Shown: positions 1 through 64,000 of the stretch, one piece after another | Layout of the letters: every line of letters begins with the position of its first letter | How positions within the stretch are numbered: the stretch's first letter is position 1 | Virus record (IMG/VR): IMGVR_UViG_3300020171_000017 | Span: 48,685-112,684 of that record | Origin: a virus | Lineage: Duplodnaviria; Heunggongvirae; Uroviricota; Caudoviricetes | Reading direction: 5' to 3' (one strand) | DNA: 64,000 nt | The notes under the pieces: model-generated | The model's database searches: none | The model's input: only the letters and a program-made list of their open reading frames with translations | Told to the model about the DNA's origin: nothing | Translations under genes and position numbers: made by a program

Positions 1-1
1 T

Positions 2-117
2 ACCGCACAAAAAAAAGATGTCCAAATTTCTTGTGATTCCATTAAATTTAGGGTAGATCGCGTTATTGACTGCGAAAATAGCAATGAGATTGTAATTCAT
101 GCATCCCGTTTAGAGTA
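2..117 (+). CDS. C-terminal fragment of upstream ORF (runs off window start)
   Basis: open frame from window edge to TAA 115-117, directly followed by AAGGAG RBS of next gene. Confidence 0.3.
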
Positions 118-133
118 AAGGAGATATATAAAA

Positions 134-400
134 ATGAACGATATATGGTCAGAAGGTGTACGCAGTATAATGGCAGCGACTAAACGCTCGTTATTAGATT
201 ACATAGACGCATTGGCACGGCAGGTGACACCACAAGAAAAGGCGTTACTTGAGAAAGTAAAATCTAGAGTGCATAATGATGTTTCACAGGCAAGTTTTAA
301 TGTAGGTGTTTTATTAATCACAATGAAATCAGGTGGTGATATCTCCGCATTTGAACAAGATTTAGTAAGGAAAGAAAAAAATGGCGCGGCTAATAATTAA
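134..400 (+). CDS. hypothetical protein (88 aa)
   Basis: RBS AAGGAGATATATAAAAATG; first gene of co-directional structural operon. Confidence 0.5.
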   Translation: MNDIWSEGVRSIMAATKRSLLDYIDALARQVTPQEKALLEKVKSRVHNDVSQASFNVGVLLITMKSGGDISAFEQDLVRKEKNGAANN

Positions 401-1043
401 AGACGCAAAACTAAGTACTGCTGGTAAGGCGCGATTAGATAATATCTCAACTAAATTATCTATGTCAATTCAGGCTATGCTCGAAGAGCAGGTGCCTAGA
501 ATTAAAGACGCGGTAATACAATTCGCGCCTACGGCAGAAGAAGAAGCGAACCTAATTTCTTGGCCTGGGTCGCCTTGGGATTTTTTTCAAGATATTCATA
601 ATACTTTACGCAATGCGATAGAAAGTGAACAGTTTGTAGTGCAAGAGATGAATGATGTAATATCAGTTAATTTAGGAGATACTAAAAAAATAAATCCAGT
701 ACTTAAATTTTCATGGTTTCATGGCAGTAAAAAAGCAGGTACTAGCGAATTGCGCAGTTCTACTGATTCAGACGCAGGCGAAGCATGGTCGCATATGCTT
801 GAAATGTGGGAATATGGCGGTTCAGACCCATTCGTAGTAACAGCAAGAGATGGCGGTAATTTAACACTTTTCGGTCCGAATGAAGATACACATGGTTTAC
901 CGCGTAAAGTTGAAGCGGTTATGAAGCATATACCCTGGATACCACGTGGCCAGCCATTTTCTATGTATCAGTTAGGTGGACAAAAATATAGAGAAACTCT
1001 ATTACGCCAAACAAGAGAAGCGATTAAAAGGGTGCAACTATGA
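381..1043 (+). CDS. hypothetical structural protein (head-tail joining region?)
   Basis: 220-aa ORF, start overlaps upstream stop, position before tail genes. Confidence 0.45.
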   Translation: MARLIIKDAKLSTAGKARLDNISTKLSMSIQAMLEEQVPRIKDAVIQFAPTAEEEANLISWPGSPWDFFQDIHNTLRNAIESEQFVVQEMNDVISVNLGDTKKINPVLKFSWFHGSKKAGTSELRSSTDSDAGEAWSHMLEMWEYGGSDPFVVTARDGGNLTLFGPNEDTHGLPRKVEAVMKHIPWIPRGQPFSMYQLGGQKYRETLLRQTREAIKRVQL

Positions 1044-1588
1044 CGGTAATAGTAAGTAACTATTTAACGGATGTTGTCCAAAGTCTTTATTATTTCCTAA
1101 ACACTGAAACATATACAAAGAGTTCTCTTACTCAAACCTTAAAACAACATTTTAACGATCCACAGTTAGACATCGTATTGGGTTTTCCACCATCATTAAC
1201 TGAACTAATATTACCTACCATAGCATTAGTTCAACAACCTATTGATGTAAAAAAAACAACTACATTCAGAGAACAATATGATGAAAAAATATATTCTTTT
1301 AATTTGTATGGCTTTTGCGGAGGCGAGCAATCATATGAATCTAACCAACGCCAAAGAGATAATCTATGTAATGATTTAGTAACATTACTTGAAGAAACAG
1401 AATATATTAATATCTATTCAGTATCTGATCCGCCAGTTGCGGCAAATTTTGTTACTGCGGCAACAGACGCAGAAATATTAAATGTAAGAAGTAGAAATTT
1501 GCCACCGACGGGTGTGCATGTTTCCGATCGATATAGGTTCTTGATAGAATTTTCGATTGGTTATACAAGATCGATTAAAACAGGTTAA
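1040..1588 (+). CDS. hypothetical structural protein
   Basis: ATGA start/stop overlap with upstream gene, 182 aa. Confidence 0.45.
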   Translation: MTVIVSNYLTDVVQSLYYFLNTETYTKSSLTQTLKQHFNDPQLDIVLGFPPSLTELILPTIALVQQPIDVKKTTTFREQYDEKIYSFNLYGFCGGEQSYESNQRQRDNLCNDLVTLLEETEYINIYSVSDPPVAANFVTAATDAEILNVRSRNLPPTGVHVSDRYRFLIEFSIGYTRSIKTG

Positions 1589-1631
1589 TATTTTATAAAC
1601 AAAAGAAACAAAAATAAGGAGGTGAGACAAG

Positions 1632-2432
1632 ATGCCAGTCCTAAGTTCAGATTTGGTCAAAAGAAAAAAGGAAATTTGTTTTGTCGAAGGTTATTGGATC
1701 GATTGTGCCAATGAATTAACAGGTGCGCTCGATGCTACGCAAGATGTTGTGCATATCTATGGCCAAGATGCTCCTATTCTTGATGTCAATGTGAACAACT
1801 CTACATTAACCCTTGCGGTGTATGATAAAACACAAAACAACATCATGCTTGACGCTTTACAGCAAGATGATCCAGATGATACCACAGCTAAACAGTATAA
1901 CTGGAACAACGTTGTGCAAACTTCTGTTTGGGCGAACCGTATCAATGCGGCGAACACTCAGTACACACGTTCAGTGTTTTATAAAAACTGGATACCCGTG
2001 CCTGGTTTATCGCAAGGCGATCCAGCGGCTAAAGGCACGCGTTCTTTCGCCGGCAACGCCGAAGTAGCGAAAGAGTTCACGCAGCCGATTATCGGCCAGA
2101 AGATTCATTTAACTTCCGGCGCGTCAGGTTACACAGGCACGTTAGCGTATGTGCCGGTACAAGTGCCTGATGAAACGGTATATGCTCTGCGCGTAGTAGC
2201 GATTAGAGACAATCGTACAGGTACGCATATTTCTACGTTCGATACTGAAGATTTAACAATTACAGCGGCGATGGTTACCGTGGATAAATCGGTTGTAATT
2301 CCGCAAGCTTCATTAGTCAGTGGTTTGTTAAACAAAGGTCCAAATGCGGCGTATGTGAATTATCTGTATGACAAAACATTAGGTGTGTACCCAACCTTAA
2401 CAGGTTCAGGTATGTTTACAACTAAGTATTAA
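1632..2432 (+). CDS. putative major tail protein
   Basis: strong RBS AAGGAGGTG; 266 aa; sits immediately upstream of chaperone pair and tape measure (conserved synteny). Confidence 0.45.
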   Translation: MPVLSSDLVKRKKEICFVEGYWIDCANELTGALDATQDVVHIYGQDAPILDVNVNNSTLTLAVYDKTQNNIMLDALQQDDPDDTTAKQYNWNNVVQTSVWANRINAANTQYTRSVFYKNWIPVPGLSQGDPAAKGTRSFAGNAEVAKEFTQPIIGQKIHLTSGASGYTGTLAYVPVQVPDETVYALRVVAIRDNRTGTHISTFDTEDLTITAAMVTVDKSVVIPQASLVSGLLNKGPNAAYVNYLYDKTLGVYPTLTGSGMFTTKY

Positions 2433-2454
2433 ATTGGTTTTTTAGGAGGATCGA

Positions 2455-3192
2455 ATGGCAGACACCAAATTGATTGAAAAGAAAAAGGTTGATATTTATT
2501 CGTTGTACAAAAAAGAAAAAACTATACACATTGAAGATAATGAAGGCAACTATATCGATGTGTTGCTAGTGAAAATGACACAAGGCCAACGTATCGACGC
2601 ACTTGATTCTTATAGTGTGTATATTGAAAAAGAACGCGTAAAGTTGCGAGAGCAGGAAGAGAAAACTCACCAGCTTGCTCTCGCTACTGAACGATATAAA
2701 CCAGAAGATATAATTGATAGTTTAATCGCTTTTGAACTCGCGCAATATAATGAGATCATAGATTTATACCCTAGTTTAGAAGGAAAGACAGAAGAAGAAA
2801 AAACTAAAATTATCGAAGAAGAAACCGCTAAGTTCAAAAATACCAGGAAAGAAGAATTAACGAAAAAACCGAAAGAAGAAGTAATAAAACTTTTTCTTGA
2901 TATGTCGCTAGAAGCGCAGGCGTTGTTAAATTCAGTACGAATATTGAATTACGCGAGTCTGGTTTATATGTGCCATGACGCTGAAACTCGAAAGCCGATT
3001 TTTGGGTCTATAGACGATATAAACAAGGTTTTAGATAAAACTGTTATTGAACAGTTGATTGATGAAATGACCGAATTTCGTAAATTCGAAACGCAGAAAA
3101 GAATCAGAGAAATAGCGTCTAAAGATCCAGGTTTTTTGGAAGTTGGGGTGTCGCCAAAAAGCTCAATAGACTCCCCTGTTATAGTGAGCTAG
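2455..3192 (+). CDS. tail assembly chaperone (gpG-like)
   Basis: acidic 245-aa protein directly upstream of tape measure; slippery T_TTT_TTG near 3' end with -1 frame open downstream. Confidence 0.55.
   Translation: MADTKLIEKKKVDIYSLYKKEKTIHIEDNEGNYIDVLLVKMTQGQRIDALDSYSVYIEKERVKLREQEEKTHQLALATERYKPEDIIDSLIAFELAQYNEIIDLYPSLEGKTEEEKTKIIEEETAKFKNTRKEELTKKPKEEVIKLFLDMSLEAQALLNSVRILNYASLVYMCHDAETRKPIFGSIDDINKVLDKTVIEQLIDEMTEFRKFETQKRIREIASKDPGFLEVGVSPKSSIDSPVIVS
3132..3138 (+). promoter_or_regulatory. candidate -1 programmed ribosomal frameshift slippery heptamer (T TTT TTG)
   Basis: in-frame codons ggT TTT TTG of chaperone ORF; -1 frame has no stop from 3132 to 3479. Confidence 0.45.
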
Positions 3193-3239
3193 AGGTATAT
3201 GAACTGCCTGTAGATTTTTTTGGTATCGCGCAGTTTAGA

Positions 3240-3479
3240 ATGTACTTAGATTCAATAGAAGAAACGTTATCTTATTATGATAATATCAGCGAACCTTATG
3301 ATTATGTTAAGTATACGCCGTCTTTATTTAATAAATGGTGCGATTGGGCTCGAAGTTATAAAGCGCCAGAACATGATATGTCTATGCGGCCTTTTGGCGA
3401 AAAGGCCGGGCCTGATTGGATGAAGGGCGAGTTTTTAGATATTAAAGGGTTTTACGAGTATTATACGGATATAATTTAA
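3240..3479 (+). CDS. -1 frame extension (gpT-like) of tail assembly chaperone; annotated from first ATG but frame is open from 3132
   Basis: -1 frame relative to 2455..3192; classic G/GT arrangement before tape measure. Confidence 0.45.
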   Translation: MYLDSIEETLSYYDNISEPYDYVKYTPSLFNKWCDWARSYKAPEHDMSMRPFGEKAGPDWMKGEFLDIKGFYEYYTDII

Positions 3480-3595
3480 AAGAATTTAAATTAATTCTAA
3501 TTTAAATAGGTGAAGACAAGAGGCAACAATTTTATATAAAAAATTTGAGAATCGAGTCTCTTGTTCTTCATCTGTTGATTAATTGAAAAAAAACC

Positions 3596-6500
3596 ATGGC
3601 AAACGAAGATATATTACTTACAGTAGGCATTAGCCTTGAATCGATAAAGAAAGCCAAACAGCAGCTTATTTCTGAAATTGCTCAGATAAAAGTTCCTGAT
3701 GTTGGTGGTATTGATGATACTGTACGGTCGCTAAAAGAACTTACTAAAGAGAGACAAGCACTTAATACTGCCGCTAAATCTTCGAAACTTATCGACGCGA
3801 ATAACGTAAAATTTGCCGCTGATGTCGCTAAAGCTATTGATAAAGAAATAACTTCTACGTACAAAGCTGATGAAGCTAATAAGAAACTGGCTATTTCTAC
3901 CGCTTTCTATACGAAAGTAGCGCAAGAAGAGGGTAATACTCTTGCTAAATTAACTGCTGAAAGAAATATTTACTATAAAGCTACTGCACAAAACATTAAA
4001 TTAGACGAAAAAGGTGCCGCGCGATTAAAAGAAATAGAGTCTTTACGCCAAAAAGCAATCCAATCACAATTAACGCAAAAGCAAGATACTCCGAAAGCCG
4101 AAGAGTTCATGAAGGCTAACCAACAGGTTGAAAATCTTGCTAAAACTACCGCGTATTATTCTGAAAAGAACAAGATTATGGGCACTACTTTAAATAGCGT
4201 TACTTCAGAACTAAATGCTTATTTAAAGGTAGAAGCTGACGGTATTACATTAACCGGCGATGCTCTCGCGCAAAAAGAAAAGTTGACTACGCAGTACGCT
4301 AAATTAGCAAAAGCACAGAAAGGTTTTTTTCATGGCATAGATTTAGGCAGGTTGATGCTCTGGGCCGTAGGCTGGAAGGTAATTTACGGCGCGTTGAATA
4401 TAGTATTAAATAGTTTTGGTGAAGTATTTACTATAGTCGGTAAGGTAAATGAAGTTATTCTTCAATCAAGAATCGTTAATCAAGAGACTGCTGCTATATT
4501 TACTAAAGATTATGATCAAATGCGGAAGGCGATATTTAATTTTTCTAAAAATTCTTCTGTGTCTGTAGTACAATTAGCCAATGCATATAAAATACTCACT
4601 TATGAAGGTGCGAAACTTAGTACTTCATTAGCGGCATTACCGAATGTACGTAATCTGATGGTTATTACCGGTGAGAAAGAGAATGTCGTCGCACAGGCTT
4701 TAATTGAGACTTATGAATTGTTTGGTAATAAAGTAAGATCAGCAGGCACTGAAAGCGCTAAATTAACACGCATAACAGATATACTTGCCACTGTATTTAC
4801 GAAAGCGCATATCTCTTTGTCTGAATACCAGAATATAATGGGGTTTATTGCGCCTATAGGGTCTGAAGCAGCAGAGAGTTTCGAGTTTCTTGCTGGTATG
4901 CTTATTTTTGCTGACGCACAAATGTTAGGCGGTAGGCGCGCGGGTATGGCGCTAATGGAGACGCTTGTAGGTTTGACAGTGAATACAGGTAAGTTGTCAG
5001 AAGTATTTGGTATTACCTTTCAGCCCGGAGAAATGATTACCGTAGAAAAAGTATTGAATAAGATTAGATATCATATAAAAGATTTATCTGATCCACAAAA
5101 AAGATACTTACTGTCTAATATATTTAAAGGTTCAGCATTAGAGTTAATGATAAAAGCGCTTAAAGAAACTAACGAAGGTATTGTTGATTTAACAAAGAAT
5201 GCTGATGGATTAGGTGAAAAATTAAATGAAAGTATGAGAAAAGCACATCCTGCCACAATATTTTTTAGTAACATCTGGAAAGATATTGCTAAAAACATGG
5301 AAAAAGCTTCTACTGATGCAGGCAATGCTGCTGATGATTATCGTGAAATGGTGCGAGAGCAAGGTAAGTTACGGCGTGAACCTGCAATGGAGAGAGAGTT
5401 CCCAGAACTTAAAGCAAAAGGTTTAGAATCAAGTACTGAGTTTGGTAAATCTCCATTAGGCGCGAGTATCGGTTTTGGTAAAGAGCAGTTGGCAAACTTA
5501 AAAGAAAGTAAAGATTTATGGTCAGGTAATAATGAAAAAGTTAAAGAAATGGCAAAGAATGTTAAAGAAATGGTTAAGGCTGAATTTGTTTATACATACG
5601 AATTAAAAAGCCAATTATCTTTACTTGATAAAAAACAACAGCTAACTCTTGCTGAGGCTGCGGGAGCGTCTTTTTCTTATTTAAATCAACAAAAGATGAA
5701 TATCGCTTTAGAAGAAAGTGTGTCTTGGATTGAAGATGAATCAAAGAAACAAAAAATAATAAATGAAATTTTATCTTTAAAAGAAGCTACAGCAAAAAAT
5801 ATTTATGATGTTTTTGCCGAAAATGTTGATATTCACGAGCATGAAAAACAAATTCTAGCGTCTACTAACGAGATTCTAGCTGAGAAGTATGCTTTGCAAG
5901 TTAAGATGACCGAAGAAATTAGAGCTTTAGCCGACGATTTACAATCTAAAACCGCTGATTTCGCGAAAAATTTAATGACTGGGACTGGTAATATAAAAGA
6001 ATTTTTAAATGGAATTACAGATAGTTTTAGAACTACTTTCGCTAATAATTTAGTGCAGATGTTTGGAGAAAAAACAGGGATATTTGCGAGTATGGCGGGT
6101 ACGTTTATGTCGCCAATTGCTAAAGCTCATTATAATGGCATTCAGTCAGCAGTGCCTAGTATCATAGCCGCCCATGTAAAAGGAATTACCGATGGTATGG
6201 CTAGTGCACAAAGTGGTGGATCACCAGGTGTTGGGGCACAAGGTGCAGGTCAATTTGGTGCAATGACTGGTTTTATGGGGAATATAGGTAGTATTTTTGG
6301 AGGTCAAAAAGGAGCACAAACAGCTACCGTTTCACCAATGAAAGCAGCAGGTGGTTCTACTCAGGTACCAGTAAAACCAGCGGGAAGTAGATTAAATCTC
6401 GCGGCTGCTGGTAGAGCAGGAGGACAAGCTCTAGGTGCTGCTGGAGCTCTTTACGGAGGATACCAAGGCGTAATGGCGCAAAGAGGGCAAGGTTCTGGTA

Positions 6501-6832
6501 CTGGTGCGTTAGGTGGAGCGATGTCGGGAGCAATGGCGGGGAGTATGTTTGGTCCATGGGGTATGGCTATAGGTGCCGTAGTGGGCGGCGTAATGGGGGC
6601 GATACAGAGTGGTAAGAAAAAAAAGGACATACCTCCTGAAATAAAACAACAAACCATTGAAATTACGTCCAGACTAAACGTGAGTAACCGCGAATTGCAG
6701 ATTGTAAACAGGAATTTAGAAAATATAAGAAAAGGTTTTGAGGGTTTTATTTTTCAACGGTCCGCTTATTTTTCTGAGAGTCGTGCCAGTGAAGAGTTTG
6801 CTTCAGATAAAAGTAGAGGGTATATAGGATGA
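3596..6832 (+). CDS. tail tape measure protein
   Basis: 1078 aa, coiled-coil-rich N-terminal two-thirds, Gly/Ala-rich C-terminal region, downstream of chaperone pair. Confidence 0.8.
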   Translation: MANEDILLTVGISLESIKKAKQQLISEIAQIKVPDVGGIDDTVRSLKELTKERQALNTAAKSSKLIDANNVKFAADVAKAIDKEITSTYKADEANKKLAISTAFYTKVAQEEGNTLAKLTAERNIYYKATAQNIKLDEKGAARLKEIESLRQKAIQSQLTQKQDTPKAEEFMKANQQVENLAKTTAYYSEKNKIMGTTLNSVTSELNAYLKVEADGITLTGDALAQKEKLTTQYAKLAKAQKGFFHGIDLGRLMLWAVGWKVIYGALNIVLNSFGEVFTIVGKVNEVILQSRIVNQETAAIFTKDYDQMRKAIFNFSKNSSVSVVQLANAYKILTYEGAKLSTSLAALPNVRNLMVITGEKENVVAQALIETYELFGNKVRSAGTESAKLTRITDILATVFTKAHISLSEYQNIMGFIAPIGSEAAESFEFLAGMLIFADAQMLGGRRAGMALMETLVGLTVNTGKLSEVFGITFQPGEMITVEKVLNKIRYHIKDLSDPQKRYLLSNIFKGSALELMIKALKETNEGIVDLTKNADGLGEKLNESMRKAHPATIFFSNIWKDIAKNMEKASTDAGNAADDYREMVREQGKLRREPAMEREFPELKAKGLESSTEFGKSPLGASIGFGKEQLANLKESKDLWSGNNEKVKEMAKNVKEMVKAEFVYTYELKSQLSLLDKKQQLTLAEAAGASFSYLNQQKMNIALEESVSWIEDESKKQKIINEILSLKEATAKNIYDVFAENVDIHEHEKQILASTNEILAEKYALQVKMTEEIRALADDLQSKTADFAKNLMTGTGNIKEFLNGITDSFRTTFANNLVQMFGEKTGIFASMAGTFMSPIAKAHYNGIQSAVPSIIAAHVKGITDGMASAQSGGSPGVGAQGAGQFGAMTGFMGNIGSIFGGQKGAQTATVSPMKAAGGSTQVPVKPAGSRLNLAAAGRAGGQALGAAGALYGGYQGVMAQRGQGSGTGALGGAMSGAMAGSMFGPWGMAIGAVVGGVMGAIQSGKKKKDIPPEIKQQTIEITSRLNVSNRELQIVNRNLENIRKGFEGFIFQRSAYFSESRASEEFASDKSRGYIG

Positions 6833-8205
6833 AAATTAATATGAAAAAAATAAAAGTTTGTTGTAATTATTGTAATAAAATAATATTTACATCTAATTGG
6901 TCATTAAAAAATTATAAACATCATTTTTGTAATAATCTTTGTATGCGTAAATTTTATAAAGGTAAAAATCACCCTAGGTTTTCTAAAAAAGTATTAGTTC
7001 ATTGTAAAAATTGTAAAAAAGATATTTTAAGAAAAAAAAGCCACATAAAGAAAAATAAATTTAATTTTTGTAATTTAAAATGTAGAAGTATTTTTTATAA
7101 AATTAATCTTGGATTAAATAATCCAAGATATTGTAAAATTAAAGTTAAATGTTTATATTGTAAAAAGGTTATTTTTAGAAAACCTAGTCGAATTAAAAAA
7201 CAAAAAAATCATTTTTGTGATAAGGATTGCTTAACAAAATATCAAACTAAACAAATAAAAATTAGTTGTGATGTCTGTGGTAAACAATTATTTAGAAAAA
7301 TTTCTGATTTTAAAAAACATAAACATCATTTTTGTAATAAAAAATGTTATGGTAAATCTATTATTGGAAAAAATAATCCTAATTATAAGAATATTACAAA
7401 AATTCATATAAATAAAAAAGCAACAAAAAAAATAAAGCCTTTGATAAAATCACAAAAAAATAAAGAGGTAAAAATAAAATGTACTTGTTGTAAAAAAATA
7501 ATTTATAGAACAATTAAGCGTATAAAAAAGAATAAGAATAATTTCTGTAGTATAAAATGTTGCAATACTTTTTATAAAAATGAAAATAGTCCAAATTATA
7601 CTAAAATAAAAGTACTTTGTAAACAGTGTAAAAAGATTTTATTTAAAAATATTTCTTGTGTAAAAAGACAAAAACATCAATTTTGTGATAGAGTTTGTTT
7701 TAGTAAATGGCGGGATAAGGTATCAAAAGTTAAAGTTATTTGTGCTTGTTGTAAACATACTTTTTTAAGAAAAAAATGCCATTTAAAAAAATTCAAAAAT
7801 TATTTTTGTAGTAATAAATGTAGAAATATTTTTTTTAAAGATCATTTACCTTTTGTTCCTACACAATTAACAGGCAAAGATCACCCAGGTTGGAATAATG
7901 GTTCATCATTTGAACCGTATGGTCTAGATTTTAATAATAATTTGAGAGAATTTATTCGTAAACGTGATAAGTATATTTGCCAAAATCCTAATTGCGGCAT
8001 ACCTGAAAAAGAATGTTTTAAAGATTTAATTTCACATCATATCGACTATAATAAAAGGAATAATCATCCAATAAATTTAATAGCCTTGTGCCAAAGTTGT
8101 CATAGTAAAAGTAACTTTAGCAGAGGTTATTGGAAAACTCTTTACGAAGATATACAGATTAAACGTAAAGTACATATGTTAGAAAGAGCTGCAGAACAAC
8201 CTTAA
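6829..8205 (+). CDS. HNH endonuclease with seven N-terminal tandem Cys-rich (zinc-ribbon-like) repeats
   Basis: 7 repeats of C-x2-C-K-x-I/L-F-R-K...K-K-x-K-x-x-F-C-x3-C (~45 aa each); C-terminal HNH motif ...SHHIDYNKRNNHPINLIALCQSCHSK; extreme Lys/Asn/Ile codon bias versus neighbours. Confidence 0.7.
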   Translation: MKINMKKIKVCCNYCNKIIFTSNWSLKNYKHHFCNNLCMRKFYKGKNHPRFSKKVLVHCKNCKKDILRKKSHIKKNKFNFCNLKCRSIFYKINLGLNNPRYCKIKVKCLYCKKVIFRKPSRIKKQKNHFCDKDCLTKYQTKQIKISCDVCGKQLFRKISDFKKHKHHFCNKKCYGKSIIGKNNPNYKNITKIHINKKATKKIKPLIKSQKNKEVKIKCTCCKKIIYRTIKRIKKNKNNFCSIKCCNTFYKNENSPNYTKIKVLCKQCKKILFKNISCVKRQKHQFCDRVCFSKWRDKVSKVKVICACCKHTFLRKKCHLKKFKNYFCSNKCRNIFFKDHLPFVPTQLTGKDHPGWNNGSSFEPYGLDFNNNLREFIRKRDKYICQNPNCGIPEKECFKDLISHHIDYNKRNNHPINLIALCQSCHSKSNFSRGYWKTLYEDIQIKRKVHMLERAAEQP

Positions 8206-8221
8206 AAAGGAGACTTAAAAA

Positions 8222-8512
8222 ATGGAAATAATTAATAAAAATGGTGAAAAAAAGAATAATGTATATCCAGTATCTGACTTCTATCTTGCGGCATTTTTAA
8301 AAGCACGCGGTTTAAAACTAAATGAAACTCAAAGAGAAGGCCGCAGAGTTACTTTCGTTTTTGAAGATCGTGAAGACAGACCTAATTTAACTAAAGATTT
8401 TTATAATGACGGCAGTGTGCAGGTTAATCCGTTTATTCATGCAATACAAGATCTAAAATCTATAATCTACAACGTTCCTGATGAGGTGATAAAAAAGGCT
8501 TCGCCAGCCTAA
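8222..8512 (+). CDS. hypothetical protein (96 aa)
   Basis: RBS AAAGGAGAC; co-directional. Confidence 0.4.
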   Translation: MEIINKNGEKKNNVYPVSDFYLAAFLKARGLKLNETQREGRRVTFVFEDREDRPNLTKDFYNDGSVQVNPFIHAIQDLKSIIYNVPDEVIKKASPA

Positions 8513-8531
8513 ATAAAAGGGAGATGTAAAA

Positions 8532-9062
8532 ATGGAAAACAAAGAAGTGATAAAAGAAGCGAGTAGGCTCGCGATGGAAGAGATGAAAAACGAAGAAATA
8601 AACCGTATCAAATTAGTAGTAAAAACAACATTAGAACAACTTCAGAAAAAAGAAGCGGCACGCAAAGTTCTAGACGAAGAAATAAAGATTCTAAACCGTG
8701 ATATTGCCGACTTAAAAGAAGGCCGTATCGACCGTATTAAAGAACGGCAAGATATCGATCCGAAAGCGAAAGAAGTTTCGGTGATAATAATTAAAGAAAA
8801 GATAGTCGAGCGTCAAGTGCCTAGTCCTTGGTATATACCATGGGTAATTGAAGTTAAACCACAATATATACCAATATATCCAACAGTTAATCCTATATGG
8901 TGTGGTACAAATCTTACTTTATTGGATAGTAGTGCGACAATAAATGGTATATCGAATTTAACACTTACCAGTAATTCAATATTCACAACAACTAATTCGA
9001 TGACACATATGTACACTGGTGGCACATATCAATTAGAAAATGGCACAATAAAGAATCTTTAA
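8532..9062 (+). CDS. hypothetical tail-associated protein with N-terminal coiled coil
   Basis: RBS AAGGGAGATG; 176 aa. Confidence 0.4.
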   Translation: MENKEVIKEASRLAMEEMKNEEINRIKLVVKTTLEQLQKKEAARKVLDEEIKILNRDIADLKEGRIDRIKERQDIDPKAKEVSVIIIKEKIVERQVPSPWYIPWVIEVKPQYIPIYPTVNPIWCGTNLTLLDSSATINGISNLTLTSNSIFTTTNSMTHMYTGGTYQLENGTIKNL

Positions 9063-9090
9063 AAACTAAAGGCTGGCGAGGCTATATTAT

Positions 9091-9534
9091 ATGGGAATAA
9101 TAAAATATTGGAGTGTAAATTTTTTTGATAGTGGTGCAAGTTCCGGGACTGGCGATTGGGTTAAAGATACCCAAATCCCTCGTGGTGGCATTGACCCTTT
9201 TACTCGTATAAAAGAAAGTACAATCGGATTTCTTACTTTAGCCGATGGTTCAGAAACTAAAATCTCTAGCGAAACTACAAGTAACTGGGGTGATATAACT
9301 TTGACTTTCCCTAAACAAGTAATAACTGAGGCGGTAAAAACGCAACTGCAAGGATATATAGATAATGAACAAGGCGTGCAAATAGTAATACCTATTACTA
9401 CAGGCGCTTCTAGTTATACCGAAAAAGTTATTGAAGGTTATATTACTAAATATGATGAGAAATGGGAACTTGATTCTAGAAGTAATATCAGATATACAGT
9501 ACATTTAACATTGCATGAATTTGCAGTAGATTAA
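9091..9534 (+). CDS. hypothetical tail protein
   Basis: 147 aa, tight spacing within the tail operon. Confidence 0.4.
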   Translation: MGIIKYWSVNFFDSGASSGTGDWVKDTQIPRGGIDPFTRIKESTIGFLTLADGSETKISSETTSNWGDITLTFPKQVITEAVKTQLQGYIDNEQGVQIVIPITTGASSYTEKVIEGYITKYDEKWELDSRSNIRYTVHLTLHEFAVD

Positions 9535-9536
9535 TT

Positions 9537-11219
9537 ATGGCGAAATCACTTTCAGCTAAAGCTCAGAATCTTATAGATCGTAAGTCTATTACACGCTCTT
9601 TTGAAATTCAGATCAATGGCGTTAAGAATAACCATGTGATTACTTACTCTCAAGATTTTACCGCTGATTTCGGTATCGCGCAATTAACAGTAGCATTAAA
9701 CAATGACAATGGCATCTACTCTATCGGCGGTACATCAGAAATAAAATTAGGTACTTCAGTAAAATTAATAGAACGATTTTACGCTACAGGCAGTGATGAA
9801 TTTACTAATTTTACAGGTTATGTAAGGCAACGCAATGTATCTCACGCTTTTAAATCAAATACTATAACTTTAACTTGTTTAGATTATATCTGTAAGTTAG
9901 AAGATACAGATATAAACTTGATCGAAGAAGCAGATAAAATACAAGTAACTAATGAAACTTTAACACCAACATATCTGCCTGCACCTAATGATAGCATGGC
10001 GGTAATTTTTAATTTTAATCACGATACTTTAGCTAGTAAACCACCGATAACTATAGTAATTAAAAATACTGATACTTTGATAGAAACACCGCAATCTGAT
10101 GGATTCGAATGTAATTATGAAACAGGGCAGTTAGTATTAGGCAGTGCGTTAAATGCGTTATATAATTACAGTATTATTTGTAAAAGTTATTATTTTTATC
10201 CTATAGGCCTATATGTTGAAGATATACTTGAAGATCTAATTATCACCCAGGACGGTTATGGAAATTTTCTTTTTAATGAAACATCAGCGCAAAATTTAAT
10301 TGACAACCATTTAACCGAAACGCTTTTAAATGTAGAAGGCAGGTCTACCGACACATTAGTGCGTAATATGTTTACTGAAACAAAAGCTATACATACAACA
10401 TTAACTGCTGAATGTGGTGCTGGTGAAACATCAATTAGTGTGGCTGATACAACAGGTTTTCCTACTTCAGGCACGGCAGAGGTCAACGGTGATGTGTTTA
10501 CTTGGTCAGGAAAAACATCGACTACTTTAACAGGCATACCGTCTAGCGGTGCATCTGCGTTAAAGACGCATCCAATAGATGCGAATGTTATTTATGAAAC
10601 TACATATGCGGCGGGTAGGATTTGGTATCTCTCATATTCAAATTTAATTACTGATTTAACAGCAGACGATTTTACGGTAGTGCCTTCAACAAGTGCGACT
10701 ATAGATTATATCAGTAAGAGAGGTGACCAAAGCGGCAGCTACATTATTTTTAGTGCGGCAGTGCCTTCGACTTCGACAGTGACTTGCGATGTTGATTATA
10801 GTTTTTCCACACTTCAGTCTACCGGCATTGAAATTAACAAAGTGACATTCACAGAAGAGAAAACAGAGAATAGATTAGAGGCAATAAAAGATTTACGGGA
10901 ATTTTTGGCGCCTAACTATCTCATACGTACAATCGGTACCGATAAGATCTGGGCTTCGTACGTCAGGCAAAAAACTATAGCCGATTATACGTTAGAATTA
11001 AAAACAAAATTGGATTATGCGGAGGATTCGGATATCTATACTCGAACTAAATTTTTCGGTAAATCGCAAAATCCTAAGAATGTATGTCTTGAAGAAGATG
11101 TCACTATTAATGCCAGTAACCAAGTCTACTCTGTTACGGTAAATAATCAGGAGTTAACATATATAGGTGATGAAGGTAATTTTAGAGTATATTCAATAGG
11201 TCTTTCTGAGGAGACATAA
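9537..11219 (+). CDS. putative distal tail / baseplate protein
   Basis: 560 aa, follows tape measure region, Thr/Ser-rich. Confidence 0.4.
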   Translation: MAKSLSAKAQNLIDRKSITRSFEIQINGVKNNHVITYSQDFTADFGIAQLTVALNNDNGIYSIGGTSEIKLGTSVKLIERFYATGSDEFTNFTGYVRQRNVSHAFKSNTITLTCLDYICKLEDTDINLIEEADKIQVTNETLTPTYLPAPNDSMAVIFNFNHDTLASKPPITIVIKNTDTLIETPQSDGFECNYETGQLVLGSALNALYNYSIICKSYYFYPIGLYVEDILEDLIITQDGYGNFLFNETSAQNLIDNHLTETLLNVEGRSTDTLVRNMFTETKAIHTTLTAECGAGETSISVADTTGFPTSGTAEVNGDVFTWSGKTSTTLTGIPSSGASALKTHPIDANVIYETTYAAGRIWYLSYSNLITDLTADDFTVVPSTSATIDYISKRGDQSGSYIIFSAAVPSTSTVTCDVDYSFSTLQSTGIEINKVTFTEEKTENRLEAIKDLREFLAPNYLIRTIGTDKIWASYVRQKTIADYTLELKTKLDYAEDSDIYTRTKFFGKSQNPKNVCLEEDVTINASNQVYSVTVNNQELTYIGDEGNFRVYSIGLSEET

Positions 11220-11927
11220 ATGGCTAGTACTGTCGCAAAATATCCAAGGACTGTAGAAAGTGCTTTTACATGGGCTAATGATATAGATAATGTTAAAATA
11301 GCTGACAATATTTCTTCTACACGTAATGGTAATGGTTATATAGTTGCGTCTAATTTTGATTTTAATATCCCTAACGGATCAACTATAAAAGGTATAGTAG
11401 TAGAAGTATATGCAAGTTCTGCTGGTTTATATGGTGATAATTCTGGTGGATTAACTAACGTTTCTTTAATGAAAAATGGTTTTTTTACTGGAGGTGTTAA
11501 CAGAGCATCTGATGACCCTAGCCCTTGGTCGCCAGCGACAATGGAAATTAGAACATATGGTAGCCCAATTGAATTATGGGGATTTGAATGGACTGCTGCT
11601 GATATAAATGAATCAATCAGAGATATATGGGCAAAAACTGGTTTTGGAGTAGAAGTACTTTTTAATTCTTCTCCAGGACACTTTTCAATATCCATTGATG
11701 CTATTCGTATCACTGTTTATTATGTTCCGTCACCTGTTATTGATATTACTAATGCTAATCCATATACAGGTAAAACTCTTACAGGTAAAATATTGACTGA
11801 TACAGTTACGCCAAAAGTAAGAATTAATGGTGTATTAATAGATAATAAAGCGCATGAAATGTTATTACAACCAGTTACAGTTTTAGTTACTACAAAAACT
11901 ACTTACGAACAAGCGAAAGGTAAATAA
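11220..11927 (+). CDS. hypothetical tail/baseplate protein
   Basis: TAAATG overlap with upstream gene; 235 aa. Confidence 0.4.
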   Translation: MASTVAKYPRTVESAFTWANDIDNVKIADNISSTRNGNGYIVASNFDFNIPNGSTIKGIVVEVYASSAGLYGDNSGGLTNVSLMKNGFFTGGVNRASDDPSPWSPATMEIRTYGSPIELWGFEWTAADINESIRDIWAKTGFGVEVLFNSSPGHFSISIDAIRITVYYVPSPVIDITNANPYTGKTLTGKILTDTVTPKVRINGVLIDNKAHEMLLQPVTVLVTTKTTYEQAKGK

Positions 11928-11930
11928 TAT

Positions 11931-13256
11931 ATGGGTGGTGGAGGCGGCGGAGAAATAACTGTTACAACATTTTTTTATTATAAAGTATATTTGCCTTCAA
12001 AAGGTATTGTACGTACAGAACCAATTTATTTATATGATGCTGGTGGTCTTTTATTATATACACTAGCACCTAATAATCCTCGAGTAGATTATGAAAATGG
12101 TATGTGGGAAGTACCTGGTCAAGAACAAAGTACTCTTATTGAACGTATATCAACTGCAAGTTATTGGCTTATGTATTCATCAGATAAATTAGAGATAGAT
12201 TATAATAACATTTTATTTAAAATAGATAAAAGTTTAATCTTAAATGTAGCAAATACTACTATTACCGCTGATTTTGAATATGCTACGGCATTAGCTCCAA
12301 TCTATTCTGGCCGTAATATGTTTGACGGCAGATGGGACACCCAATCTCATGTAGTTTTTTATTCAAAACCTCCAGCAGGTTATGCTTTTGCCGAAATAGA
12401 TCTCGGTCAGGCATATACTATACAGGCGATAGACATAATTCATGGTTTTTTTAAACCTGATGAAAAACGATCTTTTGATATTAACAATAAATATTCATTA
12501 GAATATTCTACTAATGGCATTAATTATTATCCTATTTGTAAAGAAGCAACTAACTTTAGTTTAAGTGGTGGTGCCTCGATATCATTTGAACGTGATAAGA
12601 TTGGTGATGATTTCAGTGTTAGATATTTTAAACTTATCGTAAATGATATGGAAAAAATAGATTATAAGAATGGTTGTTGGGTTGTGGCATTTACAGAATT
12701 CGCGGCTTTTAAAGAGGTGATTTTGAAGGGTGAGGCTACACTTATTTCTACTACACATCTTAGTTCTGCCTATACATCAGGCACAACTTTGAATGTAGAT
12801 TCTACTGTAGGATTTTCAGCTTCAGGCACAGCCTATTTAGAAGATGAAACGGCGTTTACTTACACATCGACAACAAGTACAGCGTTTCTAGGTTGTTCAG
12901 GCCTAGTAGCTGCGGCGATCGATTCTAGAGTAAGTTCTTCATTAGAAACTTCTACAACGGTGTATGATGAATTTTCGTTATTACCGAATATAGGGGATAA
13001 GGTTTTCAAAGAATCTGCTCTTAATGATTTTTTAGATACGACAACCCGTGTGGAAAAAAGGGCAAAAGATTTTTTAGTAGAGTTCAACAAGGACCATTCG
13101 AAGGCAACTATAAGTTCAACTTACGCGCCTCATGTTAGAGTAGGGCAAACGATTAAAATTGTAGATTCTACAAATCACATTTCAAGAAATTACTTTGTCG
13201 AATCAATCCGTGGATCGGATAATGGAATAGATATTGTGTTGGCGTATTATCCCTAA
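11931..13256 (+). CDS. hypothetical tail/baseplate protein (poly-Gly N-terminus)
   Basis: 441 aa, starts MGGGGGGE. Confidence 0.4.
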   Translation: MGGGGGGEITVTTFFYYKVYLPSKGIVRTEPIYLYDAGGLLLYTLAPNNPRVDYENGMWEVPGQEQSTLIERISTASYWLMYSSDKLEIDYNNILFKIDKSLILNVANTTITADFEYATALAPIYSGRNMFDGRWDTQSHVVFYSKPPAGYAFAEIDLGQAYTIQAIDIIHGFFKPDEKRSFDINNKYSLEYSTNGINYYPICKEATNFSLSGGASISFERDKIGDDFSVRYFKLIVNDMEKIDYKNGCWVVAFTEFAAFKEVILKGEATLISTTHLSSAYTSGTTLNVDSTVGFSASGTAYLEDETAFTYTSTTSTAFLGCSGLVAAAIDSRVSSSLETSTTVYDEFSLLPNIGDKVFKESALNDFLDTTTRVEKRAKDFLVEFNKDHSKATISSTYAPHVRVGQTIKIVDSTNHISRNYFVESIRGSDNGIDIVLAYYP

Positions 13257-13272
13257 AAAAAGGTAAATAACT

Positions 13273-13728
13273 ATGGACATTTCATTATTAAATAAAATTC
13301 AAAGTTACATTAAATCAGGCATTGACATCAGCGACCTGATAAAAAACCAAGATATCCGTAATTTAGACCTGTCCTACGCTCTTATTTCTGATTTCAATGT
13401 CTCGAAACAAGATATTTCAGGCTGTAGATTAATTTGTGCGAAGATACAGAAGGCACAGATGATCAAGACTACAGCGCGTAATGTCCAATTTAATTACGCT
13501 GATATGACAGATGCGGATATATCGTATATTGACGCTAGAGATTCTAATTTTTTGAACACTAACTGTACTCGCACAATCTATAAATACGCCGATCTACGTG
13601 GCTGTAACTTTTGTAAAGCTACCATAACGTTAGGTCCAGAGTACGGGTATAAAGCTAAGGTAAACAATACCTTAATGAATTTATTGGATAAGATTTGGGA
13701 AATAACGCCTGATGCCGATAAAAAATAA
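13273..13728 (+). CDS. pentapeptide-repeat protein
   Basis: repeated A(D/N)(L/M)xx-type pentads (DISGCRL..NVQFNYADMTDADISYIDARDSNFLNTNCTRTIYKYADLRGCNF). Confidence 0.5.
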   Translation: MDISLLNKIQSYIKSGIDISDLIKNQDIRNLDLSYALISDFNVSKQDISGCRLICAKIQKAQMIKTTARNVQFNYADMTDADISYIDARDSNFLNTNCTRTIYKYADLRGCNFCKATITLGPEYGYKAKVNNTLMNLLDKIWEITPDADKK

Positions 13729-14248
13729 ATCAAAACCAACTATTATCGCAATCTTTTCTTTAATCGCAGGCATTTTAGGCGGTTTAAGCGGTGCAGATAA
13801 TTCATCTAAATTCTTTAGACGAATCGCATTACCGTTATCGCTGTACATCATTGGTCTTATATACCAAAACTATTATTCGGTATTTATATTAGCTTGGTGT
13901 GGCATACTTTATATTGGTTATGGTGTGCCTGATGAAACCGACAAAGGTTCAGTTTTAGGCAGGTTCTTCTATAAAATTTGTAAGAGAAATCAATGGTGGA
14001 CTAATTTTATGGTTAAACTTTGTTTAGGCATACTTTTTAGTTTAGTATTAATACCAATAGCGATATTTAATAAATCTATAAACTTACTTTGGATTACTGC
14101 TCCTTTAGCGGTACTTTCACAAGTACTTTTTGGCTCTTTAATTAAAGGGCTTGGCGAAATAACTTTATTTAAACGTAAAATACTTATTATCGAAATTGCT
14201 AGATATGCAACTTTATTTTTAGCTGGTGCGATACAACTAACCACATGA
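13712..14248 (+). CDS. integral membrane protein (4 predicted TM helices)
   Basis: hydrophobic 178-aa ORF overlapping upstream stop. Confidence 0.45.
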   Translation: MPIKNKSKPTIIAIFSLIAGILGGLSGADNSSKFFRRIALPLSLYIIGLIYQNYYSVFILAWCGILYIGYGVPDETDKGSVLGRFFYKICKRNQWWTNFMVKLCLGILFSLVLIPIAIFNKSINLLWITAPLAVLSQVLFGSLIKGLGEITLFKRKILIIEIARYATLFLAGAIQLTT

Positions 14249-16158
14249 AAACATACGAAAATTTATTTCCTCAGATAATTCGTGAGATCGAAAAACGTTC
14301 TGGAAAAGTTGGAGCTACTACTGGTTCGCGTTTCTCTGTACAGCCTGGCGGCGAAGGCGGGTCTCTAGATTCGCGCGCATTAGCCGAAATTATAACAGGT
14401 ATCGCTTCTGATTTTGCTATTCTAATCAAACCACGTATTATTTCAGGTTTCGATGTTACTGCTACAACACCGCCTTCGGCTACTGTTAATGTCTCTTTAG
14501 GTACAGGCACATCTAACGGCAAGAAATGGGAAATCGCCGCTGATAGTACTTTAAATATACCTTTAGATTCGACAACTTATGTTTTTTATATCACGGTGTA
14601 TAACAATGCTTTTGAAATCAGCAGGTCACATGATGATACTAAATGCGAGATATGCAGGATTATAGTGCCGCAGCCAGGCACAACATCTGCAATTGAAGAT
14701 GATAAACCTAGTGATAGTTATAACGGCTATATAGTCTCGGCGAAAGACGCGGTATACGACGAAGATCAGGAATTTGACGACGCTTCAGTAGAAAAATTGA
14801 GAGACGTAATTGGTGCGGTGTTAGCCGATAATTTAATAGGTAATATCAAACTATCAGAAAATTTAAAGATAACTAACACGCAAGGTACATTAGAATTAGA
14901 TAGTAAAGAAATTAGAATTTTAAGTGCAAATGAAACTACTCTTGCAAAGTTTAACCGCAACGGCACTTTCTTCTATGATGATAATGGCGTAGAAATAGCC
15001 AAGTTTTCTACTACAGGTGCTAGAATCGGGAATATAGAAGTTTTAACAAATGCTCTAAAATCTAGCGATTATGTCGCAGGTACTACAGGTTTTAAAATAT
15101 CCGATAGTGGTATAGTAGATTTCTTATCGGGCACTATCGGTGGTATTACAATTGTGAATAACTCATTGCGTTCTAGTAACTTTGTATCTGGTACATTATT
15201 AGGAGCGGGTTTTGAAATAGCTAGCGATGGTAGTGCGGAATTTCAAAATATTAAAGCTAGAGGAAGAATTGCTACCTCAGTTTTCGAGAAAGACACCATA
15301 TCCAGCGTTGGCGGTAATTTATTAGTTATGGACTCAGATTCGTTAAGCATTGATATGACCTCTAGAGAAGATTCTATTTTAAATATCGTTGGTGATACTA
15401 CTTTTCCTACTGGATCTATTTTACGAATAAAAGACGGTATTGATGATGAATGGCTAGAAGTAACTGCAGTCAACGGTACTGCTTATACCGTTACTAGAGA
15501 TAAAGCATCCCTCTATACACTAAATAATAATCCAGTATGGACAAAAGGCACATGTGTAGTCAATTATGGTACGTCTGGGAAGGGTGGGATATTTATGACA
15601 TCTTCAGAAAGTAATTCACCGTATATGCATTTTTTTACCCACTTAGGTTCTCCTTGGTCTACTACTACGGCAAAAACACGAATAGGAAATTTAGATGGTG
15701 TGGCAGGCTGTTCTGGGTATGGTATTTGGGCAGGTAGTGGCTATTTAGGTGAGTTGTCAGTTATAGATTTGATTACCATATCGGCAGAAGGTAGTATTAG
15801 AAGTAACGCCCTGGGTAGTTATCCATATGTAGAATTTTCTCAATCGGGATTACAGTTAAGGAATAGTGATGTGGGGGGAACTTATTCTACAGGATTATAT
15901 AGCACGGACAAGTATGGGAGTGGGGCTTTAGTTTGGATAATGAATGCTACATACGGTATTCCTTGGATGGAAATGAAAGAACCAAGTAGTGGGGGCTATA
16001 CAGTTCCTAGTATGCGATTTTTCAATAGAGACGTTGACCCAACAAGTGCAGCAGAAGTTGGTGATTTAGCAGTAGTGGGTGGTAAATTAAAAATATGTAC
16101 AGTTGCAGGTGATCCTGGTGCAGCAACCTGGACAGTGGTGGGTGCACAAACAGTATAA
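14245..16158 (+). CDS. putative tail fibre protein
   Basis: 637 aa, Gly/Ser/Thr-rich with repeated beta-rich segments; ATGA overlap. Confidence 0.5.
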   Translation: MKTYENLFPQIIREIEKRSGKVGATTGSRFSVQPGGEGGSLDSRALAEIITGIASDFAILIKPRIISGFDVTATTPPSATVNVSLGTGTSNGKKWEIAADSTLNIPLDSTTYVFYITVYNNAFEISRSHDDTKCEICRIIVPQPGTTSAIEDDKPSDSYNGYIVSAKDAVYDEDQEFDDASVEKLRDVIGAVLADNLIGNIKLSENLKITNTQGTLELDSKEIRILSANETTLAKFNRNGTFFYDDNGVEIAKFSTTGARIGNIEVLTNALKSSDYVAGTTGFKISDSGIVDFLSGTIGGITIVNNSLRSSNFVSGTLLGAGFEIASDGSAEFQNIKARGRIATSVFEKDTISSVGGNLLVMDSDSLSIDMTSREDSILNIVGDTTFPTGSILRIKDGIDDEWLEVTAVNGTAYTVTRDKASLYTLNNNPVWTKGTCVVNYGTSGKGGIFMTSSESNSPYMHFFTHLGSPWSTTTAKTRIGNLDGVAGCSGYGIWAGSGYLGELSVIDLITISAEGSIRSNALGSYPYVEFSQSGLQLRNSDVGGTYSTGLYSTDKYGSGALVWIMNATYGIPWMEMKEPSSGGYTVPSMRFFNRDVDPTSAAEVGDLAVVGGKLKICTVAGDPGAATWTVVGAQTV

Positions 16159-16167
16159 GGAGTAATT

Positions 16168-16467
16168 ATGGAAAAAACAATAATAGGAGATACACGAACA
16201 TTTGAAAATTTATCTGGTGTTTGGATTATTACGGAAATACATAAGAATCAAAATATGCATCTTATTTTGACGTTGAATCTACTAAAATGTCATAAATGCG
16301 GAGAATCAGTATTTGAACCTAGAGGTTATATATTTAATTATTTAGAAAAAATAGAATATCATGGCGTAACTAAATATTTGGGAATAAGCAAAAAAGATGA
16401 ACGGTGTGTTATATTAACAGATCATCTATCTATTGATGAAATAGAAAGTAAAATAAAAAAGGAGTAA
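16168..16467 (+). CDS. hypothetical protein (99 aa)
   Basis: RBS AAGGAGTAATTATG. Confidence 0.35.
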   Translation: MEKTIIGDTRTFENLSGVWIITEIHKNQNMHLILTLNLLKCHKCGESVFEPRGYIFNYLEKIEYHGVTKYLGISKKDERCVILTDHLSIDEIESKIKKE

Positions 16468-16470
16468 AAT

Positions 16471-16917
16471 ATGGCTACCAATTATCCTACATCACTTGAT
16501 AGTTACACAACAAAAAATAGTGGGGATACTATATCAGAATCACATGTAAATAATGTACAAGATGCAATAGAAGCTCTAGAAACAAAAGTCGGTGTTGATA
16601 GTTCTGCTGTTAATACTACTATTGATTATTTTTTAAAACATGCATCTGGTGCATATAGAATTCATCAACATGATAGCTCAAGCGATGATGGTGCTACATT
16701 AGATTGGGATGTTTGTTGGGCGGATGCGGTGCATGCACATAGTAGTGCTGGTGAAGGAGGAACATTAGATTGGGATACTTGTTGGATAGATGCGGTACAT
16801 ACTCATGATTCTGACGCTGAAGGTGGGGCACTTACCACACTTGCAATAACAGAAAAAGTAGTTATACCACTAGATCAACCATTAAGTTTGGAAAATGGTT
16901 GTATTTGGTTAGCATAG
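16471..16917 (+). CDS. tail-fibre-associated protein with internal duplicated motif
   Basis: TLDWDVCWADAVHAHSS / TLDWDTCWIDAVHTHDS tandem duplication; RBS AAAAGGAGTAAAATATG. Confidence 0.4.
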   Translation: MATNYPTSLDSYTTKNSGDTISESHVNNVQDAIEALETKVGVDSSAVNTTIDYFLKHASGAYRIHQHDSSSDDGATLDWDVCWADAVHAHSSAGEGGTLDWDTCWIDAVHTHDSDAEGGALTTLAITEKVVIPLDQPLSLENGCIWLA

Positions 16918-16926
16918 GGAATAAAT

Positions 16927-17751
16927 ATGCCTAATTTAACTTTTGATTATACAGATGAGGTTAATTTTGTTCAATTAGCTTCTACAGATACTTGGGCTAA
17001 TCGGAGAACTGATACTGATGCTGATTATGTTCGTAGAGTTCCCACATATGATTTTGAAATTGGTTGGGGGTGTTCTACTACTACAAATTTATGGTATTAT
17101 ATTTTAAGAGGCGGTGTGACATTTGATACGTCTACTATACCAGATTATACTACTATTACTTTAGCAAGATTGGATTATCGAACTTCCTCTTCTGCAGGAA
17201 CAAATTCTCTTCCTTGGGGATCAGAAGCAGATGTCCATATTACTGCATTTACTCCAGATAATTATACTTCTATTGCTGTCGCTGATTTTAATAACTTTGG
17301 TGATGCTTCTTTTGGTTCAGTAGCGGTTGCGACTGCTGATAATGCTAATCAAACAATAAGTATAGGCCTTAATGCTTCTGGAATAGCAAGTATTTCTAAA
17401 ACAGGTTATACTGGATTTATGCTTAGAGCAGGAGCAGATGTAACAGGAAGTCAACCAACATGGCAATCAGGTGGTAATCTTATTTTAAACTGTGTGCCCG
17501 ACAATGCGACACAGAAACTTCAATTATATATTGAATTTACGTATCCCGATGCTGCTGGTTTTAGATATAGAAGTGGTGGAGCAACATATAGTGTGTGTAC
17601 TACTTCAACTGATCCTGGTGGAAACAGGCTATTATTAAGAAAGGGTGGTGCAACATATTATATGCCCTTAGTGGCAGTAGGTCATGCAGATCAGAGTATT
17701 TTTGCTGTAAGATCAGGTGGAACTACCTATAGAGGAGTATTAATAACATGA
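16927..17751 (+). CDS. hypothetical tail protein
   Basis: 274 aa, RBS TAGGGAATAAATATG. Confidence 0.4.
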   Translation: MPNLTFDYTDEVNFVQLASTDTWANRRTDTDADYVRRVPTYDFEIGWGCSTTTNLWYYILRGGVTFDTSTIPDYTTITLARLDYRTSSSAGTNSLPWGSEADVHITAFTPDNYTSIAVADFNNFGDASFGSVAVATADNANQTISIGLNASGIASISKTGYTGFMLRAGADVTGSQPTWQSGGNLILNCVPDNATQKLQLYIEFTYPDAAGFRYRSGGATYSVCTTSTDPGGNRLLLRKGGATYYMPLVAVGHADQSIFAVRSGGTTYRGVLIT

Positions 17752-18145
17752 TAAAAAAGATTATGGATTTTATGTGGAAATATATTAAAATAATGGCTAT
17801 TAAATTAGTAATATTATTTAAACTCGATAAAAAGAAGGAAACTAAATATGGAGATAAATATGGAGAAGGAAAATATTAAGGAAGATGAAAAATTTAATAA
17901 CTCTTTGGTTTGTCCTTGATGTGATGTCTAGTAATGCCCCTGTTTATTAGGACAAAAATGCATTAGTGAAATGTGTAAAATGTTTATAGAATTTAAAACA
18001 ACTGATTTATCCACAAAAAAATATTTTTTATTTTATTAATATGTATATGTATAAACACCATTATTATTGATAGAGGTAATACAAGGATTAGTTAAGATAA
18101 AATAATAACTAAATAGTTTAAATAATATAAAAGGAAAGACAAAAA

Positions 18146-18286
18146 ATGCAAATCGAGAATCTAGAACAAGAATTACAAGCACGTGAAAAAATGTATCAAC
18201 AAACTTTAATCATATTGCATCAACTTGAAGGGCAACTCACATTACTACGTGATTTGATTAAAAAAGAAAAAGCACCTACAGAATAG
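18146..18286 (+). CDS. small coiled-coil protein (46 aa, below ORF-track cutoff)
   Basis: RBS AAAGGAAAGACAAAAAATG; MQIENLEQELQAREKMYQQ... Confidence 0.3.
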   Translation: MQIENLEQELQAREKMYQQTLIILHQLEGQLTLLRDLIKKEKAPTE

Positions 18287-18295
18287 AGGTAACCC

Positions 18296-19441
18296 ATGTC
18301 AATCTACAAAATTAATGCATCACTTCCCGTCTCTGAGAAAATATCTACACTTTCAGATCAGATTATTGAGTTATCAGGCTTAATTGATCAAGCTAAATTC
18401 AATCTTACAGAAATAGCCCATCTTTACTCTGGTTCTGGTTTATCTCGTAAATTCAAACGCAATGTTTCATTAGGACACGATATTAGCGGAGATGAAGCCT
18501 ATGCCAGTTGGGACCACTTACATGCTGAGTCAGGATATTCAATTTGGCAATACTCCCCACCAAATTATACTTACAACGCAGACAATCAACTTTATTTCGA
18601 TAATAAGGTTTTAACTAATAAAGGTGAGGCTTCCGCCGAAACTGCCGAAACGTTTGATATTGCCTACCTATACGATGGCGCTGCATATATAACTAATACA
18701 ACAGAAGCCAGTACTGAAGGCGGCACAGCATTTAACTTAATGGACGCGACAGGAGAGTATCTTTATGTAGGTGATGCTGCTACTTTTAAAGGAATAAAAT
18801 TCGAATTCGGTACTCGTGGTTCGAATTATGATCTGATACCTGAAATATTTACATCAGGTGCGAGTGCTTATACTTGGTCAGGTTTAACACCTACAGTTGA
18901 CGGTGTTGTTGATAATACGTCTAATTTTGAAAGTGATGGCGCGATTACTTGGAACTTAGATTCAGCCACAGGTGCAGGTTGGGTACAAAACGTAGTTAAT
19001 TCTAACACTAAATATTGGATGCGTATTAAAACTATCACCACGCCAGTTACTACTGCTACGGCTAATTATATAATACCTGCAACTAGTGTAATCGGTCTAT
19101 TAGCTCTTTCAAGTGGAGAGATATTAAACGAGTCTTGGACATGGTGCACATATCTTACCAATATTTATGTTACGATACGCAATACAGGCAATTCTACGTA
19201 TGAAGGTGATTATTATCTTACTTCTTCATCTTCTGATACGAATAAGCAAAACTATTTCGTATATAATCACGAATTTAGTGCCGATTATGAAGATAGTGCG
19301 TTTGATCCTGATATTACAGCGTATTATTATGGAGACCCCGCAACTAATGATTCTTGGAAATCAGTGCGTTCAGGATCTTCGTTAACTTTTCAACGCAGAG
19401 AAAGTGGTGTCTATACAATAAAATCTATTATTGCGCCTTAA
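18296..19441 (+). CDS. putative tail fibre / receptor-binding-like protein
   Basis: 381 aa; RBS AGAGGTAACCCATG. Confidence 0.4.
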   Translation: MSIYKINASLPVSEKISTLSDQIIELSGLIDQAKFNLTEIAHLYSGSGLSRKFKRNVSLGHDISGDEAYASWDHLHAESGYSIWQYSPPNYTYNADNQLYFDNKVLTNKGEASAETAETFDIAYLYDGAAYITNTTEASTEGGTAFNLMDATGEYLYVGDAATFKGIKFEFGTRGSNYDLIPEIFTSGASAYTWSGLTPTVDGVVDNTSNFESDGAITWNLDSATGAGWVQNVVNSNTKYWMRIKTITTPVTTATANYIIPATSVIGLLALSSGEILNESWTWCTYLTNIYVTIRNTGNSTYEGDYYLTSSSSDTNKQNYFVYNHEFSADYEDSAFDPDITAYYYGDPATNDSWKSVRSGSSLTFQRRESGVYTIKSIIAP

Positions 19442-19688
19442 TTATCGCACCTTAAAAATAAAGGATTTTATTATGCAAATCAGCCTAGACCAAAAACATG
19501 TTTTTTGTCATATCTGTCAAGAATGGAAAAATATCTGTGTGGATACTTATATATTTTCTCATGAGAATCAGGATAATTTCGAGCATGACCAAATACGTTG
19601 TTTGAAGTGCGATGACGATAATAGATTAGGCGCTTTGTTAGGCTATCGCAAAGATGTAATTTGGATGTGTCACCATGAATCAGACTGA
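19431..19688 (+). CDS. hypothetical Cys/His-rich protein
   Basis: 85 aa; CHICQEW...CLKCDD motifs. Confidence 0.35.
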   Translation: MRLNYRTLKIKDFIMQISLDQKHVFCHICQEWKNICVDTYIFSHENQDNFEHDQIRCLKCDDDNRLGALLGYRKDVIWMCHHESD

Positions 19689-19950
19689 AAAAGTTTTATG
19701 CGTTGAAATTCATAAAGCAAAACATATCTGCCAATTATTAATTGAAATTGAGCAGATAGTCGCGCATATTCAAACTACGCATATGCTGAAAGAAAGAATA
19801 CAAAATAATATTACCGAAATAAAAAAAATTTTAGATAAAGGCAGGCTTTTAGAAGTTAAAAATGAAGATATATTGATATTGAAGGAAGGAGGTCAAAACG
19901 AAGTGACTTTTATTAACCCTATTAAAATTAAGGAGGACTATAATGTTTGA
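19675..19950 (+). CDS. hypothetical protein
   Basis: 91 aa, overlapping starts in compact cassette. Confidence 0.35.
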   Translation: MNQTEKVLCVEIHKAKHICQLLIEIEQIVAHIQTTHMLKERIQNNITEIKKILDKGRLLEVKNEDILILKEGGQNEVTFINPIKIKEDYNV

Positions 19951-20194
19951 TGCAATTGCAGTAGTAATAATACCGTTTATAGTTGCAGGTTTAAAAAAGT
20001 TAAAATTACCTTCTAAATTCGCACCGATCGCAGCATTTGTTATTGCGATTATCATCGTTGCAGGTGGTAAGTTTCTAGGGTATGAACTTGATACACAAAC
20101 AATTCAACAGGCGTTACTTAAGGCGTTAGGTATTGCAGGCGTTTCGGTATTAGGTTATGACCAGTTAAAGAAGTTAACTGAACCAAAAGTGTAA
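19943..20194 (+). CDS. holin-like membrane protein
   Basis: 83 aa, two hydrophobic helices, charged C-terminus; RBS AAGGAGGACTATAATG. Confidence 0.45.
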   Translation: MFDAIAVVIIPFIVAGLKKLKLPSKFAPIAAFVIAIIIVAGGKFLGYELDTQTIQQALLKALGIAGVSVLGYDQLKKLTEPKV

Positions 20195-20367
20195 TGACTA
20201 CAATAATCAGTGGTATTTTACAGCTAATCTTGTTGATTTTTTCAACTTGGTTAGAAAGCAATAAAGAAAAGAAAGCTAAAAAGAAAGAAATTGTTGATGC
20301 GTTAGCCGAGGGGATTAAGAATAACGACCCAAGCGCTATTACTGTAGCATTAACAAAACTAAAATGA
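20195..20367 (+). CDS. i-spanin-like single-pass membrane protein (57 aa, below ORF-track cutoff)
   Basis: MTTIISGILQLILLIFSTW N-terminal TM helix; stop overlaps downstream lipoprotein start (Rz/Rz1-like arrangement). Confidence 0.35.
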
Positions 20368-20576
20368 TAAAAAATTATATAATAATTGTAATTACGCTGT
20401 TTCTTTTGTTAATAACAGGCTGCGCCAGAGTTATAGTGTTTTATCCTATCGAAAAATCTGATTTTTTTCGTATCACAAAAGATACGAAGGTAGGTAATCT
20501 GACCGCTGAAAAAGATGGCTGGTTCATGAGCGATCTGTACTTAACAGAAGTAGCTGGCGTTAAAAAAGTAAAGTAG
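20364..20576 (+). CDS. o-spanin-like lipoprotein
   Basis: signal peptide + lipobox LITGC. Confidence 0.45.
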   Translation: MIKNYIIIVITLFLLLITGCARVIVFYPIEKSDFFRITKDTKVGNLTAEKDGWFMSDLYLTEVAGVKKVK

Positions 20577-20585
20577 TTACTACAA

Positions 20586-20640
20586 AAACAGCTATATTTT
20601 TATGCATAATATATTAAGCATAATTATATGGCTGTTTTTA
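20586..20640. terminator. bidirectional hairpin terminator between convergent plus and minus gene blocks
   Basis: imperfect inverted repeat AAAAACAGCTATAT...ATATGGCTGTTTTT with T tracts both sides. Confidence 0.35.
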
Positions 20641-21261
20641 TATTTCTATTTCTACTGGTTTATTCACTAACTGATATGCTTCGTTCATTAAGCTAGCGTT
20701 AATGAAAGTAGTATGTTCGTTTTTAAAAATGCCATAGGAAAAATGTATATGGCCAAAAAAATGGAATCGTGGTTTTATGAAGTTAATTCTTTCTAATAAT
20801 CTAGGACAACCAACATTGTTTTTAGTGAAAACTGCATAATCTAAAATCCCGAACGGCGGGCCATGCGTGATAATTATGTCGCTGAATACGGATATTTGAT
20901 CCCAATATTTTGATATCTTATCTCGATCGCACATGAAAAACCAATTCTGGAACTCCGGCGTTATCGGTGATCCCCAGAATTTCAAGCCTCGGATTTCACA
21001 GCCAGAGTTCTCAAGATAAATAGCATTGGTGAGTTGCTTTTGGATAGACTTCATACCGCATTGGAAAGCATATCGATCATGATTGCCGCAAATACAAACC
21101 TTATAGTCAAAAGGTTGTTTCTCTAACCACCGATTAAAACGCCACAAATCTGCCTGGTTCCATATTCCTATGTCTCCGCAAATGATTAATATGTCTGCAG
21201 GCCTTAAGTCTAAAAGATAGTAGTCGCCATGAAGATCGGAAATTATTGTGAGTTTAATCAT
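20638..21261 (-). CDS. calcineurin-like metallophosphoesterase
   Basis: motifs DLHGD, GDIG, GNHD, GHIH in canonical order. Confidence 0.7.
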   Translation of the reverse strand: MIKLTIISDLHGDYYLLDLRPADILIICGDIGIWNQADLWRFNRWLEKQPFDYKVCICGNHDRYAFQCGMKSIQKQLTNAIYLENSGCEIRGLKFWGSPITPEFQNWFFMCDRDKISKYWDQISVFSDIIITHGPPFGILDYAVFTKNNVGCPRLLERINFIKPRFHFFGHIHFSYGIFKNEHTTFINASLMNEAYQLVNKPVEIEI

Positions 21262-21274
21262 TGTAATTTTATAG

Positions 21275-21345
21275 TGGCTATAATTGGAATTAAACCAATA
21301 CTCGAAACTTATGAAACTTTTGTTCTGTCGTTAAACTATATAGCT
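21275..21345 (-). tRNA. tRNA-like gene, weak anticodon stem (loop could read CAU or UCA)
   Basis: acceptor AGCTATA/TATAGCC, perfect T-arm ATTGG-TTTAATT-CCAAT; anticodon stem poorly paired. Confidence 0.3.
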
Positions 21346-21357
21346 GTTGTTGTTATT

Positions 21358-21429
21358 AGCAGAAGTGGGATTCGAACTCACAATAACTTGTTTCTAAAAC
21401 AAGTTCCTTTTCCAATTAGGATATTCTGC
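21358..21429 (-). tRNA. tRNA with anticodon UAG (Leu-decoding) but short variable arm
   Basis: acceptor GCAGAAT, anticodon stem CTTGT/ACAAG, loop TTTAGAA, T-loop TTCGAAT. Confidence 0.5.
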
Positions 21430-21448
21430 TGTTAAATTATAACTTAAA

Positions 21449-21523
21449 CGTGCTCGGAAAGAATTGAACTTTCACATTCCTATTTTAGAAGAATAGTGGC
21501 TTATCCATTTTGCCTACGAGCAC
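21449..21523 (-). tRNA. tRNA-Arg (UCU)
   Basis: acceptor GTGCTCG/CGAGCAC perfect, anticodon stem CTATT/AATAG, loop CTTCTAA, T-arm GAAAG-TTCAATT-CTTTC. Confidence 0.65.
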
Positions 21524-21528
21524 AAATC

Positions 21529-21888
21529 TTAGCAATTAACAAAATCCTCGTCGTCGCTCTCATCTTCCACTAAATCGCGCAATTCGTTTAACGTCGCTCT
21601 TAAAGCTTCTTTATTGCCATAGGCTAACATTCTATCTTCAGCTATATCGTGATCGCACTCTTCTTTACATTCAGGGCATATCGTACCTGGCACTTCTTTG
21701 AATGCTACAAAACTTGCAACGAAACATACATTGTTTTTGTTCGCTTCAGTGTATCTTTCGATTGCGTCAATTATATCTTGTAGTTCTTTACTGATTACCT
21801 CATCGTTCTCGTCTGGCATATTGTCTATCATTTTTTGTTCTCCTAAATATGTTTTGGGTAACAGTTTACCCTGATACTTTTTGCTCAA
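21529..21888 (-). CDS. hypothetical acidic protein
   Basis: 119 aa, CPECKEECDHD motif. Confidence 0.4.
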   Translation of the reverse strand: MSKKYQGKLLPKTYLGEQKMIDNMPDENDEVISKELQDIIDAIERYTEANKNNVCFVASFVAFKEVPGTICPECKEECDHDIAEDRMLAYGNKEALRATLNELRDLVEDESDDEDFVNC

Positions 21889-21938
21889 GTTTATGCGTTT
21901 TGCATATAACCACGACCATAAGTTTTAAATTTTTATTT

Positions 21939-22130
21939 TTAATATACTAAAATTTTCAAAATCCATTCACCGTAAGGATATTCTGGATTAGTTATCCATT
22001 TTTCCTTATATTGTTCTATGAATTTAACTTCATAAGTATGCATCTTTCTAATACTCTGTTTAGCTTTTTCTAATGTCCTATAAACTGTTTTAAGATGCCA
22101 CCCCTCCTCAAAAACTACATATACATACAT
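21939..22130 (-). CDS. hypothetical protein (63 aa)
   Basis: ORF in minus-strand block. Confidence 0.3.
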   Translation of the reverse strand: MYVYVVFEEGWHLKTVYRTLEKAKQSIRKMHTYEVKFIEQYKEKWITNPEYPYGEWILKILVY

Positions 22131-22372
22131 TTAAAATCCTTTCTTTTTAATGCCCAATTAGAATATCAGACTCCAATTATTTTTCGTTGTAGGCGAAGTG
22201 CCATAACCAATTAGGCGAACAGGGCAAAATTTCACGTGCAGAGAGTTAAACTTTGCAACTTAATTAATTTATAGAGCCATTTTTGCAATGATCAATTGCT
22301 ATTCACAACTCAAAAATAAAAAAAGTCAGGCACTCAATTGGTATGCATCCCTTATGCCTACGCTAAATTAAA

Positions 22373-22772
22373 GTGGATCTGGTGGGAATCGAACCCACGT
22401 CCTAAAATATCCAAATATAAAACCCTACATACATAGCTTATTATTTTCACCTTTACATTAATGATTGAATAAGCACGATCATCAATGTGCAAATCTTTAT
22501 TTGATTACTTCTATCGCAAAGATTAATCAATAGAATTAGCATAATAAATGACCTTCTTTAGCTCTTATGCCGAACTGAAGAAGGTGCTTTACCTAAATTT
22601 AGGCAAAGACTGGGTCCCCAGCAAAGATAGGTGCTACAATATCTTCAGCCGAAGCTAATAACCGCTGATTTTCGTCTGCGTTTATTTTTGTGCAAGATTT
22701 TTTACACAGCCAACTTGCGTCTGTGATATGCGTTTTATATTCGACCTATTTCAGTCTAACCCGATCAGACCC
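22373..22772 (-). ncRNA. ssrA: tmRNA-like (ssrA-like) gene, tentative
   Basis: ~400 nt without ORF; 5' GGGTCTG pairs with 3' CAGATCC adjacent to T-arm GTGGG-TTCGATT-CCCAC; internal ...AAAAAUAAAC GCA GAC GAA AAU... resembles canonical resume region, open tag frame ADENQRLL...VFA-UAA. Confidence 0.45.
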
Positions 22773-22801
22773 AAATATATTCAAAGAACAGTGTTAAATA
22801 G

Positions 22802-22888
22802 CTGTGGCGGTTGGATTCGGACCAACAATGAGAATTTCTTCTAATAGCTTAACAGGCTATCCCCTGCAACCAATTCGGGTACACCACA
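22802..22888 (-). tRNA. type-II-like tRNA (87 nt, long variable arm), identity unresolved (anticodon loop CUGUUAA)
   Basis: acceptor TGTGGTG/CGCCACA, anticodon stem ATAGC/GCTAT, variable-arm hairpin AGAA-GAAA-TTCT, T-arm GTTGG-TCCGAAT-CCAAC. Confidence 0.4.
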
Positions 22889-22893
22889 ATATC

Positions 22894-23124
22894 TTATTTT
22901 TTTCTATCTTCCATTAATTCACCAATAAACAATATTATATCACTTAAACAATCTTTATTCCAAATAGTATCATAATTTGGAAAGAATGCGTAACATCTCC
23001 AATTCACGTACCATTTTATAATCCCTAACCGATCACTGTGCATCTTCGACACCACTTCATAAACATTTGTTTTTTCTTTCTTCTCTAAAAGATTAAATGT
23101 TAAGTATTTTGATTGCATATTCAT
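22894..23124 (-). CDS. hypothetical protein (76 aa)
   Basis: small ORF, minus-strand operon. Confidence 0.3.
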   Translation of the reverse strand: MNMQSKYLTFNLLEKKEKTNVYEVVSKMHSDRLGIIKWYVNWRCYAFFPNYDTIWNKDCLSDIILFIGELMEDRKK

Positions 23125-23345
23125 CTCCGTTTAATATCAGAATAATAATAAATATCAATAAGCATAGCAACTACTGTGTAATATAATTCTTCTTGTGTGT
23201 TTATATCTAATTTTTTAAAAATATGTTTGAGGTTCTCTCTAGTATATTTTGGGATAGCACACAAATTGTCTATGGCATCAATATCTTCATATTTAATTTT
23301 TAATAATTTATGCACATAATTCCAATCTTTGAATTTTTTCTTCAT
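23121..23345 (-). CDS. hypothetical protein (74 aa)
   Basis: start/stop overlap with downstream gene. Confidence 0.3.
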   Translation of the reverse strand: MKKKFKDWNYVHKLLKIKYEDIDAIDNLCAIPKYTRENLKHIFKKLDINTQEELYYTVVAMLIDIYYYSDIKRR

Positions 23346-23359
23346 ATATCTTTTATTCT

Positions 23360-23436
23360 TGGTGCCACGACTCAGTGTCGAGCTGAGATCTCTGCGCCTT
23401 CAACGCAGCACTTTTGACCAGTTAAGTTATCGTGGC
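23360..23436 (-). tRNA. tRNA-Phe (GAA), CCA encoded
   Basis: acceptor GCCACGA/TCGTGGC-A-CCA, D-stem ACTT/AAGT, anticodon stem CTGCG/CGCAG loop TTGAAGG, T-stem CTCAG/CTGAG. Confidence 0.7.
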
Positions 23437-23715
23437 GTACATCTTATCAATTACCAACTGCATCTTCTGCCTCACAGAAGCGTTATCAGTTACTAAAACT
23501 ATTTCTTCAGGCAGATATTGTTGGTTTTGCTCTAACCAACAAAGTATATCATAACCTGTATATTCTTTGCCGTTATAGAAATCAGCCAAATCATGATCTA
23601 AGAGAAGGAGATTATATGGTTGTGATTGCAACGCCAATACGCCCTCAATATAAGACCTTGCTGTATGGGTCGCTACTTCTAAATTTCTTTTGTCATCAAT
23701 TAATAGTATGTTCAT
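23422..23715 (-). CDS. stand-alone response-regulator receiver (CheY-like) domain protein
   Basis: MNILLIDDKRN...LLLLDHDL...GYDIL pattern typical of REC domains; 97 aa. Confidence 0.45.
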   Translation of the reverse strand: MNILLIDDKRNLEVATHTARSYIEGVLALQSQPYNLLLLDHDLADFYNGKEYTGYDILCWLEQNQQYLPEEIVLVTDNASVRQKMQLVIDKMYATIT

Positions 23716-23745
23716 TTTTTATACAACTCCTTGTATGGTTTTAAA

Positions 23746-23817
23746 AGCCCCAATCGGGATTTGAACCCGAACCTTCTCGGTGGAAACGAGATATGCTGCC
23801 AAAAACACTTTTGGGGC
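23746..23817 (-). tRNA. tRNA-Gly (UCC)
   Basis: acceptor GCCCCAA/TTGGGGC, anticodon stem TCTCG/CGAGA loop TTTCCAC, T-loop TTCAAAT. Confidence 0.7.
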
Positions 23818-23833
23818 GTTGTTATTCTTTTAA

Positions 23834-23905
23834 AGCCCCCTGACAGATGTGCGCTGTCCTGTCAAGTTTACAAAACTTGTCCTTCGCTGTCTAAGGTTAG
23901 GGGGC
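23834..23905 (-). tRNA. tRNA-Thr (UGU)
   Basis: acceptor GCCCCCT/AGGGGGC perfect, anticodon stem CAAGT/ACTTG loop TTTGTAA, T-stem GACAG/CTGTC. Confidence 0.65.
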
Positions 23906-23924
23906 AGTCTTAACTTAATATCAG

Positions 23925-23995
23925 AGCCAAAGACGAGAATTAAACTCGTGCCTGAACATTGGCAATGTTCGATACTATCACTATACGACTTTGGC
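23925..23995 (-). tRNA. tRNA-Gly (GCC)
   Basis: acceptor GCCAAAG/CTTTGGC, anticodon stem GAACA/TGTTC loop TTGCCAA, T-arm ACGAG-TTTAATT-CTCGT. Confidence 0.6.
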
Positions 23996-24140
23996 ATATA
24001 TTCAGTCGAGCAGTACGATTCACACGTAACTTTTTGCACTACGGCAAACTTGCTGTATCTATTACCCTAATGCCTTGAGCCAATTCCCGGGATGCTCGGC
24101 ACCTACTCTTATAGATTTACAACACTGCTCGGATTTTCAG

Positions 24141-24214
24141 TGGAGCTGGAGCGAGTTGAACGCTCACTTATATTGATTGCAAAGCAATTGCCTTCCCAAT
24201 TAGGCAACAGCCCC
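24141..24214 (-). tRNA. tRNA-Ala (UGC), probable
   Basis: acceptor GGGGCTG/CAGCTCC (G3-U70 wobble), D-arm GCCT-AATTGGGA-AGGC, loop TTTGCAA, T-arm GAGCG-TTCAACT-CGCTC. Confidence 0.5.
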
Positions 24215-24218
24215 ATAT

Positions 24219-24692
24219 TCATTCATTTTCAATTATATGATACACAACTTCTTTACCTAATTTTCTAGCTTCTTTCGCTGTCCAACATGCACCAGATTTC
24301 ATATGATCATTAGTATGACAATGGTAACATTTATTAAATCGCATGCCATTATATCCTTTAGGATATTTATCAACTAAAATTACATGTAATATGTCTGAAT
24401 CTTTAGCAATATCTAAATTACGTTGTTTAAAACCATATTCAGCGTCCCAAATATTTTGTTTTGGGATTTTAAGATCTAATAAAAATCCAAGCCGCTTCGA
24501 TTCTTCTTCCCCATAAATGTCTATACCACCTACAGGTGAATGACCTGAAACAAAATAAATAGGTTCTATTTTTTTATTTTTTAAACAATTTAAAGAAAAA
24601 TCAATTAAAATACTTGTGAGTAATTCTTTAGCTTCTATTTTACTTTTTTCAGTGAATTTATCCTCACCATGACCTATTATGCCTATTTTCAT
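24219..24692 (-). CDS. Rossmann-fold protein (SLOG/LOG/DprA-like?), function unknown
   Basis: MKIGIIGHGED...YFVSGHSPVGGIDIYGEE pattern. Confidence 0.35.
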   Translation of the reverse strand: MKIGIIGHGEDKFTEKSKIEAKELLTSILIDFSLNCLKNKKIEPIYFVSGHSPVGGIDIYGEEESKRLGFLLDLKIPKQNIWDAEYGFKQRNLDIAKDSDILHVILVDKYPKGYNGMRFNKCYHCHTNDHMKSGACWTAKEARKLGKEVVYHIIENE

Positions 24693-24706
24693 AGTTCCTT
24701 TCTTAG

Positions 24707-24789
24707 TGCGTGCTGATGGATTTAAACCACCGAATCCCGAAGGAACCCGCTCTACAGGCGAGTGCGATTAGTCTCTCTGCCAAGCACGC
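24707..24789 (-). tRNA. tRNA-Tyr (GUA), type II
   Basis: acceptor GCGTGCT/AGCACGC, anticodon loop CTGTAGA, long variable arm TCC-TTCG-GGA, T-stem GGTGG/CCATC. Confidence 0.65.
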
Positions 24790-24798
24790 ATAATTTTT

Positions 24799-24872
24799 GG
24801 GTGGATAACGAGAAATCGAACTCGCTCCTAAAGAGCCACAATCTTCCGTGCATCCTCTACACTATATCCACC
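24799..24872 (-). tRNA. tRNA-His (GUG) with encoded G-1
   Basis: G-1 opposite discriminator C73, acceptor GTGGATA/TATCCAC, anticodon stem GAAGA/TCTTT loop TTGTGGC; T-arm slightly atypical. Confidence 0.6.
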
Positions 24873-24877
24873 ATATT

Positions 24878-25396
24878 TTATTCATTCTCAATCCCCAAGT
24901 ATTTGCACCACAATTCGTGAATAAATCCTAACTTCATTTTTAAGATCATCTTAAACCCATGTGGTTTAGTTGGTATTTTTAACAACTTCATACCTGCTTC
25001 TTTTGGTGTTCTATTATCTTTAATACCATTACAAATATTACATGCCGTCGTACAATTTTCCCAAGTTGTTTTCCCGCCCTGAGATTCTGGCAAAACATGG
25101 TCTATAGTCAATTTTCTAGGCTCGAATTTCACGCCGCAATACGAACAAGTAAAATTATCGCGAATATGTATATTATGTTTTGAGTAAGAAACAAAAGCTA
25201 TTTTTTCAAACGCTACTCGCACATATCGTTTCAATCTTATGACTGCAGGAATTTTCATAGTAAGTGAAACACTATGTACCTCCTGCTCATAAGAGGACTC
25301 AAGAATAGCTTTTTCTAAATAAATTAAATTAATAGATGATTGCCAACTACAAAACCCAAGGAACGTAAAATCTTGATTCAAAATTAAGACACGCAC
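24878..25396 (-). CDS. HNH endonuclease
   Basis: CSYCGVKFEPRKLTIDHVLPESQGGKTTWENCTTACNICNGIKDNR = HNH/McrA-type motif. Confidence 0.65.
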   Translation of the reverse strand: MRVLILNQDFTFLGFCSWQSSINLIYLEKAILESSYEQEVHSVSLTMKIPAVIRLKRYVRVAFEKIAFVSYSKHNIHIRDNFTCSYCGVKFEPRKLTIDHVLPESQGGKTTWENCTTACNICNGIKDNRTPKEAGMKLLKIPTKPHGFKMILKMKLGFIHELWCKYLGIENE

Positions 25397-25399
25397 TTC

Positions 25400-26155
25400 T
25401 TACCCTTTCCTTTCTTTCCAAAACTCTTCTAATAACTCTATTTGTAATTTATTTATCGCTTCTTGATCAGCACCATATTGTAAATCTGATTGCACATATG
25501 CCAAATCAACTAATTTCTCTATCTCTTCAGCTTTATTCAATACCCAAGTCAAATCATATTTACCTAATTTCACATCCCGTACTAAATTATGCTGCGGTAA
25601 TGGAAATGTTAAAGCCTTTTCAGTTAATAATTGGAGACATTCTAACAAAAGCCTAATCAAATGGGATCCGAACTTAACATCATATCCAAACTTTAATGCT
25701 AATTCTTTTCTACCTGTCATATTATCACGTTTAATTTCTAACTTTTCTCTTTGCGAATACGAGTATCCTTTAAAAGTATGATACGCTTTTTTAGACAAAA
25801 ACAAATGCCTATTCTCAATCAATTTATTAGCAAACTTATCTCTATATAATACGCAATTTTCTGGTACATAAAGGAACTCTATAACATTGGGATTATTTGC
25901 CATTGCTAATGGTATAAATTTCGTTAACGCATAGACCATATAATCAGTATCGCCTTTTTGATTACGAACCGATTTAGAAATCTTCTCAGACAACTCAACT
26001 TGTTCTACATTTTTAATACCTAGTACATAGTCTTTATCAGGTATGAATATGCCGCCTAAATCTTCGTCTGAAGTTTCTGTTCTCGTCCCATATAAATTCG
26101 AGCCGATTCTGATTTTATATATCGTATTTCGTAACGCCATATCTCGTTCTTGCAT
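25400..26155 (-). CDS. Pol-beta-superfamily nucleotidyltransferase
   Basis: IGSNLYGTRTETSDEDLGGIF = GS-x10-SD-x-D NTase signature followed by ~150-aa helical domain. Confidence 0.55.
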   Translation of the reverse strand: MQERDMALRNTIYKIRIGSNLYGTRTETSDEDLGGIFIPDKDYVLGIKNVEQVELSEKISKSVRNQKGDTDYMVYALTKFIPLAMANNPNVIEFLYVPENCVLYRDKFANKLIENRHLFLSKKAYHTFKGYSYSQREKLEIKRDNMTGRKELALKFGYDVKFGSHLIRLLLECLQLLTEKALTFPLPQHNLVRDVKLGKYDLTWVLNKAEEIEKLVDLAYVQSDLQYGADQEAINKLQIELLEEFWKERKG

Positions 26156-26172
26156 GTTTATAATCCTTTTAG

Positions 26173-26258
26173 TTAGGCGAGGCAGAGTCGAACTGCCGTT
26201 TCCACCCCTACAAGTTGCAACTTTACGGGTGACGACTTACCGTTAGTCGATCAGCCTA
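26173..26258 (-). tRNA. tRNA-like gene, type-II size, unusual expanded anticodon region
   Basis: T-arm GGCAG-TTCGACT-CTGCC, acceptor AGGC(T)GA/TCGCCT with one bulge, D-arm CGAC-TAACGGTAA-GTCG; stem CACCC/GGGTG encloses 19 nt containing palindrome AAGTTGCAACTT. Confidence 0.4.
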
Positions 26259-26266
26259 AATTTTTA

Positions 26267-26341
26267 TCGGCACAGGAAGACTCGAACTTCCACTATTCAT
26301 CGCCCCAAACGATGCGGTCTACCAATTTGACCAATGTGCCG
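26267..26341 (-). tRNA. tRNA-Pro (UGG)
   Basis: C1-G72 acceptor CGGCACA/TGTGCCG, D-arm GGTC-AAATTGGTA-GACC, anticodon stem CATCG/CGATG loop TTTGGGG, T-arm GGAAG-TTCGAGT-CTTCC. Confidence 0.7.
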
Positions 26342-26686
26342 TTATATCTTTTTATTTCTTCCTAATTTTTTATCAATTTCTAACCTATCAAAACCGTAAT
26401 ATTTATCACCCTTAATAAATGAAGTAGAATTCGATAGATAGACAAGAGAAGATAATAAACTACGTAATTCACAAAATAAACCTTCACTTATATCAAGTTT
26501 TTTACCAATATCAGATTTATCTAAAAATATCTTTAAAGTATTTACAATCACTCTAAATCTTTCTTCAGTTTTAATAGGCAGTACAAATGCCTCATCTATA
26601 GCGTAACCTAGTGCATGAATCTCTTCTGCCTCATCTTTATCGAGTTTCTCACTATCAATATGAATTAATCTAACCTCATCTTTCAT
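26342..26686 (-). CDS. hypothetical protein (114 aa)
   Basis: ORF ends one base from tRNA-Pro; minus-strand operon. Confidence 0.4.
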   Translation of the reverse strand: MKDEVRLIHIDSEKLDKDEAEEIHALGYAIDEAFVLPIKTEERFRVIVNTLKIFLDKSDIGKKLDISEGLFCELRSLLSSLVYLSNSTSFIKGDKYYGFDRLEIDKKLGRNKKI

Positions 26687-26710
26687 TTCTTCATCTCCAT
26701 TTAAAGTAGT

Positions 26711-28288
26711 TCATAATTTATCTTTATTCTGTTCTCTAAATTCTTTCAATTCCTTATCCCGCCTTTCTTCGATTTCTTTAGGAAAGCCACGATTTAAACA
26801 TCTTGGGCAAGCAGCTTCTTTTGTTTTGTTTTTAGGGTCTTGCGTAGTTTGAATATAACCACTACATATTATAACTTCATCCGCAATATAATTTTTGCAC
26901 AATTTTCTAGAAACATAATAACTACACTTTTCCCAATCTTCTTTTTTCATTTTTTCATCTCCATTTTTTTCTTCTACCCACTTCAGATACACTTCTTCAT
27001 TCTCACCTAACTTCAGTTCACCATTAATCACTGCATTTAGCACCATCTCTTTAATCTCACCTACCTGCCTTACCTGACCGAGATTAAAATATCGCATAAT
27101 GGCGTTACCATTTAAGGGCGATTTTGGTGATTCTTTAAAGTTTCGTTGTTCTTCAATACGGCGTTTGAGATCCATGAGAGAATCTAAATGCTTTTTGATT
27201 GAAACGGGATTGTGAGAAGTTATGTCACTTTCACTCAATTGCAATAATTTTCCACAATATTCTCCAGTTTCAAAAATAAAACGCCTAACAGCACTATCTG
27301 AAAAAGATTCGGTGTACGTATTAACACGCATATGATTTTTCACCAGGTATGTGATATCTTTTATCATTTTAGTTGGTAGACCTAATCGCTGTAAGATTGA
27401 GTAAGTCATCCGAGATCCGATTTCATCGTGATCATAAAAATGTATTTTACCATTCTCATTAGAGAAGGTACATTGCTTTCCAATATCGTGAAATAATGCA
27501 CTAAAACGAAGTACTAAATCTTTTGGAGTATTCTTTACAACATCAATTGTATGGAGTAAAGCATCTTTATGGTGAAACTCACTTTCTTGTTTTATAGATT
27601 TTAATGCTACTAATTCAGGTATAAAATAATTTATAAGCCGATACTCAAATAAATCATTGAGAGCAAGATCGACATTATCGGTCATTAATATTTTGTTTAC
27701 TTCGTCTAAAATCCTTTCTTTTGGCAAAATTAACAAACGTTTTGCGCATGATTTTAATGCCATTTTCACTTCTTCACTATATTCAAAACCTAACTTCGCT
27801 CGAAAGCGCACGGCGCGGATTAATCTTAACGGATCGTCAGCGAAAGATTTTCCTGCCTGTATAGGTGTAGAAATTATTTTATTCTTAAGGTGCTCTACGC
27901 CCCCAAATAAATCCTTGATTTCCCTCTTACTATCTAAGCACAAACAATTAATTGTGAAATCCCTTCTATGCAGATCATCCTCTATTGTTTGTCCCCACTC
28001 GACTACGGGGTTCCTATTACTTCGTTGATAAGATATATCCCGCCTATATGTCGTGCACTCCACCTTATATCCATCCACTATCGCACCTACAGTCCCGAAC
28101 GCTATGCCTACGGTGTAAGTTTTATACCCCGCCTTCTGCAATATCTCTAAAGTAACTTCAGGCACGCAGGAAACCGCGAAATCTAAATCTTGAGTTTCGA
28201 GACCTAAAAGTTGATCCCTGCACGCACCGCCGACTAAATATATAGAGTGACCATTCTTACTAAATAACTCAAATATTTTATTTTTCAT
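26711..28288 (-). CDS. cca: tRNA nucleotidyltransferase (CCA-adding enzyme) with HD phosphohydrolase domain
   Basis: GGACRDQLLGLETQDLDFAV head motif; HD motif HHKDALLHT...FSALFHDIGK; 525 aa. Confidence 0.8.
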   Translation of the reverse strand: MKNKIFELFSKNGHSIYLVGGACRDQLLGLETQDLDFAVSCVPEVTLEILQKAGYKTYTVGIAFGTVGAIVDGYKVECTTYRRDISYQRSNRNPVVEWGQTIEDDLHRRDFTINCLCLDSKREIKDLFGGVEHLKNKIISTPIQAGKSFADDPLRLIRAVRFRAKLGFEYSEEVKMALKSCAKRLLILPKERILDEVNKILMTDNVDLALNDLFEYRLINYFIPELVALKSIKQESEFHHKDALLHTIDVVKNTPKDLVLRFSALFHDIGKQCTFSNENGKIHFYDHDEIGSRMTYSILQRLGLPTKMIKDITYLVKNHMRVNTYTESFSDSAVRRFIFETGEYCGKLLQLSESDITSHNPVSIKKHLDSLMDLKRRIEEQRNFKESPKSPLNGNAIMRYFNLGQVRQVGEIKEMVLNAVINGELKLGENEEVYLKWVEEKNGDEKMKKEDWEKCSYYVSRKLCKNYIADEVIICSGYIQTTQDPKNKTKEAACPRCLNRGFPKEIEERRDKELKEFREQNKDKL

Positions 28289-28290
28289 TT

Positions 28291-28716
28291 TTAGAATAAA
28301 AGATTTTGTTCTAACGCTAAATTATATATGTCTTGCATAGGAATTCGACAAAAATTAGGTATTTCTCTAAATTCGTACATAGAAGAATAGATTAACTGAA
28401 TAGCTTCAAATAACCCCACATTTCTCGCAATTAAAGCTAAAAGAGCTATATGTGGACTTCTAGTCACACAACATTGACAATGTATAAATATATCATCAGT
28501 CCCTTTTAACTTTTCATATAATTCATATAAAGGAATATTCATTTTATATAAACTATCACCATCTTTGTAATCTATTTCAATATCGTTATTTCTAAGCATA
28601 CTACATCTTTGATCTGGGTAATCATTTCGCCATATGTGGATTGTTCGCATAATTGAATTACAACATGATTCTTTGTCCCCTAACCAAATATTTTTATTTA
28701 GATAAATTTTTTTCAT
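28291..28716 (-). CDS. cysteine phosphatase (dual-specificity/PTP-like P-loop)
   Basis: IHCQCCVTRSP matches HC-x5-R-S/T catalytic loop; 141 aa. Confidence 0.5.
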   Translation of the reverse strand: MKKIYLNKNIWLGDKESCCNSIMRTIHIWRNDYPDQRCSMLRNNDIEIDYKDGDSLYKMNIPLYELYEKLKGTDDIFIHCQCCVTRSPHIALLALIARNVGLFEAIQLIYSSMYEFREIPNFCRIPMQDIYNLALEQNLLF

Positions 28717-28988
28717 TTTAAAAATAGCTCATGCATTTCTATCTTCCAATCTTTAATTTCATCGAAACTATCAAAACATATTGGATACATTCTGCTATCA
28801 CCTTCTTTTTTTATGCACCAGAAACCTTTGTTCCAACCGCTTTTAATTATCATTTTAGGCGAAAGCTGAAAGTCTGTCTTTCTTACTGATTCAGACACAA
28901 TTAATGTAGTGCCTACTAATTGAAAGTCTGCTGGTAAATCTTTAATTTTAATAGTTTTCATTTCGGGACCTTTCTTTTTGGCTACCAC
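28713..28988 (-). CDS. hypothetical protein (91 aa)
   Basis: overlapping stop/start with phosphatase gene. Confidence 0.35.
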   Translation of the reverse strand: MVAKKKGPEMKTIKIKDLPADFQLVGTTLIVSESVRKTDFQLSPKMIIKSGWNKGFWCIKKEGDSRMYPICFDSFDEIKDWKIEMHELFLK

Positions 28989-29053
28989 ATAAGGATCCGA
29001 TCCTTAATCTTCAGCTTCAGAGGCTGACGAATTACCAGTTATTCGATGTGGTA
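28982..29053 (-). tRNA. tRNA-Gln (CUG)
   Basis: U1-A72 + discriminator G73 (Gln identity), anticodon stem TCAGC/GCTGA loop CTCTGAA, T-stem TAAGG/CCTTA. Confidence 0.7.
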
Positions 29054-29056
29054 ATA

Positions 29057-29251
29057 TTATACAATATAATGCACAAAAGCTTCTATTTTGCCACAATCAC
29101 ATCGATGCATAATTTCATATTGCACATCAAAAAGATATTCATCTAATTTTGCAATAATCTTTTCTAAATGAGAGTGGTTTTTAGCTTTAATCCAACATCC
29201 TGAACGTTCTGTCATTTTTAATCTCCAATCATAGCTACGGGAGATGAGCAC
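29057..29251 (-). CDS. hypothetical protein (64 aa, Cys/His-containing)
   Basis: small ORF between tRNAs. Confidence 0.3.
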   Translation of the reverse strand: MLISRSYDWRLKMTERSGCWIKAKNHSHLEKIIAKLDEYLFDVQYEIMHRCDCGKIEAFVHYIV

Positions 29252-29306
29252 GATTCATCATTAACAGCTTCAAAGGCTGCTTGCCTACCTATTAGCAGAT
29301 CCCGTA
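29235..29306 (-). tRNA. tRNA-Gln (UUG)
   Basis: U1-A72, G73, anticodon stem GCAGC/GCTGT loop CTTTGAA, T-stem GATGA/TCATC (non-canonical T-loop ATCGTGC). Confidence 0.6.
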
Positions 29307-29312
29307 ATTCTG

Positions 29313-29385
29313 TGGGTGCAGAAAGCCTTAAACTTTCAATCTATCGGGTAAGAACCAATTGCTTTATCAATTAAGCTATGCACCC
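29313..29385 (-). tRNA. tRNA-Lys (CUU)
   Basis: acceptor GGGTGCA/TGCACCC, D-arm GCTT-AATTGATA-AAGC, anticodon loop TTCTTAC, T-arm GAAAG-TTTAAGG-CTTTC. Confidence 0.6.
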
Positions 29386-29398
29386 GTTATTTCCTTAA

Positions 29399-29469
29399 TG
29401 AGCGTACCAGAATTCGAATCTGGATAGACACATTAAAAGTGTGTTAATCTGCCCTTGATTTATACGCCC
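29399..29469 (-). tRNA. tRNA-Lys (UUU)
   Basis: acceptor GGGCGTA/TACGCTC, anticodon stem ACACA/TGTGT loop CTTTTAA, T-arm CCAGA-TTCGAAT-TCTGG. Confidence 0.7.
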
Positions 29470-29481
29470 GTTAACTATTAG

Positions 29482-29555
29482 AGGCGATAACTGGATTCGG
29501 ACCAGTGATTGTACTGTTTTGCAGACAGTTCGATTAGCCACTCTCGCACACCGCC
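29482..29555 (-). tRNA. tRNA-Cys (GCA)
   Basis: acceptor GGCGGTG/TATCGCC (two G-U), discriminator U73, anticodon stem ACTGT/ACAGT loop CTGCAAA, T-arm ACTGG-TCCGAAT-CCAGT. Confidence 0.6.
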
Positions 29556-29562
29556 ATAACCT

Positions 29563-29901
29563 TCAATACAACGCCCAACCGCTGCCTTTTTCTTTTCTTG
29601 GTTTACTGCCTTTACCGCCAGATTTTGTGTTATATGTATCGTTATTTTCTATAAAATCTCGGTTAACCAATTCTTGCTCTTTATTCTCCATATCTATTTT
29701 GTTGTTATAGATAAACAAGATCTCTTTCTTAAAGTTATGTATGCCATAATATTTATGGGCATTTTTCATTGTGATGCCAGAACCTTTGTAATCGTCATTT
29801 ACATCTTCGGTCGCATGCTTACCGATGTATATCTTGCTGTTAATCAGATTTGTGATCTTATAGACTATGTAGTATGTCATAATATTTTTAAGCACAGGCA
29901 C
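29563..29901 (-). CDS. GIY-YIG homing endonuclease (stand-alone catalytic domain)
   Basis: YIVYKITNLINSKIYIGKH ... R ... E ... N motifs of GIY-YIG; 112 aa; embedded in tRNA array. Confidence 0.7.
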   Translation of the reverse strand: MPVLKNIMTYYIVYKITNLINSKIYIGKHATEDVNDDYKGSGITMKNAHKYYGIHNFKKEILFIYNNKIDMENKEQELVNRDFIENNDTYNTKSGGKGSKPRKEKGSGWALY

Positions 29902-29946
29902 CAGGACTTTAACCTAGGCCAACTGTTCCAATATTCTTCAACATTA

Positions 29947-30021
29947 GCGCCTCCTGTCGAATTTAAATCGACGATATCTTGATCGACAATCAAGTGCATT
30001 GAATCGCTATGCTAAGGAGGC
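29947..30021 (-). tRNA. tRNA-Asp (GUC)
   Basis: acceptor GCCTCCT/AGGAGGC, G73, D-arm GCAT/ATGC, anticodon stem CTTGA/TCAAG loop TTGTCGA, T-stem GTCGA/TCGAC. Confidence 0.7.
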
Positions 30022-30031
30022 AATTTTCAAG

Positions 30032-30102
30032 TGACGCTACGGGGAATTGGACCCCGACATTCTGGTCGAAAGCCAGATATACTGCCTTTATATGATAGCG
30101 CC
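30032..30102 (-). tRNA. tRNA-Glu (UUC)
   Basis: acceptor GGCGCTA/TAGCGTC, anticodon stem TCTGG/CCAGA loop CTTTCGA, T-stem CGGGG/CCCCG. Confidence 0.65.
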
Positions 30103-30349
30103 ATAAAAACAAAAAAACCGATTCAGTTTTAGTAGTTCGTAGCTTTTAATCTATGCTGCTGATTGCTACTTACTACTTTGTTGAGTCGGTATAATTCGCA
30201 ATCAGCACAGATAGTTTAGGCATAATGCCTGTCGAACATAAAAAGGCTCTATGCCAAAACTTGCGGTTTTGGTTCGGCGTTTCTTGTATCTGTTCTGGCG
30301 TTTTATGTTGTAACATTTTCTATGCTTTCGTTACGATGTGAAATTTTAG

Positions 30350-30421
30350 TAGCGGGTTACGAAATCGAATCGTATTAAAGTTGGTTATGAGCCAACCAAG
30401 ATTCCAAACCTTCCACCCGCA
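30350..30421 (-). tRNA. tRNA-Met (CAU) with unpaired 1:72 (U.U)
   Basis: acceptor (T)GCGGGT/ACCCGC(T), D-stem AAGG/TCTT, anticodon stem GTTGG/CCAAC loop CTCATAA, T-arm TACGA-TTCGATT-TCGTA. Confidence 0.55.
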
Positions 30422-30498
30422 AATATAATAAACCTATAGCTCAAATATATAAAATGCTTGCCTATTAATAATATATTATAGCACAATTATACAAAAAG

Positions 30499-30927
30499 TC
30501 AAGGCAAAACTTCAACTTTTTTCTCTTTAAATTTTCTATCTCTTTTATCAGCTAGAAACAATCTTAACTTATACATCTCACCATTAGTGAATAGTCCGAT
30601 ATATCGTTTTTCTTTCTTTTTAGGGTCTTTACTTCTGCTTATAAACGATATTCTATCTTTATCGGTAAACGCTTTTAGAACTTGTGTCGCATGAATGTAA
30701 GTCTTATTAAATTTCTGTTTTATCTTCTCGCGTTCTAATACTTTCGGCAACCGTTTTTGTATATAATACCGATGGTTCGATAGTATTTGAGTAATCTTGA
30801 TTCTCAACGCTTTAATCTGTAAAGATTGATTATCTAGCCGTACATACAATTGAGCCAAGGTTTTTGGATCTTCTACATAATACGGCTCGCTATAAACCGA
30901 TTCAACTAATTTTGGTTTCTGGTTCAC
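30499..30927 (-). CDS. hypothetical basic protein (142 aa)
   Basis: Lys/Arg-rich; overlaps downstream gene start. Confidence 0.4.
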   Translation of the reverse strand: MNQKPKLVESVYSEPYYVEDPKTLAQLYVRLDNQSLQIKALRIKITQILSNHRYYIQKRLPKVLEREKIKQKFNKTYIHATQVLKAFTDKDRISFISRSKDPKKKEKRYIGLFTNGEMYKLRLFLADKRDRKFKEKKVEVLP

Positions 30928-31291
30928 TACTTTTGTCTCCTAAAATTTTAGTTACTACTTCTGGCCAGGTTGTTAGAGATATGACGTCTTTTCCCCCCAC
31001 GTAAAAGTCAGCTATAGGCTTACCTGCCGCCGCGAAATCTATGCCTGTAATTAGATCATAAGGAATCTTATTCAGATCTAGAAATGCTTTCATTTCAGCC
31101 AGAGATTTTTCTACAGTACCAACCTTTTTGCGATAGGCATTAGTACGATTTGAATCGATAAGAATAAAACAATTATTATTCTTTAAAGTTTCTAGTGCTT
31201 CTTTAGTACCGTCAATAAGAACCAATTGATCATCAACTTTATTGGCAATCGTGCCATCGAAATCCACAGCTAAAAATGTTTTTGTTTTCAC
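30902..31291 (-). CDS. HAD-superfamily phosphatase (nucleotidase / polynucleotide 3'-phosphatase-like)
   Basis: motif I LAVDFDGTI (DxDGT), 129 aa. Confidence 0.55.
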   Translation of the reverse strand: MKTKTFLAVDFDGTIANKVDDQLVLIDGTKEALETLKNNNCFILIDSNRTNAYRKKVGTVEKSLAEMKAFLDLNKIPYDLITGIDFAAAGKPIADFYVGGKDVISLTTWPEVVTKILGDKSSEPETKIS

Positions 31292-31436
31292 GGATATCTC
31301 CGATTATATTAAATTATAATGGTGCTGGCAGTTGTCTGCAACAATATACCCTGCGACAATATAAGGCAAAACGCCATTTTTTTTTGCTACGGGTCAATAT
31401 ATTATTAGGCTACAACGCCACAGCACCGTTTAATCC

Positions 31437-32543
31437 TTATTTACTATCCTCACTCGATAATAACACACCACCAGCCTTGCCAATTTGCATAAAAGTTTTT
31501 TCAGGTAAAACCGTTACTTTGTCTAGAAGTGCTCGCATCGTTTCGGCTTGGTATTTCTTAATTTCTACTTCAGCACGGCGTGCACCAGATTCGCCTTCAT
31601 ACAAAGAAACACTTTCTAATTTTTTAACTTCGGCTCTAGCCTTACCAACTGCAAGTTCACCGCTTGCTCTTGCCAAGTTAGAGTCTCTTTCGGCTTCTGC
31701 ATCAAGCACAGTCTTTCGCGCTTTGGCTTCAGCGTCTGTAACTTGGGTGATTTTAGAAGCTTCGGCTATCTGCCTAGCTTCTTCTACTTTAGCTTGGGAC
31801 ATAGCAAAAATTCTTTTGGCTTCTTCTTGCGCGGCTAAAGTTTCTTCAACTTTACGTAACTTTTGTTGTATAGCAATTTGTTTGCCTGCTATTTCTGCTT
31901 CATATACAGGATCAAGATAAACTTTATATAAAATTGTATTTTCTATAACTAAACCTCGATCGATCAAAACGTGATTAGCTTTCAGTGATTCTTCGATGTC
32001 ATTTTTAAATTTTACAAAACCTTCGCCAGAATAAATTGTTAAAGCTGTTCTTGGTCTCGCGATCTCATTAACTACATCTATAATCTCTCTTTTTAAAACC
32101 ACTGATTCATAAGTCTTACCTATGCCTTGTTTATGTAAAGTAATCGCTTTGTCTGGATTTAAATGATAATTAACCGACATAGCAATCCATGCCTTTTGAC
32201 CGCCGCCTTCACCAATATCTAAAACTATGCGTGGATATTCAGATTCAGAATTAACAGTCACATCGTCAAAAGTTATCTTTTGTGTTCCTATATTATATTT
32301 ATGCACATCTAATATGAAATTATTATATATATGTGTGCCTGGCAACATTAAATTATTTTTTACGCCTGACCAATCTTGTTGCACGCCTACCTCATTACCT
32401 TCAAGTTTAATAAACGCAAAAAATCCTATAAAGGTGAAAAGTATTAATAAACTTATTACGCCTATTGCGATTAACGTACCGAGTTTCATTTTCATTGTTA
32501 TCCCCTTTCTTTTTATAAGTTTCATTTTTATTGTTTTCCGCAT
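31437..32543 (-). CDS. SPFH/band-7 (prohibitin/HflK-like) membrane protein
   Basis: N-terminal TM helix then SPFH-like core and long Ala/Glu-rich coiled-coil tail; 368 aa. Confidence 0.55.
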   Translation of the reverse strand: MRKTIKMKLIKRKGITMKMKLGTLIAIGVISLLILFTFIGFFAFIKLEGNEVGVQQDWSGVKNNLMLPGTHIYNNFILDVHKYNIGTQKITFDDVTVNSESEYPRIVLDIGEGGGQKAWIAMSVNYHLNPDKAITLHKQGIGKTYESVVLKREIIDVVNEIARPRTALTIYSGEGFVKFKNDIEESLKANHVLIDRGLVIENTILYKVYLDPVYEAEIAGKQIAIQQKLRKVEETLAAQEEAKRIFAMSQAKVEEARQIAEASKITQVTDAEAKARKTVLDAEAERDSNLARASGELAVGKARAEVKKLESVSLYEGESGARRAEVEIKKYQAETMRALLDKVTVLPEKTFMQIGKAGGVLLSSEDSK

Positions 32544-32643
32544 TATTTGTTTATTTCCTTTTTAATCTTTTTAATTATTTTATAAATTATCCAAATGAAG
32601 AAAATAAGTATTACTAAATCTACTAATGGCACTAATCTACCCA

Positions 32644-32859
32644 TTACTTTACCTCCTTCCAACTAAACCAGCCCCAAACGGCTAGACCAGTATATATCGC
32701 AAACAAACAACCTTGCTCTGGTATGCCTTTTTTAAAATCAATTATCATCCACAAAAAATTTGTGCACATCCAAATCAAAAAACAAATGCGTTTTTTTTTG
32801 ATGTTAAAAATAACACCGATCAGAGATAGAATCGTTAATAACCAGAACATAGATTTCAC
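32644..32859 (-). CDS. small membrane protein (71 aa)
   Basis: two hydrophobic segments. Confidence 0.35.
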   Translation of the reverse strand: MKSMFWLLTILSLIGVIFNIKKKRICFLIWMCTNFLWMIIDFKKGIPEQGCLFAIYTGLAVWGWFSWKEVK

Positions 32860-33239
32860 ATGTATTCTATATATTTTTTATTTAAAGTGACATTAAACTT
32901 TTCTTTCACACTATCAATTAAATCATCTTCAGTTACTTCCCCGCGATAAAGTTCTTTGAAATTGTATTCATAAAAATCTGTAACAAAAGATTTTATTTCA
33001 GGGTTATTTTTCCAAAAGAACAATGCTTCTGATTTTATATTCTGTATTTTCTGTTTACCGCCTTTGAATCGGTACCATATCACTTTCTGCGCCGCGTTAA
33101 TAGTTTTATAGCCGTATCCTTGCGCATTATCAATAACTTTTCCAGAATCACCTATGATCATAAAACGATTTTCTGATTGTTTTTCTATCGGCATCTTTAC
33201 AATTTTTAAATCAGGCATTTTTAGCTGTTTTCTCCACAA
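32856..33239 (-). CDS. hypothetical protein (127 aa)
   Basis: stop/start overlap with downstream gene. Confidence 0.4.
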   Translation of the reverse strand: MWRKQLKMPDLKIVKMPIEKQSENRFMIIGDSGKVIDNAQGYGYKTINAAQKVIWYRFKGGKQKIQNIKSEALFFWKNNPEIKSFVTDFYEYNFKELYRGEVTEDDLIDSVKEKFNVTLNKKYIEYM

Positions 33240-33290
33240 ATACTCGTTTAAAGGTGGAAAAAGGTTTGATCTTTTTCCACCTTTAAATTA

Positions 33291-33458
33291 TTATTTTACT
33301 ATTTCATTCTCCTTTTTTAATAATTTCTTTAATGTCGATTTATTCACTCCATATCGAGCGATAATCGTTTTTTCGCCTTCAGTATAAATTGAAACTAAAC
33401 CTTCTAGTTGTTCTGCTAAATTACCGTCTACCGCGACAATGTATGGTACCTTTGCCAT
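33291..33458 (-). CDS. small protein (55 aa, below ORF-track cutoff)
   Basis: RBS GGAGGTGGCAAAATG; MAKVPYIVAVDGNLAEQLEGL... Confidence 0.3.
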   Translation of the reverse strand: MAKVPYIVAVDGNLAEQLEGLVSIYTEGEKTIIARYGVNKSTLKKLLKKENEIVK

Positions 33459-33485
33459 TTTGCCACCTCCTTGGTTATGTTGCTA

Positions 33486-33752
33486 TTATTCCACTATCAT
33501 CCAATCTTTCGCAAACAAATCACCGTCAGTCACAATCCATTGGTAATTGTTACCGTCGGCTTTGTGCAACGATAACGTATCTTTATTCAAAAATCCATAA
33601 AGTTTAGTGTCGTCCCATTCGAACCTAGTGACCTTTTTGCCGCGCATTATCGCTTTTATCGCTTCTGGAAAACTATGGCTGTCTTTAGTTTTTGGAGTTT
33701 TATTTAATGTCACAAAAATCTCCTTTCTATTCCGTTCTGACCGGTAAAGCAA
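33486..33752 (-). CDS. hypothetical protein (88 aa)
   Basis: ORF in compact operon. Confidence 0.4.
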   Translation of the reverse strand: MLYRSERNRKEIFVTLNKTPKTKDSHSFPEAIKAIMRGKKVTRFEWDDTKLYGFLNKDTLSLHKADGNNYQWIVTDGDLFAKDWMIVE

Positions 33753-34812
33753 TATAAATATAGCCGTTAATTCTGATCACCCCTGGTTTATCAGAAGCAA
33801 CAACTTCAAATTCAATTACCTCATCTTTTAATACTTTCAATACATCAATAAGGTAAGCAGGGTTAAAACCGATTACTACCGATGTACCGCTATATTCTAT
33901 ATCTATCTCTTCTACGAAATCACCGACATCAGGCGTTACTTTAGAAATGATTAATTTATTCGGCATAAACTCGAATTTCGTGGCCTGATAATCTGGCGTA
34001 ACAAGTAACGCCGCTTTTTTTACCGCTTGTAAAAAAGCGTCGCGGTTAATCTTGGCTTTTTGTTCTACCGGCGCAGGTATTACGCCTTCATAATTCGGAA
34101 ATTCACCTTCAATTAATCGTGATATAATTTGTGTTTTACCGAAATCGAATAACGCCTGGTTTTCCGCGAAAATTAACGAAACTTCTTTATTAGAAGCGAT
34201 GTTCACTTGGATTTCAACCGCGGTTTTAATCGGTATGATTATGGTTTTTTCTTGGTTAAATGTGATAGGTTTTTCTATTACCGCTAATTTCTGGCCGTTG
34301 GTCGCGACCATAATAAGTTTATCTTTATTGATTTTGCATAAAATACCGTTAAGCGTATATCGTGCTTCGTCTGTAGACGCGGCGAAGGCAGTAAGCTGCA
34401 ACATCTCAGCCAAAATCGATGCATCTAATTTTAATGCTTCTGTTTGATCAAATTCAGGTAGTTTTGGGAATTCTTCGTAAGAAATCCCCATAATTCTGAA
34501 TTTGCATTTCGATGCGGATATTTTAATCTGATTCTTTTCGCTTACTTCAATATTAATTGTATCGTCAGCGATAGAAGAAATGATCTCATAAAATTTCTGT
34601 GCCGGCACGGTAACAGCACCGTCAATTTGCGATTCGACTTCAAGAGTTGAGGATATACTGATATCAAGATTTGTTGCGGTTAATTTTAGGGTATTAGATT
34701 TAGCTTCAAGCAAAATGTTGGAAAGGATGGGTAAAGCGACACGTGTACCGATAGCTCCCTGAACAGTTTGTATTGCGGAAATTAGTTTAGATTTATTAGT
34801 TGTAAGTTGCAT
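33727..34812 (-). CDS. dnaN: DNA polymerase III beta sliding clamp
   Basis: 361 aa; N-terminus MQLTTNKSKLISAIQTVQGAIGTRVALPILSNILLEA typical of DnaN; three-domain length. Confidence 0.75.
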   Translation of the reverse strand: MQLTTNKSKLISAIQTVQGAIGTRVALPILSNILLEAKSNTLKLTATNLDISISSTLEVESQIDGAVTVPAQKFYEIISSIADDTINIEVSEKNQIKISASKCKFRIMGISYEEFPKLPEFDQTEALKLDASILAEMLQLTAFAASTDEARYTLNGILCKINKDKLIMVATNGQKLAVIEKPITFNQEKTIIIPIKTAVEIQVNIASNKEVSLIFAENQALFDFGKTQIISRLIEGEFPNYEGVIPAPVEQKAKINRDAFLQAVKKAALLVTPDYQATKFEFMPNKLIISKVTPDVGDFVEEIDIEYSGTSVVIGFNPAYLIDVLKVLKDEVIEFEVVASDKPGVIRINGYIYIALPVRTE

Positions 34813-34825
34813 ATTTATTTCTCCT

Positions 34826-35086
34826 TTACTTTTTTAACGCAAATTTACATATTTCCATCGCTTTAAATAATGGAAATTCGGTTTTTGGTTCTTTGGCATT
34901 TAACTTTTCCAAAAATGCATATAAAGTATCTTCTGATATATCTTTTTTTATAATCTCGCTCTCATGTTCAATTAAAATTTGAGCGATTATTTCCCGCCAA
35001 ATTTCGGTATCATCAATTATTTGGCAATCTGTCAATCGTCCGCAATGATCTTTTAAAACCCGTTTAATTTGAGATTTATCTAACAT
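34826..35086 (-). CDS. hypothetical protein (86 aa)
   Basis: small ORF. Confidence 0.35.
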   Translation of the reverse strand: MLDKSQIKRVLKDHCGRLTDCQIIDDTEIWREIIAQILIEHESEIIKKDISEDTLYAFLEKLNAKEPKTEFPLFKAMEICKFALKK

Positions 35087-35309
35087 TATATTTTTTTAAT
35101 TTGCCTTGCTCAATTGCCCTGAACATTATTTCTTGTGCCGAATTTATGTATGGCCCTGGATTCTGTTTTTTCCATTCATCTATAAAATTTCTTACTTCTT
35201 CTTTTGTTTCGTATTCTTCAAAAATATCCATTCTGTCAGAAAATGGAAAACCTAAAGATCGCAATTCTTCTTCAAACAAATTCGCAAATTCATAAATATC
35301 CATAGCCAC
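35076..35309 (-). CDS. hypothetical protein (77 aa)
   Basis: small ORF. Confidence 0.35.
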   Translation of the reverse strand: MAMDIYEFANLFEEELRSLGFPFSDRMDIFEEYETKEEVRNFIDEWKKQNPGPYINSAQEIMFRAIEQGKLKKYNVR

Positions 35310-35317
35310 CCCATTAA

Positions 35318-37213
35318 TTATTTTTTCGCCAACAATTTAATAATCGTATCTTTCTCCAAACTTTCAACCGATAAATCTATATCCGCTTTTTCTTTATCCG
35401 TCACAATATTAGCACCAGCACTCACCAATATCTCGTTTAAGCTAATCGCATTCTCATAAAAATTAAACAGGTATTTTCTTGCCTGCTCGGTATGTTCAGA
35501 ATTACTAGAAGAAATCTGGTTGCCTAATCCAGTTTCAGTAAAGTAAAATCTATTTTCTTTTTTAGAGGTTACTAACAAACCCAAAACTTTTTGTTTCTCT
35601 TTCATCACTGATTTAGCAGAAACGATAACTTTGTTTGGGTCAAGCATATAATTTCTACTGAAATTCATCACCAAATCAGCAGCTATCAATATCTTAAATG
35701 GCACAGGTATAGTTTCTTCATAGTTGAAATAATTCAATGATAATAAGTAGGAACTATCTTTTTGTTTACTAATATAAAACAATTCAGTAGCGCCATTAGG
35801 CAACTGTGCATCTGTCATATCTCCTGAAAACAAAGTTTCACCACGATCAGAACGATAAGAACCATCCCACCCTATCTTGCCACCACAATGAAGTAACGAT
35901 AAATCCAAGTCTATCCGATTATCCTCTACATTATTCCAATGCACGCCAAGCACTAAATTACTAATCACAACAACATAAGATCCCGAAGGTAGATTGCCTG
36001 TGAATTGTTTCTCGGTTGCAGGTAAGGCATAAGTTATATTATTAGGTAAGTAGATCTTCTTACCTTTAATATTAGCTTTAATATCTTCGGTAATTGAAGC
36101 TAGAACAACCTCTAGCAGTGATTGTGCTGCTTTTTGACGATTAAATTCAAATGTAGTCGCAAAACTCTTACCATTCCGAATACGATAAAGTATCGAATCG
36201 TTGTTAACTGTTCTAAACTTAAGCGCATAAGCAAGCCTTATCTTGCGGAATATGTTCACTTTCTTTAACTCTTCTTTTAATTCTCTAATATGTACAAGTC
36301 TACCAAGTTTAATTTTCGCCGTAACTTCATTCAAATAATCTTCCTTCATCGGCTTATGGTGCTTAACCGCTAATTTTCTGATCTTGTTTATCAAGGTATT
36401 TACCTTTTTATTAGTCTTAAATGCCAGAAATAAAGGTTTAAATCTAAGAAATATCTCGGCTAACCGTTCTAAACCGTATTTATCTTTATATGCAGTTAAT
36501 AACTTCACTATTTCTTTCTTGTCACTAGCCTTGATCTCTGCTATAACAGCGTTATTCTTGATTATTAAAGTCTTGCTGGTTGCTTTATATATTAGATATC
36601 TTAAAAATTCGATTGGTTGCTCTGGAAATATCTTTAAAATATCGTAAAGCACGCATTTTACTTCTTTATTTCTAATTTCGCGTATCTCGTCTTTATCGAA
36701 TTCAACAAAAGCAGCAACATCAACTACTGCCTGTTTAGTCTCTTCTTTTAACGCAATACCTGCCGCTAATAAATCAATTAATTTAGCCTTTAATTCTTTC
36801 TTTGTATAGCCATGGATAATTACTAACTTGATTTTATCAACATCGATTTTAGGAATTTCTAACTTTTCAGCAGGGATATAAACCGCGTCTTTATCATAAA
36901 CGCCTAAAGATTCAAAACCGTAAGTTGTAATGTAATGCACAATCTGCTCTATTACTAATTGCTCGATTGGCGCGTCATGGATTTTTTTCCAAGATTTATG
37001 AAAAGAGTTGTTCATTTCTGAACCGGTTAAACTGATTTCAGAAGATACTACTTTAATTAAATCGTCTAACTCTTTTTCAGAATAATTAAAAACGACTTCA
37101 GGCGAAAAGATGAAACCTGAATTTATTGTCTTTTTTAACAATTCTTTACTTGTTTTTTTCTTGCCGGATTTGCTAATAGGCAGGGCGTGAAACAATGTTA
37201 ATGTACTTTTCAT
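35318..37213 (-). CDS. large hypothetical protein (631 aa)
   Basis: long uninterrupted ORF preceded by ~350-nt structured leader. Confidence 0.5.
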   Translation of the reverse strand: MKSTLTLFHALPISKSGKKKTSKELLKKTINSGFIFSPEVVFNYSEKELDDLIKVVSSEISLTGSEMNNSFHKSWKKIHDAPIEQLVIEQIVHYITTYGFESLGVYDKDAVYIPAEKLEIPKIDVDKIKLVIIHGYTKKELKAKLIDLLAAGIALKEETKQAVVDVAAFVEFDKDEIREIRNKEVKCVLYDILKIFPEQPIEFLRYLIYKATSKTLIIKNNAVIAEIKASDKKEIVKLLTAYKDKYGLERLAEIFLRFKPLFLAFKTNKKVNTLINKIRKLAVKHHKPMKEDYLNEVTAKIKLGRLVHIRELKEELKKVNIFRKIRLAYALKFRTVNNDSILYRIRNGKSFATTFEFNRQKAAQSLLEVVLASITEDIKANIKGKKIYLPNNITYALPATEKQFTGNLPSGSYVVVISNLVLGVHWNNVEDNRIDLDLSLLHCGGKIGWDGSYRSDRGETLFSGDMTDAQLPNGATELFYISKQKDSSYLLSLNYFNYEETIPVPFKILIAADLVMNFSRNYMLDPNKVIVSAKSVMKEKQKVLGLLVTSKKENRFYFTETGLGNQISSSNSEHTEQARKYLFNFYENAISLNEILVSAGANIVTDKEKADIDLSVESLEKDTIIKLLAKK

Positions 37214-37565
37214 TTTTTACTCCTTTTTTTATAAAACAAGGCGGGCACTACTTTCTTTAACAGAGAGTTTAATAGGAAGCGCCTGTGCCTTAAGTTTTAA
37301 GAGGCGAAGCGTATTCTACGCCCTTTTAGGGCGTTTGCGATGGAATAGGAACGATTGATGCCTCAAATTACTTCTTTGTTTAATTTTAAAGTGGAATAAT
37401 CAAGATTTCTAAAGTATTTTCCACTTCTAATCTTAAAAAGGGCGGAAAGTATTTTTCATCCAAGAATTTTATAGGAACTTTCGTTGCCCAAAAATTTACA
37501 ATGAATAATTGCGGTGTGAAATTCTACGGTTGTTAATTCTTATCTATTGATTCCTAAAATAATAT

Positions 37566-37757
37566 TTATGTCGTTAATTCCTTTTTAGTTTTATCACTTA
37601 AAAGACTAGACGCAAAACTTACCTTTGAACCACATGGTGCATAACCTACAGTAACATTACCTATATATGCCATGGTTCTTGTGATATTTTTTGAATCATA
37701 TTTAATTTCTTTTTTTATGATTTTTTTTAAGTAAGATTTTTTTGCGAGTTTTTTCAT
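37566..37757 (-). CDS. small basic protein (63 aa), doubtful
   Basis: ORF in otherwise non-coding 600-nt region. Confidence 0.25.
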   Translation of the reverse strand: MKKLAKKSYLKKIIKKEIKYDSKNITRTMAYIGNVTVGYAPCGSKVSFASSLLSDKTKKELTT

Positions 37758-37830
37758 TTTTATTGTCTTTAATATTCATTTTTCAATTATTCTAATTATA
37801 GCATAAATCTAACTTTTGTCAATATAAATT

Positions 37831-38373
37831 TTATCCTACTAAACTTCTCTCCCAACGTATTTTATTCGCCTTGGATTGCGGTAAATTACGATCTCTATTG
37901 TTCCAATCTACAAAAGCAGTTTCATTACCGATATGCCAACCACTTGCTTTATAAATCGTACCAGTATGTACTTCTGTATCTTGATATGAAATTAAACGTG
38001 TTATTTCTGGCATCTTCTTCTTAATTAGTTTAATCATAACACTTATCATTCTACTAGCAGTATTCTTAGGGCATTTCTCAGATATAGCCAATCTTCTTAA
38101 CTCTAATATCTTTTTGCCATTTTTAAATCTGTTTTGCGCTACAGGACTTGACCAAATACCTACAGCTAAACATATATTGTCGAAATACGCACCATAACAA
38201 ACATAATGCGTATTTCTAGTAACATTAGAACAATCTATTATGGGTAATCTTGAGTGCCATAAAGCATTCATACGGCAAGCGTTTTGTGGTCTTATCTCTC
38301 GCACTATCATTTCAAGCGGAGAGGTCGGAATCGAACCGCCATTAATATTTTGGAATAAATCTTGTTCTACCAT
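37831..38373 (-). CDS. hypothetical protein (180 aa)
   Basis: ORF; no family recognised. Confidence 0.4.
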   Translation of the reverse strand: MVEQDLFQNINGGSIPTSPLEMIVREIRPQNACRMNALWHSRLPIIDCSNVTRNTHYVCYGAYFDNICLAVGIWSSPVAQNRFKNGKKILELRRLAISEKCPKNTASRMISVMIKLIKKKMPEITRLISYQDTEVHTGTIYKASGWHIGNETAFVDWNNRDRNLPQSKANKIRWERSLVG

Positions 38374-38390
38374 TAAACTATCTCCGCAAT

Positions 38391-38660
38391 CTATATTTCC
38401 AATATCCTTTTACAAATCTCGCTATCAATCTTTTTATTTTCTTTAAACCTTATTAACAATAGTTGCAATATACGATCCCAATCTTTATAGCAAGAACTAC
38501 AAACGCCGAATTGTATATTCTTAATGACAATCGAATAGAAACCTAATGTTAGATCATCAGTAGCTGTAAGTATCATTTCTTGTTCTAGTTTAGAATCACA
38601 AATATAGCAGATCATTTCTGTGTATCTCCGTAGTAAGTTGCTATTGCCAAAGCAGACCAC
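38391..38660 (-). CDS. Cys-rich zinc-finger protein (89 aa)
   Basis: CYICDS...CSSCYKDW. Confidence 0.35.
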   Translation of the reverse strand: MVCFGNSNLLRRYTEMICYICDSKLEQEMILTATDDLTLGFYSIVIKNIQFGVCSSCYKDWDRILQLLLIRFKENKKIDSEICKRILEI

Positions 38661-39070
38661 ATATCTTTTGAAATTCCATATAACATACCAGGATTTTTTT
38701 TTGTGCCTGGTTCACCGAAACGATCAACAAGCACTTGCCTGATATTAGAATCTTTTGCTTTCATACTATTGCAATGATGAATTTTCACATCTTTACGATA
38801 TACTAAAACTGGATTTTTATCTTGATACGCATGTAAGAATTTACCGATCCACAAAAGAGTTTCAAATACACTTTTACCAACCGCCATGCCGTAACAAGCA
38901 ATCATCTCGACGGGCATTAAGTAAGTTGCTACCTTGTCTTTACCTAATATTTCAATTTTTTTCAACAATTCGGCATTAGGCACAATTCCTTTATCTAAAA
39001 GTAAATTATTCTTATGATCCCAAATTACAAACGCACTTTGTTCAGATCCAGGGTCGATTGCGAAAATCAT
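38612..39070 (-). CDS. RuvC-like Holliday junction resolvase
   Basis: N-terminus MIFAIDPGSEQSAFVIW (RuvC motif I), 152 aa. Confidence 0.6.
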   Translation of the reverse strand: MIFAIDPGSEQSAFVIWDHKNNLLLDKGIVPNAELLKKIEILGKDKVATYLMPVEMIACYGMAVGKSVFETLLWIGKFLHAYQDKNPVLVYRKDVKIHHCNSMKAKDSNIRQVLVDRFGEPGTKKNPGMLYGISKDMWSALAIATYYGDTQK

Positions 39071-39073
39071 AGA

Positions 39074-39250
39074 TTATTCGTTACATTTCCTACAAAAATA
39101 TTCCTCACTTAACTTACTCACATCATTATCATTTAATTCATCTTCATCAGCAAAATGCCAATCTTTATTATTTTCATTCTTTACCACGATTAACCTCGAT
39201 ATTAGTCCAGCACTTATAACTTTACCACAATCAAAACATGTCCGCCACAT
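39074..39250 (-). CDS. small zinc-ribbon protein; start placed at internal Met
   Basis: tracked ORF's first 42 codons read through repeat R1 (39279-39377); MWRTCFDCGK...CRKCNE. Confidence 0.3.
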   Translation of the reverse strand: MWRTCFDCGKVISAGLISRLIVVKNENNKDWHFADEDELNDNDVSKLSEEYFCRKCNE

Positions 39251-39278
39251 ATTATGCGCCTTTCTTTGCCTTAAAATG

Positions 39279-39377
39279 AACAACAGGTCATTGCCTGTTG
39301 TGCCACACCTTACCGGACCATACCAAACCTCACAGGGCCCTACCACACCACACCTTACCCCACCCAACCTCACCATA
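39279..39377. repeat. intergenic repeat copy 1: 9-bp hairpin + ~70-nt CA-rich tract
   Basis: AACAACAGG-tcattg-CCTGTTGTG then caccttaccggaccataccaaacctcacagggccctaccacaccacaccttaccccacccaacctcacca. Confidence 0.6.
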
Positions 39378-39382
39378 ATTAT

Positions 39383-39586
39383 TTATTTAGTATTTTTTTC
39401 TTCTTTAATTCTAATTTTTAACCAGACAAGAAAGGCATCAATTATTTCTCTTACTGTCGTCGGTGTTTTATCTATTGAATTAAAAGTAAAACCTTTCTCT
39501 ATATAGTTGTCTCCATACCTATTCTTTAAAATTTCTTGCATAATAAAATTACATGCATTTTCTAAATCTTTAGAGTCTAATTTCAT
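39383..39586 (-). CDS. hypothetical protein (67 aa)
   Basis: small ORF between repeat copies. Confidence 0.35.
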   Translation of the reverse strand: MKLDSKDLENACNFIMQEILKNRYGDNYIEKGFTFNSIDKTPTTVREIIDAFLVWLKIRIKEEKNTK

Positions 39587-39777
39587 TTTCTTCTCGCTAT
39601 AGTCGCTGGCTCTTCTCCATTGACATGCGAATTAGAAATTCTACATTCGTTACAAATACGGTTTTTTATCCTATCATTAGATAGAAATTTCTTTCTGCAT
39701 TTTAAACAAGGTATTTTTATATAACTAGTATCATTTCGACGACCTGGCACAATATTTCTCCTCTTTTAATTAAATTA

Positions 39778-39888
39778 ACAACAAGTCATCGCTTGTTGTG
39801 CCATACCCCACTACACAGGACCTCACCCCACCGCACCTCACCATACCTGACCGAACTTTAATTAACCATACCTCACCACATTCTTTAA
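39778..39888. repeat. intergenic repeat copy 2: hairpin + CA-rich tract
   Basis: AACAACAAG-tcatcg-CTTGTTGTG then ccataccccactacacaggacctcaccccaccgcacctcaccatacctgaccg...cctcaccac. Confidence 0.6.
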
Positions 39889-39906
39889 ATAATTAAGAAT
39901 TAAACC

Positions 39907-40005
39907 AACAACAAGTCATTGATTGTTGTGCCTTACCGCACCAAACCGCACCGTGCACGACCTAACCGAACCTCACCACACCATACCCCACCGCACCAAA
40001 CCTTA
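39907..40005. repeat. intergenic repeat copy 3: hairpin + CA-rich tract
   Basis: AACAACAAG-tcattga-TTGTTGTG then ccttaccgcaccaaaccgcaccgtgcacgacctaaccgaacctcaccacaccataccccaccgcaccaaacc. Confidence 0.6.
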
Positions 40006-40007
40006 AT

Positions 40008-40514
40008 TTATTCCACAACTTTAAATCTCCCAAACTTCGGTCTGTAATCACCAATCCCCTTAACTTTTCCCGCCTCACTAACAATTTCCAATAAAGTTTC
40101 TTTAGACATTCTATCTGGATCAAAAGTTAAGGTGAATTCTAACTCCCAAGTATTCCATCTTGGTCTATGTTTTATGATCCCGTTTCTTTGTATTCTTGCA
40201 AACCGAGAATCAATTTCATCATATTTTTTATTTAAAGGTATCTTCTCTTCCTCACAAAAAGTAGTTGCAACAACTGTCTCTTTTAAGGTGCGTTTCCCTT
40301 TGGCCTTAAAACTTTTTGCTGCTTCACGGATACTAGATTCTATCCAAGTAGACGGTGCGTAATACCCTATTTTCTCATCGTAGTATACTGCATCAATTAC
40401 ATCATCTTCTTTATTATATATATCTACTTTCTTTTTAGATTTATCTCCATCCATATTATATTTATTCATTAATAATGGAGACACTCCTTTGATCTTTACT
40501 TTAATACTTTCCAT
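40008..40514 (-). CDS. hypothetical protein (168 aa)
   Basis: ORF. Confidence 0.4.
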   Translation of the reverse strand: MESIKVKIKGVSPLLMNKYNMDGDKSKKKVDIYNKEDDVIDAVYYDEKIGYYAPSTWIESSIREAAKSFKAKGKRTLKETVVATTFCEEEKIPLNKKYDEIDSRFARIQRNGIIKHRPRWNTWELEFTLTFDPDRMSKETLLEIVSEAGKVKGIGDYRPKFGRFKVVE

Positions 40515-40867
40515 AAAAAACCTCCAATCAATCTGCGTAATTGATGTTTCGATAAACCATCAACTACATTGTTCATCATATGTAAACATCTACATTTATT
40601 TAGTTCTAACAGCTTAAACTTCCGTGCATCATTCTTATGCTGTTTCTCTTCAAAATGTTGTCCACCTCCTGGTTCAAAGACACATATCGGTTTATCATTT
40701 TTAAATACAACTAAATCAGCAGAACCGTAAGTCCAAATATGTCTTAACCCACTATTCTCTGGTTTAGGAAAAAGATCTCGCAAAGCAACTTCTTTTTGCG
40801 TTACAAATTTTGACCAGGTTTTATTAATGTACTTCTCTAATTGTATCGTCTCTTCAGTTATTAACAT
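40496..40867 (-). CDS. hypothetical protein (123 aa)
   Basis: ORF. Confidence 0.4.
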   Translation of the reverse strand: MLITEETIQLEKYINKTWSKFVTQKEVALRDLFPKPENSGLRHIWTYGSADLVVFKNDKPICVFEPGGGQHFEEKQHKNDARKFKLLELNKCRCLHMMNNVVDGLSKHQLRRLIGGFLWKVLK

Positions 40868-41064
40868 TTTTCTTTTGGCTTATCAAAATATGCAGTTTTA
40901 CACTTAGGACAAAGACGTACCTCTGTTTTTCTTGGTATCCAGGTATGATTACATCGTGCACATTTTAATAAATTTATTTTTATTTTCATTGTTTATTTAA
41001 CTCCTATGATATTACTTATAATATATCTTATATATCTATATTTGTCAAGAGAAAATAGCCTACG

Positions 41065-41406
41065 CTAATCGTCACTTGAAAAAAGTTCATCCCCAATTTC
41101 AAATCCCATTTCTGCCACCTTACCGATAACTTCATCTTCACGTATTAAACGGTATTCGCTGCTTAATACTAGACCTGCTCTCATATTAAAAATTATTTTT
41201 TCACCAATTTTAATTTCTGTTGCATCATAAATTGATTTACCATCATCAGTTTTTTTATCTGATAAATAACCTGGACCAACAGCAACAATCTCACCTATAC
41301 TAGCACTACCTTGAAGACTAGTCCCTTGTGGCAACGCAATACTTTTATAATTTCTCACTTTTGAAACTTTTACTAGCAATCGATTTCCCGTCGGTGCAAT
41401 TTTCAT
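41065..41406 (-). CDS. groES: co-chaperonin GroES-like
   Basis: MKIAPTGNRLLVKV...IGEIVAVGPG pattern of Hsp10. Confidence 0.6.
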   Translation of the reverse strand: MKIAPTGNRLLVKVSKVRNYKSIALPQGTSLQGSASIGEIVAVGPGYLSDKKTDDGKSIYDATEIKIGEKIIFNMRAGLVLSSEYRLIREDEVIGKVAEMGFEIGDELFSSDD

Positions 41407-41631
41407 TTTTTATTCTCCTTTTTTTGTATTATTGTTGTTTAACTTTAATCCCGCCCTTTTTAATCAAATCATCACGTTTTATTTCTTCGGCTGACTTCTT
41501 CGTCCATTTACCATCTTTTCCTTTATGCCAACCAGCACCCTCGGCGGCTGACCATGCAGTAGCAGAACATATATATCGGTACTGAAACACGCACATTAAT
41601 CATAAAAAAAACGACAAGGAAACTCACACAT

Positions 41632-42651
41632 TTATGTGTGCAGAGGAATTGTCGTCCTCCAGTAATTATAAGAAAGAAATACTAAATCCTTCTTATCTAT
41701 GTTTTGAGCTAATCGTTCTCCTGTCTCTAAATTATGCACACTTAATCTATCTTTACTACTGCCACCGACATAACAAATACCGTATTTAGGATGTGTTACA
41801 AGGCTGCCGCGTTTTAATCCAAGTGACATTGTGCTGCCATAATCTTTTCTTATGCCGCCTTTTGAGAAATTAAAACGATGAAGTTGCCTCCTGTGAAACT
41901 GAATTGGAATTAATCTTGTAATTTCTTTGTTTTCTGGAACAGTACCACCTCGCACTGAACTCCAAGCCAATGACCAAGAGTCCACATTGTGCGCGGAAAA
42001 AATTTCGGCTGATTTATTACCTGTCTTTATAAGTCCTAACTCCTGTCTTATTTGGTATGTATCGTAACCAGATTTTAATTCTACTTTTGCAATTTTTTCA
42101 AGTTCTTTATAGAACCACTTCTTACCGACTTCGAGTGGAGAAAAAGATGTATTCCATCTTTTAGCGTTCTTAAATGTAGGTGCTTTTATATCTTCTACTA
42201 CAAATGTCTTAATAGGAAACAACTTCGCGAGAATGACTGCAATCCTTAACTTCGCCTGCCAACGTGCTTTTGTACTTGGTGCTAAAAAGGTTGTTTGAGA
42301 TCTATTGTTTTTATTCTTCCTGCATGGAGTTGTCCTATATCTCCGTACTTTTCTCGCGTTTCTCCTTGTTTCTACCGCTTCTTTTACCCATGAAACAGAA
42401 TTACTTAAAATGTTTAAGTAAGTATGTAATTCTGATTTCACCGTGAACGCTTCTCTCTTGCTGCCAGGATCGATTCCTACCACAATGTCCTGCGTTACAC
42501 CATCAGTACGCTGGATTAACTTGATATAAAAAATCCCAGCCTTGAAACGGCGTTTTGCTCTGTTCTTTTTTATCAGTTCGTTCGCGCGATAATTATTAGT
42601 CGGCATTAATGGTTTCCCTGTCGCGCTGATCACTGGTACAGACTTCTGCAT
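41632..42651 (-). CDS. isrB: IsrB-like RNA-guided nickase homolog (HNH-less IscB; PLMP domain + split RuvC)
   Basis: N-terminal GKPLMPT (PLMP motif), RuvC-I VVGIDPGSKREAF, Arg-rich bridge-helix-like RRNARKVRRYR, ~340 aa, no HNH. Confidence 0.6.
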   Translation of the reverse strand: MQKSVPVISATGKPLMPTNNYRANELIKKNRAKRRFKAGIFYIKLIQRTDGVTQDIVVGIDPGSKREAFTVKSELHTYLNILSNSVSWVKEAVETRRNARKVRRYRTTPCRKNKNNRSQTTFLAPSTKARWQAKLRIAVILAKLFPIKTFVVEDIKAPTFKNAKRWNTSFSPLEVGKKWFYKELEKIAKVELKSGYDTYQIRQELGLIKTGNKSAEIFSAHNVDSWSLAWSSVRGGTVPENKEITRLIPIQFHRRQLHRFNFSKGGIRKDYGSTMSLGLKRGSLVTHPKYGICYVGGSSKDRLSVHNLETGERLAQNIDKKDLVFLSYNYWRTTIPLHT

Positions 42652-42889
42652 TTATTACTCCTTATTATTTAGTTAAGTTACCCTAACCTTACTACAATTT
42701 CTCCCATCCACACTGACTCTCAGAGAGGAAAAGAACTTGGGAAGCATTCTTTACATCTTTTCGAGCTACCACGCTCAGAGAATTCAGTTACTAGCTGTGT
42801 AGTCAATTGTTTAACCTGCTAAGATGATTGGTCTTCTCTTTCGCAAGCCCCTATTTTTAAATAGGGGTTATTGACTTCTCCTTTCTTTT
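42652..42889 (-). ncRNA. candidate omega-RNA of IsrB copy A
   Basis: 238-nt ORF-free region immediately upstream of isrB, conserved 5' segment in copy B, perfect hairpin GCCCCTATTTTTAAATAGGGGT. Confidence 0.35.
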
Positions 42890-43279
42890 CTATATTCCTT
42901 CAGGTATTGTCTTTACTTCTTTTTTCTCGGTCTTAAATTTATAGGTGCATTTATTTGCTATTTTTAAATAAACTAAATCACTAGGTATCGGAAAGTGCCT
43001 GCAAGGTATTGAATATTTTAAGAATATGGGGTTAAAATCTGAATCTATAGCTGGAAAGAAATATTTGATTTTAGAAAAGGAATGTGAATATCTTGATTTA
43101 AAAACATATAAATGTAAAATATATAATAGAAGACCAATACAAGGTTGTCTACTTTCGCTATTCACAATCGAGAATCTACAACATGCGCCTTTGCATTTTT
43201 TAGAGTTACATTTACCAATCCTATTGTATTTTTTCGCTACTTCTTGTGGGTTTGAATATTCTACACAATCTATTCTCAT
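42890..43279 (-). CDS. hypothetical Cys-rich protein (129 aa)
   Basis: ORF. Confidence 0.35.
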   Translation of the reverse strand: MRIDCVEYSNPQEVAKKYNRIGKCNSKKCKGACCRFSIVNSESRQPCIGLLLYILHLYVFKSRYSHSFSKIKYFFPAIDSDFNPIFLKYSIPCRHFPIPSDLVYLKIANKCTYKFKTEKKEVKTIPEGI

Positions 43280-43282
43280 TTT

Positions 43283-43573
43283 TTATTCTCCATCCACTTT
43301 CCTTTTTTTATACACAGGCACAGTCACGCCGAAACGATACTTAAACGCATACCACGCTTTATATCTCTTGTCTTTAGTTTCTTTTCTAAACATCGTTATT
43401 ATTTTCCCGCCTAGAATATCGCACTGAAAGTCTTGTATTGACCGCATCTGTTTTAATATCTGCTCAATGAACTCTTCTTTATTCTGCTCAATCTCATCTA
43501 CCTGATCGTGGTTAAGTTCTATAAGTGTGGTGAAACTCATTTTTACACCTCCAGCCTTAAACAAGTTGGACAT
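43283..43573 (-). CDS. hypothetical protein (96 aa)
   Basis: ORF. Confidence 0.35.
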   Translation of the reverse strand: MSNLFKAGGVKMSFTTLIELNHDQVDEIEQNKEEFIEQILKQMRSIQDFQCDILGGKIITMFRKETKDKRYKAWYAFKYRFGVTVPVYKKRKVDGE

Positions 43574-43938
43574 ATTTTTGCAGGCGTCACTTTAGGTGCT
43601 AATTCAAAATATTCCTCTTCTAAAAAAAACATGCCAGTATCTTTTTGCGCGTCGAATATAACCCCATATCTGAATTTACCTTTGTGCCATTCAACTTCTT
43701 TAATTATTACCCCAGTACCTTCTTTAAAATAACTTCTATAACTCATCCAACCCCACCTTTCTTTTTCACTTATTGTAGGTTCTTTCACCAACACAACTCG
43801 ATCACCTACTTTGAATTTCGAATGCATATACAAAGCCTTTTTATACTCTTCCAGCTTTTCAATAATATATGGTAATTCTATTGTTGGACATGTTTTTATC
43901 CATTCATTTAAAGTTTTTAAATCTTTTATCTCATCCAT
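43543..43938 (-). CDS. hypothetical protein (131 aa)
   Basis: ORF. Confidence 0.4.
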   Translation of the reverse strand: MDEIKDLKTLNEWIKTCPTIELPYIIEKLEEYKKALYMHSKFKVGDRVVLVKEPTISEKERWGWMSYRSYFKEGTGVIIKEVEWHKGKFRYGVIFDAQKDTGMFFLEEEYFELAPKVTPAKICPTCLRLEV

Positions 43939-43940
43939 TT

Positions 43941-44267
43941 TTATGCCTCCTTTGTGAATAGTTCTTTTTCTACCTGATCAATCCTTTTTTTTGCTAAATC
44001 AAAATAAATTGGATTATTCTCAATTCCTATAAAATTACGATTTAATTGTTTACAAACTATGCCAGTAGTACCGCTGCCTAAAAAAGGGTCTAGAACTAAA
44101 TCAGTTGATTTTGTGTGAAGTTTTATAATCCGTTCTATTTCCTTTTTATCCCAATATTCTTTAGTAGTTAAATAAGGCGGATCGGCTATAATTAAATCGA
44201 TAGAATTATCAACTATTTCTTTTATTTCATTACGGCAATCGCCTAAAATAAGTTTTATCATATACAA
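43941..44267 (-). CDS. minimal DNA methyltransferase (DPPY + FxGxG motifs)
   Basis: IADPPYLTT and LDPFLGSGTTGIV in a 108-aa ORF, unusually short. Confidence 0.45.
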   Translation of the reverse strand: MYMIKLILGDCRNEIKEIVDNSIDLIIADPPYLTTKEYWDKKEIERIIKLHTKSTDLVLDPFLGSGTTGIVCKQLNRNFIGIENNPIYFDLAKKRIDQVEKELFTKEA

Positions 44268-44281
44268 AACCTATGTGTTTA

Positions 44282-44629
44282 TCATTCATTCTTAAATTTC
44301 TCACATATTTTACCTTCATGACAACTTTTTTTATATCCATATCGTTTGCCAAAAAAGTAACTATTAAAAATAACACCACATTTTAAACAATACCAATGCA
44401 TATCTTCTTCAGGTCTCATTGTTTCAGCATTAATTAAACCACAGCCAGTAGGATAGATATCGTATTCTTTTGAATGACATTTTGGACAACAAATTTCAAA
44501 ATTATCATTAATAGTATCTTTCAATTCCTTCTCTGCCAATATAAACTCGGCTTCTGAAATTATATTATTCTCTTCTGGCATCAACATTTTCTCCAAACAC
44601 CATGCTCTAAAAATCCATGGTATTGCCAA
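44282..44629 (-). CDS. zinc-ribbon protein (115 aa)
   Basis: CCPKCHS...CLKCG. Confidence 0.35.
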   Translation of the reverse strand: MAIPWIFRAWCLEKMLMPEENNIISEAEFILAEKELKDTINDNFEICCPKCHSKEYDIYPTGCGLINAETMRPEEDMHWYCLKCGVIFNSYFFGKRYGYKKSCHEGKICEKFKNE

Positions 44630-44886
44630 CCAGGAACTATCTCATCGAAATCCTTACCTTTCTTTACTTTTGGTATGCCAATAGAAGGTGAAACTGTAAT
44701 CGTGCCATCTTCATGCTCAATAACCCGCCAATCGGCATTAGCACTAATGCCAGTAATCATAGTACCAGCACATCCTTCTTTCGGCGGTCTTACCCACCAA
44801 TTACCATCTGCGTCTTTACCGAAATCACCAATATCTAATCTCGGAATATATTGCTCGCCAATCCCATCGACACGTTTACCTCGCAT
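44581..44886 (-). CDS. hypothetical protein (101 aa)
   Basis: ORF. Confidence 0.35.
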   Translation of the reverse strand: MRGKRVDGIGEQYIPRLDIGDFGKDADGNWWVRPPKEGCAGTMITGISANADWRVIEHEDGTITVSPSIGIPKVKKGKDFDEIVPGWQYHGFLEHGVWRKC

Positions 44887-44898
44887 ATTTTTATCTAT

Positions 44899-45780
44899 TT
44901 ATATTCCACAATTGCACTTTTGATACAACATTCCAACCAAATTATAACATCCTATCGTTTCTTTACAAATCGCAACCTGTTTACATTGAAGATTTTGTTT
45001 AAACCATTTATACATCTCAACTCGTTTTTCTAGCGGTAACCTTAATTTATGGTCGCCGTCTTTATGGTCTACGCCATATTTAAAAACATCTCGATCTTTT
45101 TTTAGATAAAATAAATTATTAAAGAACCGTAATGAACCTAGTGTTATTCTTTCCGGTTTAAGAAAATCATTAAGCACATCTACTACCGGTTGATACTCGG
45201 TTTTGAAATCTTTGATTTCGATTATCGGGTCTATTCTAATTCTCACATGCTGATTTTGTTTCTTAAGCCTATACGCCGCTGCAATTCTATCGAAAGGGCC
45301 AGGTGCGCCTGTTTCGTATAAATCTGCCACAGTCTGGCTGTTGACCGAAAAACTGAAAATCGTTTGGTTATATACCTTATTATAAGCATTAGTCTCGATT
45401 TCTTTCGGTATAACATTGTTTTTCGTGACAAAAAGAAGTTTATGCTTTGTCTGCGTTTCAAATAAATCCATTACATCAGCAAGTAATTTATTCTCAATCT
45501 CCATAAAACTATCGCTTAATTCCCCTGCATTTAATACCGACGGCCTTGTGGTCTTTGTCAACCATTTTTGTACTTCATTTAAAACTTTTAACGATGAATA
45601 TACTACAGGATCTTTTGTATACCGAAATGTTAAACTCAAGAAACAATAACTGCATTTCGGCTCAAACACGCAATTATTCGCCCATGCGAATACATAGAAA
45701 GATGGACAGATTATATCTTCTGCCTTATTGGTGAATTGATGTATGAACTTTGATTTTCGGATTCGATGAACTAAAGGCAT
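44899..45780 (-). CDS. hypothetical protein, possible Fe-S cluster binding (C-x5-C-x2-C)
   Basis: ANNCVFEPKCSYCF near N-terminus; 293 aa. Confidence 0.35.
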   Translation of the reverse strand: MPLVHRIRKSKFIHQFTNKAEDIICPSFYVFAWANNCVFEPKCSYCFLSLTFRYTKDPVVYSSLKVLNEVQKWLTKTTRPSVLNAGELSDSFMEIENKLLADVMDLFETQTKHKLLFVTKNNVIPKEIETNAYNKVYNQTIFSFSVNSQTVADLYETGAPGPFDRIAAAYRLKKQNQHVRIRIDPIIEIKDFKTEYQPVVDVLNDFLKPERITLGSLRFFNNLFYLKKDRDVFKYGVDHKDGDHKLRLPLEKRVEMYKWFKQNLQCKQVAICKETIGCYNLVGMLYQKCNCGI

Positions 45781-45909
45781 TTTTTTTCTTTAATCTTGTA
45801 TTTAGCCGCAGTTTCTAGCATCTCGATTAAAGCTTCATCTGACGGCAGTTTTTTCGCTATTATTTTGTCCATGATTTTGTTGTATTGTTTAATAGAGATG
45901 AGTTTCATG

Positions 45910-46971
45910 TTAAAAGATCTTATCAACTAATGAAACTAGATACGGTAAATCCATTACCCAATTCTCATTTTTAGCCTGTTCTTGCTGAAGATAATCAATA
46001 ATCATTCTGAAATATGCCTGGTCTACTCCCGTTAATTGATCCTCCAGCGTCGGGATATCACTTAAATCTAATTTCGAAATCTGAAAGCACATCTTAAGTA
46101 TTTGACCTGCGTCACAACTCCAGCCGCGTTTAATAAACTTACGCATACGAATTAATGAACAAAGCGGATATCGCGACCCCATGTAAAAAAGTTGTTTTGT
46201 TAGTAGACTTTCTAATGCTTCGGCATGCAACACTAACTCCTTATTGCTAGATTTCCAATAATTCGTGCAATGCACGTAATCATAGTTTCGATGGATTTCT
46301 TCAGCATCGCCATAGAATCTAATAATTAATTGCGCTTTATCACTCAGAGTGATTGCATTATCTGTCAAATAAATTGGCCTAAATCTTCCTTGTTCTGTGC
46401 CATGACCATGCAGGTTACCGATAGATTTAGCGTCAACTTCATCGGCTTTAGTTAATACTTCAGTTGGATTTGCATTAGATTTCTCTATATAATCTTCTTC
46501 ATCTTCCGAAAGTTGTATAGTGCTTTTATCATCGCCTGCCACGCCAGCAGATTGAATTCTTATTCTAACTCTATTTTTTAGGTTTACTTCTTCTGCTTCA
46601 GTAACTTCAGCAATTTTACCATCTTCACTATGCATGTTTTCTGTAGTTATTATAACTTCAGGCTTAACTTTACAATCAGTATGTTCTTTTATAAATTGAT
46701 TCACATAATAATATGCTACCGCTTTACAGGTCTCGAAATTAGTGAAATAAAAATCAAAATCTTTGATCTCTTCTTTTAGAAGTATACTCGCAATCGCACC
46801 GCCTGTAATAATACTATTTTTTTGTACCAATTCCTTTACTTTTTCATCTGTTATGCTATCAACTAATGCTTTGTGTTTTGCATTTAATATTAATTTCATC
46901 ACTCTTTTACTCATTTTTTTCTCCTTTTTAGAATCTTGGGCCGTCCGTGCCTCTCGTTTTATATTTCTCAA
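45910..46971 (-). CDS. nucleotidyltransferase-fold protein (Pol-beta-like GG...D-x-D)
   Basis: IITGGAIASILLKEEIKDFDFYF motif; 353 aa. Confidence 0.4.
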   Translation of the reverse strand: MRNIKREARTAQDSKKEKKMSKRVMKLILNAKHKALVDSITDEKVKELVQKNSIITGGAIASILLKEEIKDFDFYFTNFETCKAVAYYYVNQFIKEHTDCKVKPEVIITTENMHSEDGKIAEVTEAEEVNLKNRVRIRIQSAGVAGDDKSTIQLSEDEEDYIEKSNANPTEVLTKADEVDAKSIGNLHGHGTEQGRFRPIYLTDNAITLSDKAQLIIRFYGDAEEIHRNYDYVHCTNYWKSSNKELVLHAEALESLLTKQLFYMGSRYPLCSLIRMRKFIKRGWSCDAGQILKMCFQISKLDLSDIPTLEDQLTGVDQAYFRMIIDYLQQEQAKNENWVMDLPYLVSLVDKIF

Positions 46972-47230
46972 TTTTCTTAATCTTTAATTCCTTTAATTTT
47001 TTTATTTCACTCTCATCACGCATCCTTTCCAAAAAACCATTTTCTTTGAGCAAATCTATCACCGTTAATATATCTGCCAATTCATGCACTAACCTGTCTT
47101 TATTTTGAACTTTATACAAATCATCCGGATGCCAATCTTCTGGTCCAAATCTGAAAATTTTAGATACGATTTGAATTACCTCGGCACATTCTTCTTGCAA
47201 AATAGTTAAATATAGTTGTGTCTCATCCAT
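46928..47230 (-). CDS. MazG-like nucleotide pyrophosphohydrolase
   Basis: LQEECAEVIQ ... ELADIL EExxE/D motifs; 100 aa. Confidence 0.55.
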   Translation of the reverse strand: MDETQLYLTILQEECAEVIQIVSKIFRFGPEDWHPDDLYKVQNKDRLVHELADILTVIDLLKENGFLERMRDESEIKKLKELKIKKIEKYKTRGTDGPRF

Positions 47231-47232
47231 AT

Positions 47233-47469
47233 TTATCCTTTAAAATTTTCCTTCAACCATTTATTTATCTTTATGCCTGTAATTTGTTGTTCGACAGTAT
47301 CATTGCTATTTAATATTAATAAAGTTGGCACACTCATAACTCCATACTTACTTGCTAATTGTCCATCCTTATCAACATCAACCACGCCAATTTCTTCATG
47401 CCGCATAATCTTCGGTTTAATCGCCTGGCACGGCGCGCAATTCTTTGATGTAAAATATAAATATCGCAT
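47233..47469 (-). CDS. thioredoxin/glutaredoxin-like protein
   Basis: CAPC active-site motif near N-terminus; 78 aa. Confidence 0.6.
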   Translation of the reverse strand: MRYLYFTSKNCAPCQAIKPKIMRHEEIGVVDVDKDGQLASKYGVMSVPTLLILNSNDTVEQQITGIKINKWLKENFKG

Positions 47470-47481
47470 AATTTAGTCTCC

Positions 47482-47673
47482 TTAATTATCAATTGGTTCT
47501 AATTCCCATTCATAAAAATACACTTCTTGCGGTTTGCATTCCCAAAAATATCGCACTTCGTATTTGATGCCTTTAATTGTGATCCAAATCCCTACCACTA
47601 TGCCTTCTAAATTTTTATGCAATAAAGGTAATTTAACTATCTGTTCAAGAGAAAATTTGGTTTCTATATTCAT
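47482..47673 (-). CDS. hypothetical protein (63 aa)
   Basis: small ORF. Confidence 0.3.
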   Translation of the reverse strand: MNIETKFSLEQIVKLPLLHKNLEGIVVGIWITIKGIKYEVRYFWECKPQEVYFYEWELEPIDN

Positions 47674-47757
47674 GTTTTTTTTCTCCCTTAAAATAATATA
47701 TCCGCAAACATTTCTTTAAATTCTGTTTTATAGGGACCGCCTTTTTGTTTTTCATTT

Positions 47758-48600
47758 TTAAAATAATTCCACTTCTTTCTCAACCTTAAAATCAAAATTC
47801 GTAACCAATATTTCTTGTGTTATGTTTTTTGTATCTTTTGAATAACCACCAACCTTAGCATTATAGTTTTTATTTATTTGTATTAAATTATATTTATTCG
47901 CAAAAGTTTTTAATGCTTCATTTATTTCACCATTTTTATTTATAATATTAGATAATGCCCATTTACATTCTAAAGTTTTTAACCAATCAAGAAATTTCCG
48001 TTCTTCTTTAATATCCCATTCTTTCGCATGGTAACAATCATTTGACAGCAAATACGGCGGATCACAATACACAAATGTATTTTCTATACCTACTATTTTA
48101 TCATAACTTCTCGCATAAATATTAAAGTTTATATTGTTAAGTTTATCCCTTAATTCGTTAGTTAAATATTTTAATGGCTGTGCCTTACGTTTTCCCCAAG
48201 TTTGGTTAAATTCATTAGATTGATTAAACCGCGCTAAATTGTTTGTACATGCCCCTAATAACACAAATAATAATACCGATTTTAATATCGATTTCTCGCA
48301 ATCGTTATATCTCTGCCGTAATTTATTGTATTCCACCTGATTGGTCTTAATCAAATCTAAATCTATTGCAGCCAATATCTCATTAAATTTATCCCAATCG
48401 TTCTTTAAGTATAAGAAAAGGCCTATTACTGCTTCATTCTTATCCGAAATCTCATAATGTACGGCTTTAGTATTTAAACTAAATACCGCGGAACCGCAAA
48501 ACGGCTCGATTATTCTGTCACATTTAGAAGTAATATAGGCATCTTGTATGATAGGTAATAAATCTTTCTTATTGCCTGCCCACTTAAAAGGGTAGATCAT
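47758..48600 (-). CDS. dam: DNA adenine methyltransferase (Dam family)
   Basis: PFKWAGNKKDLLPII, EPFCGSAVF, VYCDPPY motifs. Confidence 0.8.
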   Translation of the reverse strand: MIYPFKWAGNKKDLLPIIQDAYITSKCDRIIEPFCGSAVFSLNTKAVHYEISDKNEAVIGLFLYLKNDWDKFNEILAAIDLDLIKTNQVEYNKLRQRYNDCEKSILKSVLLFVLLGACTNNLARFNQSNEFNQTWGKRKAQPLKYLTNELRDKLNNINFNIYARSYDKIVGIENTFVYCDPPYLLSNDCYHAKEWDIKEERKFLDWLKTLECKWALSNIINKNGEINEALKTFANKYNLIQINKNYNAKVGGYSKDTKNITQEILVTNFDFKVEKEVELF

Positions 48601-48779
48601 CGGTTAACCACCTTAATTTGCCTTAAATTTAAGCCGCAATTGGCACAAAACTGCCAGTTTAAGCCTGTTGCCTGCTTGCATATAGTACATAGCCGTAACG
48701 CTTGATCTTGCACACTGCCACACTGATGGCAGAAATTCGCGGTATCGGCTAGATTGTAGGTGCAATTGGCGCAGGTCAT
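48597..48779 (-). CDS. double zinc-ribbon protein (60 aa)
   Basis: CANC...CHQCG...CTICK...CANCG. Confidence 0.4.
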   Translation of the reverse strand: MTCANCTYNLADTANFCHQCGSVQDQALRLCTICKQATGLNWQFCANCGLNLRQIKVVNR

Positions 48780-48784
48780 AAAAA

Positions 48785-49513
48785 TTAACTACCTATCTTA
48801 AATTCTGGTTCACTCCAATCAGTTTCCCAATCAAGTGGTTCTGAAAGTGCAAAAATTTGGCAAAATTCGTTATAATATGCTTCTGCAATCTTATTATTTT
48901 TAATCAAAACAACATTTTCAAGACTGTTTTCAGCATTTTTTGTTAAATTATATGAACCCGTCCAAACTTCTTGATAATTAATTATTGGCTCAATAAAATT
49001 ATCGCCTATTTGTTTACCTTCAATATAATTACTAAACACTAAAAATTTATTATGCATTCTTGGAAATGCAGGTTTCTTATCCCTATTGTAGTTGCCTATG
49101 CAACGAATAGCAGCATTATTACCTGTATCTAACATATATGATAATTCACTTAATAATCCACCATATCCATCTAACCTAAAAAATACAGATAATCCATTAT
49201 ATGCTTTTCTTAAATCATTTTTCCAACTGTTACCAGCATTCAAATCAGACCGCAAAAAATCTTCTTTCTGAACTATAATGCTGATATGTTCAACTTTCGA
49301 AAATGCTTTAATAATCTCAAAATCTGTCAGCCAGGCGATACAACCTACTATATAATTATATTGACTAATTTTCTGAAGAAGCAATTCTTTATGCCCCCTG
49401 AAAATAATCGAAACATTTGCATTAATATCCCTAATAGAATTGTCTATTAATTTTCTATTTGGTCCTTCTCCATTCACTATTTTTGCTCGATTCAAATCAA
49501 CATTTTTTGACAT
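48785..49513 (-). CDS. PLD-family (HKD) nuclease
   Basis: RMHNKFLVFSN ... WTGSYNLT (HxK...GSxN). Confidence 0.55.
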   Translation of the reverse strand: MSKNVDLNRAKIVNGEGPNRKLIDNSIRDINANVSIIFRGHKELLLQKISQYNYIVGCIAWLTDFEIIKAFSKVEHISIIVQKEDFLRSDLNAGNSWKNDLRKAYNGLSVFFRLDGYGGLLSELSYMLDTGNNAAIRCIGNYNRDKKPAFPRMHNKFLVFSNYIEGKQIGDNFIEPIINYQEVWTGSYNLTKNAENSLENVVLIKNNKIAEAYYNEFCQIFALSEPLDWETDWSEPEFKIGS

Positions 49514-49640
49514 TTTTTATCTCACTTTTTATACTCATTTTACATATTTCTGTAAATATATATATCTGTATTTCTCATTTTTGTTAATAACTCTGTTGAT
49601 AACCACTATAATTATATGAAACTACATAAGAAAACTACTA

Positions 49641-49812
49641 TTGCTATCTAATCTTCTATATAGAAGATTGAATCTGCGCGGTTCTCACTGCCCCCAAAAT
49701 TCCTGACACCACTTTTTTTTTTTTTCAGCCAATTTTTTTTTTCAGCCACAACTTTTTGGGAGAAGTGATCAGACCCCGCAGATTCAATCTTCTATATAGA
49801 AGATTGAATCGA
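49641..49812. repeat. long inverted repeat with poly-T core (candidate origin / regulatory element)
   Basis: TCTTCTATATAGAAGATTGAATCTGCGCGG ... CCGCAGATTCAATCTTCTATATAGAAGATTGAATC; arms include palindrome TCTTCTATATAGAAGA; spacer has T13, T9 and 2x TTCAGCCA. Confidence 0.55.
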
Positions 49813-49969
49813 ATTATATAATAACTATTTGCAATTAAATTATTTAACATAGATATTAACAGGATTATTAACTTTTTCGCTTTTTGTCTAAATTTATGGA
49901 TATAACCATTTTTATTTTTTCGCTCATTCTTATAATTTAACACAGTTATCTTCCTATTCACTTATATTG

Positions 49970-50716
49970 CTATTCTATTATCACTAATCCACACAATTTA
50001 TTGATAGAATCCAGGTATATTTTTATCTCATTTATATCATCTTTAGTCAATCTAAACCATTCACCTTTAACTCTTTTATCTTTATATTTATTATGTAATA
50101 TTTTTTCTATCTTAAAAGGATTTTTAAGTCTAATTGAATAGCACAAATTTATGTCTTCTGCCAATAAATAATTTAACATTTTCATTCGTGTATTTAAATC
50201 TTTTGAAGCGCCTATTTTTATGTTACCGCTCATTTCTAATAGATATAAATAACCTATATCATCAAAAATATTGGCGTTATTTTTTTGTTTAGGGTCTTTT
50301 ATAGCATTTAAATATTCTCTGTTTTGTTCTATTATAGATAAACCATGCTTTTTTTTGAATAAAATAGGACAATGAAAATCACTTTTTAGAAAAAAAAGAG
50401 TCGTTTCTAAATCTTCATTTTTAATAAAATAATAACAAATTTCATTAGTTTGTTGATCCCTCTTCCTTCGGCATAAACCTATCTTTCTAAAGGTATTTAT
50501 ATACCTTAAAAAAGTACTCTTTGTCATATATCCAATCTTTTCTTTTACAGTTATAAAAGAAAGTTTTTTATCTTTTATAAGCAGATCCAACACTTTTGAT
50601 AATTGTTTTATAAAATGCCCTTTTTGCCGAGAATGCGCGAAATTTGAAACCATTTCTTTTATAGCATCAGGTATACAACACTTTTTCTCTATTTTATCCT
50701 TCTTTAAGGTCATCAT
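49970..50716 (-). CDS. T5orf172/MUG113 (GIY-YIG-like) domain protein with N-terminal DNA-binding region
   Basis: YLYLLEMSGNIKIGASKDLNTRMKMLN C-terminal motif. Confidence 0.45.
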   Translation of the reverse strand: MMTLKKDKIEKKCCIPDAIKEMVSNFAHSRQKGHFIKQLSKVLDLLIKDKKLSFITVKEKIGYMTKSTFLRYINTFRKIGLCRRKRDQQTNEICYYFIKNEDLETTLFFLKSDFHCPILFKKKHGLSIIEQNREYLNAIKDPKQKNNANIFDDIGYLYLLEMSGNIKIGASKDLNTRMKMLNYLLAEDINLCYSIRLKNPFKIEKILHNKYKDKRVKGEWFRLTKDDINEIKIYLDSINKLCGLVIIE

Positions 50717-53700
50717 CTATATCTATAAGATTTTCTATCTTTTTATTAATATTAAAAGTAATTTCAGTCTCTTTATTATCTTTAACCTTATTAAACTCTA
50801 CTTTTTTATTTTCTGTTATAGAAGCCCCTTCAGCAAATCGTTTAAAAAAAGATACGCCAGCAGCAGATAATCTAAACCCTTTTGCTACTGTTTTAATTAA
50901 ATTATGAGCATAAAACATCTTTAAAATATTTTTAACATCTTCTCTATCATAACCGAGTATTTCTTCTAAAATATTTTTACCAAAAATAGGTGTTTTTACT
51001 AATGTTTCTGCAAGCATTTGATTATCACTGATAGTTAGCATCATTTTATATGCGTTATCATATTCAGTTTCCATTAAAGCAGTTTTTTGTGTTTTGCTAA
51101 AATTAAAATAATCTAAAGAATGACTATCATATTGGCTTTCTAAAAACCATTTTACAAATTCAACATGTTCTTTATTTACATGAACTATATTAAAATCTTC
51201 TTCGGTTGAAAAAAGCCTGACTGCCGTAGCCACACTTAATCTAGCAATTTTATTTCTTTGATCTGCCGGCTCTACTAAAGGTATTAAAGAACTATACTTT
51301 TGTGACATTAATTTAGAAGCTTCAAGAATCTCTTTCTCTGCCTCTTCTGTAATATGAATTTGATCTGCTTTTCTAGTCCAAGCCCAAAGAATAAGGTTTT
51401 TACATGCTGTTGAAATATAAACATGTTCTACCTTTTCTTTATCAGAAATTAATTGATGAATAACATCATTTCCAACATCACCAGATTTAACAGCTATAGC
51501 TAAATCAAACCTTCTAATATCTTCTGAACGTTTAAAAATTTCGGTTATTGCTTTAACTGGATAAGGATATTCGCTAAGTGGATGCCCTGATTTTGTATTA
51601 CTCATCCAAATTATTCTTGTTCTTGCATGAGTTTTTGCTGGCATAGGCCCATTTATAGCATCTGCAACTCCTTCCGAACGCATATCTGTTAATTTTGAAA
51701 GTTCTTCTGGATCTATCCCGCTGGCTTCATCAATAATTACAAGCCTTCTATCATTCCTCGGTATTGTACCAAAAGAAACTGACCATCTTTCACCTATTTT
51801 ATGCCAAGTAAATGCTAACCCTGTTCTACGCGCACCTTCACCATTAATACGATAACCAAAATTATAATGCCGACAAATCCTCTCTATACCAACGCTTTTT
51901 CCCTGTCCAGAATCCCCTAATACAAACAATTCAGTCCAACCACGCTTTAAAAATTCTTTCTGAAAATAAAAATTTAATACTGAATGATATACAAGATCAA
52001 TCGCAATAAATAATGGCGTTCTTTGCCAAATATGATGTACGTTAAATTCAAAATCTTTATGAATTTCAAAAAATTTCTCTTTTACAGATTGATTTTGTTT
52101 TTTTTTGAATATTGAGAGTTCTTTGGCCTTTCTTTCATCAAATTTAAAACTATTTAAAGAAGTTTCCGCAGAACTGTAATCAGAAAATAGATGTATTGCC
52201 TGCTGTGTTTTAGGCGCCGGATATGTATAACAAGATATTTCTAATTCTTGGTTTATAGGCATACCATGCCCGATATAATACGCTTTTCTCGTAACAAAGT
52301 CATCATTGCCTTCAGTATAAGAAATTTGACTATCAAGCTCTGGTGTTAATTCTAATTCTTCTAAATTACCTTCTTCTAACGTAGATACGGTTATTTTAGC
52401 GCAATTTTTCTCTCCAAACATTTGTTTTAAAGCTTGATTTTTTTGTGTTTCAGAACATTGTATGCATTGTAAAAGTATCGGGTGCCTTTCTGTTAAAACA
52501 ACTTCAAACCTCCCGCCATGTTTTATTAATTTACAATTGTTACATTTATTGCCTTCTTTATCTAATTCTGGTTTACATAATAATTGTATTCTTTTTGGAA
52601 TTATATACGGCAAAGTATCTTTGCCTGTCACTAATACTTTAGTTTTTAATTTTTTACCTCTGTAAATAGCATCAGAAGCTTCAGCTAAATGCACAATAAT
52701 TTCTCGTTCAGGTTTTTGATCTTCTTCATTAGCAATTGCACATTGTTCAAATTCACATTTTATTTCATCACTTAAACTACGCATAACAGAACAAATAAAA
52801 TGATAATTTTCGTTTGAAAGTATTGCCCTTATACAACCGATAGTAGATGCTTTCAATTTACGTTCATCATGCGTACTGGTAAAATTCTTTGGAGTACGCT
52901 GCGCCCAAGGTATTAAAAGCGCCTCTATCTCTATTTCAGAGAAACCTTGATCTTTAAAATAACACGCCAATACCATTGTTGCTAAATTACGCGAACCGGA
53001 TTTTTTAATATGATTTTCTAATAAATCTTTAACACATACTGCCATTTCACCTGATTTTTGAATTAAATTTATCGGTTTTAATTTCTCAATTCTTTCTTGC
53101 CCTTTAAATACATCAACGAAATGTTTATAGAATATCGACGCTGGTTCTACAATAGCTACATCACGTAAATCTTCATCTTGCCATAACTGGCCGCGAGGTT
53201 CTTTTGCTAGTTTGGTAATTTCATCAGCGCTTTTATTAAGATCATCATGATATAATTCAATTTTAAATAAACCTGTACTTTGATGTATTGAATCAAGTAA
53301 TCTTAATTGCCTGGGTTTAGAATAAATTGAAGCTGAATCTAGTGTTTTTAATTCTAAATACGATTCTAAATATAATGCTATTAATTTAAATATATGATTG
53401 AGTTTTAATTCTGGAGAAATATCTAAAGTGCTAGGGTGCACTATTATATGGAAACCTTTCTTACCACTAAAAAAAAGCCTTACATGCGATTGGTGTATAC
53501 AAAGACCTTTAACAAAAAAATCAATTATTTTTCGGGCGTCTTCTTTAACAAAATCTAAAAGAAGTTTATCTTGTGTGTCTAAATCAAAATATAACGGGCC
53601 ATATATAAGTTCACTATCGTAATCTTTTGATTTATTAGGTGAAGCAAATTGTTGTATTGTTGCGAAAACATTGTAGTTTTCAGCTTTCTTTTTTAATATA

Positions 53701-53804
53701 TGTAAATCAGTTAGTTTATACCTTTTCCAAGGAGTACCTTTCTCACTGCCTTTTTTCTGATAATAACCATCTACATAAACAAATTGAGTTTCATAAGATT
53801 CCAT
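50694..53804 (-). CDS. primase-polymerase (AEP) / P-loop helicase fusion
   Basis: N-terminal AEP motifs YFDLD and SGKKGFHIIV; Walker A VLGDSGQGKS; 1036 aa. Confidence 0.6.
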   Translation of the reverse strand: MESYETQFVYVDGYYQKKGSEKGTPWKRYKLTDLHILKKKAENYNVFATIQQFASPNKSKDYDSELIYGPLYFDLDTQDKLLLDFVKEDARKIIDFFVKGLCIHQSHVRLFFSGKKGFHIIVHPSTLDISPELKLNHIFKLIALYLESYLELKTLDSASIYSKPRQLRLLDSIHQSTGLFKIELYHDDLNKSADEITKLAKEPRGQLWQDEDLRDVAIVEPASIFYKHFVDVFKGQERIEKLKPINLIQKSGEMAVCVKDLLENHIKKSGSRNLATMVLACYFKDQGFSEIEIEALLIPWAQRTPKNFTSTHDERKLKASTIGCIRAILSNENYHFICSVMRSLSDEIKCEFEQCAIANEEDQKPEREIIVHLAEASDAIYRGKKLKTKVLVTGKDTLPYIIPKRIQLLCKPELDKEGNKCNNCKLIKHGGRFEVVLTERHPILLQCIQCSETQKNQALKQMFGEKNCAKITVSTLEEGNLEELELTPELDSQISYTEGNDDFVTRKAYYIGHGMPINQELEISCYTYPAPKTQQAIHLFSDYSSAETSLNSFKFDERKAKELSIFKKKQNQSVKEKFFEIHKDFEFNVHHIWQRTPLFIAIDLVYHSVLNFYFQKEFLKRGWTELFVLGDSGQGKSVGIERICRHYNFGYRINGEGARRTGLAFTWHKIGERWSVSFGTIPRNDRRLVIIDEASGIDPEELSKLTDMRSEGVADAINGPMPAKTHARTRIIWMSNTKSGHPLSEYPYPVKAITEIFKRSEDIRRFDLAIAVKSGDVGNDVIHQLISDKEKVEHVYISTACKNLILWAWTRKADQIHITEEAEKEILEASKLMSQKYSSLIPLVEPADQRNKIARLSVATAVRLFSTEEDFNIVHVNKEHVEFVKWFLESQYDSHSLDYFNFSKTQKTALMETEYDNAYKMMLTISDNQMLAETLVKTPIFGKNILEEILGYDREDVKNILKMFYAHNLIKTVAKGFRLSAAGVSFFKRFAEGASITENKKVEFNKVKDNKETEITFNINKKIENLIDIDDDLKEG

Positions 53805-53821
53805 ATATGCCTCATTAGAAT

Positions 53822-54010
53822 TTAAATCGTGTTTTTCAATTTAATTTTATCGGGAATTTCTTTTATTTCTGATACAGAAAAAAGCTTACAGAGATATATT
53901 ATTCTTTTTAAAAGTATATCATCTTGCAATATTGGCTTACTTAATTGTTTTATTTGTTTAATCAATTCTTCTTTTGTAAGTGGCCTGCCTGATATAAGTG
54001 GCTTACTCAT
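53822..54010 (-). CDS. hypothetical protein (62 aa)
   Basis: small ORF. Confidence 0.3.
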   Translation of the reverse strand: MSKPLISGRPLTKEELIKQIKQLSKPILQDDILLKRIIYLCKLFSVSEIKEIPDKIKLKNTI

Positions 54011-54221
54011 TACCTTTTAATTCGCCGCACACCGTTAAATGATATTTTTCGTTTTCTTCTAAATCTGCAAAATTCTTTTTTAGGTATTTTTTAGACATAA
54101 AACAGGTTGTGGTTGGATTGAGTGACTGCAAATGCGTGAAAAATTCAATCGTGAATTCATTGCCAAAAAGCCGATTGTATTCGCCTGGCGGAAAGAAGGA
54201 TCTAGAAGTAGGCATTTTCAT
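54003..54221 (-). CDS. hypothetical protein (72 aa)
   Basis: small ORF. Confidence 0.3.
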   Translation of the reverse strand: MKMPTSRSFFPPGEYNRLFGNEFTIEFFTHLQSLNPTTTCFMSKKYLKKNFADLEENEKYHLTVCGELKGNE

Positions 54222-54230
54222 TTCTCCTTA

Positions 54231-54452
54231 TTATTTTAATGATTCTCTATATTTTATAATCAGATTTTTCCAAGTTTCTAAAGTAATAACATCTTTGTAA
54301 TCTATAATTAAATATGGGTCACCTGAACCAAATGATTTTACATTTGTTCTTATATTTATATTTGGGAAATAGTTTCTTGCAAAATCATTAAAAATCTTTT
54401 CATATTGAAATTTCACCTTTTCGTAATGCCTGTTTATCTTCTTCTGTGGCAT
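54231..54452 (-). CDS. hypothetical protein (73 aa)
   Basis: small ORF. Confidence 0.3.
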   Translation of the reverse strand: MPQKKINRHYEKVKFQYEKIFNDFARNYFPNINIRTNVKSFGSGDPYLIIDYKDVITLETWKNLIIKYRESLK

Positions 54453-54972
54453 ATGGAGAGGTTACTATTTCTTTACCTTGATAATATGTACCTTGTCCAA
54501 CATGCGCTCTTTTTGCCGCCTCTTTTTGAGTAGCAGAAACCGCTTCTAACGAATTCGTTAGAAGCGGTTTTCCACCATGCATTCCTTTACCACTAGTTGC
54601 CTGATTTTTCTTCGCTCTTTCCGCTATCAATGGCTCAATCAATACTTGCAATTCTATTCTTTGAAATGGTTGTAAATTCCGCTTACCAATTTGATTCTCA
54701 ATTATCCATATCTTCGCATCATCTCTTGATTCAATACTTTTAATATCAATTGTATCAAATTTAATATTATTCTTTTGACATATTTTATACCTATTATGAC
54801 CATCTAGTAATATATTTTCCCATAAAGATAATGGTTCACGACAACCATCTCTAATAATATTCTGTTCTAATTTACTATATTCTTCTTCTAAAAGATCAGG
54901 CATTATTTTACTAAATTCTTTATCAATTATTATTTCTTTCATTTTATCTCCATTCCAAAATTTAATTTCCAT
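54400..54972 (-). CDS. ParB-like nuclease domain protein
   Basis: EPLSLWENILLDGHNRYKI (DGHxR-type ParB N-terminal motif). Confidence 0.5.
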   Translation of the reverse strand: MEIKFWNGDKMKEIIIDKEFSKIMPDLLEEEYSKLEQNIIRDGCREPLSLWENILLDGHNRYKICQKNNIKFDTIDIKSIESRDDAKIWIIENQIGKRNLQPFQRIELQVLIEPLIAERAKKNQATSGKGMHGGKPLLTNSLEAVSATQKEAAKRAHVGQGTYYQGKEIVTSPYATEEDKQALRKGEISI

Positions 54973-55471
54973 TATATTTTAACTGGTTTTCTTCATAATC
55001 AATCACTTCAATGAAATCAATCAAATGCTTTTTTAATGTTGCGTTAGACACAGTCTTTTTCACTTTAATCACAATCGGCCAGCGACAAATCGCGTAATCC
55101 TCAGCATCGTTATTATGGCAAATGACAGAATTCTTCCATCCCTTAAATTCGCTGTCTTCAAATTCTTCTTTGCTGCCGATCATATATATAGCAATCCGTT
55201 CACCTTGACCAGCCAACGACCTTTGTTCAACTAATAGCATGTAAAGCTCAATCATCTCATCCCGAGATTTAAAACTACGGCAAGTAACTAAACCATTTTG
55301 ATTCTCTGCCGCAATGCCTGCCGCACATCGACTGCAAATATCGACTTCAGGCGCAGGCAACTCGACTTGATAATTATCACCACAATGCTCGCAAACCATT
55401 AAACTAGTATCTGCTTTACCTTTATATCCAGGACCTAAATTTTCTTTTGGCAATAATTTCATCATTTTCAT
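54962..55471 (-). CDS. Cys-rich hypothetical protein (169 aa)
   Basis: CEHCGD...CSRC. Confidence 0.4.
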   Translation of the reverse strand: MKMMKLLPKENLGPGYKGKADTSLMVCEHCGDNYQVELPAPEVDICSRCAAGIAAENQNGLVTCRSFKSRDEMIELYMLLVEQRSLAGQGERIAIYMIGSKEEFEDSEFKGWKNSVICHNNDAEDYAICRWPIVIKVKKTVSNATLKKHLIDFIEVIDYEENQLKYNGN

Positions 55472-56055
55472 TTCTCCTTTATTATTTCGTCCAATTCTTG
55501 TCTTATATCTTTACCATTTATATCATTTCCTATACAATCCCAACCCTCAGTTTTTTGACGGGCAAAAAGCTCTATGCGGGGTAAATCACCTACTAATTCT
55601 ATAATTTTATCTCTAACAATATCCGGTTTTTTTGAATGATTACTACGGGGTGCGAATACTAATTGTTTTATTGGATTTAATCTTTTAGGAAATTTTTTGT
55701 GTGTTGCTAATAAACATAATTCAGGATTCGCTAATGTCCAATGTCCTAAACCTGAATAAATTCCTTCACCTAGTGGATTTTGTTTAATCCAAGTAAATGC
55801 TACTGTTTTATAAATAAATCCCCAAGATTCTATGACTTTAAAAACTTCATTTAATTTTGGCATTGTAATCCATAAAAATAGAATACATGTTTTATCCGCT
55901 ATTTCTTTAACTGGTAATGCACAAATTTGTTCTAAAGACATCGGGGAATAGCATAAACTTCCACACTTACGTCGTAATTTTTCTGTTTTTAATTCTGTCC
56001 AAGTTTCGTACTTCCATGGCGGGTCGGCATAAATTATTTGATATTTCTTATTCAC
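55468..56055 (-). CDS. MT-A70-family N6-adenine DNA methyltransferase
   Basis: IIYADPPWKY (DPPW) motif near N-terminus. Confidence 0.65.
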   Translation of the reverse strand: MNKKYQIIYADPPWKYETWTELKTEKLRRKCGSLCYSPMSLEQICALPVKEIADKTCILFLWITMPKLNEVFKVIESWGFIYKTVAFTWIKQNPLGEGIYSGLGHWTLANPELCLLATHKKFPKRLNPIKQLVFAPRSNHSKKPDIVRDKIIELVGDLPRIELFARQKTEGWDCIGNDINGKDIRQELDEIIKEK

Positions 56056-56306
56056 TTATTCACCTTAAAATTTCTCAACCATGACCTTAAATCATTCAAC
56101 TCACGCATAAAACCGTTAATCGAACAATTATCGCCGCAGTTATAGTAATCGGCTACATATTGATTAACTATTACATCATCCTCAACACTAAAAACAAACA
56201 GAGCCCGATCTGGATCTATCAGATCAGGCTCTAGACGTTCTATTTTTAGATTATATTTTGCTTTTAAAAATGCGGAAAGGTTAAGGTCGGAAGTTTTGAA
56301 TACCAT
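56052..56306 (-). CDS. hypothetical protein (84 aa)
   Basis: small ORF. Confidence 0.35.
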   Translation of the reverse strand: MVFKTSDLNLSAFLKAKYNLKIERLEPDLIDPDRALFVFSVEDDVIVNQYVADYYNCGDNCSINGFMRELNDLRSWLRNFKVNK

Positions 56307-56375
56307 AGCATTTTACTCGTTTCTTTTTTACTCGTTAATTACTAACTAAAAGTATATCTTACTGCGAGTATAGTG

Positions 56376-56699
56376 TCAAGGCATAGTTTCTTCGGTTTTA
56401 GGCGTTTCTGGCGCGTTTGGGGCTTGTTTTTGGCTATTATTCTGTAACGTGGCGAGTTGCATATGCAGGTTGTTAACTTCATTTTTTAATACGGCGATAT
56501 CGGAAGATAAATTAGTATTATCTTCAAGTATCTTGTTATATGCATCAATCACTTCATCCAGCTTAAGCACAATGTCCTTAATATTAATCTCAAGGTAATC
56601 TTTATCCACCACTTTTATAGTATGGCTAAAGTAGATAAGGTTACCTGTCATTAAGTTAATACGGTAGTAACTTGATTCCTTATTTATTAATTTATCCAT
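56376..56699 (-). CDS. coiled-coil protein (107 aa)
   Basis: heptad-rich, Q/N/L-rich. Confidence 0.35.
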   Translation of the reverse strand: MDKLINKESSYYRINLMTGNLIYFSHTIKVVDKDYLEINIKDIVLKLDEVIDAYNKILEDNTNLSSDIAVLKNEVNNLHMQLATLQNNSQKQAPNAPETPKTEETMP

Positions 56700-56840
56700 T
56701 TTTTTACTCCTTTTATATATATATTTTATTTTATTAATTAATTATTATTATTATATATATCCTTTTTCTTAAAAGGCTTTTCAGCTTACACCTCTAGACA
56801 CTCAGAAGCGTGCACTTTTTACAACTATTTTTAACGAACC

Positions 56841-57563
56841 TTAATCGCTAGTCGTAATATCCTCTACCGCCAGATCGTCAGCGGTCAGGTCTACTTTTTT
56901 ACCCTGCATGTTTTTATAAATCACCTCAGCCCATTCTTTTTCGGCCTTAGTTGTTTCGCGAATCTGTATAACGTCGAGATAATAGGCGTCGCCTTTCGGA
57001 TAGCGTTTGAGTTTCGGCGATACCTTCCAGATAAAATACCAAAACGGTTTTCTTGGCAGTGTGTTTTCCACGCTCATGTTCAGTTTCAACGCGGCCTGAG
57101 CCGAAGTTTTCATGAAACTGAGTATTGTAGGTATGATTACTGAACCTACTTCAACAGGTTGAATAGTCAAATAATTGTATATAGTATTACATATCGGTGG
57201 TTTATTATTGGTCCATTTAGCATTACCACATTCTTTACATTTCGTGCCGTCTGAACCGGTCTGCCAATCGTTTGATCGGCATAATGGCGCGCCGCCGCGA
57301 TTATCAGTATCGAACATGATACGTGTTTTGTGTAAGGTAATAGGCATAAACTCTATAGATTCGAGTTCAACGCCGCTTAAGTTATGCTTAATTTTACCAG
57401 CCTTAGTTTCTTGGGATTTAACTTCGGCGGAAGTGTCTTGCAGTAAGCGCCAACGCGCTAGCTGTATATCTTCACTACCGATCTCTTCGGTACCTGGTGC
57501 TGGCTTCATCATCTCGGCTAAATCTGTCAGGATGATAGATTTTACATTTTCATCTTTACTCAT
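56841..57563 (-). CDS. hypothetical protein with Cys4 cluster (240 aa)
   Basis: CRSNDW...CKECGN...CN. Confidence 0.4.
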   Translation of the reverse strand: MSKDENVKSIILTDLAEMMKPAPGTEEIGSEDIQLARWRLLQDTSAEVKSQETKAGKIKHNLSGVELESIEFMPITLHKTRIMFDTDNRGGAPLCRSNDWQTGSDGTKCKECGNAKWTNNKPPICNTIYNYLTIQPVEVGSVIIPTILSFMKTSAQAALKLNMSVENTLPRKPFWYFIWKVSPKLKRYPKGDAYYLDVIQIRETTKAEKEWAEVIYKNMQGKKVDLTADDLAVEDITTSD

Positions 57564-57745
57564 ATTGACCTCCCTTTTTGGTGGTACGGTTTTTTTTCTA
57601 CATATTGAGATAGAGCTTCGTTAATAAAATATTTCAACGGTTGGCGTTTTTGGGTGGATTGAAATGCTTTAAATTGGATATCTAATAATCTTTCATATAA
57701 TGGGAAAGGTATCCGTGTAATAATTTGTTGTAATTTTGTAGTCAT
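57560..57745 (-). CDS. small protein (61 aa)
   Basis: small ORF. Confidence 0.3.
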   Translation of the reverse strand: MTTKLQQIITRIPFPLYERLLDIQFKAFQSTQKRQPLKYFINEALSQYVEKKPYHQKGRSI

Positions 57746-57864
57746 AATTAAAATAAATAAATAGAGTTGTTGAACATACCTAGAAGAAATTTTACCTTAA
57801 AAAACTATACTTGTCAAGTCTTTTTTCACATATTTTTTGCTGAAAGCAAAGTTTTGTATCTTTT

Positions 57865-58170
57865 TTAAAAGAACCAAAAGGAAAAGTTATCGATCCATTT
57901 TATGCCTTTGCCGTTATTCACTAATTTCCAATTAAAATTAATAAAAATTAATATGCCATAAAAAACAATAAAAGATAAAAATAAAGCAATAAAAGTAAGT
58001 ATAATTCCCAAAACGCCCCTAAACCAACAAAAAAACAAACTTGCAGTTGCTGGAATTGGCAATATTTTAGTAAAAAATGTTTGACCGATAAAATAAGGCA
58101 GATAAACTATGGTGCTGATTTCAACGATTTTCATAAAGGTTACTAAAAGTATTTTATTAAGCAGTTTCAT
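57865..58170 (-). CDS. membrane protein (101 aa)
   Basis: three hydrophobic helices. Confidence 0.35.
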   Translation of the reverse strand: MKLLNKILLVTFMKIVEISTIVYLPYFIGQTFFTKILPIPATASLFFCWFRGVLGIILTFIALFLSFIVFYGILIFINFNWKLVNNGKGIKWIDNFSFWFF

Positions 58171-58305
58171 TTTCTTCCTCCTTAATTTTTTTTACAATTG
58201 CCGATAAATTCGAAAGAAATGTTTCTTTTGTAATATTTTTCATTAAAAAATCAGTTGACATAGAAATAAGAAGTTCGGCATATTTATTTAATTTTTTAGG
58301 GTCTT

Positions 58306-58587
58306 TCATTTTTCTCTCCTTAACTTTTCTTCTATTATTTCAATTGCGTCTTGCAAATCGCTTAATGAAAATTGTTTGTTTATTATTCCGTCATAAAGGT
58401 GATCAACTATCGCATGAAAACAAAGATTATTTAAATATTTATTTTCTAAATGTTCTTCAGGCGTATTTTCTTGCAGTTGTTTTTCTAATACTTTAATCCT
58501 TTCTTCAGCTTTGCAAAGGCAGCAATTATCCGGATAAAGTTGGTGCAGCATGATATGTTGATTAATATTTAATGCTTTAGTGGACAT
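58306..58587 (-). CDS. hypothetical protein (93 aa)
   Basis: small ORF. Confidence 0.3.
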   Translation of the reverse strand: MSTKALNINQHIMLHQLYPDNCCLCKAEERIKVLEKQLQENTPEEHLENKYLNNLCFHAIVDHLYDGIINKQFSLSDLQDAIEIIEEKLRREK

Positions 58588-58770
58588 TTAATAATCACCT
58601 CCTATAGCATTTAATTCTTTTTTTATTTCAGCAAATAATTGATTTAATTTAATTATACTAACATCTTTACCGCAGTTACAGATCCATTTGAATTTAGAAT
58701 TTTTATGCAGATTTTCCATAGTAGAAATATTTATCTTACACTTTGGACAATTTAACTTTCTATCTTGCAT
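58588..58770 (-). CDS. zinc-ribbon protein (60 aa)
   Basis: CPKC...CNCG. Confidence 0.3.
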   Translation of the reverse strand: MQDRKLNCPKCKINISTMENLHKNSKFKWICNCGKDVSIIKLNQLFAEIKKELNAIGGDY

Positions 58771-58988
58771 TTTTGCATCTCCATTTCTATTTTTCTTAAA
58801 TCCCTTCTTTTCACCGCGATTAAAAATATATCGGTATTGTCGTCTTGAACATGGTGAAAGAACACAGGTTCTTCAGGCGTAATTTTTTCAAAATACATAA
58901 AATCATCCATCGGCACACAGCCGCCGCATTGATGTGGAAGGATTTTAACACTGTTCATAAAATTTTTAATCTGGTCAAATAGTTTCAT
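58752..58988 (-). CDS. hypothetical protein (78 aa)
   Basis: small ORF. Confidence 0.3.
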   Translation of the reverse strand: MKLFDQIKNFMNSVKILPHQCGGCVPMDDFMYFEKITPEEPVFFHHVQDDNTDIFLIAVKRRDLRKIEMEMQKCKIES

Positions 58989-59303
58989 TTTTTATCTCCT
59001 TTCTGCCGTTTACTTTTAGCTAAACAATAACATTCTTTATTGCAGTACTTAATTTGTCTAGCTATAGATTTAAGCACTATACGCCTTTTAGTTTTATGGC
59101 AATATTGGCATTTAAAAGTTACTAAGATTTTTTTGCAAGGGAACATGGGTAGAATGCAGCTTAATCGCTTGAAGCTATTTTTTCGCCGGTTTCGCCGTAA
59201 ATTTTAGCTTCGCGGTAAGAGAAAGTTTCACTGCATACAGTTGTGTTAGTCACATCTACAAAAGATTTATCGCCAAACCATATAACAACTTTATTGTTAC
59301 TGC

Positions 59304-59522
59304 TCATTTTTTCCTCCTAAACTTATTTTTGAAAGGGATTACTTCGAATCTTCTAAACAAAAACCCAGTATTTTTATTATTAACAATTTCGAACATTTCT
59401 TGATCACTGAACTTCAAAGCCGTAATGCCATAAACTTTATTACCGGCAGTAACCCAATCGTTGCAATATTGCATAATAATTACTTTTTTACCTTTATTCT
59501 TGCCTCGCAGGACGGTTGCCAT
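59304..59522 (-). CDS. hypothetical protein (72 aa)
   Basis: small ORF. Confidence 0.3.
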   Translation of the reverse strand: MATVLRGKNKGKKVIIMQYCNDWVTAGNKVYGITALKFSDQEMFEIVNNKNTGFLFRRFEVIPFKNKFRRKK

Positions 59523-59525
59523 AAG

Positions 59526-59987
59526 TTATTTCTCCTCACTTAAAATAGAATTACCCGCGGGATAATAAGTATAAACATTTTTAAACTTTTCTCTAATTTC
59601 TTTTGTATCTATCGGGACATAACTACAAATAGCAAAAATCTCGTCGGTATCTTTTTTATCCCAAAGATTTAAATAAAATTTAATACTGCAATAAAGATGT
59701 TCTGTGTTTGTTAGTTTTAGTCTTTTATTTGTAGAGCTATCAACCCCAATATATTGTTTGTGATTTATAAAATAATATGATTGCAAGGCACAACAACATC
59801 CTAAATCAATAACCGTATAATGTTTTGGTATTAATAAAGATAAATAATAATAAGTTTCTACAAACCCTAAGAAAGATTCGTCTATTTCACATTTATCTTG
59901 TTTAAAAATTTCTTTTAATTGTTTTGGATATTCTTTTTTTAAATTAGATAATAATTTCGCATTAATTTTTTCAAAATGAACACTCAT
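59526..59987 (-). CDS. hypothetical protein (153 aa)
   Basis: ORF. Confidence 0.4.
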   Translation of the reverse strand: MSVHFEKINAKLLSNLKKEYPKQLKEIFKQDKCEIDESFLGFVETYYYLSLLIPKHYTVIDLGCCCALQSYYFINHKQYIGVDSSTNKRLKLTNTEHLYCSIKFYLNLWDKKDTDEIFAICSYVPIDTKEIREKFKNVYTYYPAGNSILSEEK

Positions 59988-60169
59988 TTATTTTCCTTTC
60001 TACATTTTATTAATCATCCAACCATCACCATCGCAAGTAGGACAAGAACAAAGCCTATCAGTAGTAGAATTAGACGCATTTATCGGTAACCATCCGCCAT
60101 GTTCGGTAATTTTTATTTGGCCTTCGCCATTACAAGTAGGACATTTATAGATCTTCATTTTTTTATCTT

Positions 60170-60391
60170 CTATATCTCGTACTTTGTATTACCTTCCTTA
60201 TCTACCATCATTCGCAACTCAACACCAGGCAGGCCGCTTAACACCGCAACAGCTTTGCCGTAAGACGTGATTATAAACACCTTACCCATAGAGACTTGTG
60301 TTATTATCTCACCAGGCCGGCAGCGCAGTTCCATCATCGTAATTTGTTCTTGTTTATCTTTTAAAACTTTTTCTTCATCTAATCGTTTCAC
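60170..60391 (-). CDS. hypothetical protein (73 aa)
   Basis: small ORF. Confidence 0.3.
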   Translation of the reverse strand: MKRLDEEKVLKDKQEQITMMELRCRPGEIITQVSMGKVFIITSYGKAVAVLSGLPGVELRMMVDKEGNTKYEI

Positions 60392-60451
60392 TTTACCTCC
60401 TTTGTTTTATATATTAAATTATCACGCATTAATCCTTCCGAAATATAAGTC

Positions 60452-60655
60452 TTAATTATTTTTTTGATTAATGCGTATACTCGCATAATCATCTGAAAGT
60501 TCAAAACCACTTTCATTTTTTATAAATAAACCTTTTTCTTTAGATTCTTTTATAAACAATTTTAATAATTCCTGTTTAACATCATAGCCATGCTCACCAG
60601 CGTAAAGTTCAAGATATGGTTCTCCATTAGTGTTGATTTTCAATTCTATTTTCAT
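60452..60655 (-). CDS. hypothetical protein (67 aa)
   Basis: small ORF. Confidence 0.3.
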   Translation of the reverse strand: MKIELKINTNGEPYLELYAGEHGYDVKQELLKLFIKESKEKGLFIKNESGFELSDDYASIRINQKNN

Positions 60656-60861
60656 TTTTTAGCTCCTTTTGTTAGTTTCTGGTAAACAATCCGCATATCT
60701 TTATTTAAATTCAACCTTAAACACTTAACATGCACCTGTTCGGCTTCTGCGTTAAAACCGTCTTGCGTGCCGTCGATAGCGATTAAGGTAACTTCGCCGT
60801 CATCGTTAGTGTTGCAGATAAAACATTTTCCTTCTTTGTTGATATTATCGAAGATTTTCAT
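60652..60861 (-). CDS. hypothetical protein (69 aa)
   Basis: small ORF. Confidence 0.3.
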   Translation of the reverse strand: MKIFDNINKEGKCFICNTNDDGEVTLIAIDGTQDGFNAEAEQVHVKCLRLNLNKDMRIVYQKLTKGAKK

Positions 60862-61066
60862 TTTTCTCCTTTTCTAAATTTAAAATAAACTCTGATAATT
60901 TATTTAAGAATTGCCAATCGTCTAAATCATAAATACTTTTATTTGTTTTAAAGTTACAATGATCAAATCTATTATCGATAAATACAATAGTCGCGTGCCT
61001 ACTATAATCTTTTTCGTCTAATTTAAAATAAAATTCTTTTGTTATTCTGTTAGGTTTTGTAGGCAT
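60845..61066 (-). CDS. hypothetical protein (73 aa)
   Basis: small ORF. Confidence 0.3.
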   Translation of the reverse strand: MPTKPNRITKEFYFKLDEKDYSRHATIVFIDNRFDHCNFKTNKSIYDLDDWQFLNKLSEFILNLEKEKNENLR

Positions 61067-61081
61067 ATTTATTTCTCCTTT

Positions 61082-61285
61082 CTATTTCGTCACCCAAAAT
61101 ACAGGGTAATATCCTTTTGCCATCGCGTCATTTAATTCTTCTTCTTGATCTTTAGTCAATTCTATTTCACCATTAAACGTCGTACCGCTATGAAAATCGC
61201 CTAAAGTCAAATCTATGCCATTAGCAGTAGAATAGACACTTTCACCATTTTTCTGCCAATCTTCGAAAACTAATTTAATTTTCAT
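61082..61285 (-). CDS. hypothetical protein (67 aa)
   Basis: small ORF. Confidence 0.3.
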   Translation of the reverse strand: MKIKLVFEDWQKNGESVYSTANGIDLTLGDFHSGTTFNGEIELTKDQEEELNDAMAKGYYPVFWVTK

Positions 61286-61321
61286 GATTAATAACTCCTT
61301 TCTATTTTAGGAAATATATTA

Positions 61322-61816
61322 TTAAATATCAAACAATGATTTTAATTTTTTTTCTACTGTAACAATAGTATCATTTTTACTTCCACCATGAGGCACTAAT
61401 AAAATTTCCAACATTTCAAATCCTCTGTTTTTTCCTAACCCCATTGAGTTCCAGCCAAAACAAATTGCTATACCTCCAGGTTTTAATATTCTCACAATTT
61501 CATTTTTACAATCTGCCCAATATTTCATAGAACCAAATTCTTTTTTACCATACATTTTTGCTTGAGTAATTGAATATGGCGGATCATATAAACAACCATT
61601 ATAATAATTACTTGTTTGAAATTTTAAAAAACGTAAAGCATCAAAATTATACCCCGCTTTTTCTATAATATCATTAGTTACTTTCGCGGGAGAATTTCTG
61701 CCTGCAAAGGGATCACACCATATTCCTTCCATACAATAACGGTTTAATAATTTTTTAATTGGTTTAATCGTAAATGTCCAACGATTTGGCATTGCCCATA
61801 TTCTATTTATTTGCAT
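61322..61816 (-). CDS. DNA methyltransferase (beta-class order: FxGxG then DPPY)
   Basis: WCDPFAGRNS ... LYDPPYSI motifs; 164 aa. Confidence 0.6.
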   Translation of the reverse strand: MQINRIWAMPNRWTFTIKPIKKLLNRYCMEGIWCDPFAGRNSPAKVTNDIIEKAGYNFDALRFLKFQTSNYYNGCLYDPPYSITQAKMYGKKEFGSMKYWADCKNEIVRILKPGGIAICFGWNSMGLGKNRGFEMLEILLVPHGGSKNDTIVTVEKKLKSLFDI

Positions 61817-61875
61817 TATTTTTTTTGTAATCTGTATCTTTTTTTTAATTCAATATCTGTTAAATTAAAATCCAT

Positions 61876-62175
61876 TTAATAACTCCTTTCTAATGAAGCT
61901 ATCGTTGCCTCATTCATTCTACAATTATAACATAGGCATTTGCAGTTGTATTCAACACAAAACTTAACTTCTTTATCACTATGGCAATTGTCGCAAAGTT
62001 TAGTTTTTAACTTTAAGCAATCGTCGCAATGGCCGTGTTTAATTGATTCAGGGCAAACAGGCAGTTCTTTTAAATCTGTTTTTTTAACTTTGTTACCACA
62101 GAATTGGCAGAAATTAGAATAATTAGGCAGAATTTTATTGCATTTTGAACAAACGTAAGCGGTAGGATTACGCAT
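61876..62175 (-). CDS. Cys-rich zinc-finger protein (99 aa)
   Basis: multiple CxxC pairs. Confidence 0.35.
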   Translation of the reverse strand: MRNPTAYVCSKCNKILPNYSNFCQFCGNKVKKTDLKELPVCPESIKHGHCDDCLKLKTKLCDNCHSDKEVKFCVEYNCKCLCYNCRMNEATIASLERSY

Positions 62176-62334
62176 TTTTATTTTTCCTTTTTTAATTCAA
62201 CATCACTTAAACTAAAATCCATAATAGCACCGCTTTCTTTTAATCTAACCGTGACTCAGAAGACAGATCTATGGATTACCCTACCAGTTAAAATCACAAT
62301 ATCATCTTTTTTAATTTCTTTTGGCATTTTTATT

Positions 62335-62568
62335 TTAATCGTAAACAAATCTGCATTTAACAACCACTTCTTGTCCTTTTTCAAAAGAATGATATCCTGC
62401 TATAATATAAGATCCTTTATCTGTAACAACTAACATTTTATTTGATTCATTAAAAGCTGTTGGTATTGGTGTTACACTAATAAATTTTCCAAGGTTACAT
62501 TCAAGATCTTTAAAAGAACAACTACTCAATAAAAATACGATTAATATAATCAACATTATTTTTTTCAT
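62335..62568 (-). CDS. lipoprotein (77 aa)
   Basis: signal peptide + lipobox LLSSC. Confidence 0.4.
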   Translation of the reverse strand: MKKIMLIILIVFLLSSCSFKDLECNLGKFISVTPIPTAFNESNKMLVVTDKGSYIIAGYHSFEKGQEVVVKCRFVYD

Positions 62569-62728
62569 TTTTATCCTTTCTTAATTAGTAAGGCAGTGTT
62601 GGTAGTTGATCTGCGAATAAACGAATAGATTTATTAGCTCTTGGTGCTAACTTCACCATTTTGTATAGGCATTTTAATCCAACATTTTATTCAGGTTATC
62701 ACACCACAACACCGCCTTATTACCTTTT

Positions 62729-62953
62729 CTAGATTAAACTTTTCTCGTCGATTTCTTCGATTTCAACTAAAGCTAATTGCCTTTGATACTCTAAAATAGA
62801 TTTTTGTGCGGTTGCAATGTATGTTTGCTGGGCAATAATTCCTTGAAGTATAGATTTTATTCTTGTTTTCACTTGAGCTTCTTTTTCCGCTCTTAATTCA
62901 GCGATTACCTCATTTTTTAATTCATAAAAAAAACGGCAAGGAAACTCACACAT
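62729..62953 (-). CDS. coiled-coil protein (74 aa)
   Basis: small ORF. Confidence 0.3.
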   Translation of the reverse strand: MCEFPCRFFYELKNEVIAELRAEKEAQVKTRIKSILQGIIAQQTYIATAQKSILEYQRQLALVEIEEIDEKSLI

Positions 62954-64000
62954 TTATGTGTGTAGAGGAATTGCCGTCCTCCAATAATTATAAGAAAGAA
63001 ATACTAAATCCTTCTTATCTATGTTTTGAGATAATCGTTCTCCTGTCTCTAATTTATGGACACTTAATTTATTATTACTACTGCCTCCGACATAACAAAC
63101 ACCGTATTTAGCGTGTGTTACAAGACTGCCTCGTTTTAGTCCAAGTGACATTGTACTACCGTAATTTTTTCTTATGCCTCCTTTCGAGAAATTAAAATAA
63201 TGAAGTTGTCTCCTATGAAACTGGAGAGGGATTAATCTTGTAATTTCTTTGTTCTCTGGAATAGTATTACCACGCGCCAAACTCCAAGCTAACGCCCAAG
63301 AATCCACATTGTGCGCGGAAAAAACTTCAGCTGATTTATTCCCTGTTTTTACAAGCCCTAGTTCCTCCCTTATTAAATATGTATCATAACCAGATTTCAA
63401 TTCTACTTTCGCAATTTTCGCGAGTTCGTTATAGAACCACTTTTTACCTACTTCTAAAGGAGAAAAAGATATGTTCCATCTTTTAGCATTCTTAAATGTA
63501 GTTGCTTTTATATCTTCTATTACGAATATCTTGATAGGAAATAACTTCGCGAGAATGACCGTAATCCTTAATTTCGCCTGCCATCGTGCTTTTGTGCTAG
63601 GCGCTAAAAAAGTTGTTTTCGATCTGTTGCTTTTGTTTTTTCTACATGGTGTAGTCCTATTTCTTCTTGTTCTTCTCGCATTTCTCCTTATTTCTACTGA
63701 TTTTTTTACCCATGAAACAGAGTTACTTAAAACATTCAAGTAAGTATGTAATTCTGATTTCACCGTGAATGCTTCTCTTTTGCTGCCAGGATCGATCCCT
63801 ACCACAATGTCCTGCATTACACCATCAGTACGCTGGATTAGTTTGATATAAAAAATCCCTGCTTTGAAACGGCGTTTCGCTTTGTTCTTTTTTATCAGTT
63901 CGTTCGCGCGATAATTCGTAGTCGGCATCAATGGTTTCCCTGTCGCGCTGATTACTGGTACAAACTTCTGCATTTGTTACTCCTTACTATTTAGTTAAGT
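62920..64000 (-). mobile_element. IsrB-type IS element, copy B (truncated by window end)
   Basis: 339-aa ORF ~94% identical to copy A; same 3' hairpin with compensatory change (ACGGCAA/TTGCCGT vs ACGACAA/TTGTCGT); upstream 27 nt match copy A leader. Confidence 0.55.
62954..63973 (-). CDS. isrB: IsrB-like protein, copy B
   Basis: GKPLMPT, VVGIDPGSK, RRNARRTRRNR; 339 aa. Confidence 0.6.
   Translation of the reverse strand: MQKFVPVISATGKPLMPTTNYRANELIKKNKAKRRFKAGIFYIKLIQRTDGVMQDIVVGIDPGSKREAFTVKSELHTYLNVLSNSVSWVKKSVEIRRNARRTRRNRTTPCRKNKSNRSKTTFLAPSTKARWQAKLRITVILAKLFPIKIFVIEDIKATTFKNAKRWNISFSPLEVGKKWFYNELAKIAKVELKSGYDTYLIREELGLVKTGNKSAEVFSAHNVDSWALAWSLARGNTIPENKEITRLIPLQFHRRQLHYFNFSKGGIRKNYGSTMSLGLKRGSLVTHAKYGVCYVGGSSNNKLSVHKLETGERLSQNIDKKDLVFLSYNYWRTAIPLHT

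What the first reader, a model, noticed from the sequence alone, without database searches (positions are those of the whole stretch)
6829..8205. HNH endonuclease fused to seven tandem Cys-rich repeats, wedged between tape measure and distal tail genes
The N-terminal 330 aa consist of seven ~45-aa repeats (C-x2-C-K-x-I/L-F-R-K...K-K-x-K-x-x-F-C-x3-C), i.e. up to seven zinc-ribbon/treble-clef modules, followed by an HNH nuclease. Codon usage is much more A/T- and Lys-rich than the flanking structural genes, suggesting recent insertion. A multi-zinc-ribbon array could give modular, extended DNA recognition.
Basis: seen in the sequence. Interest (0 to 1): 0.6.

Follow-up and report, generated by a model that had tools for sequence, protein, structure and literature searches.

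The report
Seven-zinc-finger HNH homing endonuclease gene
This is a selfish, mobile nuclease gene sitting in the 23-base gap after a phage's tape measure gene; the kind is ordinary, but its presumed DNA-binding arm, seven FCS/MYM-type zinc fingers in a row, is unusually long and has not been studied experimentally in any paper I could find.

Summary
ORF 6829..8205 (+, 458 aa) has seven units with identical C-x2-C-x18-C-x3-C spacing, against a mean of 0.03 and a maximum of 2 in 200,000 shuffles. A complete zinc-type HNH motif follows. GC is 21% against 32-44% in the flanks.

The units are FCS/MYM-type (TRASH-clan) treble-clef fingers. This rests on a Pfam zf-FCS hit above threshold, a profile match to the ZMYM5 finger, and AlphaFold models showing seven separate confident modules.

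The gene is a free-standing homing-endonuclease-type insertion. Two relatives that are equally close (85-87% in a neighbouring tail protein) run from the tape measure stop through 23 nt to the next gene, with no HNH gene. Two other relatives carry orthologues with all seven fingers. Presence does not follow backbone relatedness. The last ~100 nt of the tape measure gene co-segregate with the insert.

The insertion is not recent: orthologues are only 62-72% identical and each finger keeps its position. The HNH part is under strong purifying selection (dN/dS about 0.10).

The same finger type occurs 0-8 times in thousands of metagenomic HNH proteins, is sometimes fused to Vsr-type nucleases, and occurs in cultured phages annotated only as "HNH endonuclease". 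DNA binding and cleavage are inferred, not shown. I file it as a long-array member of a known kind, of moderate interest.

The parts
6829..8205 (+). Free-standing HNH endonuclease gene (458 aa; possible alternative start at 6841). This is the inserted element.
   Evidence: ORF and translation. phrog_1271 'HNH endonuclease' E=7.5e-27. Absent from the same site in L099, L101 and L036.
6862..6942 (+). FCS-type zinc finger 1 (C12-x2-C-x18-C-x3-C38)
   Evidence: zf-FCS E=0.0028 when scanned alone. pLDDT about 91-97.
7003..7083 (+). FCS-type zinc finger 2
   Evidence: zf-FLZ E=0.005 and zf-FCS E=0.017.
7150..7230 (+). FCS-type zinc finger 3, the best Pfam match
   Evidence: zf-FCS: 26.3 bits for the whole protein (gathering score 22.4), with the best-scoring stretch at aa 105-138. 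Single-finger AlphaFold model has pLDDT 82.8.
7267..7347 (+). FCS-type zinc finger 4
7387..7449 (+). Lys-rich linker between fingers 4 and 5 (aa 187-207), predicted disordered
   Evidence: pLDDT below 50 for residues 187-207.
7480..7560 (+). FCS-type zinc finger 5. It has a true F-C-S motif and is the best-conserved finger (89% identical to L001).
7618..7698 (+). FCS-type zinc finger 6
   Evidence: zf-FCS E=0.021.
7741..7821 (+). FCS-type zinc finger 7 (F-C-S present)
7879..7893 (+). Last of five linker motifs [ND]-[HNS]-P-x-[WYF], here GKDHPGWNNG. The other four are at nt 6967-6981, 7117-7131, 7372-7386 and 7585-7599.
   Evidence: the motif is present in 142 of 227 family proteins and absent from a 25-kaa control set.
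7918..8163 (+). HNH (His-Me finger) nuclease domain. Zinc ligands C384, C389, C421, C424. Catalytic motif H403-H404, N416, H425.
   Evidence: PF01844 scores 20.4 bits against a gathering score of 21.4. Foldseek matches McrA, Cap5 and IscB with probability 1.0. dN/dS about 0.10.
3596..6832 (+). Tape measure gene. Its stop codon overlaps the start of the HNH gene.
   Evidence: PHROG tape measure families, E=8e-14 to 4e-10. The orthologue in L101 carries PF10145 PhageMin_Tail.
6713..6832 (+). Last ~100-120 nt of the tape measure gene. This tract co-segregates with the HNH gene and is a candidate co-conversion tract or target-site-immunity region.
   Evidence: Window versus L001 is 84% nt identical here, against 60-65% to genomes lacking the gene. 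Window versus L001 is only 58-59% in the 200 nt further upstream.
8222..8512 (+). DUF5659 gene, the downstream border of the insertion site. Its ribosome-binding site TAAAAAGGAGA begins at the TAA stop of the HNH gene.
   Evidence: PF18903 E=2.2e-15. Junction alignment.

Best explanation
The gene is a free-standing homing endonuclease gene of the HNH class. It occupies the short spacer between the tape measure gene and the next gene of the late tail operon, and is probably co-transcribed with that operon.

Proposed mechanism, all inferred:
- The N-terminal string of seven independently folded, very basic FCS/MYM-type zinc fingers, joined by short [ND]-[HNS]-P-x-[WYF] linkers, lays the protein along a long stretch of duplex DNA.
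- This positions the C-terminal zinc-stabilised HNH domain to nick or cut a related phage genome that lacks the gene. The most likely target is in or near the 3' end of that genome's tape measure gene.
- Recombinational repair from the gene-carrying genome during co-infection then copies the gene, together with about 100 nt of upstream flank, into the cut genome.

Shown here: the protein architecture, the fold class, the intact catalytic motif under purifying selection, the precise filled and empty sites, the patchy distribution, and the co-segregating flank.

Not shown: zinc binding, DNA binding, cleavage, target identity and homing itself.
For: (1) Filled versus empty site. L101 and L099 have a tape measure stop, 23 nt, then the DUF5659 start codon. 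The window and L001 have the 1.37-kb ORF exactly in that spacer, and its TAA stop begins the DUF5659 ribosome-binding site. L036 also lacks the gene.

(2) Patchy distribution. All four close relatives are 85-89% identical in the 560-aa protein. Yet the window is closer to L101, which lacks the gene, than to L001, which has it, in several genes: 96 vs 88%, 94 vs 86% and 83 vs 75%. Of 48 non-redundant related junctions, 40 have room only for one small gene after the tape measure gene.

(3) Co-segregating flank. See the 6713..6832 tract.

(4) Spread to unrelated loci. The HNH domain is 57-64% identical to finger-bearing HNH genes inside glycosyltransferase operons of other phage contigs. It is only 41-44% identical to the non-FCS HNH genes found at the same tape measure junction. 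Those other loci show their own presence/absence differences between L012 and L013. One 57-kb contig holds three copies.

(5) Domain-swap logic. The same HNH domain is joined to 0-8 FCS fingers, to NUMOD3, or to HTH modules. FCS fingers are also joined to a Vsr-type nuclease and to the 'homing endonuclease associated repeat'.

(6) Function retained. dN/dS is about 0.10 for the HNH part and about 0.40 for the finger array. All seven fingers are kept in three orthologues, and each finger is most similar to the finger in the same position.

(7) Fold..

(8) Literature. Free-standing phage endonuclease genes sit in intergenic regions between conserved genes, cleave at a distance from their own insertion site, and have bead-on-a-string DNA-binding regions (PMC2988022). 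An FCS finger binds DNA and RNA (PMC13449738).
Against: There is no biochemical evidence of any kind.

The orthologues are old residents of this site (62-72% identity), so current mobility is not demonstrated. Presence/absence could also arise from deletion or from ordinary mosaic recombination.

The only FCS finger with binding data that I found binds nucleic acid without known sequence specificity. Eukaryotic MYM fingers are better known for protein contacts (from memory). At 25% Lys, the array could give mostly non-specific electrostatic binding.

The HNH Pfam score is just under the gathering threshold: 20.4 against 21.4 bits.

The dN/dS values are rough. With GC3 of 0.11, synonymous differences are compressed, so dS is not comparable with that of the flanks.

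The co-segregating tract rests on two genomes with the gene and two without. The more distant pair, L002 and L036, does not show the same residue pattern.
Confidence: 0.74

Rival explanations
1. A domesticated phage nuclease. The HNH enzyme serves the phage itself, for example by degrading host or competitor DNA, excluding co-infecting relatives without copying itself, or assisting DNA packaging. The finger array tethers it to DNA in general.
For: The gene has been retained at the same site in three diverged phages with all fingers intact and with purifying selection on the nuclease. It appears to be expressed as part of the late operon, with no promoter of its own. The extreme Lys content suggests strong non-specific DNA affinity. 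HNH genes of other lineages recur at the same junction.
Against: Equally close relatives lack the gene and are otherwise collinear, so it is dispensable. It is not next to a terminase or portal gene, as packaging HNH proteins are. Family members sit at many unrelated loci, with presence/absence differences there too. It has no match to defence-system models.
Confidence: 0.12
2. The fingers are not DNA readers. They bind RNA or protein, as proposed for eukaryotic FCS/MYM fingers, or simply act as a spacer or scaffold. Target choice is made by the HNH domain and its linkers alone.
For: The best sequence matches are the ZMYM5 MYM and PHC1 FCS fingers. The biological ligand of the FCS finger is unsettled, and its nucleic-acid binding has no known sequence specificity (PMC13449738). 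YacG, the best structural match, binds a protein, gyrase (PMC4083091).
Against: In this family the fingers occupy the place that NUMOD3 or HTH DNA-binding modules occupy in sister proteins. They are also attached to two or more unrelated nuclease folds. Positions +12, +17, +25, +27, +28 and +31 are specific to each finger yet conserved between orthologues, mostly on the C-terminal helix, which fits distinct reading roles. Copy number varies from 0 to 8, as expected if it tunes the length of the site.
Confidence: 0.1
3. A decaying remnant: a formerly mobile endonuclease gene that is now inactive and merely not yet deleted.
For: It has been resident for a long time. The finger array is under weaker constraint (dN/dS about 0.40). 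Some family members have lost HNH ligands, for example P0016 with 'CEKDH' in place of CxxCH.
Against: The 458-codon ORF is intact in three lineages. All 28 finger cysteines, all four HNH cysteines and the H-H-N-H residues are present. dN/dS is about 0.10 in the nuclease domain.
Confidence: 0.04

Closest known systems
Free-standing HNH homing endonucleases of T-even phages (MobA-MobE) and the intron-encoded HNH enzymes I-HmuI and I-TevIII
   Same: An HNH nuclease joined to a modular, bead-on-a-string DNA-binding region. The gene sits in an intergenic gap between conserved genes, is patchily distributed among related phages, and flanking markers are inherited with it (PMC2988022).
   Different: The domain order is reversed: here the binding region is N-terminal and the nuclease C-terminal, as in the EDxHD family. 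The binding region is a seven-unit FCS-type zinc-finger array rather than NUMOD or HTH modules. The HNH domain is a zinc-containing McrA/IscB-like type. No activity data exist.
FCS/MYM-type zinc fingers (Pfam zf-FCS PF06467, TRASH clan): ZMYM2-6, PHC1/Polyhomeotic, L3MBTL2, and the bacterial YacG
   Same: The C-x2-C-x(17-22)-[F]C-x3-C signature. Pfam hit above the gathering score. Profile match to ZMYM5 (2das, E=9.6e-5) and PHC1 (2l8e, E=0.011). The single-finger model is closest to YacG (TMq 0.66-0.68), ZMYM5 and the L3MBTL2 FCS finger. Tandem arrays also occur in ZMYM proteins (from memory).
   Different: This is a phage protein fused to a nuclease. The Ser of 'FCS' is present in only 2 of the 7 units. 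The structural matches are not individually significant (all E>1), as expected for a 43-residue domain.
Finger-plus-HNH proteins already deposited from cultured viruses: Bacillus phage vB_BanS_Sophrita gp256 and Halorubrum tailed virus 28 gp29 (both annotated 'HNH endonuclease'); PHROG 1271
   Same: The same architecture on a smaller scale: about 4 or 3 FCS-like fingers, G-E-x-x-x-x-[WY] type linkers, and a C-terminal zinc HNH domain. Both sit between unrelated conserved genes (exonuclease V/Dda helicase; Mu gpG-like/tail tube). phrog_1271 matches residues 253-456.
   Different: Only 26-28% identical. They have 3-4 fingers rather than 7. None has been characterised, and I found no paper that discusses the finger array.
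EDxHD (Vsr-like) homing endonucleases such as I-Bth0305I, and the NUMOD concept
   Same: N-terminal modular DNA-binding repeats followed by a C-terminal nuclease (PMC3239194). FCS fingers are found fused to Vsr (P0081, 30.6 bits against a gathering score of 27). Related zinc ribbons are found fused to DUF559 nucleases at the neighbouring junction in L071 and L074.
   Different: The window protein carries an HNH nuclease, not a Vsr-type one. FCS fingers are not among the four NUMOD motifs as I recall them (from memory).
Terminase-associated HNH proteins of cos-type phages (for example HK97 gp74)
   Same: A small zinc-type HNH domain encoded in a phage late region.
   Different: Those genes lie beside the terminase and portal genes and are required for packaging (from memory; PMC5714182 mentions the class). 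This gene lies after the tape measure gene and is absent from close relatives.

Membership tests
HNH / His-Me finger nuclease superfamily | A beta-beta-alpha-metal core with the catalytic His, a structural Asn and a metal-binding His or Asn | tested here: met
   H403-H404 ... N416 ... H425 are present and nearly invariant in the 23-sequence alignment. The model shows strands 401-404 and 417-420 followed by helix 422-428. Foldseek matches McrA, Cap5 and IscB with probability 1.0. phrog_1271 E=7.5e-27.
HNH / His-Me finger nuclease superfamily | Score above the Pfam PF01844 gathering threshold | tested here: inconclusive
   20.4 bits against a cut-off of 21.4 for the isolated C-terminal 123 aa. 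Precomputed tables list PF01844 for several close homologues.
zf-FCS / MYM-type zinc finger (TRASH clan) | Cys4 signature C-x2-C-x(17-22)-C-x3-C with an aromatic residue before the third Cys | tested here: met
   Seven units with x18 spacing. The F before Cys3 is invariant in all seven units of the window protein and in all 21 units of the three orthologues.
zf-FCS / MYM-type zinc finger (TRASH clan) | Profile match above the curated threshold | tested here: met
   PF06467 scores 26.3 bits against 22.4 for the whole protein. Six of the seven units score E<1 when scanned alone. The PDB profile search has the ZMYM5 MYM finger as its top hit, E=9.6e-5.
zf-FCS / MYM-type zinc finger (TRASH clan) | Treble-clef fold: a zinc knuckle on a beta-hairpin plus ligands at the N-terminus of a helix | tested here: inconclusive
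   The predicted topology fits: two strands, a short helix and a C-terminal helix, at pLDDT 83-95. The top structural neighbours are all TRASH-clan members (YacG, ZMYM5, L24e, L3MBTL2 FCS), but every E-value exceeds 1. Zinc is not modelled.
zf-FCS / MYM-type zinc finger (TRASH clan) | Zinc actually bound | not testable with these tools
   This needs metal analysis of the purified protein.
Free-standing homing endonuclease gene | A separate ORF in an intergenic region between genes conserved among related genomes, not inside an intron or intein | tested here: met
   The tape measure protein ends with the same ...RGYIG* sequence with or without the gene. The ORF fills the 23-nt spacer.
Free-standing homing endonuclease gene | Sporadic presence among close relatives, not following the backbone phylogeny | tested here: met
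   Present in the window, L001 and L002. Absent from L099, L101 and L036. Backbone identities do not follow presence or absence of the gene.
Free-standing homing endonuclease gene | Flanking sequence inherited together with the gene (co-conversion) | tested here: inconclusive
   A ~100-nt upstream tract co-segregates with the gene in a comparison of two genomes with it and two without. The more distant pair does not show it.
Free-standing homing endonuclease gene | Site-specific cleavage of the allele lacking the gene, and biased inheritance in crosses | not testable with these tools
   This requires enzyme assays and phage crosses. No cultured host or phage is available.
Terminase-associated (packaging) HNH | Gene adjacent to the terminase or portal genes and conserved in all relatives | tested here: not met
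   Its neighbours are the tape measure gene and a DUF5659 gene. It is absent from close relatives.
Anti-phage defence nuclease | Match to known defence-system protein models or defence-type neighbours | tested here: not met
   No PADLOC hit for the protein. No NCBIfam hit.

The most novel reading that the evidence does not exclude
The FCS/MYM-type finger could be a true modular DNA-reading unit. Each of the seven fingers, with its NP linker, would contact its own few base pairs through finger-specific residues on the C-terminal helix. These phage nucleases would then carry a natural, extendable (1-8 unit) recognition array analogous to C2H2 arrays or TALE repeats. That would give a new scaffold for programmable nucleases. 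It would also provide the first tractable system for asking what eukaryotic MYM-finger arrays (ZMYM2-4), whose ligands are still debated, evolved from and can bind.
Probability: 0.15. Interest if true: 0.75.

Novelty: new member of a known kind. Interest (0 to 1): 0.38.

Why it matters
As a gene class this is ordinary: phages are full of free-standing HNH endonuclease genes.

Three things give it some value:
- It is an unusually clean natural example, with exact filled and empty sites and a co-segregating flank, in a lineage of large uncultured phages.
- It shows that the FCS/MYM zinc finger, known mainly from animal chromatin proteins and of unsettled ligand, is used in thousands of phage nucleases as a repeatable module. 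It sits where DNA-binding modules normally sit, in 0-8 copies, and on at least two nuclease folds.
- If the fingers read sequence one by one, long-array members such as this one would be the natural starting point for working out a recognition code and for engineering.

The target-site candidate at the tape measure 3' end makes a direct cleavage test easy to design.

Tried and rejected
- DNA-level tandem repeats: none apart from a 9-nt chance repeat. The repeats are ancient at the protein level.
- Nucleotide search of 7.6 kb against GenBank phages: no match. tblastn with the Lys-rich query found only seven weak HNH-domain hits, probably because the low-complexity filter masked the fingers. A less biased family member (P0039) was needed to find cultured-phage members.
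- IMG/VR scans with the tape measure protein and with the HNH protein gave only distant loci and no close relatives.
- The look-up of the window's own protein in the contig index failed, so the sample of origin is unknown.
With the HNH-domain alignment it found only two DPANN-archaeon MAG contigs, carrying NUMOD3-like HNH genes without FCS fingers. This gave no host clue.
- NCBIfam and PADLOC: no hits. A defence-system reading was rejected.
- Own promoter, terminator or an RNA hairpin hiding the ribosome-binding site, as in T4 endonuclease genes. Promoter-like hits were no more than expected for AT-rich DNA. There was no terminator on the + strand. The fold z-score was 0.43.
- The GC spike at 6200-6800 just upstream was considered as foreign DNA. 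It is the Gly/Ala-rich C-terminal part of the tape measure protein.
- Translational fusion of the tape measure protein to the HNH protein by frameshifting was considered because of the ATGA overlap. There is no slippery sequence, L001 has no overlap, and this was not pursued.
- Literature searches combining TRASH, FCS or MYM with HNH, homing endonuclease or phage found no paper describing this architecture. The library covers open-access papers only, so this is weak evidence of absence.
- The listing of cluster members for the NCBI-derived homologues returned no names except 'TRASH domain-containing protein' for a Siminovitchia fordii protein.
Full report
**1. The observation**

ORF 6829..8205 (+) is real and encodes 458 aa. 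Its ATG overlaps the TGA of the 1078-aa upstream ORF. A second ATG at 6841 is an equally plausible start.

The N-terminal 335 residues contain seven units with exactly the same cysteine spacing, C-x2-C-x18-C-x3-C. They start at residues 12, 59, 108, 147, 218, 264 and 305. In 200,000 shuffles of that segment the motif occurred 0.03 times on average and never more than twice. In all six frames of the 64-kb window it occurs only once more.

The units are 26-53% identical to each other. There is no tandem repeat at the DNA level, so this is an old, diverged protein repeat and not a low-complexity artefact.

The C-terminal ~95 residues carry a complete zinc-type HNH motif: C384-x4-C389, H403-H404, N416, C421-x2-C424-H425.

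The gene is 21% GC with GC3 of 0.11, against 32-44% GC and GC3 of 0.20-0.40 in its neighbours. The finger region is 25% lysine.

**2. What the repeat is**

- Scanned one at a time, six of the seven units give weak zf-FCS or zf-FLZ hits.
- A profile built from 23 family members finds the ZMYM5 MYM finger as its best solved structure (2das, E=9.6e-5). PHC1 FCS (2l8e), ribosomal protein L24e and the HNH domains of IscB and McrA follow.
- AlphaFold2 with that alignment gives mean pLDDT 81.5 but pTM 0.34. This means seven separately confident modules, each a beta-hairpin, a short helix and a longer helix. They are joined by linkers, two of which (residues 187-207 and 342-360) have low confidence. 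A confident HNH domain follows.
- A single-finger model (pLDDT 82.8) has as nearest solved structures YacG (TMq 0.66-0.68), the ZMYM5 TRASH domain, L24e, MYND and the L3MBTL2 FCS finger. All of these belong to the TRASH group of treble clefs, although no match is individually significant for so small a domain.
- zf-FCS, YacG, L24e and MYND are grouped together in the TRASH clan or family in the literature (PMC4047054, PMC4999995).

**3. What the gene is: relatives with and without it**

Orthologues at the same site. A first protein search found orthologues with 72% and 62% identity, P0002 and P0003. Both lie at the same place, in the order tape measure, HNH, DUF5659, 176-aa gene (L001 and L002). 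Their flanks are about as diverged as the gene itself: tape measure protein 76% and 58%. All three proteins have seven fingers, and each finger is most similar to the finger in the same position of the orthologue (50-89% on the diagonal against 21-53% off it). The insertion is therefore not recent, and the array is stable.

Wider survey of the junction. I collected homologues of the conserved 560-aa protein three genes downstream and fetched 80 related metagenomic loci. Among 48 non-redundant loci that include both the tape measure C-terminus and the start of the 560-aa gene:
- 40 have only 380-580 nt between them, room for one small gene;
- 3 have a short HNH gene of a different lineage directly after the tape measure gene;
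- 1 (L036) has DUF5659 and the 176-aa gene but no HNH gene;
- 4 have other inserts.

The decisive comparison. Two relatives are as close to the window as L001 is: L099 (87% in the 560-aa protein) and L101 (85%). Both run from the tape measure stop through 23 nt to the DUF5659 start, with no HNH gene. The junctions align as follows:
- L101: ...GGATAA-CAATT-TAAAAGGAGA...ATG
- window: ...GGATGA-[1.37-kb ORF]-TAAAAAGGAGA...ATG

The ORF therefore fills the spacer exactly.

Distribution and flanks. Backbone similarity does not follow presence of the gene. The window is closer to L101 (gene absent) than to L001 (gene present) in the 266-aa protein (96 vs 88%), DUF5659 (94 vs 86%) and the 441-aa protein (83 vs 75%). 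The last 100 nt of the tape measure gene are the exception. The two genomes with the gene are 84% identical there, against 60-65% to the genomes without it. In the 200 nt further upstream they are only 58-59% identical to each other. This is the pattern expected of a co-conversion tract, or of target-site variants that protect the carrier. It rests on only four genomes.

**4. The family**

An exhaustive search of 1.84 billion cluster representatives found 15,695 relatives at E<=1e-3 and 8,072 at E<=1e-10. Among the best 150, nearly all have an HNH-like motif. The number of strict FCS-type units per protein is distributed as 0:14, 1:17, 2:43, 3:32, 4:27, 5:9, 6:6, 7:1 and 8:1. The window protein is therefore at the long end.

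Modules are swapped freely in this family:
- The same HNH domain is joined in other members to NUMOD3 or helix-turn-helix modules.
- FCS fingers are joined to a Vsr-type nuclease (P0081, above threshold), to the Pfam 'homing endonuclease associated repeat' (P0092), and, judging by eye, to a PD-(D/E)xK-like C-terminus in an IMG/VR viral contig (L008).

In a 57-kb phage contig, three finger-HNH genes are scattered through a glycosyltransferase/methyltransferase operon. Comparison with a related 9.3-kb contig shows one site filled in one contig and empty in the other, and the reverse at the next site.

The window's HNH domain is 57-64% identical to these genes at unrelated loci. It is only 41-44% identical to the non-FCS HNH genes at the same tape measure junction in other relatives. 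That junction, together with the next one (where L071 and L074 carry zinc-ribbon plus DUF559 nucleases), looks like a hot spot that has been invaded more than once.

A linker motif, [ND]-[HNS]-P-x-[WYF], occurs five times in the window protein. It is found in 142 of 227 family proteins and not at all in a control set.

**5. Selection**

Nei-Gojobori estimates against L001 give dN/dS of 0.29 for the gene: about 0.40 for the finger array and about 0.10 for the HNH part. The flanking genes give 0.06-0.23. Because third positions are almost all A or T, dS is compressed, so these numbers are rough. The nuclease domain is nonetheless clearly constrained.

Comparing the 21 fingers of the three orthologues, positions +12, +17, +25, +27, +28 and +31 (counted from the first Cys) are conserved between orthologues (identity >=0.6) but differ between fingers (identity <=0.25). 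Most of these lie on the C-terminal helix. This fits, but does not prove, a distinct role for each finger.

**6. Mechanism (inferred)**

By analogy with free-standing phage homing endonucleases (PMC2988022), the protein would be made late in infection, from the tail operon. I found no promoter, terminator or regulatory hairpin of its own.

The basic finger string would bind a long DNA site. The HNH domain would then cut or nick a co-infecting relative that lacks the gene. Repair from the carrier genome would copy the gene and nearby markers across.

[quoted passage not shown] How much specificity the array contributes is therefore open.

**7. Comparison with what is known, and novelty**

The kind is known: a free-standing HNH homing endonuclease with a modular DNA-binding arm. 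The architecture is also already present in deposited genomes of cultured viruses, under the bare label 'HNH endonuclease':
- Bacillus phage Sophrita gp256 has about four FCS-like fingers and lies between exonuclease V and a Dda-like helicase.
- Halorubrum tailed virus 28 gp29 has three FCS fingers and lies in the tail module.

PHROG 1271 covers the C-terminal half of the window protein. BFVD contains many phage zinc-finger-plus-HNH models.

I found no paper that describes FCS-finger arrays in homing endonucleases. The searchable library is open-access only, so this is weak evidence.

I therefore file the gene as a new, long-array member of a known kind. The finger array as a DNA-reading device is the part worth an experiment.

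Noticed in passing
window 21275..30421 (- strand): A tRNA island with a phage-encoded tmRNA at 22371..22772. ARAGORN tRNAs and gives the tmRNA tag peptide ADENQRLLASAEDIVAPIFAGDPVFA. Rfam scores the tmRNA at 142.5 bits and finds one extra tRNA at 21275..21345. The island includes tRNAs for Lys (two), Asn, Cys, Phe, Tyr and His. The tmRNA points to a bacterial host for this ~135-kb phage.
   Followed up: partly
window 58985..59146 (- strand): A 53-aa stand-alone ORF consisting of one FCS-type finger (CQYCHKTKRRIVLKSIARQIKYCNKEC) and a basic tail. It is the only other occurrence of the motif in the window. It has no Pfam or NCBIfam hit. It could be a YacG-like small protein or the relic of another endonuclease gene.
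   Followed up: partly
window 9537..13256 (+): The 560-aa, 235-aa and 441-aa ORFs are all in the same reading frame and are separated only by TAA stops (...ACATAA ATG...; ...AAATAATAT ATG...). In several relatives (L036 10001-13624, L043 10001-13279, L080, L047) the region is one continuous ORF of about 1100-1200 aa. In L001 only the last 58 aa of the 235-aa ORF have a counterpart, and that counterpart is fused to the 560-aa homologue. Possible explanations are gene fission, read-through or a variable central insert. It is unexplained.
   Followed up: partly
window 8222..9062 (+): The DUF5659 gene and the following 176-aa gene are themselves an accessory pair. They are present in the window, L001, L002, L036, L099 and L101. 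They are absent from L016, L080 and about 40 more distant relatives, where the tape measure gene is followed directly by the 147-aa homologue.
   Followed up: partly
L071 1159..1815; L074 659..1492: In two relatives, the next junction (between the 147-aa homologue and the 560-aa gene) holds genes with two to four CxxC...CxxC zinc ribbons, a GKNNPNYKDG-type linker and a C-terminal DUF559/Vsr-like nuclease. The interval from the tape measure gene to the 560-aa gene is therefore a hot spot for free-standing nuclease genes of different catalytic types.
   Followed up: partly
L011/L012 (Logan SRR22387764 contig, 57 kb) and L013 (ENA ERZ27247124): A phage-like contig with a prohead protease carries a long operon of glycosyltransferases, methyltransferases, epimerases, a sulfatase and a radical-SAM protein. 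Three FCS-finger HNH genes (P0011, P0007, P0010) are interspersed in it. A related contig has such genes at partly different sites.
   Followed up: partly
window 6200..6800 (+): A GC spike (48-52%) just upstream of the finding. It is the Gly/Ala-rich C-terminal segment of the tape measure protein (weak DUF1269 hit, glycine-zipper-like by eye), not foreign DNA.
   Followed up: yes
BFVD entries for similar phage proteins are named after CTCF. Automatic annotation evidently mistakes these FCS-type arrays for C2H2 arrays.
   Followed up: no
L036 708..767: The 60-nt spacer at the empty site of this relative contains a perfect 21-nt direct repeat (ATATAATCAAAATATGATTA-type, two copies). Its significance is unknown.
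   Followed up: no

Follow-up and report, generated by a model that had tools for sequence, protein, structure and literature searches.

An RNA-repair kit made up of RlaP, cREC and CCA enzymes has been described in jumbo phages (PMC7824862), and RlaP puts one or two nucleotides onto damaged RNA 3' ends, with aminoacylation of the repaired tRNA restored (PMC12776372). Phage tRNA loci have also been linked with Seg-type endonucleases (PMC13096335), and a role for phage tRNAs as a counter to host tRNases has been put forward (PMC10264068). Here, we analyzed a 64-kb stretch of viral DNA (the window) that carries an island of about 9 kb with 19 solid tRNA genes, one tmRNA and four atypical elements (B, C, D and E), the whole of it on one strand, behind a strong sigma-70-like promoter and in a strongly AT-biased genome (34% G+C). 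An earlier note on this DNA had called such arrays typical of large virulent phages, and we found tape-measure and baseplate protein genes upstream of the island and the same array on a 175-kb IMG/VR viral contig, while metagenome relatives on contigs of up to 175 kb (L numbers below) share the island gene order. We consider it likely that the island belongs to a large uncultivated tailed phage and is a self-contained module for tRNA supply, maturation and repair.

The earlier note had described about 20 tRNA or tRNA-like genes plus a tmRNA-like gene on the minus strand and had proposed ARAGORN as a check. ARAGORN's default settings yielded 18 tRNA calls and a single tmRNA; every one is a minus-strand gene between 21357 and 30421, and the rest of the 64-kb window has none. 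Rfam at the gathering score recovered 15 array tRNAs (37-63 bits) and added, beyond the ARAGORN default set, a CAU tRNA at 21275-21345 (48.1 bits), whose edge is exactly the start coordinate given for the array, 21275. Laxer filters added Phe at 53 bits, an 88-nt 'Asn' at 48.2 and Gln(UUG) at 35.4. Rfam E-values ranged from 1e-5 to 1e-11 for tRNAs and reached 1e-56 for the tmRNA, and outside 21.3-30.4 kb Rfam gave nothing but one marginal 30-bit match at 38316-38387. The sole solid tRNA supported by ARAGORN alone is Met at 30349-30421, which gets no Rfam score and whose L001 orthologue scores 57.6 bits. The RNA genes are as follows.

30349..30421, minus strand, tRNA(CAU), initiator-like: U1xU72 mismatch, G2-C71, C3-G70, G4-C69, A73 (ARAGORN)
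30031..30102, minus strand, tRNA-Glu(UUC) (ARAGORN, Rfam 56 bits)
29947..30021, minus strand, tRNA-Asp(GUC) (ARAGORN, Rfam 60.5 bits)
29481..29555, minus strand, tRNA-Cys(GCA), U73 (ARAGORN, Rfam 48.6 bits)
29399..29469, minus strand, tRNA-Lys(UUU) (ARAGORN, Rfam 59.1 bits)
29312..29385, minus strand, tRNA-Lys(CUU) (ARAGORN, Rfam 58.3 bits)
29234..29306, minus strand, tRNA-Gln(UUG), U1-A72, G73, unusual T loop (ARAGORN, Rfam 35.4 bits)
28979..29053, minus strand, tRNA-Gln(CUG), U1-A72, G73, CCA encoded (ARAGORN, Rfam 54.7 bits)
26267..26341, minus strand, tRNA-Pro(UGG), C1-G72, A73 (ARAGORN, Rfam 37.4 bits)
24799..24872, minus strand, tRNA-His(GUG), encoded G-1 opposite C73 (ARAGORN, Rfam 49.5 bits)
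24706..24789, minus strand, tRNA-Tyr(GUA), class II, 84 nt, A73 (ARAGORN, Rfam 39.1 bits)
24140..24214, minus strand, tRNA-Ala(UGC), G3.U70 (ARAGORN, Rfam 52.1 bits)
23924..23995, minus strand, tRNA-Gly(GCC) (ARAGORN, Rfam 54.1 bits)
23746..23817, minus strand, tRNA-Gly(UCC) (ARAGORN, Rfam 55.5 bits)
23360..23436, minus strand, tRNA-Phe(GAA), CCA encoded (ARAGORN, Rfam 53 bits)
22801..22888, minus strand, class II tRNA with Asn anticodon GUU (ARAGORN, Rfam 48.2 bits)
22371..22772, minus strand, one-piece tmRNA (Rfam 142.5 bits across the full model, ARAGORN)
21448..21524, minus strand, tRNA-Arg(UCU) (ARAGORN, Rfam 53.9 bits)
21357..21430, minus strand, tRNA with Leu anticodon UAG, class I, 74 nt, A73 (ARAGORN, Rfam 62.6 bits)
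21274..21345, minus strand, tRNA(CAU), elongator-Met-like acceptor (Rfam 48.1 bits; ARAGORN at lowered threshold only)

These 19 well-formed bacterial-type tRNA genes cover 16 amino acids, with Leu and Asn counted by anticodon. Of 17 tRNAs named as canonical in the earlier note, 16 pass a detector; Thr(UGU), a perfect fold without the tertiary-core nucleotides, fails both. The identity details given for His (G-1 opposite C73), Pro (C1-G72), both Gln tRNAs (U1-A72/G73) and Cys (U73) hold, as do the count, strand, coordinates and anticodons. Leu(UAG), Asn(GUU) and the second CAU, all unnamed there, presumably belong to the several atypical genes that were mentioned. The two CAU tRNAs comprise one initiator-like gene, whose 1x72 mismatch persists in L006 and L007 and takes the form C1xA72 in L001, and one elongator-like gene with A1xC72 in the window and G1-C72 in relatives. 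Leu(UAG) has the top Rfam score of all and is also short in L007 and L008 (75-76 nt, with compensatory changes); it is 82 nt long in L001 and L014. The tmRNA-like gene is borne out by both detectors and combines G3.U70, a pair shared with the Ala tRNA, with A73, no CCA, the resume codon GCA and the tag ADENQRLLASAEDIVAPIFAGDPVFA, whose reading frame is retained in four phages with synonymous changes.

Small ORFs do lie between the tRNAs, as had been claimed. What had been overlooked is the nature of these interleaved genes, which include a CCA-adding enzyme and RNA-repair proteins and are not random small ORFs. With them, the functional reading becomes one of tRNA supply and repair instead of mere codon supplementation. 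The enzyme genes comprise a CCA-adding enzyme that carries an HD domain, RlaP, cREC, a metallophosphoesterase and two homing-type endonucleases; RlaP, cREC, two phosphoesterase-like genes and the HNH and GIY-YIG endonucleases are set between tRNAs.

30173..30316, minus strand, conserved 47-aa ORF, lying between tRNA-Met and tRNA-Glu; L006 and L007 preserve the frame, also across a 9-nt indel
29563..29880, minus strand, small GIY-YIG-type endonuclease gene (Pfam SegE_GIY-YIG E = 1e-4, below the curated cut-off)
28291..28716, minus strand, 141-aa protein with a faint dual-specificity phosphatase match (Pfam DSPc E = 0.0086, below cut-off)
26711..28288, minus strand, CCA-adding tRNA nucleotidyltransferase with HD(IG) domain (Pfam, NCBIfam)
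25400..26155, minus strand, RlaP-family nucleotidyltransferase for RNA repair (Pfam RlaP 1.8e-22; PHROG 388, 1.4e-54)
24878..25396, minus strand, HNH homing-type endonuclease (Pfam HNH_5 and HNH, about 1e-14)
23422..23715, minus strand, cREC (cyclic-phosphate-processing receiver) domain protein (Pfam cREC_REC 1.4e-15)
20638..21261, minus strand, calcineurin-like metallophosphoesterase, closing the island (Pfam Metallophos 7e-7; PHROG 1649, 2.3e-20)

The CCA enzyme matches PolyA_pol (4.9e-29), PolyA_pol_RNAbd (2e-14) and HD (5e-5) in Pfam, and tRNA_CCA_actino in NCBIfam at 343 bits, under the 438.8 cut-off. Its C-terminal extension of about 80 aa appears to be a neighboring ORF fused on, and L006 has a 446-aa gene and a separate 79-aa gene at this site. 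The GIY-YIG-type gene shows YIVY and IYIGK motifs by eye, and its Seg-like match is weak. The cREC gene, whose predicted role is taken from PMC7824862, overlaps the Phe tRNA by its final 15 nt. Nearly the full layout recurs in L007, with its CCA enzyme, RlaP, HNH, cREC and Metallophos genes in place. The L006 contig of 7.7 kb agrees over the part it covers, and in L001 the RNA genes are arranged around the gene for the CCA enzyme in the order seen here. The metallophosphoesterase gene is found at the corresponding place in L007 and L014, and in L010 a weak DSPc-like gene also adjoins the CCA enzyme.

Two further features bear on expression of the island.

30475..30502, minus strand, sigma-70-like promoter TTGACT-16 nt-TATAAT with TG extension (best site of the scan, 11/12 positions)
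30111..30189, minus strand, long hairpin CCGACUCA...UGAAUCGG, then a U run (read from sequence)

The promoter, which lies about 55 nt ahead of the first tRNA, is only a match to the consensus, and promoter-like sites across the region do not outnumber those in shuffled sequence. The hairpin is conserved in L001, L006 and L007 and may be a terminator-like or processing element; a simple terminator scan gave no call there. We propose that host RNA polymerase would transcribe the island early, as long precursors, from which the host's RNase P, with RNase Z or RNase E, would excise the tRNAs, so that each tRNA or tRNA-like element could double as punctuation freeing downstream mRNA. CCA is encoded in only 2 of the 19 tRNAs (Phe and Gln(CUG)) and the CCA enzyme sits mid-array, making the need for CCA addition clear; the phage enzyme would finish the other 17 tRNAs and the tmRNA, all without encoded CCA. 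The tRNAs would then sustain phage translation where the host pool is ill-suited to the AT-rich genome, depleted, or cut by tRNA-targeting nucleases, and mending of cleaved or trimmed ends would fall to RlaP and cREC together with the phosphoesterases and the CCA enzyme's HD domain. The tmRNA, together with host SmpB, would release ribosomes stalled on broken messages and add its conserved 26-aa tag, while the endonucleases may be mobile passengers that also reshuffle the array.

A plain codon supplement, in which the tRNAs only boost supply for codons that the phage uses more than its host and the enzymes are unrelated passengers, is possible though rather doubtful. It accords with codon compensation as the classical explanation of phage tRNAs, so described in PMC10264068, and with tRNAs for AAA, GAA, CAA, AGA, GGA, GCA, CCA and ACA, which are major codons of the AT-biased phage's own genes. 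However, many tRNAs fit minor phage codons (GAC 18%, CAC 17%, UAC 20%, UUC 22%, AAC 23%, CUA 8%), an argument that is weak because of G34 wobble. The window also has no tRNA for the common codons AUA/AUU (Ile) and UUA (Leu), for any Ser codon or for Trp, which leaves the set incomplete by itself; UUA, AUA/AUU and all Ser codons are heavily used. Furthermore, the CCA, RlaP, cREC and phosphoesterase genes hold their places within the array across phages with CCA enzymes only 60-67% identical, which is unexpected for passengers.

The four atypical elements raise a separate question.

26172..26258, minus strand, element B, tRNA-like (Rfam tRNA 29.9 bits, barely above threshold)
24007..24130, minus strand, element C, structured RNA of about 124 nt (covariation, five members)
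23834..23905, minus strand, element D, Thr(UGU)-like cloverleaf (read from sequence; minimum-energy fold agrees)
22150..22226, minus strand, element E, weak tRNA-like sequence (Rfam 26.8 bits, below threshold; ARAGORN at lowered threshold only)

We think it unlikely that B, D, E and perhaps C are functionless decaying tRNA pseudogenes or insertion scars. Element E fits this description, with its sub-threshold score, C33 in the anticodon loop (CCUACAA) and a degenerate T arm; it is akin to relatives' Arg(ACG)/Val(UAC) tRNAs, in particular to the 5' half of a relative's Arg(ACG) tRNA, and is probably decaying. In addition, tRNAs for Ser and Trp stand directly upstream of the GIY-YIG-type gene in L006 and L007 and have been lost from the window; therefore, the array is clearly in flux. 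Element D, which neither ARAGORN nor Rfam scored, has no orthologue in the fetched relatives, and L001 has Thr genes at the matching position. It forms 21 perfect pairs (including G1-C72 and C2-G71) with the loop UUUGUAA and departs from the tRNA core in A8, the D loop AGACAGCG and the T loop CGCACAU, thus lacking U8, GG and T-Psi-C; all helix pairs intact with every conserved loop nucleotide changed is the opposite of random decay. Element B has normal acceptor, D and T arms, an anticodon arm that is a 29-nt rod without a 7-nt loop, and a minimum-energy fold that is a cloverleaf with a long arm; its 3' end lies 17 nt ahead of the RlaP start codon. Its identity in L006 and L007 is 98-99%, compared to 81-88% for neighboring genes, and equals the conservation of the bona fide Ala tRNA. 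Element C, with no match in Rfam or INPHARED, has an 8-bp closing acceptor-like stem, an adjoining T-arm-like hairpin, one further small hairpin and the invariant hairpin AGUAGGUGCCGA...UCAAGGCAUUAGGGUA. In an alignment of the window, L007, L008, L013 and L016, 95.4% of cells were paired and 14 of 26 pairs showed both-sided changes, a result reached by 0 of 500 shuffles, and such covariation speaks against decay.

The 88-nt GUU tRNA has a D stem of 3 bp and, in its variable arm, the hairpin AGAA-GAAA-UUCU, together with U1-A72 and G73, and its 25 pairs show nine double compensatory changes, two single changes and none broken against the L007 orthologue. In E. coli, AsnRS recognizes its tRNA mainly by the anticodon GUU and G73, and both are invariant between the window and L007. 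Variable-arm hairpins likewise occur in relatives' His, Ile(UAU) and Lys tRNAs, which suggests arm insertion, not identity change. Charging by SerRS instead of AsnRS, with AAC/AAU partly read as Ser or the tRNA acting as a regulator, is very improbable: the class II build kept with covariation, the lack of any Ser tRNA in the window by ARAGORN and the Ser identity argued for allo-tRNAs from a long variable arm and G73 (PMC5389517) would favor it, but the variable-arm stem is only 4 bp, the acceptor begins U1-A72 or A1-U72 where bacterial tRNA-Ser has G1-C72 and G2-C71, the gene occupies the exact site of an ordinary 75-76-nt Asn tRNA in L001, directly upstream of the tmRNA, and Asn makes up 5.9% of phage codons, so misreading as Ser would be costly.

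The window ORFs that were scanned include no RNA ligase, polynucleotide kinase or SmpB, and the repair pathway is therefore incomplete within the 64 kb. Among the relatives, L010 has an RNA ligase and a kinase-like AAA_18 protein beside the same tRNA/CCA-enzyme block, and in L015 an RNA ligase directly adjoins RlaP and the CCA enzyme. Altogether, tRNA islands of this type are a known feature of big phages, and some of the odd RNAs in this one look new.

The window is phage DNA, with plus-strand genes for a tape-measure protein and a baseplate-like protein upstream of the tRNA island, a switch of coding strand and GC skew at about 20.6 kb, and genes for a primase-MCM helicase, DNA methylases and a sliding clamp downstream. 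When the whole 64 kb was searched with ARAGORN at default settings, we found 18 tRNAs and one tmRNA, all encoded by the minus strand from 21357 to 30421, with no tRNA or tmRNA outside this interval. Fifteen of these tRNAs score 37 to 63 bits at the curated thresholds of Rfam, which adds a further tRNA at 21275-21345 (48.1 bits) that starts exactly where an earlier note, made from the sequence alone, had begun the array; laxer Rfam filters bring in the Phe tRNA (53 bits), an 88-nt tRNA with anticodon GUU (48.2 bits) and Gln(UUG) (35.4 bits). Altogether, 18 of the 19 solid tRNAs reach the RF00005 gathering score of 29 bits (range, 35.4 to 62.6 bits). The sole solid gene with no Rfam score of its own, the CAU tRNA at 30349-30421, is supported by ARAGORN and by its orthologues, of which the one in L001, a 175-kb IMG/VR contig from a related phage, scores 57.6 bits. 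In all 19 of the ARAGORN drawings, the anticodon loop is 7 nt long, position 33 is U and position 37 is a purine.

The earlier note had counted about 20 tRNAs plus a tmRNA, and this count is accurate, with ARAGORN and Rfam finding the array independently. Also confirmed are the identity marks that it had read, namely, G-1 opposite C73 in His, C1-G72 in Pro, U1-A72 with G73 in both Gln tRNAs and U73 in Cys, and G3.U70 is found in the Ala tRNA as well as in the tmRNA. Sixteen of the 17 tRNAs that it had called canonical hold up, while the remaining one, Thr(UGU) at 23834-23905, is scored by neither ARAGORN nor Rfam. The CAU tRNA at 30349-30421 has a U1xU72 mismatch, G2-C71, C3-G70 and A73, along with two of the three G-C pairs found at the bottom of the anticodon stem in bacterial initiator tRNA-fMet. 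It is unlikely that the last CAU tRNA is a lysidine-dependent tRNA-Ile2, as the acceptor in relatives (GGCUA.../...UAGCC) resembles elongator tRNA-Met; we take this acceptor to be of the E. coli elongator type rather than that of tRNA-Ile2. In the spacer between the Met and Glu tRNAs (30111-30316), a conserved 47-aa ORF comes first, and a long hairpin with a U run, also conserved, stands directly before the Glu tRNA, an apparent terminator or processing site within the array. About 8 kb outside the array, a marginal Rfam tRNA match at 38316-38387 on the minus strand (30 bits against the gathering score of 29) has a 6-nt anticodon loop by ARAGORN at a lowered threshold, overlaps the start of a Mom-like ORF and probably represents either a relic or a spurious match.

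Small protein genes had been said to lie between the tRNAs, and such ORFs are present, but they are not anonymous filler and include a CCA-adding enzyme and genes of the RNA-repair type.

Protein genes of the island
20638-21261, minus strand, metallophosphoesterase
23422-23715, minus strand, cREC domain protein
24878-25396, minus strand, HNH endonuclease
25400-26155, minus strand, RlaP nucleotidyltransferase
26711-28288, minus strand, class II CCA-adding enzyme with HD(IG) domain
28291-28716, minus strand, dual-specificity phosphatase (faint signal)
29563-29880, minus strand, small GIY-YIG protein

The product of 26711-28288 contains a PolyA_pol head, RNA-binding and HD domains whose Pfam matches exceed the cut-offs. 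For this protein, the NCBIfam equivalog match reaches 343 bits, short of the cut-off of 438.8, so CCA-adding as opposed to A-adding or poly(A) specificity is not fixed by sequence. The RlaP domain (PF10127) of 25400-26155 scores 80.7 bits in Pfam against a cut-off of 23, and PDB sequence searches with the RlaP protein and with 141-aa and 157-aa proteins gave no significant match. Because CCA is encoded solely by the Phe and Gln(CUG) tRNAs, nearly all products of the array would need the enzyme encoded in its middle; 13 of the 21 RNAs checked have N73-C-U ends. By consensus match, the best sigma-70-like promoter of the region, TTGACT-16 nt-TG-n-TATAAT, precedes the first tRNA by about 55 nt.

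At 525 aa, the CCA enzyme of the window exceeds the 438 to 475 aa of close phage relatives, and in the related contig L006, an overlapping ORF of its own encodes the extra ~79 aa (446 + 79 = 525). The window's longer form may reflect a gene fusion, a lost stop codon or an assembly error, and its added part carries a CxxC motif. Beside the island, at about 33.2-38.4 kb, are counter-defense and modification genes (Tad2-like, which is anti-Thoeris, Mom-like and Band_7/SPFH), as given in the L004 gene table. Farther on come a D12 and an MT-A70 DNA adenine methylase and a radical SAM protein that resembles spore-photoproduct lyase.

The tmRNA gene at 22371-22772 scores 142.5 bits against the RF00023 gathering score of 47 and covers model positions 1 to 374. 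Its tRNA-like domain (GGGUCUG...CAGAUCC-A, GGGUUCGAUUCCC) has a G3.U70 acceptor stem, A73 and a canonical T arm in the Rfam alignment, and CCA is not encoded. The molecule is one-piece, and its resume codon GCA opens a 26-codon frame that ends in a stop. Four phages keep this frame while their codons differ synonymously, from which we infer that the tag is under selection as a peptide.

tmRNA tag peptides
window: ADENQRLLASAEDIVAPIFAGDPVFA
L007: ADENQRLLASANSIVAPIFANAPVFA
L001: ADENTRLLAEANAIVAHVFADAPVVATI
L008: ASENDRLIAEANAIVAHVFVDAPVFAHI

These tags are long, at 26 to 28 aa, and end in VFA, VVATI or VFAHI rather than in the usual ...LAA; they are reminiscent of what we take to be the cyanobacterial tag pattern (AN.IV..F...APV.A). 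By blastn, the sole match to the tmRNA was a 32-nt T-arm stretch of a Streptomyces phage, and no SmpB was found among the ~40 window ORFs scanned. The L007 tmRNA (15374-15772) keeps the tag frame and is missed by ARAGORN; the T loop of its tRNA-like domain is non-canonical (UAUCGUA), which echoes the changed elbow of the Thr(UGU)-like element in the window.

Several RNAs of the array depart from the usual tRNA build. Despite its Asn anticodon GUU and its G73, the gene at 22801-22888 is built as a class II tRNA, with a 3-bp D stem bearing a 12-nt loop and with a variable-arm hairpin (AGAA-GAAA-UUCU). Its five-arm fold is the minimum-energy structure both in the window and in L007, and between these two orthologues, all 25 pairs are kept, with nine double compensatory changes, two single changes and none broken; the variable-arm stem itself covaries, an A-U pair of the window being G-C in L007. 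We considered whether it is an allo-tRNA in the sense of Mukai et al., which requires an 8/4 or 9/3 acceptor/T branch, and this is ruled out by the 7-bp acceptor and 5-bp T stem of both orthologues. In L001, this slot, just before the tmRNA, is taken by an Asn tRNA of ordinary build and 75 nt, and L008 has an ordinary 76-nt Asn tRNA. An exact-motif scan of viral contigs for the Asn tRNA with the variable arm gave no match.

The converse is seen in Leu(UAG) at 21357-21430, the top-scoring tRNA of all, which is class I (74 nt, A73). It is also class I in L007 and L008 and takes an 82-nt form with a longer variable arm in L001 and L014. The Tyr tRNA is class II in the window and L001 and class I in L007, L008 and L013, and variable-arm hairpins have been gained in single lineages by His, Ile(UAU) and Lys(UUU). 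Compared with those of the window, the tRNA genes of L001, L007, L008, L013 and L014 show a variable arm that changes with unusual ease within this phage clade. As for lengths, Tyr(GUA) measures 72 to 75 nt in L007, L008 and L013, Leu tRNAs 74 to 77 nt in L008, His 88 nt in L013, and Ile(UAU) and Lys(UUU) 91 and 80 nt, respectively, in L001. The presence in bacterial viruses of a class II tRNA with an Asn anticodon and of class I Leu and Tyr tRNAs bears on how far synthetases need the variable arm.

Three further elements, B (26172-26258), D (23834-23905) and E (22150-22226), depart from the canonical tRNA, taken here as a score of at least 29 bits plus the U8, G18G19 and T54-Psi55-C56 core and a 7-nt anticodon loop. 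Element B has normal acceptor, D and T arms and an Rfam score of 29.9 bits; in place of a 7-nt anticodon loop, its anticodon arm is a 29-nt rod closed by a UGCA loop. The RlaP start codon lies 17 nt past the end of the element, which is 98-99% identical in L006 and L007, a conservation equal to that of the Ala tRNA, compared to 81-88% identity for the adjoining genes; exact-motif scans of viral and metagenome contigs gave no match. For element B, the intron mode of ARAGORN suggests a tRNA-Thr interrupted by 12 nt of intron. We rejected this reading because the arm's only substitution in a relative would turn the presumed anticodon from UGU to UAU and because, to our knowledge, bacteria have no system for introns of this kind; in the rod-like fold, the same substitution falls in a bulge. 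We regard element B as a conserved tRNA mimic adjoining RlaP. Element D, the Thr(UGU) candidate, folds into a perfect cloverleaf with G1-C72 and C2-G71 of the ThrRS type and a UGU anticodon, while A8 replaces U8, the D loop (AGACAGCG) is without GG and the T loop is CGCACAU. Element E, a weak relative of the Arg(ACG) and Val tRNAs, scores 26.8 bits, has C33 and a poor T arm and is probably decaying.

Element C is a molecule of about 124 nt that is closed by an 8-bp stem, beside which stands a T-arm-like hairpin; its other two hairpins are an invariant one, AGUAGGUGCCGA...UCAAGGCAUUAGGGUA, and a further small one. Five members were aligned.

Members of element C
window: 24007-24130, minus strand
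L007: 13418-13543
L008: 5807-5933
L013: 2413-2540
L016: 2745-2865

Across these five, 95.4% of cells are paired and both sides change in 14 of the 26 pairs, a level of pairing and covariation that none of 500 shuffles reached; slid controls were at most 38% paired. Four of the members lie in tRNA arrays and the L016 copy lies outside any, between small zinc-ribbon-like ORFs in a replication module with ParB, RNase H and SNF2. A motif scan of 596 Gb of genomes returned seven matches, approximately the number estimated by chance, and we rejected these as homologues since they fall mostly within coding sequence, with L017 a possible exception. An HDV-like ribozyme is incompatible with the pairing of the 5' end with the 3' end and has no Rfam match. 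RNase P RNA, SRP RNA and Y RNA were rejected because element C matches no Rfam family at E values up to 10; blastn against INPHARED gave no phage match. We regard element C as a new family of structured RNAs with tRNA-like ends.

Megablast of the 10-kb island against INPHARED gave no match, and the primase-helicase is ~30% identical to its Bacillus phage counterparts. Scanning metagenomes for relatives of the CCA enzyme gave no match; the exact protein is present on ENA and Logan metagenome contigs, and further viral contigs were reached through homologues 54-89% identical to it. In L001, 29 tRNAs and a tmRNA follow the order seen in the window, and L007 keeps nearly the whole window gene order from the clamp gene to the phosphoesterase. 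An RNA ligase, not found in the window, is a neighbor in two relatives: in L010, it is accompanied by a kinase-like protein at the same tRNA/CCA-enzyme block, and in L015, it lies directly beside RlaP and the CCA enzyme. In L006 and L007, the closest relatives, Ser and Trp tRNAs lie between Asp and Cys, where the window has only the GIY-YIG gene. By comparison, the window's array is a reduced version.

Alignment of window positions 29556-29946 with L006:3333-4049 and L007:7547-9175 places the loss of the Ser and Trp tRNAs at a breakpoint right beside the gene for the GIY-YIG endonuclease, suggestive of remodelling of the array there; a 219-aa ORF is also lost in the comparison with L007. The sample accession of the relative L012 points to a groundwater aquifer study, the single habitat hint among the accessions. 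A sister-phage RNase P RNA of bacterial class A lies between the Asp and Ser tRNAs of L001 (7803-8065, 263 nt; 112.2 bits against a gathering score of 100), with core elements GAGGAAAGUCC and ACAAAACCUGGCUUA intact and the specificity domain mostly deleted, and it is also present at L002:2048-2310 and L003:2600-2862. None was detected in the window, where RF00010 and RF00011 gave nothing at the gathering score, nor at E values up to 10 across 19-40 kb. A literature search aimed only loosely at this point found no report of a phage-encoded RNase P RNA.

We propose that the island would be transcribed early from the sigma-70-like promoter, with the tRNAs excised by host RNase P and 3' nucleases so as to double as punctuation for the embedded mRNAs, and with CCA added by the phage enzyme. 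The phage tRNAs would sustain translation of the AT-rich genome when host tRNAs are scarce, degraded or cut, damaged ends would be mended by RlaP, cREC, the phosphoesterases and the HD domain, and stalled ribosomes would be cleared by the tmRNA together with an assumed host SmpB. RlaP adds 1-2 nt to damaged RNA 3' ends, and tRNA with heavy damage requires it to become chargeable again (PMC12776372). Together with cREC and CCA-adding enzymes, it has been described as the RNA-repair kit of jumbo phages (PMC7824862), and the idea of phage tRNAs as a counter to host tRNA nucleases is put forward in PMC10264068. We favor such supply plus repair as the more probable reading over pure codon compensation, since the repair genes hold their array positions across divergent phages and since the tRNA set does not track the phage's commonest codons; the window has no tRNA for UUA, AUA/AUU or any Ser codon. 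The interleaving of the tRNAs with the CCA-adding enzyme, RlaP, cREC and phosphoesterases supports the newer view in which phage tRNAs are part of a conflict with host tRNA-targeting immunity, beyond codon tuning.

Several tRNA nucleases recognize the variable or anticodon arm, including Septu (tRNA-Tyr variable loop), OLD (anticodon arm) and PrrC- and VapC-type enzymes. It is conceivable, but in our judgment unlikely, that the odd RNAs are adaptors or decoys shaped by such host defenses, either as nuclease blind spots or as mimics that absorb nucleases or guide repair enzymes. On this reading, the variable arm is freely gained (Asn, His, Ile, Lys) and lost (Leu, Tyr), element D retains all its helices with a rewired elbow, element B swaps its anticodon loop for a closed rod, and element C rides along in the array. 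A defense system that cuts the tRNA-Tyr variable loop has been reported, and Seg-type endonucleases have been linked to tRNA loci (PMC13096335).

Among known systems, the T4 tRNA region, with eight tRNAs, the small RNAs C and D and the segB homing endonuclease, resembles the island in being a one-strand tRNA cluster, which in T4 is transcribed as precursors cut by host RNases, and in having a GIY-YIG Seg endonuclease embedded among the tRNAs (PMC13096335). T4 also makes two small stable RNAs of unknown role from this region (PMC3014915), and in the island, elements B and C are likewise extra RNAs among the tRNAs. The array described here carries over twice the number of tRNAs in T4 and, in addition, encodes a tmRNA and a CCA-adding enzyme. 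Phage tmRNAs occur in ~2.3% of sequenced phage genomes and, like ours, comprise a complete ssrA gene near tRNA genes (PMC9004378), from which the window's differs in being one-piece and not permuted; huge phages have also been reported to carry tmRNAs (PMC7162821). The class II Asn tRNA shares a long variable arm and the anticodon of a class I family with bacterial allo-tRNAs (PMC5389517) and with nematode nev-tRNAs (Hamashima 2016, cited in PMC5389517), but unlike either, its anticodon and discriminator fit cognate AsnRS rules and it occupies the normal Asn slot. We could not place this tRNA, the class I Leu tRNA, element B or, especially, element C in any described family, which leaves the assignment of the array as a whole unchanged. 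The island also resembles the sets of jumbo and huge phages (PMC7162821, PMC7824862), which likewise combine numerous tRNAs with a tmRNA, a CCA-adding enzyme, RlaP and cREC and have the same predicted logic, in which RNA ends damaged by host nucleases are restored. The largest related contig, at 175 kb, is below the 200-kb jumbo cut-off, and unlike in the jumbo-phage kit, RNA ligase and kinase partners were not found within the window. The array belongs to a known kind, the tRNA/tmRNA islands of large phages that carry CCA and RlaP/cREC repair genes, and adds an example of big phages' own adaptor supply in a lineage without a sequenced INPHARED relative, differing from jumbo- and huge-phage sets in that its repair genes are physically interleaved with the tRNAs in one 10-kb unit.

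Follow-up and report, generated by a model that had tools for sequence, protein, structure and literature searches.

The one-piece SsrA RNA of bacteria, represented by the Rfam family RF00023 and by the E. coli reference, joins a tRNA-Ala-like domain carrying a G3·U70 pair to helix 2 and four pseudoknots, and it resumes translation on a GCA codon placed after an A-rich tract with U(-5) and A(-4), the stop codon being located in helix 5. All of these traits were found in a gene carried by a tailed phage, within the 64-kb stretch of DNA analysed here (the window), whose tag begins A-D-E-N, a start similar to (A)NDEN, the core of the tag in E. coli. The gene differs from bacterial SsrA in being phage-borne and part of a tRNA array, and in a tag that has 26 residues instead of about 10-11 and ends VFA instead of LAA.

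The ssrA genes of Clostridia and Lachnospiraceae, with tags such as ADENLAYAA and ADENYAYAA, contain at the resume codon a 17-mer, UAAACGCAGACGAAAAU, identical to that of the phage, and a search with this 17-mer fetched 120 genome loci, of which 92 carried tmRNAs of the Lachnospiraceae/Clostridia type. CCA is likewise not encoded in the Clostridia genes fetched, so that membership of the family does not depend on an encoded CCA. Their tags differ, since they have 9-11 residues and end in AA, and blastn against Clostridia ssrA detected no similarity outside the resume region and the tRNA-like domain. The ssrA tags of Mycoplasma, which Gur and Sauer reportedly described in 2008, are said to have about 27 residues with endings of the ...FAFA type and to be degraded by Lon, not by ClpXP. 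Although they lack sequence similarity to the phage tag, they share with it the great length and a hydrophobic C-terminal region that does not end in AA, and they set an example of a tag redirected to another protease.

Phages of the mycobacteriophage Bxz1 type are tmRNA carriers as well. A tmRNA accompanied by SmpB is documented for huge phages (PMC7162821), phage G carries a tmRNA with the tag AKLNITNNELQVA (PMC12484599), and Melnitz and the pelagimyophages, which are marine myophages, carry two-piece tmRNAs (PMC9004378), whereas the tmRNA of the window is one-piece. Like the known phage tmRNAs, that of the window is complete and belongs to a large genome with tRNAs and translation-related genes, and the tags of those phages are often non-canonical too. 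The initial annotation of this DNA, made from the sequence alone, had regarded phage-encoded tmRNA as uncommon, in agreement with its presence in 402 of 18,146 phage genomes, about 2.3 % (PMC9004378). Phage tmRNAs being already documented, what is new here is an undescribed phage family with a conserved tag of 26-28 residues that does not end in AA, and this tag is the one distinctive trait of its tmRNA.

A complete one-piece tmRNA gene in a phage tRNA array

ARAGORN called a tmRNA at exactly 22373-22772 of the minus strand, and the RF00023 covariance model matched 22371-22772 of the same strand with 142.5 bits (E 8.3e-56; gathering score, 47 bits), covering model positions 1-374 of 374. Both searches had been proposed in the initial annotation and both were strongly positive. 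The elements described there could also be read directly: the acceptor strands GGGUCUG and CAGAUCC pair with each other ahead of a discriminator A, a canonical T-arm occupies the 3' end, and the E. coli-like resume region reads AAAAAUAAAC followed by GCA GAC GAA AAU. The stretch had been described as free of ORFs, and indeed no ORF of at least 60 aa overlaps it, the longest being a 44-aa ORF with a TTG start. The proposed location within a phage tRNA array and the longer, atypically ending tag were borne out as well, as the tmRNA lies between tRNA-Asn and tRNA-Arg in a set of 18-20 tRNAs, and the tag, with its VFA end in the window, is long in each of the six phage tmRNAs compared below.

The canonical tmRNA architecture was placed on the sequence by hand (Table 1). 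The acceptor stem has 7 bp, with G3·U70 and discriminator A73, and a G3·U70 pair is the established identity element for alanine. The resume codon GCA corresponds to RNA positions 94-96 and is preceded by U at -5, A at -4 and C at -1, the same context as in E. coli tmRNA. In the Rfam alignment the gene departs widely from the RF00023 consensus at one place only, the tag-coding region, where 49 nt are inserted. The 3' end of the gene reads ...UCC-A-CUU. The stretch 22373-22772 is a genuine, complete one-piece tmRNA gene, in which all the testable defining features of RF00023 are present. A two-piece, circularly permuted tmRNA was ruled out, the match to the one-piece model being collinear and of full coverage.

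Two other origins of a tRNA-like end were weighed against these matches. The region is AT-rich and flanked by tRNAs, as would be expected if it consisted of degenerate tRNAs or of a chance tRNA-like structure, which is the alternative that the initial annotation had itself put forward. However, the Rfam search with tRNA models gave zero matches inside 22373-22772, and the tmRNA model matched with an E of 8e-56. The covariance-model match together with the lack of internal tRNA matches therefore confirms the observation, and degenerate tRNAs are refuted, with a practically null probability. A partial ssrA copy, left as an att-site remnant by a prophage integrating into the host ssrA, would be in line with the common use of ssrA as an integration site and with the frequent 3' ssrA fragments of prophages (PMC9004378). 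The copy found here is nevertheless full length by the model and lies inside a tRNA array, which refutes that origin; in addition, several phages hold it at the same array position, and an integrase was absent among the ORFs scanned, namely the large ORFs and those flanking the tmRNA. The chance of an att-site remnant is accordingly minute.

Table 1. Positions of the tmRNA gene, its structural elements and neighbouring features in the window
Feature	Position	Strand	Basis and remarks
One-piece tmRNA (ssrA) gene, full length	22373-22772	minus	ARAGORN and RF00023; RNA position 1 = 22772, discriminator A = 22374; CCA not encoded
Acceptor stem, 5' strand GGGUCUG	22766-22772	minus	Direct reading; RNA positions 1-7
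Acceptor stem, 3' strand CAGAUCC, and discriminator A	22374-22381	minus	Direct reading; stem 22375-22381, RNA positions 392-398; A399 at 22374
T-arm, GUGGG / UUCGAUU loop / CCCAC	22382-22398	minus	Rfam alignment and hand reading; RNA positions 375-391
Helix 2 (H2a-c), 5' strand	22726-22756	minus	Rfam alignment; RNA positions 17-47
Helix 2 (H2a-c), 3' strand	22400-22432	minus	Rfam alignment and hand reading; RNA positions 341-373
Pseudoknot 1, CACAG/CUGUG and GCAAG/CUUGC	22692-22725	minus	Hand reading, six-member comparison; RNA positions 48-81
Tag reading frame, 26 sense codons, ADENQRLLASAEDIVAPIFAGDPVFA	22599-22679	minus	ARAGORN and reading; GCA 22679-22677, UAA 22601-22599
Helix 5, UAA stop at top of stem-loop	22587-22608	minus	Rfam alignment and hand reading; RNA positions 165-186
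Pseudoknot 2	22538-22584	minus	Hand reading, six-member pair count; RNA positions 189-235
Pseudoknot 3	22492-22535	minus	Hand reading, six-member pair count; RNA positions 238-281
Pseudoknot 4	22436-22488	minus	Hand reading, six-member pair count; RNA positions 285-337
tRNA-Asn(GUU)	22801-22888	minus	ARAGORN; 28 nt upstream of tmRNA
CCA-adding enzyme (PolyA_pol head, RNA-binding and HD domains)	26711-28288	minus	Inside array, 4 kb from tmRNA
RlaP nucleotidyltransferase	25400-26155		Inside array
cREC domain protein	23422-23715		Inside array
Promoter-like site TTGGAA-18-TGnTATAAT	22934-22963	minus	Consensus match only; upstream of tRNA-Asn and tmRNA
7-bp stem AGGCAUA...UGUGCCU and U-run	22312-22360	minus	Just 3' of tmRNA; folding z-score not significant

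The tailed-phage nature of the window is given by a tape measure protein (3596-6832), HNH endonuclease(s), a baseplate-like protein and a 1036-aa primase-helicase; a β-clamp, a Dam methylase and a spore-photoproduct-lyase-like protein are also encoded. The GC content is about 34 %, and both the coding strand and the GC skew switch near 20-21 kb. The minus-strand array extends over 21.3-30.4 kb and contains 18 tRNAs called by ARAGORN plus two seen by Rfam alone, interspersed with genes for an HNH endonuclease and a metallophosphatase in addition to those listed in Table 1. Most of the array tRNA genes do not encode CCA, a lack shared with the tmRNA gene that fits the presence of a CCA-adding enzyme in the array; this phage enzyme would be the likely source of the 3' CCA of both the tmRNA and the tRNAs. 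In jumbo phages, genes for RlaP, cREC and CCA-adding enzymes have been assigned to RNA repair and counter-defence (PMC7824862). The tRNA-Asn and the tmRNA are probably co-transcribed. The number of promoter-like sites in the region, one of which precedes both genes, was not above chance, and the stem with its U-run on the 3' side of the tmRNA may be a terminator.

Related phage tmRNAs and covariation of the fold

Relatives were reached through homologues of the CCA-adding enzyme of the array and through the conserved 17-mer at the resume codon. Five homologous tmRNAs were found on other large phage contigs, two of them IMG/VR contigs of 175 kb (L001; RF00023, 137.5 bits) and 215 kb (L004; 128.3 bits), and three further phage contigs (L377, L378 and L379, with 106.6, 123.1 and 96.7 bits, respectively). 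Pairwise identity among the six tmRNAs is 55-80 %. Five of the six tmRNAs come after a tRNA-Asn in a large tRNA array, and in three of these five a tRNA-Val starts 4-7 nt past the tmRNA, an arrangement that implies processing from a polycistronic precursor. Other searches gave no further members: an exact 22-mer had 0 matches in IMG/VR, a mid-tag pattern retrieved no tmRNA among the (at least about 120) IMG/VR matches listed, and the degenerate pattern ACGCNGAYGARAAYNNNCGNYTNYT retrieved none among the at least 119 metagenome-contig loci listed. GenBank phages contained no match to the region or the tmRNA by megablast and blastn, nor to the tag by tblastn at E≤10. The phages form an uncultivated clade of 135-215 kb, for which a close cultured relative was not found.

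The fold is maintained in spite of the divergence in sequence. All 14 helices, including both stems of PK1 to PK4, can form in each of the six sequences with different bases. The pairs G1-C72, G2-C71 and G3·U70 and the discriminator A73 are invariant in the six members, whereas acceptor pairs 4-7 change in a compensatory manner, and the T-arm stem covaries in the relatives as CGCGG/CCGCG, CCGGC/GCCGG and CUGGG/CCCAG. The T-loops of L377 and L379 are odd, that of the window being canonical.

When pairs were counted on a plain MAFFT alignment, several helices were broken by shifts of register, and a local helix search and a formal count with controls were carried out in response. The count used a sequence-only MAFFT alignment of the six tmRNAs and a structure derived from the window copy, the controls being partners slid by ±1-3 positions and 500 shuffles. 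Paired cells amounted to 83.9 %, against 37-45 % with slid partners and 71.8±1.0 % in the shuffles, a percentage biased by the fact that the structure came from one of the six sequences. Changes on both sides of a pair are free of that bias, and they affected 59 of 100 pairs, as compared with 13-17 for slid partners and 29±3.5 for shuffles. The covariation score was 0.50, versus 0.09-0.15 and 0.256±0.019, respectively. For none of the three quantities did any of the 500 shuffles reach the observed value. By elements, the segments of helix 2 (helices 2-4 of the count) were 84-97 % paired, with 17 of 25 pairs changed on both sides; the PK1 stem (helix 5 of the count) was 100 % paired, with three of five pairs compensatory; the PK3 stems (helices 10 and 11) were 100 % and 85 % paired; and the PK4 stems (helices 12 and 13) were 85 % and 95 % paired, with 13 of 17 pairs compensatory. 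The PK2 stems correspond to helices 8 and 9 of the count. Such strong covariation shows that the canonical tmRNA fold is under selection across the six phage tmRNAs.

An RNase P RNA was encountered in one sister lineage. L001 contains a convincing type-A RNase P RNA of 263 nt between tRNA-Asp and tRNA-Ser. In the window none was detected, either in the syntenic gap (E≤10) or window-wide (E≤0.01), and the RNase P RNA motif GAGGAAAGUCC was absent from the window with up to 1 mismatch allowed; it was not found in the other relatives, and the literature searched contained no report of a phage-encoded RNase P RNA.

The tag peptide

The window tag, obtained from ARAGORN and by reading, ends PVFA. 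Aligned by their homologous resume codons, the tags of the relatives read, each up to its stop codon, ADENQRLLASANSIVAPIFANAPVFA (L377), ADENTRLLAEANAIVEPIFADAEAFAVI (L378), ADENTRLLAEANAIVAHVFADAPVVATI (L001), ADENSRLLNSANEIVSPMFAE-SVLATI (L004) and ASENDRLIAEANAIVAHVFVDAPVFAHI (L379), and lengths in the family vary from 26 to 28 residues. The tag frame is open in the six tmRNAs and each of the other two frames has stops in all six. Pairwise differences within the tag number 83, 76 and 183 at codon positions 1, 2 and 3, respectively. Of the 26 aligned columns, 14 admit one residue or one group of similar residues (L/I, I/M/V, F/L/V, A/V), among them R6, L7, A11, I14, V15, F19 and A26, and most constrained columns are encoded by more than one codon. 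The consensus is A-D/S-E-N-x-R-L-L/I-x-x-A-x-x-I-V-x-x-x-F-...-A(-x-I), and the tags are acidic, with net charges of -1 to -5. The open frame, the closed alternatives and the third-position bias indicate together that the long tag is translated and constrained as a peptide, by purifying selection in six phage lineages. This selection implies for the tag a role beyond supplying a stop codon.

The C-terminus does not follow this pattern of conservation. It is VFA in the window and in L377, and A-x-I (A-[TVH]-I) in the other four members. In the window lineage a stop codon stands in place of the x codon, and the ancestral TAG is still in frame two codons further on. Canonical tags of the ClpXP type, of about 8-15 residues, terminate in a hydrophobic residue followed by Ala-Ala (YALAA or LAYAA, for example), the two terminal alanines being the residues read by ClpX, and the window tag does not belong to this type. 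Most likely the tag would act as a degradation or recognition signal read in a different way from the canonical ...[YL]AA degron of ClpXP. By analogy with Mycoplasma and Lon, the most economical guess would be another protease or adaptor for the tagged proteins. The hydrophobic positions 7, 8, 11, 14, 15, 18 and 19 are compatible with an amphipathic helix, and the hydrophobic moment exceeds the shuffle mean in all six tags, the fraction of shuffles that equal or surpass the observed value being 0.013-0.21 and thus individually weak; an amphipathic helix is put forward as a suggestion only.

The data on the fold and on the tag bear on whether the gene could be a decaying passenger, that is, a tmRNA picked up from a bacterium and no longer used. 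Phages do pick up pieces of host ssrA (PMC9004378), and both the non-canonical tag ending and the odd T-loops of L377 and L379 could be taken as signs of decay. Against this, six lineages at 55-80 % identity keep every helix by means of compensatory changes, the tag frame is kept open with a third-position bias, and the window copy has both a canonical T-loop and a score of 142.5 bits. The covariation and codon evidence largely refutes a decaying passenger, which we regard as highly improbable. The function of phage tmRNAs is essentially untested, and six divergent copies with selection demonstrated on both fold and tag offer a clean comparative handle on it; the tag is no standard ClpXP degron, and the genes sit among genes of tRNA maturation and RNA repair.

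Proposed function and possible host

Judged from its sequence features, the gene very probably encodes a functional tmRNA that performs ordinary trans-translation. Transcription of the minus-strand tRNA array would include it, and the tRNA-Asn located upstream most likely shares its transcript. RNase P would cut the 5' end, the 3' end would be trimmed, and CCA would be added, probably by the phage CCA-adding enzyme. With its invariant G3·U70 and discriminator A, the RNA is predicted from the identity rule to be a substrate of the host alanyl-tRNA synthetase. Associated with SmpB and EF-Tu, the tmRNA would then enter the empty A site of ribosomes arrested on broken or non-stop mRNAs; translation would resume on the GCA, add the tag and end at the UAA of helix 5, with release of the ribosome. 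A tblastn search (E≤10) with an E. coli SmpB sequence as the query detected no SmpB gene in the window, which represents 64 kb of a genome of at least 135 kb. The SmpB used is presumably that of the host for this reason, and function would depend on compatibility with the host SmpB, AlaRS and EF-Tu.

That no phage SmpB gene was found in the window, that the tag lacks a canonical degron end and that tmRNA has been connected in published work with the regulation of phage development (cited in PMC7162821) would also agree with a decoy or modulator, an RNA that binds host SmpB, AlaRS or ribosomes in order to block or retune host trans-translation, or that senses stalled ribosomes. A pure decoy, however, has no need of a conserved translated peptide, yet the tag exhibits peptide-level selection, and the RNA still has both the full context of the resume codon and the stop in H5. 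We consider such a role improbable. In ordinary trans-translation the gain for the phage would probably be a sustained availability of ribosomes during infection. This benefit fits the kit formed by the tRNAs, the CCA-adding enzyme and the RlaP and cREC RNA-repair genes, which would make translation robust to RNA damage or shut-off in the host.

It is possible, if rather doubtful, that the tag constitutes a phage-specific innovation instead of a copy of the host tag, so that rescued polypeptides would be sent elsewhere than to the host ClpXP, the tmRNA being one component of a translation survival kit. The fates conceivable for such polypeptides include a different protease or adaptor, comparable to the switch to Lon in Mycoplasma, a phage-encoded reader, or protection from degradation. 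The kit would comprise the tRNA array, the CCA-adding enzyme, the RlaP/cREC repair functions and, in one sister lineage, the RNase P RNA, and it would keep the phage translating after RNA-targeting defences or shut-off have damaged the cellular tRNAs and tmRNA. Were the tag to differ from that of the host itself, it would represent a natural case in which a virus has re-programmed what ribosome rescue yields.

With regard to the host, the window β-clamp shares 52-56 % identity with the DnaN proteins from dozens of Candidatus Omnitrophota MAGs, and the exact protein is recorded on a contig of 135,529 bp. Because of this resemblance Omnitrophota appears as the best lead for the host, better than Clostridia. 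A Clostridia origin was downgraded, since beyond the resume 17-mer the RNA has no specific similarity to the Clostridia genes, the tag of E. coli likewise has A(N)DEN as its core, and the β-clamp points to Omnitrophota. As the β-clamp thus indicates a different phylum, the shared 17-mer may be an ancestral or convergent feature and would not count as evidence of descent. The clade is apparently linked to Omnitrophota, a phylum whose viruses are almost entirely uncharacterised.

Two minor features of the window may be added. One is a tRNA-Asn(GUU) whose variable arm is long; the other is a pair of RRXRR (IsrB/IscB-type) ORFs, 88 % identical to each other, one of which is preceded by a sub-threshold HEARO/ωRNA match.

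RNase P RNA and tmRNA in related phages

A compact bacterial type-A RNase P RNA of 263 nt is encoded in L001 (IMGVR_UViG_3300027675_000004, 175 kb), one of the phage contigs that carry a homologous tmRNA. The match to RF00010 reaches 112.2 bits (E 1e-35), above the gathering score of 100, and the gene lies in a tRNA array, between a tRNA-Asp on one side and a tRNA-Ser on the other. It retains intact CR-I (GAGGAAAGUCC) and CR-V (ACAnAACCnGGCUUA) motifs and has lost the P13/14 and P18 regions. The RNA also occurs in two further loci, L002 and L003, and is absent from the window, from L004 and from L376-L382. The literature searched yielded no earlier description of an RNase P RNA encoded by a phage, and compared with the tmRNA this RNA may be the more novel of the two.

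Within the tmRNA family, the genes of L377 and L379 have T-loops that differ from UUCGAUU. ARAGORN makes no call at all for the former and mis-sets the resume codon of the latter, both genes being detected by the Rfam models. L379 is the only member of the family with an encoded CCA.

Table. Coordinates of the features discussed
Feature	Locus	Positions	Strand	Remark
RNase P RNA	L001	7803-8065	+	RF00010
tmRNA	L377	15374-15772	+	T-loop UAUCGUAA-like, non-canonical
tmRNA	L379	13643-14043	+	T-loop AGCAUUC, non-canonical
tRNA-Asn	L377	15089-15177	+	89 nt; closest relative
tRNA-Asn(GUU)	window	22801-22888	-	88 nt; just upstream of tmRNA
tRNA-model match	window	21275-21345	-	48.1 bits; uncalled by ARAGORN
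tRNA-model match	window	38316-38387	-	30.0 bits; uncalled by ARAGORN
Metallophosphatase	window	20638-21261	-
cREC_REC	window	23422-23715	-
HNH endonuclease	window	24878-25396	-
RlaP	window	25400-26155	-
CCA-adding/HD enzyme	window	26711-28288	-	525 aa
DSPc-like	window	28291-28716	-	weak match
β-clamp	window	33727-34812	-
RRXRR ORF, first copy	window	41632-42651	-	339 aa; IsrB/IscB-type
HEARO/ωRNA match	window	42672-42875	-	RF02033; sub-threshold
Spore-photoproduct-lyase-like	window	44899-45780	-	PF20903; replication module
RRXRR ORF, second copy	window	62954-63973	-	339 aa; IsrB/IscB-type

The tRNA array of the window

At about 20000-21300 coding switches strands and the GC skew changes sign, separating the structural module (+) from the tRNA/replication module (-), and the cumulative GC skew of the window has its maximum at about 20 kb. 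RNA-repair-type genes, those listed in the table from the metallophosphatase to the weak DSPc-like match, are scattered among the tRNAs of the array (20638-28716); relatives add an RNA ligase and Thg1 to this set (loci L380 and L382). In locus L376, a relative with 89 % identity, the CCA-adding enzyme is a 446-aa ORF followed by a separate, overlapping one of 79 aa; judged from the ORF lengths, the window enzyme seems to combine both in one fused ORF, since 446 + 79 = 525.

The variable arm of the tRNA-Asn(GUU) is long and class-II-like, and its discriminator is a G; together with the length of the tRNA, these features are unusual for a tRNA-Asn. The tRNA-Asn genes of L001, L004 and L378 are of normal size (74-76 nt). 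Derivation of the long-armed tRNA from a tRNA-Ser(GCU) was considered and is not obvious. The weaker of the two uncalled tRNA-model matches lies 8 kb beyond the array, where a 180-aa ORF (37831-38373) overlaps it with its 5' end.

RRXRR elements and host

The two RRXRR ORFs, 88 % identical and without an HNH domain, look like a two-copy OMEGA-type element of the phage genome when taken with the RF02033 match directly upstream of the first, whose 37.9 bits (E 2.9e-4) fall short of the gathering score of 83; the RNA of the second copy would extend past the window end.

Dozens of Candidatus Omnitrophota MAGs encode a DnaN with 52-56 % identity to the β-clamp, a likeness that suggests an Omnitrophota host. 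Very few phages are known for this phylum. The spore-photoproduct-lyase-like gene is an unusual cargo and sits uneasily with a non-spore-forming host lineage. A protein identical to the β-clamp is on record on a contig of 135,529 bp.
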